Positions 1 to 31,257 of a stretch of DNA of 31,257 bases are shown here, piece after piece. Each line of letters starts with the position of its first letter. Position 1 is the stretch's first letter. The translations under genes and the position numbers were made by a program. Below the pieces are notes generated by a model, which was not told where the DNA came from, did no database searches, and was given only the letters and a program-made list of their open reading frames with translations. The DNA comes from Orycteropus afer (taxonomy: Eukaryota). The DNA is taken from positions 1,101,242-1,132,498 of the forward strand of contig NW_006922148.1 in the NCBI RefSeq assembly GCF_000298275.1, written 5' to 3'.

Positions 1-210
1 GAGGAGAGACCCATCATTGCATCTAGATGGCAGCTTGCTAGCTTTTAAGATGCCAGTCGCTACTCACCAAAGTAGGAGGTGGAACAATGTTTTGTATAGT
101 ATGTTATGCTAATTGAGCTTGCTCTCCCCTGTGGCTATGGTCCCAAGCCCGTAGGATCAACTACTCAGTTGCTCTGGGTAGCTGGCTGTGACCAAGCAGT
201 GACCACAACC
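1..210 (-). mobile_element. Copy c1 of a ~0.8 kb T-tailed composite retroposon family, cut by the window edge; only the 5' part (in element sense) is visible
   Basis: The sequence 'gaggagagacccatcattgcatctagatgg...ggaacaatgttttgtatagtatgttatgc...gtgaccacaacc' is co-linear with the right-hand ends of the copies at 10640-10829, 14960-15189 and 25760-25858. Confidence 0.6.
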
Positions 211-257
211 TTGCCCCTTTTCAGCTCTACTATACACCTGGGAATTCTGATCATTCA

Positions 258-505
258 GTTTTTTTTTAATTGTGGTGAAAATATACACGATAAAACATAC
301 CAATTCAGCAATTTCTACATGTATAATTCAGTGACATTGATTACATTCTTCAAGTTTTGGAAGCAATTCTGCTAATTCTTTACCAACATTTTTTTTTTTT
401 TTTGTACCACTATTAGCAGAAACCCAGTGCCCCTCCACAATAACATCCTTTTCCCCTTCCTCCCACCTCTGGTAACCACTAAGAATTTTTGGTTTCTATA
501 TATTT
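258..505 (-). mobile_element. L1 LINE 3'-terminal fragment (3'UTR, reverse complement). Together with 908-1400 it forms one 5'-truncated L1 split by two SINE insertions
   Basis: Begins with a T-run (the poly-A tail in reverse complement). 'tttttttttaattgtggtgaaaatatacacgataaaac...ccctctggtaaccactaagaatttttgg' is co-linear with the reverse complement of the mammalian L1 3' terminus ('ttttattgtggtaaaatatacataac...cccctggcaaccacc'). Continuity resumes at 908 ('tatatttacttcatatttgtccttttgtgac'). Confidence 0.75.
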
Positions 506-509
506 ACTT

Positions 510-697
510 GGGAGCTCTGGTAGCGTAGTGCCTAAGGCACCTGACTGCTAACCAAAAGGCTGGCGGTTCAAACCCAACAGCCACTCCTCAGAAAGAAGGT
601 TGGGCAATCTACTTCCATGGTGATACTGGCTCGGAAACCCTAGGAGGGGTCGCTATGAGTCGGTCTGACTTGATGGCACATAACAACAACAACAACA
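510..697 (+). mobile_element. AfroSINE, a tRNA-derived SINE, of the (AAC)n-tail type
   Basis: 'gggagctctggtagcgtagtgcctaaggc...gctaaccaaaaggctggcggttcaaacc...gggtcgctatgagtcggtctgacttgatggcacataacaacaacaacaaca'. A tRNA-like head with A-box and B-box-like regions, followed by the conserved 'gtcgctatgagt' core. Confidence 0.9.
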
Positions 698-710
698 TAT
701 ATTTTCCTAA

Positions 711-907
711 GGAGCTCTGGTGGTGTAGTGATAAGGCACTTGACTGCTAACTGGACAGTCTGCAGTTCAAACCTGTCAGCTGCTCTGTGGAAAGAAGATG
801 GGGTGATCTACTTCCATAAAGATTTACAGCCTTGGAAACCCAGATGGGGGTTGCTATGAGTTGGAAACAACTCAATGGCAGTGAATTTGGGTTTTTTTTT
901 TTTTTTA
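711..907 (+). mobile_element. AfroSINE of the T-rich-tail type
   Basis: 'ggagctctggtggtgtagtgataaggcacttgactgctaac...gttgctatgagttggaaacaactcaatggcagtgaatttgggtttttttttt'. Same family as the 7891, 9058, 19438 and 20893 copies. Confidence 0.85.
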
Positions 908-1400
908 TTTTGTGTGTGTATATTTACTTCATATTTGTCCTTTTGTGACTGACTGATTTCACTCAGCATGATGTTCTAAGGTTCATCCTTGTTGTGGCCT
1001 GCATCAGCACATCATTTTTCTTTATGGCTGAGTAACATTACATTGTGTATATGCCACATTTTGTTTATTCATTCATCTTTTGCTAAACTTTTCAGTTGTT
1101 TCGAACTTTTTGCTGTTGTGAAAAGTATAGCAGTGAACACTGATGTACAGGTTTCTGTTTATGTTCTTGCTTTTGCTTCTGCTGATATATGCCTAGGATT
1201 AGAATTGCTAGATCATATGCTCATTCTCTGTTCAACTTTTTGAGGAACTTCCAAACTGTTTTTCACAGTGGCCATACAGTTTTAACTTCCCACTGTCAAT
1301 GGATGAGGATTCTGGTTTCTCCACAACCTCACCAGCCCCTATGGTTTTATGATTTTTTGATCATTGCCATTCTAATGGAGGCGAGGTAGTATCACATTGG
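908..1400 (-). mobile_element. L1 fragment (ORF2 C-terminal coding region and proximal 3'UTR, reverse complement); upstream part of the 258-505 element
   Basis: 'tttgtccttttgtgactgactgatttcactcagcatgatgttctaaggttcatcc...tattgtgaatagtgctg...' is the classic mammalian L1 3' region read in reverse complement. Confidence 0.8.
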
Positions 1401-1620
1401 TTTTGTTTTACTTTTATTGTGTTGGAGATACACACACCAACACATTCACCAACATAACAACTGCCATATTTATATCTTGGGGACATTGATGACATTTTTT
1501 ATGTTGTGCCACCATTATTGCAGTCCTTTTCCAAAATATTCCACCATGGTTTGCATAAACTCAGTGCCTTGCAAACAAAAACTTCTTCTTTCCCCCTCCT
1601 TCCTACCCTGGTAACCACTA
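1400..1620 (-). mobile_element. Separate short L1 3'-terminal fragment
   Basis: Ends with 'ccctccttcctaccctggtaaccactaataatttttg', the same 3'UTR motif as at 470-500 and 1700-1745. Confidence 0.5.
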
Positions 1621-1624
1621 ATAA

Positions 1625-1690
1625 TTTTTGATATATGTATGTATGTGTGTGTGTGTATATATATATGTTTATTTATTAACTAACTAACTT
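1625..1690. repeat. Simple repeat block: (TG)n, (TA)n, (TTA)n, (CTAA)n
   Basis: 'tatgtatgtatgtgtgtgtgtgtatatatatatgtttatttattaactaactaactt'. Confidence 0.9.
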
Positions 1691-1790
1691 AGCAATTTCC
1701 CTTCCTTTTTCCTTCCCTCCCATCCCTGGTAACCAACAAAGAAAATTTCCCTCCATGTGTAAAACTTTCCATGAGTTTTTATAATAAAAA
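1690..1790 (-). mobile_element. Terminal ~100 bp of L1-a (3'UTR end), separated from the body by the SINE at 1795-1960
   Basis: 'cccatccctggtaaccaacaaagaaaatttccctccatgtgtaaaactttccatgagtttttataat' is paralogous to the 18190-18270 L1 end. The L1 sequence resumes at 1961 ('tatttgtccttatgtgattgac'). Confidence 0.7.
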
Positions 1791-1794
1791 ATTG

Positions 1795-1960
1795 CACTGC
1801 AACCACTGCTGTGGAGTTGGACTCACAGTGACCCCTCCTTGGGTTTCTGAGGTACTATCACTACAGAAGTAGATTGCCCAGCCTTCCTTCTGAGAAGTGG
1901 CTGGTGGGTTTGAACCACCAGCCTTCTGATTAGCAGTCAAATGCTTTAGGCACTACACCA
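1795..1960 (-). mobile_element. AfroSINE in minus orientation, inserted into the L1-a 3'UTR
   Basis: It is the reverse complement of the SINE: 'tcacagtgacccctccttgggtttctgaggtactatcactacagaagtagattgcccagccttcc...ggtgggtttgaaccaccagccttctgattagcagtcaaatgctttaggcactacaccacc'. Confidence 0.9.
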
Positions 1961-4784
1961 CCAATATTTGTCCTTATGTGATTGACTTGTTTCACTCAGC
2001 ATCATGTTCTCCAAGTTCATCCATGTTATTTGGTGGTTAATAGATTCCGCATTATTCTTTAGTGTTGCATAGTATTCCATTTTGTGTATGTACCATAGTT
2101 TGGTTATCCATTCTTTTATTGATGGGCACTTAGGCTGTTTACTTCTCTTTGCTATTGTGAATAGTGCTGTGATGACCATGGGTGTGCATATATCTATTTT
2201 TGTCCTGGTTTTTACTTCTTTAGAGCATATACCTAGTACTGGGATTGCTGGATCAAATGGTATATCTAATTCCAACTTTTTAAGGAATTGCCACACTGAT
2301 TTCCACAATGGTTGTATCATTTCACAGTCCCAGCAGCAGTGTATGAGAGTTCCAGTCTCTCCACATCCTTGCCAATGTGTTATTTTCTGCCTTAAATTTT
2401 GCTATTAGCGCTGTGGTAATATGGTATCTCTTTGTTTAGATTTGCCTCTCTCTAATGGCTATCGATCATGAACATTGCTTCATGTGTTTATTGGCTACCT
2501 GAATATCTTCTTTGGTAAAGTGTCTGTTCATGTCTTCCATCCATTTTTTAATTGATTGTTTATATTTTTGATTGAAGTGTTGGAGTTTTCTATAAATTCT
2601 AGAGATAAGGCCCTTGTAAGATATGTCATTTCCAAATATTTTTTCTGAATCTGTAGGTTTTTTTTTTTTTTTTTACTCTTTTGGAGAAGTCTTTTGGTGC
2701 AAGCAGAAACTCAATTTTTCGAAGGTCCCAGTCATCTAGTTTATCTTCTGCTGTTTAGGCATTTTGGGTTATGCTTGATAGTCTATTTATGTCATAAATC
2801 ACGGCCCTTAAGTTTGGCCTTATTTTTTCTTTGATGAACTTTATAGTTCTAGGTTTCACATTTAAGTCTTTGATCCATCTGGAGTTAATTTTTGTGTATG
2901 GTGTGAGGTATGATTCTTGTTTCATTTTTCTGCAAATGGATATCCAGTTTTGCCAGCAACATTTACTAAAGAGACTATCTCTTGTCCATTTAATGGATTT
3001 TGGCCCTTTATCAATGATCAGCTGACCATAGGTGGATGAATCTATTGGTGAGTTCTAATTCTGTTCCATTGGTTTGTGTGTCTATAGTTGTATCAATACC
3101 AGGCTGTTTTGACTACTGTGGCTGTATAGTAGGTTATGAGATCTGGGAGTATGAGATCTCCTACTTTGTTCTTCTTCTTCAGCAGTACTCTGCTTATGCA
3201 AGGTCTCTTTCCTTGGTTTTCTCACGTCCTTAAAGAATGTTGCTGGAATCTGGATAAGGATTGCATTGAATGTATGGGTTCCTTTGGGTAGAATTGACAT
3301 TTTCACAAGGTTCAATTTCCCTATCCATGAGCATAGTTTGTTCTTCAGTTTATATACATCTGTTACAGTTTCTTGAAGTAGTGTTTTATAGTTTTCCTTG
3401 TTAGGTCTTTTGTGTCATTGGTAAGATTTACTCCCAAATGTTTTATCCTTTTGGTAGCTATTGCAAATGGTTTTGATTTCCTTATTTCCTTTTCAGAGAC
3501 TTCTTTGCTGGTGTAGAGCAAGATCTTGTATAATGTCACTATACTAAATCTTTCAATTAGTTCCAGTAGTTTGCTTGCTGAGTCTCTTGGGTTTTCTATG
3601 TATAGAGGATCAAATCATCTGCAAATAAAGTTTTACTTCTTTCTTACCAATCTAGGTGCCTTTAATTTCTGTTTCTTGCCTTATTGCCCTGGCTAGGACT
3701 TCAAGTACAGTGTTGAATAGAAGTGGTAATAGAAGGTATCCTTGTCTGGTTCGTGGTTGTAAGGGAAATAGTTTCAGTTTCTCTCCATTGAGAATAATGT
3801 TAGCTGTTGGTTTTGTATATATGCTCTTTATTATGATGAGGAATTTCCCTTCTATTCTTATTTTTTTGCAAGTTTTTATCAGCAGTGGGTGTAAGATTTT
3901 ATCAAATGCCTTTTCTGTATCTATTGATATGATCGTGTATATCTTTTCCTTTATTTTACTATGTGGTGGATTACAGTGATTGTTTTTCTGATGTTAAACC
4001 ATCCTTGCATACCTGGTATGAATTCCACTTGACTCTGATTTATTATTTTTTGATATGTTGTGGAAGTCTGTTGGCTAGGATTTTATTGAAGATTTTTGTA
4101 TCTATATTCATAAGGGATATTGGTCTATTGTTTTCCTTTTCAGTGGTGTCTTTACCTGCTTTTGGTATCAGGATTATGCTTGCATCGTAAAATGAATTTG
4201 GGAGGATTTCATCCTTTTCTATGCTCTGGAATAGTTTTAGAAGGATCAGTGTCAGCTTTTCCCTGAATGTTTGGAAGAATTCTCTGGTGAAACCGTCTGG
4301 GCCAGGCCTTTTTTTGTTGGTAATATTTTTATTACCTGTTTAATTCCTTCATATGTTATGGGTCTCTTAAAAATTTTCTACCTCAGTCTGTGTTAGTTTA
4401 GGTAAGTTGTATGTTTCTAGAAATCTCTGTATCCTCTTGATGGTATCTCACATGAATCTTAGGCTTTCTTCATTTTGTTTCAATCTTTTTTCTGATTGAT
4501 ACCTTAACAAAGTAGTATTGAGGTATTTGTCTTCAATCTCACTAATTCTGTCTTCCATTGATTTGATTCTGCTCCTTTACCTATTCCATGGGTTATGTAT
4601 TTCTGAAATCTTAGTATTAATCTGTGGGATTTCTATTTGTTGATTTTGTATCATTTCTAATTTTTCAATTATTTTGTCAGTTTGTTCTTGTATTGTTTCC
4701 TTAATTGCTCTAGAGCTTTTTTCTGTTTTCCTTAATTTTGTCAGTGTTTTCCTTGATCTGTCTCCCAATTTATTGAAGGTACCT

Positions 4785-4850
4785 AAATCTAAATCTAAAT
4801 ATAATCTAAATCTAAATCTAAATACAAATACAAATATGAATATAACTCTT
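4785..4850. repeat. (CTAAAT)n-like microsatellite inside L1-a, between the ORF1 start and the 5'UTR
   Basis: 'cctaaatctaaatctaaatataatctaaatctaaatctaaatacaaatacaaatatgaata'. Confidence 0.9.
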
Positions 4851-5379
4851 TTGAATTCCTTATCAGGCGGTTCCTATGCTGCTTCTTCCTTGGAGAAGTT
4901 TCCTGTTCCTGTCTCTATCCTGTTCCATTATTTGTACTACTTAATCTTGCTTCTTTCTGTGGACTGGAATGGTCACTTGTCTCTGAGACATTGTGATGTT
5001 ATTGTATGTGTATTTAATTGTTGTTTGTATGTTGGTGTGATTTGCCCAAGATTTTGTTTTTTCTTTATTTTGTTTTGATATATCTGAATGAGCAGGGTAC
5101 TGTGCTCCTCTGTTCACTACTTGGCAGCATTTAGGCTCTCACCACCTGTCTCCTGGGGGGTTTGATAGAGAATGAGAGTGTGTGCACAGATCTCTGTTAG
5201 CTGTTCGTGAAGAGCAGTTGAGGGTGAGTATGGGTGGTACTGACCACCAGCTGCCATTGGTAATTTGTTTCAGAAACAAGTGGTGGCCTTCCATCAGTGA
5301 ATGGGGCTGCACTAGGTGTGGGTATGGTCGGGTTGTGTGGATACAGTTGCTGTCTCCCACTCCATTTTACAAATAGAAA

Positions 5380-5800
5380 ATTTAAAAAACCACCAAAAAA
5401 ATTAAAATAAGAGAACAAAAACACAAACCACATAAAGAACCAGTAACAGTCCAAGAAAAAAACAAAAGGTTATAATTGATAAGAAAAATTGTAAAAATAC
5501 ATAAAAAAGTGAGATGAAAGATATAGAGGAAAAAACCCTTACAATATCTGGGTAGGGAGTAATGAGGGAAAAGAGCAAAAGTTAATGAATATTAATGAGA
5601 AAACTGTAGAGTGAAAAACAAGGGATAGGAAGAACCAAGAGAAAAGAAAGAAAAAAGAAGGGAACCAGCGAAAGGGAAGAGAGAGGGATAAAACAAAAAC
5701 AGAAACAAAAAAACATCAAAGGGAAAGAGAAAAATAAATAAAAAGAAAGGATGGAAGAAGAATAAAAGAATAATTTGAGAACATGCAAGAAGAAAACTGG
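5380..5800. repeat. Homopurine (A/G-rich) low-complexity tract, about 420 bp, in the L1-a 5'UTR; paralogous to 12660-13080
   Basis: On the plus strand the tract is almost exclusively A and G with occasional C ('aaaaccaccaaaaaaattaaaataagagaacaaaaacacaaacc...gggaagagagagggataaaacaaaaacag'). On the L1 sense strand it is C/T-rich. Confidence 0.85.
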
Positions 5801-6473
5801 GGCAGCGGAGCAGGGCACCCAGTTCTGTAAAGACACACAGACTGGGTTGGAATTGCTGCTGGTTCTGAATGTGGGTGGAGCCAGGAGATGGTCACATCTC
5901 AGTTCACCACGAGGGTGTAGGGTATAAGAGTAATGGAAATAACATACTTTTGAGTCTTTAGCCCCTAGTACAGTTGCAAATGCTGTGCTTGGCAAGTGCA
6001 TCCTATTCTTATGTTGCTGCCCTGATCAGAACACCCTTGCAGATACTAACAGTTGCCATGCCGCTTGCAAGTATCAAAATGGCTGTGCCCTCAGGACAGC
6101 TGGCAGTCCACAACTTTGTCTCCTCCTTTGCTGTTTTCCTTTCTAGTTGTTAGCTACCAGTGCAATTGTCCATGTAGTCTTTGGCCAGCAGAGTTTGTTC
6201 TCAGGTTGCTTCCTGTATGGGAACACTACTTGTAAATATTCAAATTGGCTATGCTGTCAAAACAACCTCCATTCTGCAGCTCTGTTTGTTTTCATTCAGG
6301 TTTACTGACTAGTTAGTATTTAATCTACTTCTGTATTCTTCCCTTCAAAGCTCATTTCCATGATTATCTTCTGTGTCTGTTGCAGTTGGTTTCTCATTTC
6401 TTTGTTGCAGAGGGTCTGTGTAGCTTGTCTGCCTATTCTGCCATCTTGCTGGAAGTCTCCTCTGGTTGTGATT

Positions 6474-6760
6474 TTAAGTTGCATCTCTTTTTTGGTTAAT
6501 GGCTAATGACATTATCTTTCTATATGCTTGTTGGTAATTTTTGAATATCCTCTTTGGTGAAATGTTTACCAAAGTTTTGTGCCCATATTTTGATTGGGTT
6601 GTTTGCCTTTTTGTTCTTAGGTTGTAGTGTTTTTCCAGCTTCTTGGAAAAGTTTAACTGGTTGTAGACCAAAAGGAGCAAGGGTCAAGGTTTTAGCCTGG
6701 CTAAGGAATTGTTTGTTAAAAGATGTTTGATCCAAGAAGAATGCCTTTGTCAGCATGTCC
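6474..6760 (-). mobile_element. Isolated L1 ORF2 C-terminal fragment
   Basis: Minus ORFs translate to '[25 protein letters not shown]' followed by 'RKIMSLAINQKRDAT'. This matches the L1 ORF2 stretch NNPIKKWAKD-NRHFSKEDI...SSLAIREMQIKTT with one frameshift. Confidence 0.7.
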
Positions 6761-7890
6761 CAAGAGATGAGAAAATAGAAATGATAATGTTAAGAAGAAT
6801 TGTAATTTAACAACCTCCTTATAACTTTTTGTCATGTACCCCCTTGTGCTTGTGAGTACATAGTCCTTTGGTTACTCCACCTGATAAAAGCTGCATTCCC
6901 TTCTTGCACTTGGGAACACTGTAGTACCCTACCTGGGTCTATTGTGCCTCCAGATTTGTGATTCTCTAGACTTTCAGTAAAACTCTTTGCTTTAATTTTT
7001 AATGAAGTGTAAGACTGGAGATTTGCTGTGACAACATATTAGATCCTTGTCAGATATATGGTTCCCCAAAAGACCCATGGGGGGAAGCTGTGCCAACAGA
7101 TCTGACATGGCTTCTTGCATTGTTGCTTCTCAGATTGTTGCTTCATTTCATGGTAGCAAGGTTACATGAGGTTCCCATGTAGAAGGGGCTCCCTTGATTG
7201 CCATCTCTGCCATGACCTGTGTAAGGGGCATACTCATTGGGTGAATATCCTGATCACCATAAAGCCATTCCATCCTGGCTTGAATAAGCAGCATATTAGC
7301 TGCTGCTTCTGGAGTGTTCCAGGTGGTATTTAGAGGGTGAGAGGTACAGTTTCCCTTGTCAGGGTAAACAAACCTGACTGCAGATTTTATCCATTTCACC
7401 AGGCTGTCTGTCCCCTCCAGGTTAATCTGCTATGTAAATGGAACTTGGCTCATCATTTGTGCCTGTTCCCTAGTGAGTTGTGGGTCTTGCATCAACCCAG
7501 ACGTACTTTTCCATTCTGTAGAATTAAAAACTAAAGACACTATCTTTAAAGTCACTCACACAATCCATTTTAATAAAGATTCCTCAGGAAGCTGACAATA
7601 CCCATCTATAAACTGAAACAATACAATTTTTTCTTTCTGGGTAGGTCCTGAGACTACTAGTGGTCGTAACTCGGATTGGACCGGATTTGGCCTTGGTTCA
7701 GTGCTGCAAGGTGCTCCTACTTTATTTTCCCTGCCATTGCTGCTGTTAATAATAATAGGAACCAAGGAATTGTAAATCTCATTCTTTGCTTGTCACTCTG
7801 TATTTCCATATGCATGAAACTAGCCAATTCCTCAGGAGTTAGATCCACCACTCCTAAATCCCATGGATAGCTGTTGTCTTGGGTTACTGA

Positions 7891-8080
7891 GGGAGCTCTG
7901 GTGGCATAGTGCCTAAAGCTTTTGACTGCTAACCAGAAAAAAGTCTGGTTAAAACCCACCAGCAACTCCTCGGAAGGAAGGTTGGGCAATCTACTTCCAT
8001 AGTGATACTGCCTCAGAAACCCAAGGAGGGGTCACTATGAGTTGGATCCAATCGACAGCAGTGAGTTTGTTTTTTTGGGG
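7891..8080 (+). mobile_element. AfroSINE (T-rich-tail type) flanked by a 10 bp target-site duplication
   Basis: 'gggagctctggtggcatagtgcctaaagcttttgactgctaaccag...gggtcactatgagttggatccaatcgacagcagtgagtttgtttttttgggg'. The TSD 'gggttactga' lies at 7881-7890 and again immediately after the T-run at about 8080-8090. Confidence 0.9.
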
Positions 8081-8099
8081 GGTTACTGAATGCAATACA

Positions 8100-8800
8100 A
8101 CAGCTACTTCAAGCCATGGGTGTTTTTCTTCCCATCCAGAAACCAAAAGTTTCTTATTCTCCTGTTTATCCCCTTTTCCCAAAACCACATATTTCAGTGA
8201 ATCTGGGCTGTTGCAGCAAACCCTACTGTTCTGACACCAACTGCTTGAATAATTTCTTTTGGAAGGGTCAGCCCAAGACTGGTCCCTATGAGGCAGAAGT
8301 TAAAGATGTCATGAAAGTCCTACTTTTCCAAACTGCTGTACCACTCCATTATCTCTCGTATTGACTCCTGCTTCTCCCCTCAGTATTCCTTGCTGTCTTA
8401 GGGTTCCTTATTTCGATCTAACATCTCACGGAACTCAAAAGCTGCCAAGGAAATGGCTCATGTGGTGGTGGAGGCTAGGAGGCTGGCAGGTCCCAAAACC
8501 ATGGATAGGCCTGGATGAATCTCCTCACTCCTGTGGTTGCAGAGCCTGGTGAATCCAAATTGGCAGGTCAGATGACTGCTGTTTCAAGTCCAGGGGAGAG
8601 ATGATGGTGAACCAAATGTAGGATCTGGAGGAAGAGAGTGAACATATCCAGAGCATTCACATATATATCCTCAAGGAAGCTAATGGTGGTGACTTGAGTC
8701 ATACCCTCCAGCAAAGGGAGACTCAAGATACATCCCACCCTAACCAGGCATAGAGATTAGGATTTACAATATATCACAAAATGGAGGACTATGGCTTGAA
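8100..8800. mobile_element. Probable non-autonomous LTR (MaLR/MLT1-like) block; the family is uncertain
   Basis: The sequence style is typical of MaLR LTRs ('ggctaggaggctggcaggtcccaaaaccatggataggcctggatgaatctcctcactcctgtggttgcagagcctgg...catcccaccctaaccaggcatag'). It has no coding potential and lies between a SINE and L1-b. Confidence 0.3.
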
Positions 8801-9057
8801 GGGTCATATTATGCAATTCACTGCATTGCATGTGTCTTTGTTGAGTTTCTTTCTGGTTATTCAGTTCTTCATTGAAAATGGTATGTTAAACTCTCCTACT
8901 ATAATTGTGGAGTTGTCTATTTCTCTTTTCAATTCTATTAAAGTTTGATTTATGGATTTTAGTGCTCTTTTTTTGGGGGTTTAGATATTTACTGTGGGTA
9001 TGTATTCTTGTTCGATTGACCTTTTAATCATTATATGCTGGCCTTCCTTTTCTCTTA

Positions 9058-9240
9058 GCTCTGGTGGCGTACTGCTTAAGGCATTTGACTGCTAACCAGA
9101 AGGCTGGCGGTTCAAACCCACCAGCCACTCCGTGGAAGGAAGATGGGCAATCTGCTTCCATAAAGATTTACTGCCTGGGAAACTGGAAGGGGGTCGCTAT
9201 GAGTTGGAATTGACTCAATGGCACTGAGGTTTTTTTTTTT
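9058..9240 (+). mobile_element. AfroSINE (T-rich-tail type) inserted in the L1-b ORF2 endonuclease region, with a target-site duplication
   Basis: 'ctctggtggcgtactgcttaaggcatttgactgctaaccagaaggctggcggttcaaaccc...gggtcgctatgagttggaattgactcaatggcactgaggttttttttttt'. The TSD is 'ccttttctctta' (about 9045-9057 and 9243-9255). Confidence 0.9.
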
Positions 9241-10054
9241 CCCCTTTTCTCTTACAGTAGTTTTTGTCTTAAAATCTATTTTATCACTGACTCTTTTTTG
9301 ATTGCCATTTGCTTGATGTATTTTTTCCAACCTTTGATTTTTAGTCTGTTTTTTGTCTTTGTGTCTAAGGTGTGTCTCTTGTTGACAGTATATTGATGAG
9401 TTACATTTTTTAGGCCATTTTGCAATACTCTTGTCTCTTGATTGACACATTTAATCCATTTACATTAAGTGTAATTATTGACAAATATGAATTTATTGCT
9501 GTTATTTTGTTATGTGCTTTTTTGTGGTTCTGCTCATTTCTTTGTTCCGTATAGTTTTCTCTGCTGAACTCATTTTGTTTTTGAATTTTCTTATCATATC
9601 CTTCATTGTTATTGTTTTAGTATTTACTAAATACTTATAACACTCTTTTATTTTGATGACAAAGTTTATTAATTAATTTTATTTAAGTTACCCTGTCATT
9701 TATTATTTCCTTTCCAAGTTGTAAACAGTCCACTCTCTCTTAAATCGTTTTGAGTTCCTCTCCAGTTGGAAGTTCTGTGCCTAACTGTTTATTTCTGTTT
9801 TTGCTTTGTATTTGTCCTCATTTACAAATTGATGTCTTTTGTTCTCTGTTTTCAGTCTTGTAGGTTTATTTTACTTTGGATACTTTTATAGGTGAGTTGA
9901 GTTCTAGTTGGTGTTATTTTGTGTGTTAATCACAGAAATCACAGATAACTGTTTGCTATTGTTGGTTCTCTATCTTAAGGACTCCCTTAAATTTAAATTA
10001 ATTCTCTGTGTATCTAGAAATGTCTTAATTTTCCCATTATATTTTAGGGACAGT

Positions 10055-10829
10055 TTTTTTAAAAAATTGTGATTTGGGTGAAAGTTTACAGAGCAAGTTC
10101 ACATACACTTTGTCTCACTCATGTCATTGATTGTGATTTCCCACAGTGCAACAGCTCTCTTCCCACTTCCTCCCCATAGTTAACCTCTTCCTTGGGTCCT
10201 TCCCTCTCATGCATTCCAGCTCCCCGAACTGTCTCCCCGTGCATACACAACTCTTCTATTCTTGCGTGATTGATCTCTCCAAGGAGTGTATCTATCTAAT
10301 GTAAATGTTCAGCTCATATGCCTGTCTTTTGTTTGGCTGGAAGCCACAGGCATGGGTTCAGTTCCTGACCTGAAGGACAACTGGGGCCATAGTCTCAGTG
10401 GTTCCATCAGGCTCTATCAGACCAGCAAACCTGGTGTCCACCCCCCCTTTTTTTTTAACGATGTTGAGTTTTGTTTTACACTGTTCTCCCACTCTATCCA
10501 GGATCTCCTACATAGATCCCCCTCTGAGTGGTAGCTGGGCACCATCTAGTTCTTCTGGTCTCATAGTCATCTAGGCTGAGGATCACATGGTGTACCAGTC
10601 GCTTGGATTAATTGTTTCCATGAATCTTTGGTTTTCGTCATTCTTCTTTGCTCTGGACGAGGAGAGACCCGTCATTGTATCTAGATGGTTGCTTGCAAGC
10701 TTTTAAGATCCCAGTCACTACTCGCCAAAGTAGGATGTGGAACAATAGTTTTGTATAGTATGTTATGCCAATTAAGCTTGATGTCCCCTCTGACTGTGGT
10801 CCTGAGCCCACAGGTCCAAGTCCTCACTC
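10055..10829 (-). mobile_element. Copy c2 of the ~0.8 kb T-tailed composite retroposon, inserted into the L1-b inter-ORF spacer with a ~14-15 bp TSD
   Basis: The left end is 'tttttttaaaaaattgtgatttgggtgaaagtttacagagcaag' and the right end is '...ctgtggtcctgagcccacaggtccaagtcctcactc'. The TSD is 'tttagggacagtttt' before and 'tttagggacaatttt' after. An internal T-run at 10436-10450 divides the element into two units. Confidence 0.65.
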
Positions 10830-11561
10830 TTTAGGGACAATTTTACTGGGTATATAATTCTTGGTTGGTAATTTTTTTTCTTTCAGGATTTTAGATATGT
10901 CATCCCACTGCCTTCTTGGCCTGAATGGTTTCTGCTAAGAAATCACAGCATAATAATAGTGGTTGGCCTTTGTAGGTAATTTTTTGTTTTTACCATGCTG
11001 CTTTCTGTATTGTTTCTTTGTCTCTGGTTTTGGAAAGTTTGATTGTGATATCTTTTAGTGATTTAGTTTTTTGGGGTTGATCCTGTTTGGGGTTTGTTGA
11101 ATTAAATGCGTATCTTTTCTTCTTTCATCATATTGGGTAAATTCTCTTCCAACAAATCTTGGGACAATTTTCTCTGTGGTTTTATTTGCCTCTTCCTGTT
11201 CTGGATTTCTGGTCATATGTAATTATTCCTCTTGATGATGTTCTACATAAATCTAAGGTTTTCTTTTTTTCTTCTTTTCTCTGATTGTTTCCTTAACAAA
11301 GTAGTATGGAGAGATTTGTTTTCTGTCTTCCATTGATTCAGTTTAACACCTATGCTCTTTCACTGTGTTATCTATTTCTGAAATCTTAGTATTAATCTTC
11401 TGGATTTGTATTTGCTGTTTTTTTATGTTTTCTAATTTTTCTTTTATCTTTCAGTTTTTTGTTGTATTGTTTTCCTGAAGTGTTCTGTTGTTTTGTCTGT
11501 GTCTTCCTTAATTTTTTCAATGTTTTCCTTTATCTGTCTCTAAATCCATTGAAGGAACCTG

Positions 11562-12044
11562 TGGTAGTTAAGGTTATGTGTGAACTTGGCTAGACCATAA
11601 TTCTGAAGATGCAGTGTATTAACATCTATGATGAGATAAGCTGTGAGGAGTCAATCAGTTGAAAGGGGAATTTCCTCAGGGCTGTGAACTGCTTCCAATA
11701 TATATATGGACATCCTGGAAGATACTCTGGCTTTCTGCTGGATATTGGTCTTACGTCTATCTCATCATCTCTCATTCTTGGGAACTGACCAGTGGCCTGC
11801 CGTATTGCTTAATGATCTTGGGATTGTTGCTTTCTAGCATGTGAGCCAATAATCTACCATTTTACCTGCCAGTCTTTGATTCATCATCTGCTGAAGCCAG
11901 CAGCTTGCTATATTGCCTATTGATCTTAGATTCATCAGTCCCTGTAGGTGCATGATGGAAAAAGCTTCCATCCTGACATTTGCACCACAAACTTGGGAAT
12001 TGCTAGCCTCTATGAATGTGTGAGTCATTTCTCTGAGATAAATT

Positions 12045-12075
<31 letters not shown>
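11562..12075. mobile_element. Unclassified ~510 bp insertion in L1-b between the ORF1 start and the 5'UTR. It ends in a (CT)n run
   Basis: L1-a/L1-b collinearity breaks after '...ccattgaaggaacc' and resumes at 'aagcttcactggttttgtttctg'. The inserted sequence ('tgtggtagttaaggttatgtgtgaacttggctagaccataattctgaagatgcagtg...cctctatgaatgtgtgagtcatttctctgagataaatttctctccctctctctctc') has no counterpart at the same position in L1-a, which carries a (CTAAAT)n microsatellite there. Confidence 0.4.
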
Positions 12076-12077
<2 letters not shown>

Positions 12078-12659
12078 AAGCTTCACTGGTTTTGTTTCTG
12101 TATACAGCCCAACCTAAGACAGTACCCACATATACTTCTTTTGTTTTCTTTAACAGGTAGTTCCAGTGCCTTTTCTTTCTCGGGAGGCTTTCTGGCTCTG
12201 TAGTGTAGTGTCTTGTTTATACTACTTTATCTTGTTTCTCTATATGAACTGGAATTGTCGGTTGTGTCCCAGGTATGGTAGTGTCATTGTATTTCTATTT
12301 AATTGGTGATTGAATGTTGGTGTGAGTCACCTGAGGTATTTTTTTTTCTTTCTTTTTGCTTTGTTTTGTTTTGAAATATCCTAGAAAGTGGGGCTGGTGT
12401 GCTACTTGGTTCATTAGTTTGGCATCACATAGGCATTCACCACCCACTTCTTGTGGGTGTGATAGGGTATGAAAATGTGTCCACAATTCTCTGCTCATTG
12501 TTTGTGTAGAGCAGTTGAAGGTAGGTTGCCTGGTATTGGCCTCTGTCTGTCCTTGAATAGTTGGTGAAAAAGTAGTTGGTGGCTCTTGTCTGGTTGTTGG
12601 GGCTGTAGTTGGTACAGATGTGGTTGAGTTGTGTGGGCATGGTTACTCCTGCTGGGTTG

Positions 12660-13080
12660 CAGAAAAAAAAAATACAACACACACACACACACACACACAC
12701 ACAAAGAGGACAAGAAATACAAATGGTATAACAAAAAGGAAATAATAAATAAAAGAAAAAGAGACTAAAAACAACAGAAAAAAACAAACATCAACAATAA
12801 AAAAAGAAAAACAATAAATAAAAAGAACGAGAAGGAGGAAAAGTGGGAAAAAAAGAGAAAATGTCAGCAGTGAAGAAAAAAGCAAAGAAAGAAAGAGAAT
12901 GGCAAAGTAAAATAGCAAAATGCAAAAAGGAAAACTAAGGTTGGAGAGAATTAAAAAGAAGACAAAAAAAAAGGAACAAGAAAAAGGAAAAAAAAGTTAG
13001 TAACCAGAAGATAGAAAGAAAAAGAAAGGAGAAAGAGAGAGAGACAGAGAGAGACAGAGAAAGAGAAGGAGAGAAAACTG
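12660..13080. repeat. Homopurine (A/G-rich) tract of about 420 bp in the L1-b 5'UTR, with an embedded (CA)12
   Basis: 'gcagaaaaaaaaaatacaacacacacacacacacacacacacaaagaggacaag...gagaaagagagagagacagagagagacagagaaagagaaggagag'. The plus strand is over 95% purine. Confidence 0.85.
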
Positions 13081-13995
13081 GGTGGCTTGGCACCTGGGCA
13101 GTGTTCCTGCTGGCCAAGTCGGTGGCTCAGAGCAGGAGACCTGGTTCTGGAAGGAGTTACTGGCAGCTCAAAATGTAGCTGGATGTAGGGTGCCTACTCT
13201 TAGAAAGAATTCCTGCTGGTCCAAAAGACAACTGGATTCAGGGTGCTTGGTCCTAGAAGTTCCCTGCTGGCCCAGAAAGTATCTGAGGGAAAGGTTCCTT
13301 AACCCAGAAGAAGTTCCTGCCAGACCAAAAGGTGGCTGGTAGCTGGATGCCTGGCCCCAGAAGAAGTTCCTGCCCTCCCAAAAGGCAGCTGGGTTTAGGT
13401 TGCCTGGTCTCAGAAGAAATTTTTTCCATCCTAAAAGGTGGCTGATTATATATCTCCTGGTCACAGAAAAAGTTCCTACTGACCCGATGGTGGTTGGGTA
13501 TAGAATGCTTTGTCCCAGAAGAAGTTCCTGCCAACCTAAAAGGCAAGCTGAGAATAGGGCACTTAGTCCCAGAACTAATTGCTCCCTACCAGCATGGCAG
13601 CTGGAGCTGGGCACCTGCTTCCAGGTGGAGTTCCCAGAAGATGTCTGGGGCAGCTTACCTGGATTTGGAAAAAGTTTCTGCCAGGCTAAAGGGCACCTGG
13701 GGCAAGGTACCTGGTTCCAGAAGGAGTTCATATGGGCCCAAAAAGCACCTGGGGACAAAATAGTCCCAGAAAAGTTCCTGCCATCCCCAAAGCCCATTGG
13801 GGCTAGGTCACCTGATCCCATAAAATGTTCTGCCATCCCAAAAGATAGCTAGATGGTAGGATACTTGGTCCCAGAAGTTCCTGCCAGCCCATTAGGCATC
13901 TGTGAGCCAGGCGCCTGGTCCCAGAACTAGTTCGTGCTTACCCAGCAGGCAGGTGAGGGCAGGGTGCCTGATCACAAATGGAGTTCCTGCTGGCC
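13080..13995 (-). repeat. Tandem array of about 17 degenerate ~52-53 bp monomers that makes up the 5'-terminal part of the L1-b 5'UTR. It is a monomeric L1 promoter-type array
   Basis: A unit of the form 'cctggtcccagaagaagttcctgccNNcccaaaaggcagctgggNtNaggNtg' repeats head to tail. Examples: 13192-13243 'ctactcttagaaagaattcctgctggtccaaaagacaactggattcagggtg', and 13345-13397 'cctggccccagaagaagttcctgccctcccaaaaggcagctgggtttaggttg'. Confidence 0.8.
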
Positions 13996-14359
13996 CAGTT
14001 TTTGGATTTCTTTTGCTTCAAGATTTTTGAGGTTATTGGATGTGTAAGTTTCTATCTTTTGTTGTGTTTGGGAAAAGTTCTTGGTGGTCCTTTCTCTGTT
14101 TCTTCTTCTTCTGGGAGCCCCAATAATACATACATTATTCAGTTTGATGATGTCCCACATATCTCTTAGGCTTTGTTCATTTTTCTTTACTCATTTTCCT
14201 TTTTACTGCTTGGTCTGAACAGTCTCAGTTGCTTTGTCTTCGAGTTCATGGATTCTTCTGCCAGCTCAAATCTACTGTTGAGCCCTTCCGGCAAATTGTT
14301 CATATATGTTATTGAACTTTTCAGTTCTAGTATTTCTATTTGTTTGTTTGTTTTCTTTC
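13996..14359 (-). mobile_element. L1-c: ORF1 segment (first ~55 residues of the RNA-recognition domain plus the coiled coil) truncated on its 3' side where the L1-b 5' terminus abuts it
   Basis: The minus ORF 13972-14160 translates to 'MWDIIKLNNVCIIGAPRRRRNRERTTKNFSQ...', an LWD-IKR-N-IIG-PE start like the L1 ORF1 RNA-recognition domain. Region 14170-14359 is paralogous to the ORF1 coiled coil. Confidence 0.7.
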
Positions 14360-15189
14360 TTTTTTTATTTTTTAAATTGTGATTTGGGTGAAAATTTACA
14401 GAGCAAATTCACTTGCCATCCAGCAGTTCACATATACTTTTGTCTCATGACATTGACTACGATTTACCACAATGCAACAGCTCCTCTCTCACTTCCTCTG
14501 CATAATTACCTCTTCCCTACATCCATCCCTCCATGCCCTCCTGCCCCCAGAGCTGTCTCCCTGTGCATAAATAGCCCTTCTTTCTCCCATGATTGTTCTC
14601 TCCAAGGAGTGTATCTGCCTCAGGTAAATGTTCAATTCATATGCCTGTCTTTTGCTTGGCTGGAAGCCACAGGTGTGGGTTCAATTCCAGACCTGAAGGG
14701 CAACTAGGGGCCATAGTCTCAGTAGTTCCATCAGGCTATATCAGACCAGTAAACCTGGTCCCCACCCCCCTTTTCCTTTTTTTTTTTCCCAAACGATTTT
14801 CAGTTTTGTTCCACATTGTTCTCCTCTCTATCCAGGATCTCCTACATAGATCCCCTTCCGAGTGGTTGACAGTGGTAGCTGGGCACCATCTAGTTCTTCT
14901 GGTCTTATAGTCGTATAGGCTGCAGATTGCATGTTGTATGAGTCACTAGGACTAATTGTTTCCATGAATCTTTGGTTTTCTTCATTCTTCTTTGCTCTGG
15001 ACGAGGAGAGACCCATCATTGCATCCAGATGGCTGCTTGCAAGCTTTTAAGATCCCAGTTGCCACTCTCCAAAGTAGGAGGTGGAACGTTTTGTGTAGTG
15101 TGTTATGCTGATTGAGCTTGATGTCCCCTGTGACTGTGGTCCCGAACCCACAGGTTCAACTACTTGGTCTCTCTGGGTAGGTGGCTGTG
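14360..15189 (-). mobile_element. Copy c3 of the ~0.8 kb T-tailed composite retroposon, the longest copy, inserted in L1-c ORF1
   Basis: 'ttttttatttttaaattgtgatttgggtgaaaatttacagagcaaattcac...ggttcaactacttggtctctctgggtaggtggctgtg'. The flanks 'tatttgtttgtttt' and 'tatttgtttatttt' look like a TSD. Confidence 0.65.
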
Positions 15190-15650
15190 TATTTGTTTAT
15201 TTTAAAATTTCTTTTTATTGAAATTCCTGTTTTGTTCTTATATCATTTTTCTCATTTCCTTTAGTTCTTTTCCCACATTTTCATTCAGTGTTTTGAGCAT
15301 GCTTCATATTGTTGCTTCAAAACCTATGTTGAGTGGTTCTGTTATCTGTTCTTCCTCAGGGAGAGTTTCAGTGCCCTGATTTTTTATTTTTGCATGGATT
15401 ATCCTTTCCTGCCTCTTTATATGTTTTGTGTTTGTCTTTTGGAATTGGAACTTTAAGCTCTTTCACTGTGATAATTCTGAAAATTAAATTTTTCCTCTTT
15501 TTTAGAGTTTGTTCTTCTTCCTCTTCATTGTTGCAAGCAGGGTGCCTGGTCCCAGAACTAGTTGGTGCCTACCCAGAAGGCAGGTAGGGCCAGGGTGCCT
15601 GATCCTAGATGGAGTTCCCATAGGCCCAGTTTTTGGATTACTTTTTAAAC
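15190..15650 (-). mobile_element. L1-c 5' portion: ORF1 N-terminus and proximal 5'UTR, ending in two promoter monomers and the family 5' terminus
   Basis: Region 15541-15640 'cagggtgcctggtcccagaactagttggtgcctacccagaaggcaggtagggccagggtgcctgatcctagatggagttcccataggcccagtttttggatta' is paralogous to the last two monomers and terminus of L1-b (13900-13995). Confidence 0.7.
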
Positions 15651-15840
15651 TTTATTATCTGGTAGCGTAGTGCCTAAGGCACTTGACTGGTAACCAGAAG
15701 GCTGGGGGTTCAAACCCACCAACCACTCCTTGGAAGGAAGATTGGCCAATCTACTTCCATAGTGATACTGCTTCGTAAACCCAAGGAGGGGTCGCTATGA
15801 GTTGGGGCTGACTCGACGGCACATAACAACAACAACATTA
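15651..15840 (+). mobile_element. AfroSINE ((AAC)n-tail type) inserted exactly at the L1-c 5' terminus, with a 10 bp TSD
   Basis: The TSD 'ctttttaaac' lies at 15641-15650 and again at 15841-15850. The body reads 'tctggtagcgtagtgcctaaggcacttgactggtaaccagaaggctgggggttcaaaccc...gggtcgctatgagttggggctgactcgacggcacataacaacaacaaca'. Confidence 0.9.
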
Positions 15841-15899
15841 CTTTTTAAACTTATTGAAGATTGTAGTTCTCTGTTTCTATGCCAGATTTCCCTTTTAGG

Positions 15900-17286
15900 T
15901 ACACTTGCCATTGTTTCTTCCCTATTTGTCTCATTTCACTCAGGCACCAGCTGTCACTGTTTCGTCTCTAGGTTTGCTGAGTAGGGTTACTGGCTGGTTA
16001 CTTCAGCACTGAACTCCTTGGTTTGTAGAATTTGGGGTGGTCACTTTCCCACCAGATATTAGGCATGCTGACTATATCACTTTGGTACAAGACTACTTCC
16101 TTAATGTTAGTGCCCATAATGCCCCTTTAGCACCTGCTTCCTCTTTATGGATTACCAGCTGTCTCTGATAGCTCATCACAGATCTTCCTTGACCTTACAG
16201 CTCTGGCACTAGGCCCTTCTGCCCAGGAGCTCTCACGCAAACATACCACAGACTCTTCTTCCAGGTTGGTACTGCAGCTCCCTCAGAGTCCTACCCTGGA
16301 AATGGAAACTATTGCCAATTTACCACATGTTCTCACTGTTCATGAGCTCTAGACTGTGCTGTTCTCACCTTATTTCTTTTTCCTAGGACTCACAGGGACT
16401 CCAGTTTATTCTATGCTCATTGAACTGCTTTGCCCAGGTCTATCTGTCCAGGTGTTTTGTCCTGCATTATGTCCCTTATTCCTCTCCATCATGGGCCTTA
16501 CCACAGAGGGCTCCCTGTAGTTTCACTTGTAAGGTTGATCTGGTTTTAACAAATTCCCTTAATTTCTGCTTATCTGCAAATGTCCTAATTTCACCATCAT
16601 ATTTGAGGGACAGTTTTGCTGGGTATATAATTCTTGGTTGGAAATTTTTCTGTTTCAGGGTTTTATATATACCATCCCATTGCCTTCTCACCTGCATGGT
16701 ATCTGCTGATTAATCAGAGCTTTGTCTTATTGGTTGCCCTTTGTAGGTATCTTTTTGTTTTTCCTGTGCCACTTTCAGCATTCTGTCTTTGTCTTTTGTT
16801 TTGGTGAGTTTGATGGTGATGTGTCTTGGTGATTTTCTTTTGGTGTGTATCCTGTTTGGGGTTCGTTGCACTTCCTGAATGGATATGTTCTCATCTTTCA
16901 TCATATCAGGAAAATTGTCTTCCAACAAATCTTTGACAATTTTCTCAGTGGTGTTATTTTTCTCTTCCTGTTCTGGAATTCCAACTACATGTAGGTTGTT
17001 CCTTTTGATGGTGTCCCACATGAATCTTAGGCTTTCTTCATTTTGTTTTTATCTTTTTTTTTCTGATTTATCCCTTTCCAAAGAGATAGTCAGGTATTTG
17101 CCTTCAATCTCATTAATTCCATCTTCCATTAATTTGATTCTACTCCTTTGCCCTTTCAATGTGTTACTACCTATTTCTGAAAATTTAGTATTAATCATCT
17201 GGATCTCTATCTGTAGATTTTGTATCATTTCTAGTTTTTCATTTATTTTATCATTTTGTTATTGTATTTTCTTTTCCACATTGCAG
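15900..17286 (-). mobile_element. L1-g: inter-ORF spacer plus a nearly intact ORF1 (C-terminal domain, RNA-recognition domain, coiled coil) of a young L1. It is truncated on the left and interrupted on the right by a retroposon fragment
   Basis: The minus ORF 16710-17021 translates to 'MWDTIKRNNLHVVGIPEQEEKNNTTEKIVKDLLEDNFPDMMKDENISIQEVQRTPNRIHTKRKSPRHITIKLTKTKDKDRMLKVAQEKQKDTYKGQPIRQSSD', the ORF1 RNA-recognition domain. The minus ORF 16476-16697 translates to 'RRQWDGIYKTLKQKNFQPRIIYPAKLSLKYDGEIRTFADKQKLREFVKTRSTLQ', the ORF1 C-terminal domain. Confidence 0.85.
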
Positions 17287-17625
17287 TTCATATGCATTTT
17301 GTCGCATGACATTGACTGTGATTTCCCACAATGTAACAGTTACCTTCCCACTTCCTCCCCATCGTTACCTCTTCCCTCTCATGCACTCCTGCCCCTGACT
17401 GTGCATACACTGCTCTTCTGTTCTCTCATGATTGATTGCTCCAAGGACTGTATCTACCAGATGTAAATGTTCAGCCCATATGCTGGTCTTTTATTTGTCT
17501 GGAAGCCACAGGAGTAGAACAGTATTTTTGTATAGTATGTTATACCACTTGAGCTTGGATGTTCCTTGCAACCATGATTTTGAGCCTGCAAGCCCAGTCA
17601 CTTATTATCTGGATGGTTGGCTGTG
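17287..17625 (-). mobile_element. Copy c5 of the 0.8 kb retroposon family, a fragment with a central deletion
   Basis: 'ttcatatgcattttgtcgcatgacattgactgtgatttcccacaatgtaacag...ggaagccacaggagtag' then jumps to 'aacagtatttttgtatagtatgttataccacttgagcttgg...'. The two parts match the left and right ends of copy c2. Confidence 0.55.
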
Positions 17626-17682
17626 GTTAAGAAGTTAACATAACTTCACTCCCTCTTAGCTCTATTATATATGTGGACATTC

Positions 17683-17868
17683 TTATTGTTGTTTTTATGT
17701 GACATGGAGTCAGACCCAACTCATAGCGACCCCTCCTTGGGTTTCCGGGGCAGTATCACTATGGAAGTAGATTGCCCAACCTTCCTTCCGAGGAGTGGCT
17801 GGTGAGTTTGAACCATCTGCCTCTGGTTAGCAGTCAAGTGCCTTAGACACTATGCTACTAGAGCTCCC
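17683..17868 (-). mobile_element. AfroSINE in minus orientation with a TSD
   Basis: The tail in reverse complement is 'ttattgttgtttttatgtgacatggagtcagacccaactcatagcgacccctcc', and the body ends '...agcagtcaagtgccttagacactatgctactagagctccc'. The TSD is 'ggacattctta' (17672-17682 and 17872-17882). Confidence 0.9.
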
Positions 17869-18149
17869 TAGGACATTCTTATGGGAGGTACAAATATGTA
17901 TGTAGAACTATCATGTGCCAAACATAGATATTCCCTTTTACCTACTCATAGCTGATCATTTTGCCTGTCTACCTATGTAATCACCCATAGATTAATGTTT
18001 GTTTTTACTAATAATGCAGTACTGTGTATGTAAAACTATTTACCTTTGTTGTCTGTAGCTCTTGTGCACGTCTCTGTGTCTTCCTTTTCCTTAGTGTTAC
18101 TGTGCTGGTCACTCACTTGATAAATTGCCTTTCCCTTCATCCAGATTAG

Positions 18150-18433
18150 TATATGCTTCTTACCTAACTAGCAATTTTTCCTCCCTTCCCCTCCTATCAC
18201 TGGTAACCAACAAAAAAGGTTTCCTTCCATGTGAAATCCTTTCCTTGACTTTTTACAATAGTGGACTCATATAGTATCTGTCCTTTTGTGATTTACTTAC
18301 TTCACTCAGCATAATGTCCTCCCAGTTGATCTATGTGATGAGGTGTTTTAAGGATTCTTCAGGTGTTGTGAGGATTTTCATTATCTTTTAGTGTTACGTA
18401 GTATTCCATTATGTGTATGTACCATAATCATCT
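18150..18433 (-). mobile_element. L1 3'-terminal fragment
   Basis: 'ctcccttcccctcctatcactggtaaccaacaaaaaaggtttcc...tatctgtccttttgtgatttacttacttcactcagcataatgtcctcccagttgatc...gtagtattccattatgtgtatgtacc' is the reverse complement of the L1 3'UTR and ORF2 end, paralogous to 1690-1790 plus 1961-2100. Confidence 0.75.
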
Positions 18434-18880
18434 CTTTTTTTTGAATAATATTTTGTTGTGCTTTCAGTGAATGTTTACGCAGTATCTTAGGTTATCCTTG
18501 ACTTGTTACTTTCCATCAAGTCTGCTCTGACTCATGGTGACTCCATGTATGATAGAACAAGATGTTGCCTGGTCATGTACTGTCTTTATGATTGTTGGTA
18601 TGTTTGTATTGTTTTGGCTGCTGTATCAGTGCATCTCACTGAGAGTCTTCCTTGCCTTTGCTGACCCACCACTTTACCCACCATAATGTCTTTTTCTAGT
18701 GATTGATTTTTTTTCTGATGATGTGTCCAAAGAAAGTGAGTCAGAGTCTCACCATCCTTCTAAGGAACATTCTGGTTGTATTTCTTCTAAGATTTATTTG
18801 TTAGATTTTCTAGCAGTCCCTGGTATATTCAGTATTCTTCACTAACACCACAATATGAATGCACAACTCTGACAGTATAT
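18434..18880 (-). mobile_element. RTE/BovB-type LINE 3'-end fragment (diverged)
   Basis: Begins with a T-run, then 'ccatcaagtctgctctgactcatggtgactccatgtatgatagaacaagatgttgcctggtc...', paralogous to the 23210, 30425 and 30746 copies. The head is shared with the AfroSINE 3' region. Confidence 0.6.
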
Positions 18881-19163
18881 ATTTAATTCCACTGGAAGGA
18901 CTCAAACTTACAGGGAGAAGTTTGAAGGCAAAAGCTAAGCAGAAAAATCAAATAGCTAGGAAAGAGGGAAGGGGAAATTAGAGGTGAGTGTATGGAAGAG
19001 ATAGAGGGAGAGGCCAGAAAGAGGGGAGACCTAGAGGAAGAGCTGAGATGACTCTTGGGCTATAATTATTTCTTCTTCTACCTTTTTTCTTCTCTCTATG
19101 TTGATGTTAAACTCTTGACTCATGATAACTTTTTGTTAATGTTCTTTTTTCGTGTCATTACAG

Positions 19164-19301
19164 TTGCTTTTGGAGGAAGACATAAATTCAAATATTCTTA
19201 GCCAAGAGGTGAGTGATTTGGTGGAGATGATTTGGGCAGAAGCTCTCGGCCATCTGAAGCACACACTTCTCAAGCCAGTGGACAAAATTAGTCTTAATGA
19301 T
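19164..19301 (+). CDS. PARP4: Internal coding exon (138 nt, phase 0/0) of vault poly(ADP-ribose) polymerase, in the region N-terminal to the PARP helical domain
   Basis: The acceptor is 'ttttttcgtgtcattacag|TTGCTT' and the donor is 'AATGAT|gtaagtcac'. The translation is LLLEEDINSNILSQEVSDLVEMIWAEALGHLKHTLLKPVDKISLND, co-linear with the human PARP4 segment as I recall it (...LLLEEVMNSSTLSQEVSDLVEMIWAEALGHLEHMLLKPVNRISLND). It is flanked by repeats, so it is not TE-derived. Confidence 0.8.
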
Positions 19302-19437
19302 GTAAGTCACTGTGTCTTTGAAATGTAACCTCTGACTTGACAAACTTACTTCCTGGTTCATCACCTTAAATAATAGGACTTATATTTTAGTGCTAGTCAA
19401 ATTGAGTTGTTTGTTGACTGTTCTTTCCTTTTACCTG

Positions 19438-19638
19438 GAGATAAGGTGCTTGGGTGGCTTAGTAAGTAAGGCATTTGGCTACTAACAAGAAGGTCAATGG
19501 TTCAAACCTAACAGCTGCTCTGTGGGCAGAAGATGAGGGAATCTACTTCCTTAAAGATTTACAGCCTTAGAAACACAATGCGGGTTGCTGTGAGTTGGAA
19601 TGGACTCAATGGCAGTGGGTTTTGTTTTTTTTAAGGAG
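19438..19638 (+). mobile_element. AfroSINE (T-rich-tail type, diverged 5' head), 137 bp downstream of the exon donor
   Basis: 'gataaggtgcttgggtggcttagtaagtaaggcatttggctactaacaagaaggtcaatggttcaaacc...gggttgctgtgagttggaatggactcaatggcagtgggttttgttttttttaagg'. Confidence 0.85.
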
Positions 19639-20013
19639 TATGGAGAGTATAAGGGGAAATAAGCTTTTGAGAAAACTAGACATTCCTATCTGTAAAATTC
19701 TCAGACACAAGAGCTGATCAGAGGTAGCATTTTACTGCTGGTTAAGTATAAGCGTAGATCTTCTATATCAAGAGGATAATAATATGCCTGAGGAATATGG
19801 ATGGTCTTGATCATCAGTTAATGCCAAACTTTAACCTTTTTAATGGCTAACTACTTTTTTTTTTTCTGTAGAGCAATTTATTATTTGAGTGCTAATAAAA
19901 ATAATATAGCAAACTGTGCCATTGTAATAACTTTATAAATGTGGAACTTTTCTAATTAGAGTTATTACTTAAATGAAAGGGTAGTAGCATGTAATCATGT
20001 TTCTATAAAACAT

Positions 20014-20290
20014 TTTTTAAAAAATTTTTTATTGTGATTTGGGTGAAAGTTTACAGAGCAAATTCATTTTCCATACAGCAATTTACATACACTTTGTCTC
20101 ATAACATTGATTGTAGTTTCCCACAGTGCAAAAACTTTCTTTTCACTTCCTCCCCATAGTTACCTGTTCCCTGTGTCCTTCCTTCCCATTCACTTCCCCT
20201 GAGCTGTCTCCCTGTGCATATATAGCCCTTCTATTCTCCCATAATTGATCTCTCCAAGGGGTCTATCTACCTAATGTAAATGTTCAGCAT
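20014..20290 (-). mobile_element. Copy c6 of the 0.8 kb retroposon family: the 3' unit only, 5'-truncated in element sense
   Basis: 'tttttaaaaaattttttattgtgatttgggtgaaagtttacagagcaaattcattttccatacagc...ccaaggggtctatctacctaatgtaaatgttcagcat' ends abruptly where the full copies continue. Confidence 0.6.
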
Positions 20291-20690
20291 AGCTAACTAC
20301 TTTTAGAGTTTTATAACTTCTGATTATCTTAGGGAAAGGCTGGTATGCTTCCAACCCCTAGAAAATGCTCTTACCTTTTTAATTATGTTTAATAGCAATT
20401 GTAAGAATAAATGAAAAAACTATTCTCAATGGTGTGTCTTGTGCAACTGCATTGTCATATTAAAATGATACGGTTTTCCTCTGTGGAATTAAAACAATTT
20501 ACTTCATGGAGAAAAAGGTTTATTGGGTTAAAGCCCATAAAGTACATGTGTAATAAGAAACATGTTTTGGAGGTTTTTGTTCCTAGTTTGATTCTGACAT
20601 CTTTCTAACTTTCTTATGTTAAAAGCAAATCTCTTACAATTACATTATCATTCCTCTCTCTATATGTATCTATCTATTTATATCTATCTA

Positions 20691-20892
20691 TAGCTCTGGT
20701 GGGAGCTCTGGTAGCATAGTGGCTAAGGCACTTGACTGCTAACCAGACGGCTGGCTGTTCAAACCCACTAGCCACTCCTCGGAAGGAAGGTTGGGCAATC
20801 CTACTTCCGTAGTGATACTGCCTCGGAAACCCAAGGAGGGGTCGCTATGAGTCAGGTCTGACTCGACGGCACATAACAACAACACAACAACA
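20691..20892 (+). mobile_element. AfroSINE ((AAC)n-tail type), the first of a head-to-tail tandem pair
   Basis: 'agctctggtgggagctctggtagcatagtggctaaggcacttgactgctaaccagacggctggctgttcaaaccc...gggtcgctatgagtcaggtctgactcgacggcacataacaacaacacaacaacat'. Confidence 0.9.
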
Positions 20893-21095
20893 TAGCTCTG
20901 GTAGCATAGTCCCTAAGGCATTTGACTGCTAACTAGAAGGTTGGTGGCTCAAACCCACCAGCCACTCTACAGAAGGAAGACTGGGCAAACTACTTCTGTA
21001 AAGATTGACAGCCTCAGAAACCCAAAGGGGGTTTTTGCTATGAGTTGGAATCAATTTGATGGCAGTGAGTTTTTTTTTCTTTTCTTTTTTTTAAT
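20893..21095 (+). mobile_element. AfroSINE (T-rich-tail type), the second of the tandem pair
   Basis: 'agctctggtagcatagtccctaaggcatttgactgctaactagaaggttggtggctcaaaccc...gtttttgctatgagttggaatcaatttgatggcagtgagtttttttttcttttc'. Confidence 0.9.
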
Positions 21096-21124
21096 AGCTC
21101 CATCTATCTATTATCCATATCTAT

Positions 21125-21215
21125 AGATCATAGCTACATGCCGTTGAGTCGGACCTGACTCATAGCAGTCGCTGTGAGTCGGGTCAGACTTGCAGCACAT
21201 AACAACAACAACAAC
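21125..21215. repeat. Foldback (inverted repeat) made of two opposed AfroSINE tail segments, bracketed by direct 'gatcatagc' repeats
   Basis: 'gatcatagc tacatgccgttgagtcggacctgactcatagcagtcgc | tgtgagtcgggtcagacttgcagcacataacaacaacaacaacaaa gatcatagc'. The left arm is the reverse complement of the right arm's family sequence. Confidence 0.7.
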
Positions 21216-21370
21216 AAAGATCATAGCAGCCCCTTCTTGAGTTTCCGAGATGGTAGCTCTACGGAAGTAGATTGCCTAGTCTTCCTTGTGAGAAGTGGGT
21301 GGTGTGTTTGAACCACCAGCCTTCTGGTTAGCAGTCAAATGCCTTAGGCATTATGCCACCTGAGCTCTGA
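21216..21370 (-). mobile_element. AfroSINE in minus orientation, tail-truncated
   Basis: 'catagcagccccttcttgagtttccgagatggtagctctacggaagtagattgcctagtcttcc...ggtgtgtttgaaccaccagccttctggttagcagtcaaatgccttaggcattatgccacctgagctc'. Confidence 0.9.
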
Positions 21371-21651
21371 TAGATACCTATTTATCTTTTTATTTATGTC
21401 CTTATGTGTACAGTTATGTAAGAATTTGGTTCTTTCCTATAGTTAAGCTGAGCCTAGTTTTGGAAGAATTCTCATGTCATCACCTTGACAATTGAGACTA
21501 TATACAGTATAGATCAGCATTTGTTTTTGGCAAATGTCCAACAGAAAATTGATAGTTGTAACGTGTCTTACAATTTACTTATTTTTATATGTATTTCTTC
21601 CTTTTTTCTCTGATTTCATTTTAATAATTGTATGTCATCTTATATTTAAAG

Positions 21652-21828
21652 GTCAGCAAGGCAGAGGGCATTCTTCTTCTAGTAAAGGAAGCACTGAAAA
21701 ATGGAGAAACAGTAGAACAATTGCAAAGGATGATGAATGAATTCTACACATTAATACCTCACAAAGATACAACAACTAAAGAAGTTAACCTAAGACTATT
21801 GCTATCTAAGAAAGAAGACCTCTGCCAG
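21652..21828 (+). CDS. PARP4: Internal coding exon (177 nt, phase 0/0) of vault poly(ADP-ribose) polymerase; the start of the PARP helical domain
   Basis: The acceptor is 'tcatcttatatttaaag|GTCAGC' and the donor is 'CTGCCAG|gtaaatctc'. The translation is VSKAEGILLLVKEALKNGETVEQLQRMMNEFYTLIPHKDTTTKEVNLRLLLSKKEDLCQ. It contains the FYT-IPH motif of PARP helical domains and is co-linear with human PARP4 (...VSKAEGILLLVKAALKNGETAEQLQKMMTEFYRLIPHKGT-PKEVNLGLLAKKADLCQ). It sits in the same frame, on the same strand, and directly after the 19164-19301 exon in protein order. Confidence 0.85.
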
Positions 21829-22099
21829 GTAAATCTCTGAAATGTATAATTCACTTTAAAATATTTTCAGGAGTCTTAATCTCACAGATAAAGGAACACT
21901 GAATCATAGAACTTGTCTTGTGAGTTGTGCATAAAAACAAATTGTCCAACCATGTTGGAATGCTATGGCTCCTTGGAGAAGTTCTCTAAGCCTTGTTCCC
22001 AAACATGAACATGTTCCACAACTCATATGTCAATTTCTCATACTGTGGTGGCTTATGTGGTGCTGTGATGCTGAAAGATTGCCATTAGTATTTCAAATA

Positions 22100-23200
22100 C
22101 CATCAGGGTCTCCCATAGTGGACAGGTATGGTGGAATGAATTACTTGGTATGGCTCTTCTAGCCATGGTCTTTGTGACTCCCAACAAAACACTGGGTGGA
22201 ACTATATAAATATGAGGTGCTTGTGGACTTCCAGTGGGATTATATAGCTTGTTAGTAAGGTAAATAAAGGGACATAGCACTCTTGTGGGTGTGGAACCAC
22301 AGAAATAATGTATATGGAACCCTAATGTGGGGATTGGTCAGTTTTGTCATTCTGATAGGTGTAAAATGAGCTTTCCCAGAGGCAGAAGGGGGTGGTTTCT
22401 CAGTGCCATTAAGAGACAAGAGCCAGAGGTGGAGTGGAGCATGTCCTTGGACCCAAGATCCCTGTTCTGGACCTCCATGGCAGAGATACTGGCAGAGAGA
22501 TCAGCAGAGAAATTGGCAACAGAGGCAGCAGAAATGAGAGACCAGCACGAGACAGAATGACAGGCTTGCTGGCCCGCAGAGTGAGAATGCTGAGTACCTT
22601 TGGGCAGGAGGCTTGTTCGTGGAGTGTACTAGGTGCCCCTATCACAAAGCTAAAAGAGCTTGCCTGAGCAAGGCAAAGCCAGGGTAATAGGCCAAGGGCC
22701 AAAGAGAGGTGTGCCTTCAGGCATGGCAGAGGGAATGTTGTCCTGATGTGTGCTGAGCATTCCTGAATCTGAATTGTAACCTGTTGCTTCCCTAATAAGC
22801 CCTGTAATTGTGAGTATTGTCTGTGAGTACTATGGCCATTGCAGTGAAGCATCAAACCCAGCAGAGAAGTAGAGTGCTGTGGAAAAGATGGTTGGGGTTA
22901 GAATTGGTAAAAGGTTGGAGGGTGGCAGCATATCTAACCTCATAGGAAGCAGCCTTGGGCTGCTGATGGTGATTCTCAAAGTTGGAGGAGATAAGAGGAT
23001 GCTGCCCCCACATCCTCTATGCAGCAGGTTACAGCAGAGGTTCCAGACTGAGACAGACTAGGAAAGAGGACCTGGTGATCTACTTCTGAAAAAATTGGCT
23101 AGTGAAAACATTATGAATAGCATTGGAACATTGTCTGATACAATGCTGGAAGATAAGGCCCTCAGGAGGGATGTCACTTAATATATACGTGGGTAAGAAT
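22100..23200. mobile_element. Possible LTR/MaLR-like element or degraded unique sequence; low confidence
   Basis: It lacks coding features, and 148 aa and 77 aa ORFs on opposite strands overlap each other. It has LTR-style sequence ('cctgttgcttccctaataagccctgtaattgtgagtattgtctgtgag'). Confidence 0.2.
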
Positions 23201-24458
23201 TGCCTCCTCAAAGTACTTGTTATTGTTTGGTGCTGTTAAGTCACCTCCAACTCATAGCAACCCTGTGTACAACAGAATGAAACATTGCCCAGTCCTACAC
23301 ATCCTCACGATCCTTGCTGTGTTTGAGCCCATTGTTGCAGCCACTGAGTCAATCCATCTAGTTGAGGGTCTTCCTCATCTTCACTGCCCCTCTCTACTTT
23401 ACCAAGCATGATATCCTTCTCCAGGAACAGTTCCCTTCTGACGACATGACCATAGTAGGTGAGACATTGTTTGGCCATTCTCACTTCTGAGGAGCATCTG
23501 GCTGCACTTGTGCTGGGACAGATTTATTGGTTCTTTTGAAGTCCATGGTATTTTCAGTATTCTTTGCCAGTACCACAATTCAAAGGCATCAACTCTTCTT
23601 CAGTCTTCCTTATTCATTGCCCAGCTTTCACATAATAACGTGAGCTTGGGTTAGTCACACTTCAGTCTTCAAAGTAACATCTTTGTTCCTCAGTACTTAA
23701 AGGAGTTTTTTTTTGAAGCACATTTGCCCAGTGCAGTATGATGTCTGATTTCCTGACTGCTACTTCCATGAGTGTTGATTGTGGATACAAGTAAAATAAA
23801 ATCCCTAACAACTTTAATCTGTTCTCCATTTATCGCGATGTTGCTTATTGGTTCAGTTGTGAGGATTTTTATTTTCTGTATGTTGAGGTTTAATCCATAC
23901 TGAAGTAGTCTTTGATATGCATCAGTAAGTACTTCAAGTCCTCTTCACTTTCAGCAAATGGGTTTTATCATCGGTGTATTGCAGGTCGTTAATGATTCTT
24001 CCTCGAATCCTGATGCTACGTTTTTCTCTTTTAATTGGTCTTCTTAGATTATTTGCTTAATATGCAGATTGAGTAAGTATGGTGAAATGATACAACCCTG
24101 ATGCACACCCTTTCTGATTTTAAACATGCAGTATCTTCTTATTCTATTTGAACAAGGTCTTTGTACAGATTCCACATGAGCACAACTAAGTATGCTCATT
24201 CTTCTCAATGTTATCCATAATTTGTTTTGATCCACACAGTTAAATGCCTTTGCATAGCCAATAAAAAGTAAGTAAACATCTTTCTGGTATTCTTTGCTTT
24301 CATCCAAGATCCATCTGACGTCAGCAATGATATCCCTAGTTCCACGTCCTCTTCTGAATCTAGCTTGAATTTTTAGAAATTCCCGTCAGTATACTGCTGC
24401 AACAATTTTTAAATTATTTTCAGCAAAATTTTATTTGCATGTGGCATTAATGATATAG

Positions 24459-24635
24459 GAGTTCTGGTGGTGTAATTCCTAAGGCATTTGACTGCTAAAG
24501 AGAAGGCTGGTGGTTCAAACCCACCAGCCACTCCTCGGAAGGAAGGTTGGGCACTCTACTTCCATAGTGATACTGCCTCGGAAACCCAAGGAGGGGTTGC
24601 TATGAGTCAGATATGACTTGACAGCAGTGTTAGTA
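24459..24635 (+). mobile_element. AfroSINE inserted in the minus-strand RTE, with a 13 bp TSD
   Basis: The TSD is 'attaatgatatag' (24446-24458 and 24636-24648). The body reads 'gagttctggtggtgtaattcctaaggcatttgactgctaaagagaaggctggtggttcaaaccc...ggggttgctatgagtcagatatgacttgacagcagtg'. Confidence 0.9.
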
Positions 24636-25149
24636 TTAATGATATAGTTTGATAATTTTCATAGTCTGTTGAGTTACAGTTCTTCCAAATGGACACAAAT
24701 ATTGATCTCTTCCAGTCGGTTGGCTAGGTAGCTGTCTTCAAAATTTCTTGGCATAAATGGATAAGTACCTGCAGTGCTGTATCTGTTTGTTGAAACATCT
24801 CAATTGTTATTCTGTCAATTCCTGGGGCCTTGCTTTATCATCGATTCCTTCAGTGCTGTTGGACTTCTTCCTTTAGTACCATCAGCTTTCAGTCCTGTGC
24901 TTCCTCCTGAAGTGGTTGAACAGTGACAAATTCATTTTGGTACATTGACTCTGTATTCCTTCCATCTGCTTTTGATGTTTTCTGCATCGTTCAGTATTTT
25001 GCCCATAGAAGCCTTCAATATTTTACTGCAACTCGAGGCTTGAATTTTTCCTTTAGTTCTTTCAGCTTGAGAAATGCCAAGTGTGTTCTTCCCTTTTGGT
25101 TTTCTAACTGCAGATCTTTGTATATTTCATTATGATACTTTACTGTGTC

Positions 25150-25858
25150 TTTTTTTTTTTCTTTCAATTTTTGTGATTTGGATGAAAGTTTACAGAGTAA
25201 ATTCATTTCCCATACAGCAGCTCATGTACACTTTGTCTCATGACATTGACTAATTTCCCACAATGCAACAGCTCCCCTCTCACTTCCTCCCCATAGTTAC
25301 CTCTTCCCTGTGTCCTTCCTTCCCATGCACTCCTGCCCCTCAAGCTGTGTCCTTGTTCCTACACAGCCCTTCTATTCTTCCATGATTGATCTCTCCAAGG
25401 AGTGTATCTACCTAATGTCAATGTTCACCTCATATGCCTGTCTTTTGTTTGGCTGGAAGCCACAGGAAGGGGTTCAATTCCAGACCTGAAGGGCAGCTGG
25501 GGGACATAATCTCAGGGTTTCCACCAACTCTATCAGACCAGAAAACCAGGTCCTTTTTATTTTAAATGATGTTGAGTTTTGGTTCTACATTGTTCTCCCA
25601 CTCTATCCAGGATCTCCTACATAGATCCCCCTCTGAGTATTTGACGATGGTAGGAGGGCACCATCTAGTTCTTCTGGTCTCACAGTCATATAGGCTGAGG
25701 ATTGCATGACATATCAGAAGCTTGGACTAATTGTTTCCTTGCATCTTTGGTTTTCTTCATTCTTCTTTGCTATGGGCAAGGAGAGATCTATCATTGCATC
25801 TAGATGGCTGCTTGCAAGCTTTTAAGATCCCAGTTGCTGTTCTCCAAAGTAGGATGTG
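25150..25858 (-). mobile_element. Copy c4 of the 0.8 kb T-tailed composite retroposon, inserted in the minus-strand RTE with a 9 bp TSD
   Basis: The TSD is 'tactgtgtc' (25141-25149 and 25859-25867). The left end is a T-run followed by 'ttgtgatttggatgaaagtttacagagtaaattc'. The right end is 5'-truncated at '...ccaaagtaggatgtg'. Confidence 0.7.
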
Positions 25859-26769
25859 TACTGTGTCTTCTTGAGCCACCCTTTGAAATCTGTTCATCTC
25901 TTTTATGTCATCATTTCTTCCATTAGCTTTAGCTATGCTCCATTCAAGGGCAAGTTTCAGAGTCTCTTCTAACATCCATTTTGGTCTTTTATTCTTTTCC
26001 TGTCTTTTTAACGACATTTTGCTTTCTTTATGGATGATATTCTTGATGTCATCCCACAACTTGTCTGCTCTTTGATCATTGGTGTTCAATGCATCAAATC
26101 TGTTCTTCAGATTGTCTCTAAATTCAGATGGGATATAATCAGGGTTGCATTTTGGCTCTCATGGACTTATTTTAATTTTCTTCAGCTTCAACTTGAAGTT
26201 GCATATGGGCAATTAATTGTGTGTTCCCCAGTAAATTCCTGGTCTTGTTTTGACTGATGTTATTGAGCTTCTGCATTGGCCCTTTCCACAGATGTCGTCA
26301 ATCTGATTTGTCGTCAATCTGATTCCTGTGTATTCTGTCTGGCAAGGTCCACATATATAGTTGCCTTTTATGTTGTTGCAAAAAGGTATTTACAATGAAT
26401 AAGTCTTTTCTCTTGCGAAATTCTGTCTTGCAATTTCTAGTGTCATTTCTATCACCAAAGCCATATTTTCCAACTACTGGTGATTCTTCTTTTTTTCCAA
26501 CTTTCACTCTCCAGTCACCAGTAATTATCAATACATCATGATTGCATGTTTGGTCAATTTCAGACTGCAGAATTTGGTTAAAATCTTCAGTTTCTTCATC
26601 TTTTGCTTTAGTGGTTGGTATATACATTTAGTAATAGTTGTATTAACTGGTCTTCTTTGTAGGCATGTAGATATTATCCTATTACTGAGAGACAACATCA
26701 AAATAGAATTGTCCTTGATGTGGTTGGAGTAAAACTTTTTAGTCCCTCCATTTGCTGATATGGCATCAC

Positions 26770-29560
26770 TCAAAGTGAGAAGAAACAGCAGCAAACATCC
26801 TTTAATAATTGGAACATGGAAAGGAAGAAATATTAATATGTATTAAATTGGAAGTCATCAAAAATGAAAAAGAACACATAAAGATTGATACCCTAGGCAT
26901 CAGTAAGCTGAAATGAACTTGTATTGGCCATTTTGAATTGGACAAACATATGCTTTAGTATGCCAGGAATGACAAATTGAAGAGGAAAAGCATTACATAC
27001 ATCATCAAAAATAACATTTCATTTCAGGATCTATCCTGAAGTGTAGTGCTGTCAGTGATAGGATAATATCCATATGCCTGCAAGGAAGGCCAGTTAGTAT
27101 GACTATTATTCAAATTTAAGTGCTAACCACTAAGGCCAAAGATGAAGAAAGAGAAAATTTTTACCAACTTTGGCAGTGTGAAATTGATCAAACATGCAAT
27201 GAAGATGCATTGATGATTACTGGTGGTTGGAAAGTGAAAGCTTGCAACAAGGAAGAAGGATCATTAGCTGAAAAATATGGTATTGGTGATAGAAATAACC
27301 CCGGAGATCACATAATAGAATTTTGCAAGATTGATGACCCATTCATTGGAAATAATTTTTTTCAATAACATAAATGACAGCTATGCAAGTGGACCTTCCC
27401 AGCTGGAATACAACAGAATCAAATTGACTGCATCTGTGGAAGGAGACTGTGGAGAATCCTAATATCATCATTCACACAAAGGCCAAGGGTTGACTGCAGA
27501 AGAGACTGTCAGTTCCTTTTATGTAAGTTCAAGTTGAAGCTCAAGGAAAGTAAAACACATCCCCAAAATCCAAAGTATGACCTTGAGTACATCCCACCAA
27601 TATTTAGAAACCATCTCATGATAGAATTGACATATTGAACACTAGTGACTAAAGACCAGATGAATTGTGGGATGGCATTAAGGACATCAGTCTTGAAAGC
27701 AAAAGATTATGTTGTCAGAAGGGACCAGTCCTTGGAGAAGGATATCATGGTCAGTAAAGTAGAAGATCAGTGAAAAAGTGGAAGAGCCTGAATGAGATAG
27801 ATGGACACAGAAGTTGCAACAATGAATTCAAACATAGAAAATATGGTCCAGAATCAGGTAGTATTTCTGCTGTACATGGGATCACTATTAGAATTAATTC
27901 GATGGCACCTAACAATAGCAGGAACGTGGGCAAAATATTGAATGATGCAGAAAACATTGAAAGAAGATAGAAGTTAGGTCATTGTACCAAAAAATCACTG
28001 GAGTTAATTCCATTTCAAGAGGTAACATATTAAGAAGAAAGAAGCAACATATTGAAAGAATAAGTACAAGCTGTTGTGGAGGCATTGGTGAAAAATAAGA
28101 CTCCAGGAGTTGATGGAATACCCATTGAGATGTTTCAGCAAATGGATGCAATACTGGAAGTACTCATTAATCTATGCCAAGAAGTTTGGAAGACAGTTAC
28201 TTGGCCAGCTGATGGGAAGAGATCCGTGTTTGTCCCCATTCCAAAGAAAGGTGATCCAAAAGAATGTGGAAATTATCGAACAAGAACATAAATATCACAT
28301 GCAAGTGAAATTTTGTTGCAGATGATTCAAGAATGGTTGCAGCAATACATTGACAGTGAATTGCCAGAAATTCAAGTCAGATTCAAAGAGAATGTGGAAC
28401 TAGAAATATCATTGCTGATGTCAGATGGGTCTTGGCTGAAAGCAGAGAATACCAGAAAGGTGTTTACCTTTATTTTAGTGATTATGCAAAGACATTTGAC
28501 TGTATGGATCATACAAAATTAAGGATAACATTTCAAAGAATGTGAATTCCAGAACATTGCATTGTTTTCGTGTGGATCCTGTACACAGACTGAGAGGGCA
28601 GTTGTTCAAACAGAAAAAAGTCTATGGTTTGAAATAACGAAAAGTATGTGTCAGGGTTGAATCCTTATACCATATTTATTCTATCTGTATGGTGAACCAA
28701 TAATCCAATAAGCTGGACCATTTGAAGAAGAACTTAGCATCATAACTGAAGTAAGACTCATTAACAATCTGCAAATGCAGGTGACACAACCTTGGTTACA
28801 GAAAGTGAAGAAGATTTGAAGTACTTAACTGATGAAGAAAGATCAGGGTGTAGTACAGCCTTTGGTATGGATTACACCTCAACATAAAGAAAACAAAAAT
28901 TCTCACAACTAGACCAATAAGTGACATCATGATAAACAGAGAAAACATTGAAATTGTCAAGGATTTCATTTTACTTTCAATTCACAATCAGTGCCCATGA
29001 AAGCAACAGCGAAGAAATCAAATGATGTATTGCACTGGACACATCTGCAAAAGACTTCTTTAAAGTGTGAAGAAGCAAACATGTCACTTTGAGGACTAAG
29101 GTGCACCTGACCCAAGCCAAGCTATTTTCAATCTCATATGCTTGAGGAAGGTGGTCAGGAATAAGGGAGACCAAAGAAGAATTAAGGCATTTAAATTATG
29201 GTGTTGATGATGAGTATTGAATATATCATGGACCACCAGAAACGCTAACAAATCTGTCTCCAAAGAAGAACAGGCAGTATTTTCTTTAGAGGCAAGGATG
29301 GTGAGACTTCATCTCCCATACTTTGGACATGTTATTATGAGGGACCAGTTTCCTGGGGGAGGACATCATGCTCGGTAAGGTGGAGGGTCAACGAAAAAGA
29401 GGAAGACCTTCAAGGAGATGGATTGACACAGTGGTTCCAACAATAGGTTCAAGCACAGCAATAATTATGAGTATGGTGCAGGAGAAGGCATTGTTTGTTT
29501 CTGTTGTATATAGGGTTGGTATGAGCTGGAATCCACTCTACAGCATCTAACAACAGCAAA
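26770..29560 (+). mobile_element. RTE/BovB-type LINE on the plus strand, nearly full length from the endonuclease N-terminus to the 3' (AAC)-type tail. It has multiple frameshifts and is a pseudo-element. It is oriented head to head with the minus RTE
   Basis: Plus 27120-27368 translates to 'TKAKDEERENFYQLWQCEIDQTCNEDALMITGGWKVKACNKEEGS...GDRNN', the endonuclease. Plus 28076-28291 translates to 'KNKTPGVDGIPIEMFQQMDAILEVLINLCQEVWKTVTWPADGKRSVFVPIPKKGDPKECGNYRT', the reverse-transcriptase N-terminus. Plus 29368-29550 translates to 'MLGKVEGQRKRGRPSRRWIDTV...', the BovB C-terminal IMLGK-EG-RRRGR motif. The 3' end reads 'ctacagcatctaacaacagcaaaacaacatg'. Confidence 0.85.
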
Positions 29561-29962
29561 ACAACATGAATATTTTGATACAGTAGTACAAATGTAGACA
29601 GTTGTTTAGAATTGATACACTCTATAATAATTTTCTAGATGACCAGATGAATTGGGATTCTTTCTGCAAAAGAAATAGTAAACCACAACTAAGTAATTTA
29701 AACAATAAAGACCTTTATTTTCCAATAGAATAAGTATGGATTTAGGTTGGCTACTGGTCCAGTCCACTCAGACTCAGCATCTTTCCATTCTTCCATTGAA
29801 TTAACAGCTTTACTCTCAGCCTGATTCCCCTCATGATCATCTTGTGCTGTAGTTCATAGCATCACATCTGGAACACTTCTTCTTGTGTCTCTTACAGGAA
29901 GCCTCCCAGCAGACTCTTATTCTTTTGTTCTCTACCCTAGCCCCTTTCCCAACCCTAATAAA

Positions 29963-30144
29963 ACAAAAAGCTCAGTGCCATCAAGTCGATTCTGACTCAT
30001 AGCAAACCCATTGGGTTTCTAAGACAGTAAATCTTTACAGAAGCAGACCACCCAGTCTTTCTTCCTCAGAGTGGCTGGTAGGTTCAAACTGCCAACCTTT
30101 CAGTTAGTAGCCAAATGCCTTAACCACTACATTACCAGAGCTCC
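29963..30144 (-). mobile_element. AfroSINE in minus orientation with a ~12 bp TSD
   Basis: The TSD is 'ccaaccctaata' before and 'ccaaccccaatag' after. The body reads 'aacaaaaagctcagtgccatcaagtcgattctgactcatagcaaaccc...ggttcaaactgccaacctttcagttagtagccaaatgccttaaccactacattaccagagctcc'. Confidence 0.9.
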
Positions 30145-30424
30145 TTCCAACCCCAATAGTAACCATTTTTATTAATTTATTATTTGTTTTTATAGTGTTT
30201 CTTTATGCAAATAAATAAGAATATGAACATGTATTTCCTTATTTACATAAAAGTTGTTTCATATACTTGCTTTTCTGCACCTTGTTTTCTTCTCCTAATA
30301 CATCTTCCACAGAGAGCTCATCCTCATTATAGTATCCCACTGTGGGGATGTGCCATATTGTGTGGATGTTCTTTATTGCCAGATGTTTGGGTTTCCACAT
30401 TTGCTACTATAGTGCCACAATAAA

Positions 30425-30745
30425 TTGTGTTGTTATTAAGTGCCATCAAGTTGATTCTGACTGATAGTGACCCTGTGTACAACAGAGCAAAATACTACCT
30501 GGTTCTATGCTATCCTCACAATTGTTGCTATGTTTGAGCCTATTGTTGCAGCCACTGTATTAGTCCATCTCATTGAGGATCTTCCTCTTTTTTCCTAACC
30601 CTCCATTTTACCAAGCATGATGTCTTTCTTCAGGGACTGTTCCCTCCTGAAAACATGTCTAAAGTATGTGAGATGAAGTCTCAGCATCCTTGCTCTTAAG
30701 GAGTATTCTGGCTGTTCTTCCAAGAGTGATTTGTTTATTCTTCTG
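30425..30745 (-). mobile_element. RTE/BovB 3'-end fragment (~320 bp)
   Basis: 'gtgccatcaagttgattctgactgatagtgaccctgtgtacaacagagc...' The minus ORF 30595-30780 contains 'KKDIMLGKMEG', the BovB C-terminal motif. Confidence 0.8.
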
Positions 30746-31257
30746 AAAGTTGTTGTTATTGTTAGGTGCCATCGAGTCACCTCCAGATCATAGTGACCCT
30801 ATGTACAACAGAATTAAACACTGCCTGGCTTGCGGCAGCCTCACAAACCTTGCTGTACCTGAGTCTGTCATTGCAGCCACTGTGTTAATCCATTTCGTTG
30901 AGGGTCTTCTCCTTTGCTGACCCTCCTCTTTACCAAGATGCTGCCCTTCTTCAGGGAATGGTCACTTCTGATAACATGACCAAAGTAGGTGAGATGAAGT
31001 CTGGCTCTTCTCATTTCCAAGGAGCATTCTGGCTGCACTTCTTCCAGGACAGGTTTGTTGGTTCTTCAGGCAGTCCATGATACTTTCAGTATTCTTTGGG
31101 AACACTACAACCCAAAAGCATCAACTCTTCTTCTGTCTTCCTTATTCATTGTCCAGCTTTCACATGCATATGAAGTGATTGAAAATACCATGGCTTGGAT
31201 TAGTCGTCAAAGAGACATCTTTGCTCTTCAGCACTTTAAAGAGGTCTTTTGTCCAGT
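30746..31257 (-). mobile_element. Second RTE/BovB 3'-end fragment, in tandem and in the same orientation; it continues beyond the window
   Basis: 'gtgccatcgagtcacctccagatcatagtgaccctatgtacaacagaattaaacactgcc...accaaagtaggtgagatgaagtctggctc...' is co-linear with 23217-23760. Confidence 0.8.

Follow-up and report, generated by a model that had tools for sequence, protein, structure and literature searches.

The locus raises the question of what kind of element the repeat at positions 10055-10829 is, and by which route it has reached several places within the window, that is, the whole stretch of 31,257 nucleotides that was analysed. The window is mammalian and afrotherian in type and is rich in SINEs of ~170 bp that have a tRNA-like head and the AfroSINE 3′ motif GGTCGCTATGAGT..GACTCGACGGCA. 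The copies very probably represent six independent, now-dead insertions of one lineage-specific, non-coding and non-autonomous retroposon family, whose unit consists of about 805 nt followed by an A-rich tail. The element probably belongs to a known class, the LINE-1-dependent non-SINE non-coding retroposons (SVA/LAVA), and is an ordinary interspersed repeat.

When 10055-10829 is compared with the 31-kb window by blastn, one repeat is recovered in six copies, at E-values between 1e-49 and 0. These are exactly the six which the first-pass annotation had listed and, as stated there, they share one orientation, all of them lying on the minus strand. Pairwise identity among the copies is 76-86%. 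Their bodies, numbered along the window, are the following.

c1 body, 1-190, minus strand: consensus 1-191; complete 5′ end at 190 (CACAGCCAGC...), the 3′ part lying beyond the window start
c2 body, 10068-10829, minus strand: consensus ~25-805; ~25 nt lost at the 5′ end
c3 body, 14376-15189, minus strand: consensus 1-805; full-length copy
c4 body, 17269-17625, minus strand: consensus 1-~105 joined to ~504-773; complete 5′ end at 17625
c5 body, 20031-20307, minus strand: consensus ~525-805; plain 5′ truncation
c6 body, 25171-25858, minus strand: consensus 111-804; 5′-truncated

The extents first proposed for c2, c3 and c6 are retained here, while the other three had to be redrawn: c1 occupies 1-190 and not 1-210, c4 17269-17625 and not 17287-17625, and c5 about 20031-20307 plus its tail and not 20014-20290. 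The copies together account for ~3.1 kb, or 10% of the window. A candidate seventh copy at 18456-18488 was rejected, as it is the end of an RTE element. The 29-mer tgtgatttgggtgaaagtttacagagcaa occurs four times in the window with no more than two mismatches, against an expectation of zero; it is missing from c1 because that copy is cut by the window start, and from c4 because the last ~30 nt of that copy are lacking. A multiple alignment of the copies gave a majority consensus of 805 nt in which every position is backed by just 3-5 copies. Divergence from this consensus, a small-sample one, is 7-12% (K2P), and that between copies is 14-24%. The copies thus fall into roughly the same age class as the surrounding AfroSINEs.

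The multiple alignment also defines where the element begins. Three copies (c1, c3 and c4) start at the identical base (CACAGCCA...) next to three unrelated upstream sequences, and no copy extends upstream of this start. The common start with unrelated flanks therefore identifies a discrete unit of ~805 nt, not an open-ended truncation series. Truncation of the 5′ end at varying points, as had been described for all copies, applies to c2 (~25 nt lost), c6 (110 nt) and c5 (~525 nt), whereas c1, c3 and c4 share the one full-length 5′ end. The shortness of c4 has a different origin, namely an internal deletion of ~400 nt that runs from consensus ~105 to ~504, has a CCAC(C)TCCT microhomology at each breakpoint and leaves the first ~105 and the last ~270 nt in place. 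The final ~30 nt and the tail are also absent from this copy, at the point where a 5′-truncated L1 ORF1 fragment (16559-17268) abuts in the same orientation; a later L1 insertion into the 3′ end of c4, or a deletion, would explain the 17269/17268 junction. In the sense orientation the termini of the element are CA...CA, without TG...CA bounds for the whole, and the sequences CACAGCCA... and ...AAATCACAAT at its two ends are not inverted repeats of each other. A DNA transposon or MITE was rejected on the lack of terminal inverted repeats and on target-site duplications (TSDs) of 11, 13 and 15 bp, which are not of fixed length.

The other end of the unit is marked by an A-rich tail, which follows ...CCCAAATCACAAT in each of the four copies whose 3′ end is intact (c2, c3, c5 and c6). 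The T-run, or reverse-complemented poly-A, initially noted in front of this motif corresponds to these tails; the runs are nevertheless mixtures of T and A and not pure T. The tails are accordingly not pure poly(A), and a T6 run is found inside those of c2 and c5, which end in AATTTTTT-AAAAAAA and AATAAAAAATTTTTT-AAAAAA, respectively. Tails, duplications and the control site are located as follows.

c2 A-rich tail, 10058-10067, minus strand: sense ATTTTTTAAA, running on into the A-rich start of the TSD
c2 TSD, tail side, 10043-10057: tttagggacagtttt
c2 TSD, 5′ side, 10830-10844: tttagggacaatttt
c2 empty-site control, 16603-16617: tttgagggacagtttt..., paralogous L1 site with the target once
c3 A-rich tail, 14350-14375, minus strand: sense TTTAAAAAATAAAAAAAGAAAGAAAAC, which includes AATAAA
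c3 TSD, tail side, 14337-14349: sense AAACAAACAAATA
c3 TSD, 5′ side, 15190-15203: sense AAAATAAACAAATA; plus-strand target TTTT/AAAA
c5 tail and candidate tail-side TSD, 19999-20030, minus strand: tail sense AAAAAATTTTTTAAAAAATG; TSD TTATAGAAAC at 19999-20008
c5 candidate TSD, 5′ side, 20308-20316: TTATAAAAC
c6 A-rich tail, 25152-25170, minus strand: sense AAATTGAAAGAAAAAAAAA
c6 TSD, tail side, 25141-25151: sense AAGACACAGTA
c6 TSD, 5′ side, 25859-25869: sense AAGACACAGTA

Three clear duplications had been proposed, and all of them hold up, with sizes of 11-15 bp. That of c2 (tttagggacaRtttt) matches at 14/15 positions, the 15-mer TTTAGGGACA(G/A)TTTT being present on both sides. That of c6 is longer than stated, since tactgtgtc extends to tactgtgtctt with 11/11 matches. 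The duplication of c3 (tatttgtttRttt, or AAA[T/C]AAACAAATA) matches at 12/13 positions, or at 12-13 of 14; it is of low complexity and directly abuts the first base of the element. The TSD of c5 is a weak candidate, with 9/10 matches and an indel.

In two cases the site before insertion can be verified. The host of c2 is an L1 ORF1-region fragment (9998-10057 plus 10830-11468), for which an uninterrupted paralogous L1 (16559-17268) serves as empty-site control; it reads ...CCATCATATTTGAGGGACAGTTTTGCTGGGTATATAATTC... and contains the 15-bp target once. The insertion c6 splits the ORF carried by an RTE-type LINE at 24634-26707 on the minus strand. Once c6 has been deleted in silico along with one TSD, the RTE frame ...RFQRVAQEDTV|KYHNEIYKDLQLENQKGRT... 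reads through, giving ...KEMNRFQRVAQEDTVKYHNEIYKDLQLENQKGRTHLAFLKLKELKEKFKPRVAV... without a stop. Nested insertions of this kind, c2 into an L1 and c6 into an RTE LINE, provide relative ages. The plus-strand cleavage sites are TTTT/AAAA for c3, TTTT/GC for c2 and TCTT/CT for c6, which agrees with T-rich/A sites of the L1 endonuclease type (5′-TTTT/AA-3′), four sites being too few for statistics; TTTT/AAAA is the L1 endonuclease consensus.

No ORF is present in the element, all frames of which contain stops. Pfam gave no match for the three sense frames of the consensus, and a six-frame pseudo-protein of the consensus found no homolog among 5.8 billion protein clusters. LINE-mediated retroposition, as opposed to an LTR mechanism, had been claimed from the start and is borne out by the A-rich minus-strand tails, the 11-15 bp TSDs, the two verified empty sites, the lack of TG...CA ends and the lack of coding capacity. 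The description of the element as SINE-like is not supported. ARAGORN detected no tRNA in it, Rfam (whole window at E<=1; c2 and c3 at E<=10) no tRNA, 7SL or 5S head, and pol III A and B boxes were not found above shuffle expectation; moreover, 805 nt plus tail exceeds the length of SINEs (about 80-600 bp). Pol II is likelier than pol III as the polymerase that would have produced the source RNA, in view of a length of 0.8 kb, an AATAAA-type end and the missing A and B boxes.

A further claim concerned an internal T-run by which the element would be split into two units. The run, made of T and C, is real and was mapped in two copies; in c6 the A/G run is partly deleted.

c2 internal run, 10441-10456, minus strand: sense A9G7, then TG; polypurine-tract-like junction of the 5′ and 3′ halves
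c3 internal run, 14763-14787, minus strand: sense AAAAAAAAAAAGGAAAAGGGGGG (A11GGA4G6), then TG

The argument for a dimeric or composite SINE built on the two short copies fails, as c5 begins ~100 nt inside the 3′ half and c4 is the product of the internal microhomology deletion, so that neither boundary lies at the A-run. The 5′ and 3′ halves show no homology to each other; therefore, the element is not a dimer. The junction reads AAAAGGGGGG|TGGGGACC..., and the 3′ half is initiated by TG and ends in ...CACA, being thereby TG...CA-bounded. Within the window the junction 12-mer AAAAGGGGGGTG is restricted to the element copies.

These features can be joined in a mechanism of several steps. A master locus would be transcribed from a fixed start (CACAGCCA...), and the 3′ end of its RNA would consist of AATAAA, a short T-run and poly(A). 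LINE-1 ORF2p, acting in trans, would insert a copy of such an RNA into the genome by target-primed reverse transcription. The outcome would be A-rich tails, TSDs of 11-15 bp, cleavage at T-rich sites and frequent 5′ truncation. From the A-rich tails and the T-rich cleavage sites, LINE-1 rather than RTE appears the best candidate for the mobiliser, and L1 sequences are present in the window. The AfroSINEs of the window, which are RTE partners, differ in ending in (AAC)n or without an A-tail, but they too have TSDs of 13-16 bp, and TSD length alone therefore cannot single out L1. Neither the RTE copies nor the AfroSINE tails of the window resemble the element, and the RTE 3′ end is not shared.

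In the reading closest to this one, the copies are 5′-truncated 3′ ends left by an autonomous L1 subfamily whose 3′ UTR is long (>0.8 kb). A-tails, TSDs and 5′ truncation are typical of L1 fragments, and the terminal ...TTTCACCCAAATCACAAT-A(n), with its motif ...CACAAT-A(n), is similar to the ends of old L1 copies of the window, such as ...TTTTCACCACAATTAAAAA at 258-290. A G-rich polypurine stretch is likewise typical of L1 3′ UTRs, one L1 copy gives an 88-nt end-anchored alignment with z=3.5, and c5, with only the 3′ 280 nt, is indistinguishable from an L1 end. What makes this reading unlikely is the common 5′ terminus, at which 3/3 copies reaching the 5′ region stop at the same nucleotide, amid unrelated flanks and, in c3, abutting the TSD. 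Furthermore, no ORF2-like translation continues in any frame, nhmmer against the L1 3′ UTRs in the window is not significant, and the second L1 3′ UTR gives z=1.1. A local segmental or tandem duplication is a practically negligible explanation of the copies. It could account for six copies in the same orientation inside 31 kb, but truncation point, tail and TSD are particular to each copy, and the flanks are unrelated, with the exception that c2 and c4 touch two paralogous L1 fragments, at different positions and on opposite sides.

An independently retroposed unit is also assumed by a model in which the source RNA is a pol III transcript of the 'T+' SINE type, with a degenerate or unrecognised internal promoter, a stop at the T-run, AAUAAA polyadenylation and mobilisation by L1. 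The T6 run of c2 and c5 fits the pol III terminator of such a tail, the order being AATAAA - T6 - A(n) in c5 and T6 - A(n) in c2, and the sense strand of the 805-nt element contains no internal TTTT. A TTTT-free sequence of this size is however expected by chance in ~15% of cases, according to our own estimate. Of the shuffled sequences, 12% contain a B-box match as good as the B-box-like GGCTCGGGACC at +42, and for the A box the match does not exceed chance. Considering also that tRNA, 7SL and 5S similarity is absent at E<=10 in Rfam and that 805 nt far exceeds known pol III SINE transcripts, this model is quite improbable. Insertion by integrase, with the copies as solo LTRs or as 3′ fragments of an endogenous retrovirus, would explain why the 3′ half begins with TG right after AAAAGGGGGG and ends in CA. 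This explanation is barely tenable: the TSDs measure 11-15 bp and not 4-6 bp, and flank the whole 5′-truncated unit including its A-rich tail; the full element is bounded by CA...CA and not TG...CA; the non-homologous halves leave no paired LTR; no copy begins at the putative LTR boundary; and gag/pol/env remnants are absent nearby.

The preferred reading, a family of L1-copied insertions, can be placed beside several known systems, and the nearest is SVA/SINE-R, the L1-dependent composite of hominoids. SINE-R is derived from HERV-K env plus 3′ LTR. As in SVA, the element is non-coding and far longer than a SINE, ends in an A-tail with an AATAAA-type 3′ end, and combines L1-type TSDs and a defined 5′ end with frequent 5′ truncation. 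At the level of motifs, AAAAGGGGGG|TG resembles the passage from a retroviral polypurine tract into the beginning of an LTR, which suggests that the 3′ module may likewise derive from a retroviral 3′ end, in a SINE-R/SVA-like manner. An alternative lead for the junction would be a fossil A-tail fused to an L1-3′UTR-like piece, as the last 88 nt show a weak resemblance to one old L1 3′ end. The window contains neither an ERV nor a young L1 of the fitting family. The (CCCTCT)n, Alu-like region and VNTR of SVA are lacking in the element, TRF detecting no tandem array in any copy; the two have no sequence relation, and the hosts differ, hominoid against afrotherian. The fuller version of this idea, in which the element would be an afrotherian counterpart of SINE-R/SVA, is rather unlikely. 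It would imply a chimeric transcript made of a 5′ module with its own promoter and of an ERV polypurine tract plus U3-R, amplified to high copy number as a parasite of L1, independently of the SVA/LAVA lineage of hominoids and not described as such. Should the ERV polypurine-tract/LTR origin be true, it would represent a second, independent ERV-derived composite retroposon amplified by L1, outside primates, and would help in asking which properties let an RNA succeed as an L1 parasite.

Processed pseudogenes and U6-L1-type chimeras have in common with the element the L1 trans-mobilisation of polyadenylated RNA. Two modules joined at an A-rich point, as seen in the element, would result if reverse transcriptase switched templates or if two retroposed units became fused. 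Six copies in 31 kb imply, in contrast to one-off retrocopies, a family that amplified to high copy number, and protein clusters and Rfam yielded neither a source gene nor an snRNA part. T+ SINEs, for example rodent B2, have the same tail order AATAAA - T-run - A(n) as c5 and c2, whereas the element has neither a tRNA-derived head nor A/B boxes and is four to five times longer. AfroSINE/AFRO_LA, tRNA-derived and RTE-mobilised, occurs in the same genome type and window as the element and has a similar TSD length (13-16 bp), but AfroSINEs are ~170-250 bp long, possess a tRNA-like head and share the RTE 3′ end.

The AfroSINE-type copies of the window end in (AAC)n or have no A-tail; the tails of AfroSINEs have been reported as (CAA)n or (GGTTT)n (PMC6007223). 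AFRO_LA was rejected as a name for the element, as it is an AfroSINE subfamily (PMC11292518). Searches of the literature by name, by topic and with a 17-mer of the element retrieved no description of it. Exact scans of two conserved 23-27-mers against metagenome contigs, and of one 23-mer against prokaryotic and viral contigs, which are collections without afrotherian DNA, returned no match. In the copy-masked window, blastn at word size 7 and nhmmer --max, run with the left half, the right half and the full element, found no significant relatives. A relation to MIR was rejected, no similarity being seen to a MIR consensus. Given the density of six copies, ~10% of 31 kb, the element is very probably already contained in curated or Zoonomia-type libraries. 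Its description amounts to routine repeat annotation, and any analysis of genes or regulation would mask it.

Two possible contributions of L1 to the element were considered, the first being kept as a weak lead and the second rejected. An L1 3′ UTR origin of the right half is a weak lead, the two L1 ends giving z=3.5 and 1.1 and the third 3′ UTR belonging to a different subfamily. An L1 ORF1 origin of consensus 194-260 (AATGAAGAAAACCAAAGATTCATGG) rests on z ~3 for three L1 copies, but the stretch is A-rich and the match does not extend. Within this part of the consensus a 22/25-nt match, AATGAAGAAAGCCTAAGATTCATG, was observed to the L1 ORF1 segment encoding ...NEESLRFMWDTIK..., with L1 copies at 17019-17042, 4450-4474 and ~11240-11280. 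It may be due to chance or represent a small captured piece of L1.

The minus strand carries all six element copies and most of the L1 fragments as well; for 6/6 the two-sided p is ~0.03. This strand bias may reflect selection against sense-oriented poly(A)-bearing inserts within a plus-strand transcription unit. No exon was identified in the window.

At least a dozen AfroSINE-type copies are present in both orientations and with clean TSDs of 13-16 bp (ATTACTTTTTAAACTT; ATTAATGATATAG). An Rfam tRNA match at 1895-1962 corresponds to an AfroSINE head. Copies were located at these positions.

AfroSINE-type copies: 15658-15839, 24458-24629, 510-680, 7891-8045, 9057-9224, 17686-17871
AfroSINE-type copies, continued: 19445-19632, 20700-21092, 21221-21367, 29957-30147

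They are without the ~20-nt CAGTTCTACTCTGTCCTATA stretch of the canonical AfroSINE, and may form a lineage-specific subfamily.

Among the L1 sequences, ORF1 is recognised at 16710-17021 (Pfam PF02994, E=1.6e-25), and the C-terminus of ORF2 at 1946-2320 matches residues 1149-1266 of human L1 ORF2p in the PDB (E=1.7e-38). On the minus strand of 258-2369, two old L1 3′ ends lie in tandem orientation, with ORF2 C-termini at 931-1329 and 1964-2369 and 3′ UTRs at 258-491 and 1405-1819, each split by AfroSINE insertions (498-898; 1820-1963). The copy c1 lies only ~70 bp downstream of the poly(A) of the first L1 of this pair. The block at 13150-13987 is GC-rich (51%) and is built of degenerate tandem repeats with a period of ~53 bp; TRF scores 141 at 13303-13418, and self-similarity is 66-75% over ~800 bp. 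The long ORFs on its two strands (222 aa, 150 aa) are spurious and without a Pfam match, and the block may represent L1 5′-UTR-type monomers or a minisatellite.

Two further LINEs, which from their motifs we take to be of the RTE/BovB type, are arranged head-to-head at 23200-26707 (minus strand) and 27030-29560 (plus strand), with arms of ~2.5 kb that are 71-73% identical and ~320 bp apart. The minus-strand copy holds the nested c6 and the AfroSINE at 24458-24629, and an RVT_1 domain is found at 23200-24460, in the downstream part of this LINE. The inverted pair may go back to an old inverted duplication or to two separate insertion events. Two tandem partial copies of the RTE 3′ region (30428-30743 and 30754-31067, 74% identical) lie within 30428-31250, and the same region is also present at 23204-23712 and 29048-29559.

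Follow-up and report, generated by a model that had tools for sequence, protein, structure and literature searches.

In the stretch of DNA analysed here (the window, 31,257 nucleotides), a head-to-tail array of 53-bp units probably represents the most upstream sequence preserved in the 5'UTR of a minus-strand LINE-1 (L1), which is old and decayed, and a promoter role is likely by analogy to rodent L1s. Repeat-built L1 leaders are known from rodents, and the array adds a modest new example. Wrap-around alignment showed that it spans 13086-14008 and contains 17 full units and 1 partial unit with a period of 52-53 bp (~17.5 copies). The initial annotation had located the array correctly and had given its limits as 13080-13995, which are corrected here. 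The unit length, the count of ~17 copies, and the consensus that it gave all agreed with the segmentation.

The ~52 bp periodicity was checked by self-comparison and with Tandem Repeats Finder (TRF), and it is real. Self-identity peaked at lag 53 with a value of 0.441, against a shuffle maximum of 0.327 (n=500), and harmonics of this peak were found at 106, 157-159, and 210. TRF with default scoring recovered the best-preserved core only (13303-13418, period 53, 2.2 copies, 79% matches). A repeat search found a 37-nt core in 13 in-register copies with a spacing of 48-54 nt or ~2x that. An HMM built from the units matched at every unit; elsewhere in the window it matched only at 15545-15618. 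Units 2-17 had E values between 5e-15 and 1e-2; for the ORF1-proximal unit, at 13086, the match was only marginal and partial (13101-13128, E 0.63). The unit consensus was CCTGGTCCCAGAAGAAGTTCCTGCCAGCCCAAAAGGCAGCTGGGTATAGGGTG. Identity between units and consensus was 0.58-0.91 (mean 0.73), and the mean pairwise identity among array units was 0.58, with no higher-order pattern. The best-conserved block of the unit on the sense strand was CAGGAAC, which we take, as a lead only, to resemble an ETS core. Monomers had been described as more diverged toward ORF1, and this trend was not found: divergence showed no gradient with distance to ORF1 along the array units (Spearman rho -0.08, p 0.77).

All L1 coding matches in the window were on the minus strand, and the array is therefore read from right to left. 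In this direction, the array-bearing element consists of the following features:

13967-14014, minus strand: 5'-most partial unit (31 nt) and 11-17 nt of non-unit bases, sense AAAAGAAATCCAAAAACTGGGCC..., abutting the interrupted ORF1 of the neighbour L1
13086-13966, minus strand (the L1 sense strand): 17 full units (monomers) of 52-53 bp, from segmentation, unit HMM, and lag-53 autocorrelation
12730-13085, minus strand: low-complexity block of 350 nt, T/C-rich on the sense strand, separating the array from the unique leader and also present in the L1 at 5396-5801
12130-12700, minus strand: unique 5'UTR and likely ORF1 N-terminal region, 69.7% identical over 419 nt to 4840-5245
10829-11560, minus strand: ORF1, from tblastn with human ORF1p, resuming at 9960-10053 past a nested insertion
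10054-10828, minus strand: nested 5'-truncated insertion of L1 3'UTR only, with an A-tail and the target-site duplication TTTAGGGACA
8831-9960, minus strand: AT-rich ORF1-ORF2 spacer (~9510-9960, ~450 nt) and ORF2 N-terminus (9505 to 8831)

In the sense direction, the array lies directly upstream of ORF1 in an element with both L1 ORF1 and ORF2. Downstream of the array, tblastn located ORF1 at 11161 to 10823 (with human ORF1p) and ORF2 aa 1-165 at 9505 to 8831. The ORF1 at 10829-11560 was 75% identical to the ORF1 at 16603-17268 and to 4432-4784. The translation of 12130-12700 carries, as judged by eye, a ...EKEKALELPVKE.. motif, and Pfam detected ORF1 domains in the sister copy. The downstream ORF1 and ORF2, together with a collinear second L1, bear out the earlier placement of the array in an L1 5' leader, provided that the element is read on the minus strand.

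The second L1 (6465 to 1400) is a bona fide insertion, flanked by a target-site duplication of 13 nt, and it has the following 5' region:

5802-6465, minus strand: alternative non-repetitive 5' region, starting GAGGAGACTTCCAGCAAGATGGCAGAATAGG with a YY1 box at 6432-6448, occupying the position of the array

The two elements have the low-complexity block, the leader, and ORF1 in common. Three pairs of segments are collinear: 4432-4784 with 11227-11560 (75%), 4840-5245 with 12130-12541 (69.7%), and 5396-5801 with 12700-13082, the last being the low-complexity block, in which 5801 to 5396 aligns with 13082 to 12700 at ~61-62% identity. Homology ends exactly at the array boundary, where the related L1 goes on with a segment ending CAAGATGGCAGAATAGG. 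No homology was found between the array and the 665-nt YY1-start segment, and a unit-like match beside the low-complexity block of the related L1 reached only 2.9 bits (E 0.02). The canonical mammalian L1 5' terminus, G2-6(A/C)G2AGNCAAGATGGCGGA with a YY1 site, is present on the related L1 (6432-6465), which confirms lineage and strand, and is absent from the array end. The array meets the rest of its L1 via the low-complexity block, so continuity rests on adjacency, orientation, and one relative without an array.

Two other assignments were tried and rejected. One had the array open an L1 on the plus strand; all L1 coding matches are on the minus strand, and the T-rich right flank is antisense ORF1. 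A ~0.8-kb segment (14347-15189, 10054-10828, 25150-25858, and others) was considered as an alternative L1 5'UTR. These segments are 3'UTR-only insertions instead, which end in ...CACCCAAATCACAA and an A-tail and have variable 5' truncation and flanking target-site duplications. Several supposed L1 5' fragments thus reduce to two elements.

A second copy of the array end was found next to the ORF1 of the neighbour L1, together with the following features:

15536-15645, minus strand: second module, with ~9 nt of one unit, a full unit (15545-15597), a partial unit, and the same non-unit end, from sequence alignment
14009-15528, minus strand: ORF1 of the neighbour L1, with its ATG at 15528, running from 15528 to 15190 and then from 14346 to 14009 (~aa 199), from tblastn (aa 117-164)
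15646-16476, minus strand: stretch upstream (sense) of the second module, ~620 nt with GC 45.6%, plus an AfroSINE-like insert at 15658-15835

The second module amounts to 1.9 units and lies 7 nt upstream of the neighbour ORF1 ATG in the same orientation. It has no low-complexity block and directly precedes a different ORF1 type. The neighbour ORF1 is collinear with human ORF1p aa 2-143 (score 64, against 39+-6 in shuffles). At 14347-15189 it is interrupted by a nested L1 3'UTR insertion, whose duplication reads ATTTGTTT[GA]TTT. Positions 13910-14014 and 15541-15645 were 85.7% identical over 105 nt (E 1.7e-28).

The unit at 15545-15597 was 91% identical to that at 13914-13966, the last full unit of the array, and 53-74% identical to the other 16 units. 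Units in matching positions are thus 91% alike, compared with a mean of 58% within the array, so the units diverged before insertion. Because they were already well diverged in the source element, the array was inherited and not grown in place. A locus-specific minisatellite expansion does not agree with paralogous units being so much less alike than the positional match. On this sequence comparison, the array is not a recent local microsatellite-like expansion, as had been stated at the outset. The source element would have carried already-diverged units, and the array would have come with the insertion. Identity between the array-bearing L1 and its relatives is 70-75%.

The initial annotation had also taken the second copy with the same end as evidence of a family property and against a local duplication. 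The copy exists, but the two copies lie 1.5 kb apart and may represent a direct repeat of 104-110 nt on either side of an inserted fragment. As a family property the array is unproven, with two instances, both in this window. Exact-pattern scans for other copies in viral, metagenome, and prokaryote collections gave single chance matches only, and the unit and end strings were not found in paper texts. The protein database contained no close L1 relatives, with best matches 56-58% identical.

The upstream end of the array was compared between the two copies. Homology ends sharply at ...GGCCCAGTTTTTGGATT, and the flanks beyond are not homologous. By eye, the homology had seemed to extend past the shared end, and this impression was rejected: its score was reached in 77/500 shuffles. 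The copies share the end and the two end-most units, and the difference between 17.5 and 1.9 units lies on the ORF1 side, in a comparison of two copies only. In a search for a target-site duplication, the 16 nt flanking the upstream edge of the array gave no second copy; the array-bearing L1 runs out of the window before its 3' end. The YY1 box marks nearly all non-rodent mammalian L1 starts (PMC5381506); none was found at 13967-14014 or 15598-15645. The array end lacks the canonical start ...CAAGATGGC... ~11-13 nt from the 5' end, and the sense strand there reads AAAAGAAATCCAAAAACTGGGCCAGCAGGAACTCCATTTG. With no YY1 box at the array end, the copy may be 5'-truncated, or the array may lie inside a longer leader.

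The stretch at 15646-16476 bears on the same point. It directly follows the ORF1 of another L1 (16476-17268). It may be the long ORF1-ORF2 spacer of that L1, in which case the module edge would be a genuine second 5' end, or additional 5'UTR belonging to the neighbour L1, in which case the module edge would be internal. This stretch showed no homology to the 5' segment of the related L1 or to the array-bearing L1's spacer. At 16474-16493, a YY1-box-like string, CATGATGGAGAGGAATAAGG, overlaps the C-terminal coding bases of ORF1. A second canonical L1 start at 16493 is ambiguous, since these bases also code for the C-terminus expected of ORF1. For the 'defined family 5' terminus' claimed earlier, the sharp shared edge was confirmed, but a fixed family start point is unproven, since both readings of 15646-16476 stand.

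Other arrangements of the two modules were weighed against an array belonging to the 5'UTR of its own L1. One canonical L1 may have started from ~16500 with a YY1-type box, followed by a unique leader of ~620 nt (16476 to 15646), the array, the block, the leader, and ORF1; the piece at 14009-15535, an ORF1 fragment from a different L1 with its own nested 3'UTR insert, would have been inserted into the array later, with the 104-110-nt copies as its direct repeat. This arrangement is considered unlikely. The layout A-T-B-T'-C with sharp homology edges resembles an insertion with target duplication, but a duplication of >100 nt is rare in L1-type insertions, a clear poly-A tail is missing from the inserted piece, and the piece must start by chance 7 nt before the ORF1 ATG. 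The piece stops 17 nt past AATAAC and is followed by AAAAGAAA, and it could be a prematurely polyadenylated L1 transcript. The T/T' divergence of 14% is, if anything, low for separate insertions; the nested 3'UTR inserts are ~8.5-10% diverged. The stretch at 15646-16476 is leader-like in GC (45.6%) and shares no homology with the array-bearing L1's AT-rich spacer, and the resulting 5'UTR of ~2.2 kb would be inside the mammalian range (PMC5381506). The string CATGATGGAGAGGAATAAGG fits the pattern of the verified start at 6448 and of the human L1 start, a pattern with no other occurrence in the window and none in 300 shuffles. However, the pattern was drawn up after both sites were known, and the string, frameshifted, reads as the ORF1 C-terminus MMERNKGHNAGQN (human NMERNNRYQPLQN) exactly at the expected ORF1 end, so that it may be no start.

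The same composition and start-motif evidence would also fit two L1 families, an arrangement that is somewhat unlikely. The neighbour would be complete, with a 5'UTR from 16500 to 15529 and 1.9 units before its ATG. The array-bearing relative would have inserted into the neighbour ORF1, its end (truncated or not) would fall at a point homologous to the position 117 nt before the neighbour ATG, and the terminus would be a truncation artefact. Only ordinary nested insertions are needed, as demonstrated elsewhere in the window, and the model of the initial annotation needs a neighbour 5'UTR of 117 nt, far under the mammalian 906-3229 nt (PMC5381506). However, the neighbour must have inserted no more than ~20 nt from where another L1's ORF1 ends, the ~620 nt of 15646-16476 match the long elephant and hyrax spacer of 423-719 nt (PMC5381506), and the start motif at 16474-16493 is ambiguous. 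It is very unlikely that the array comes from a different element, in which case another L1's array, or a non-L1 minisatellite, would have been the target of a 5'-truncated YY1-family L1; adjacency would then be a matter of chance, and the array may have played no part in that L1. The related L1 without an array, the end of homology exactly at the array boundary, the unit-like match of only 2.9 bits, and the second module before a different ORF1 type without the block all fit such an origin. Against it, the two occurrences of the module are both in L1 sense orientation and directly precede an L1 5' region, and the unit HMM found no other copy in 31 kb. L1s normally evolve by replacing the 5' segment upstream of a leader that is retained (PMC5381506).

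Under the preferred reading of the array as the 5'UTR of its own L1, the sense order would be the non-repeat end (~14008-14014), 17.5 units (to 13086), the T/C-rich block, a unique leader of ~0.3-0.6 kb, ORF1, a spacer of ~450 nt, and ORF2. The related L1 with a YY1-start segment in place of the array fits the swapping of upstream promoter segments that is usual in L1. By analogy with rodent L1 monomers, the array would most likely have been an internal RNA polymerase II promoter or part of one. We infer this promoter activity and a transcription initiation site from the comparison, whereas the sequence itself shows the repeat structure, its strand and position, the collinearity, and the origin before insertion. 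In mouse, two monomers suffice for promoter activity (PMC9022269). Repetition would multiply factor-binding sites, and an ancestral ~2 CpG per unit would allow methylation control. L1 5'UTRs are richer in GC and CpG than the element body (PMC5381506). The GC content of the array was 51.9%, compared with 39% for the window, and falls inside the range of most mammalian L1 5'UTRs (GC 51.9-61.6%) (PMC5381506). Unit positions 37-38 and 52-53 showed a mixture of TG, CA, CG, and TA, a decayed-CpG footprint (2 of 53 positions). The CpG o/e of the array is now 0.06, and its TpG+CpA excess is 1.20, below the 1.41-1.46 of the non-repeat leaders nearby, so the indication of an ancestral CpG island is weak.

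A wider claim is more doubtful: an afrotherian L1 lineage may have left the YY1 start for a rodent-like multi-copy promoter of very short (53-bp) units, with its own fixed transcription start (sense strand ...AATCCAAAAACTGGGCC...) and 2 to >17 copies, both window copies being independent full-length 5' ends. If true, monomeric L1 promoters would have had a convergent, independent origin outside rodents.

Tandem motifs and T-rich low-complexity blocks have both been described in mammalian L1 5'UTRs (PMC5381506). Mouse A, Tf, and Gf monomers are ~200 bp and rat monomers ~600 bp, with up to 7.5 copies in recent mouse insertions (PMC9022269, PMC5381506). As in mouse and rat L1, head-to-tail units occupy the upstream end of the leader and a non-repeat tether precedes ORF1; the copies are many (17.5 here), and the array end has no YY1-box start. 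Unlike in mouse and rat, the unit is ~4x shorter (53 bp), and the host is afrotherian-type and not a rodent. The units here are also heterogeneous (58% pairwise), unlike the homogenised arrays of active mouse L1, and both copies share one specific end, unlike the variably truncated first monomers of rodents, in a comparison of two copies only.

The L1 5'UTRs of elephant, hyrax, horse, and opossum have a 70-100 bp motif duplicated two or three times, three in elephant (PMC5381506). The array is consistent with these families in having tandem short motifs in a non-rodent L1 5'UTR, Afrotheria included, and the long ORF1-ORF2 spacer and long 3'UTR seen in the window also match those reported for elephant and hyrax L1. 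The array differs in having 17.5 units of 53 bp versus 2-3 of 70-100 bp, as compared by description only, and those families start with a YY1 box, whereas the array end does not. The L1 5'UTRs of dog, cow, and armadillo have T-rich blocks (PMC5381506), and the block here is T/C-rich, inside the leader, and adjoins the array. A T-rich low-complexity leader block is not reported for Afrotheria in PMC5381506.

L1 families outlast host repression by exchanging the promoter segment at their upstream end, and work on repeat-built promoters has been almost confined to mouse and rat. An afrotherian-type array beside a YY1-start sister would be a second, independent case of such promoters arising and being swapped. 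The array would also supply a defined unit for factor-binding and KZNF-targeting tests. Its value is limited by an old and decayed copy and by two instances, and the family may already be in repeat libraries.

Long ORFs of 150-222 aa had been reported across the array as spurious. Both are present, neither had a Pfam match, and a search with the 222-aa ORF, the only one searched, found no relatives. They are by-products of the stop-free repeat, and for annotation, 150-222 aa ORFs across such an array are to be treated as artefacts. The sole Rfam match in the window was a tRNA-like SINE head at 1895-1962.

The 52–53 bp periodicity of the array (13086-14008) was confirmed. Self-identity across 13080-14010 was highest (0.441) at a lag of 53, and further peaks stood at the harmonics 106, 157-159 and 210; the maximum in 500 shuffles was 0.327. 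Wrap-around alignment resolved 17 full units in 13086-13966; next to them come a partial unit of 31 nt and then 11-17 nt not fitting the unit. The periodicity claimed in the initial annotation is thus real, and its consensus was essentially the same as the one obtained here, CCTGGTCCCAGAAGAAGTTCCTGCCAGCCCAAAAGGCAGCTGGGTATAGGGTG. A repeat search found a 37-nt core in 13 in-register copies, at intervals of 48-54 nt or roughly double; Tandem Repeats Finder with default scoring detected no more than the core in the best state of preservation (13303-13418, period 53, 2.2 copies, 79% matches). Unit-to-consensus identity was 0.58-0.91 (mean 0.73), mean identity between units was 0.58, and no higher-order pattern was seen in pairwise comparison.

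Human ORF1p and ORF2p sequences served as probes for mapping alone. All L1 coding matches in the window were on the minus strand, so the array is to be read right to left, and on the sense strand it lies upstream of ORF1.

L1 coding matches to the human probes
4447->1964, minus: ORF2 aa424-1266 (ORF2p probe)
9505->8831, minus: ORF2 aa1-165 (ORF2p probe)
11161->10823, minus: ORF1 (ORF1p probe)
14256->14113, minus: ORF1 aa117-164 (ORF1p probe)
17141->16506, minus: ORF1 aa117-321 (ORF1p probe; Pfam Transposase_22 and Tnp_22_dsRBD)

Parts of the array-bearing L1
~14008-14014, minus: non-repeat end
~14008 to 13086, minus: 17.5 units
13085->12730, minus: low-complexity block, T/C-rich on the sense strand
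12700->12130, minus: unique leader and likely ORF1 start
12110->11560, minus: ~550-bp insert
11560->10829 and 10053->9960, minus: ORF1, split by one 3'UTR insert
9960->9510, minus: spacer
9505->8831, minus: ORF2

About 2.2 kb at 6612-8831, between pieces of ORF2 aa165 and ORF2 aa1063, had no ORF2 similarity; the flanking pieces may be one L1 with a replacement, or two elements.

A related L1 (6465->~1400) was collinear with the array-bearing L1 in ORF1 (75%), leader (69.7% over 419 nt) and low-complexity block. This block, 350-400 nt and T/C-rich on the L1 sense strand, was common to 12730-13085 and 5396-5801; such blocks are described in L1 leaders of dog, cow and armadillo, Afrotheria not being among those described (PMC5381506). 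The homology stopped exactly at the array boundary (5801 vs 13082). Past 5801, the related L1 had an unrelated 665-nt segment that terminates in GAGGAGACTTCCAGCAAGATGGCAGAATAGG. This end, at 6432-6465, is the canonical start of mammalian L1 and includes the YY1 box (consensus in PMC5381506). The upstream segment has thus been swapped between the two relatives, the known mode of L1 5'UTR turnover (PMC5381506). The ~550 bp at 11560-12110, with a (TC)n run at its end (12045-12077), was in the leader of the array-bearing L1 and missing from the relative, which has a (CTAAAT)n microsatellite there (4784-4840). The related L1 (1400-6465, minus) was a clean nested insertion in the ORF2 of another L1, which resumes at 1397. 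It was flanked by a 13-nt duplication (AAAATCACAACCA / AAAACAAAACCAA), and an internal deletion near 4440 fused ORF1 ~aa 160 to ORF2 aa 424. A ~450-nt AT-rich ORF1-ORF2 spacer and a long L1 3'UTR were present, both of them reported for elephant and hyrax (PMC5381506); together with the SINE copies listed below, they give the window an afrotherian look.

A unit HMM run over the whole window had its sole match outside the array at 15545-15618, within a second copy of 1.9 units (15536-15645). The full unit of this copy (15545-15597) was 91% identical to the end-most full array unit (13914-13966) but just 53-74% identical to the other sixteen, and the array-bearing L1 was 70-75% identical to its relatives. 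Most unit divergence is thus older than the insertion: the source element already had the array and passed it on. The scenario set against a family property in the initial annotation, local expansion of a microsatellite-like kind, is thereby removed. The initial interpretation is partly supported: the L1 leader of short units stood; the described gradient of unit divergence was absent, with identity falling towards neither end (Spearman rho -0.08, p 0.77).

The two copies (13910-14014 and 15541-15645) were 85.7% identical over 105 nt, and in flank comparison they were unrelated sense-upstream of their shared end, as had been stated. An ATG at 15528, seven bases past the second copy, starts an ORF1-like frame (15528->15190) of the neighbour L1, which resumes beyond a 3'UTR insert (14346->14009) and is interrupted at ~aa 199, where the large array ends. 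This composite ORF1 was collinear with human ORF1p aa2-143 (score 64 vs 39±6 shuffled, 1/500 reaching 64); its N-terminal part by itself gave no significant alignment to human ORF1p.

Whether the second-copy edge is a 5' terminus depends on the identity of 15646-16476. This segment may be an ORF1-ORF2 spacer, the shared edge then being a second independent L1 5' end: it directly follows ORF1 17268->16476, and its ~620 nt excluding a SINE fits the long afrotherian spacer (423-719 nt; PMC5381506). However, the neighbour L1 leader would then be 117 nt, far under the mammalian range, the GC content of the segment (45.6%) exceeds the reported spacer range, and no homology was detectable to the spacer in the array-bearing L1, which is AT-rich (9510-9960, 29.5% GC), though the two ORF1s are 75% identical. 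The segment also starts with CATGATGGAGAGGAATAAGG, whose pattern, drawn up post hoc and with 0 occurrences in shuffles, has a single other occurrence, at the verified start of an L1 at 6448. At 16474-16493 (minus), CATGATGGAGAGGAATAAGG resembles an L1 5' start, a YY1 box followed by GAATAGG; after a frameshift, these bases encode MMERNKGHNAGQN, at the expected ORF1 C-terminus (human NMERNNRYQPLQN; MERN..QN). It is possible but doubtful that the shared end is the true terminus of both copies, and about as doubtful that the second copy is a module inside the leader of a neighbour L1 of canonical type. It is unlikely that the copies, 104-110 nt each, form a direct repeat around an inserted fragment (14009-15535); in that case there would be just one L1, canonical in its start and with a leader of ~2.2 kb. 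Other arrangements take up the remaining probability. The array is within an L1 leader under all of these arrangements alike, and its fixed family terminus is unproven.

GC content was 51.9% in the array and 39% in the window, and a decayed-CpG footprint was found at unit positions 37-38 and 52-53. The array may have promoter activity, by analogy with rodent L1 monomers, two of which are enough for such activity (PMC9022269), and with L1 leaders of elephant, hyrax, horse and opossum, which contain repeated motifs (PMC5381506). A typical CpG-island promoter is argued against by the TpG+CpA excess, lower in the array (1.20) than in neighbouring leaders (1.41-1.46), and by the lack of homogenisation of the units. 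The two long ORFs reported across the array were present. Neither had a Pfam match. A search for relatives covered the 222-aa ORF alone and found none. Since all frames of the minus-strand consensus are free of stop triplets, long ORFs arise automatically.

A recurrent ~0.8-kb segment beside several ORF1 pieces was ruled out as an alternative 5'UTR by alignment of five copies, which had a ...CACCCAAATCACAA end, an A-rich tail and differing 5' truncation points. Target-site duplications were found around 14347-15189 (ATTTGTTT[GA]TTT) and 10054-10828 (TTTAGGGACA). These segments are 3'UTR-only L1 insertions, and with their removal the L1 fragments merge into few elements.

5'-truncated copies of one L1 3'UTR, all minus
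14347-15189
10054-10828
25150-25858
20010-20290
17270-17640
1-280

Three of the six were inside ORF1 of older L1s, and target-site duplications were visible for two. The nested L1s all had the same orientation, which may point to a position of the window within an intron of a gene on the plus strand.

In protein collections no close L1 relatives were found (best matches 56-58% identical), and exact look-ups of two window ORFs obtained no outside copy. Pattern scans of viral, metagenome and prokaryote collections gave isolated chance matches only, and no occurrence of the unit string or the end string was found in literature text.

The window also held a dozen tRNA-derived SINE copies with a GGGTCGCTATGAGT motif, which we take to be AfroSINE. 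They were 68-90% alike, with (CAA)n tails in several, matching the (CAA)n tail of AFROSINE2-type elements (PMC6007223).

tRNA-derived SINE copies
498-911, 1820-1963, 7890-8076, 9057-9240, 15658-15835, 17686-17868
19445-19632, 20700-21092, 21221-21367, 24458-24629, 29957-30146

Rfam detected a tRNA in one copy (1895-1962), and one copy had a 20-nt duplication, ATTACTTTTTAAACTT(T)ATT, which extends across the boundary of the second copy of the monomers. At 25757-26627 (minus), two ORFs of 110 and 109 aa resembled an RTE/Bov-B LINE endonuclease by eye (ITGDW..KVG..GKYG.G.RN); neither had a Pfam match at E<=0.01. A 1.2-kb inverted pair (23217-24452 and 28287-29559) was 71.5% identical, and several further pieces related to it were found within 26017-31250.
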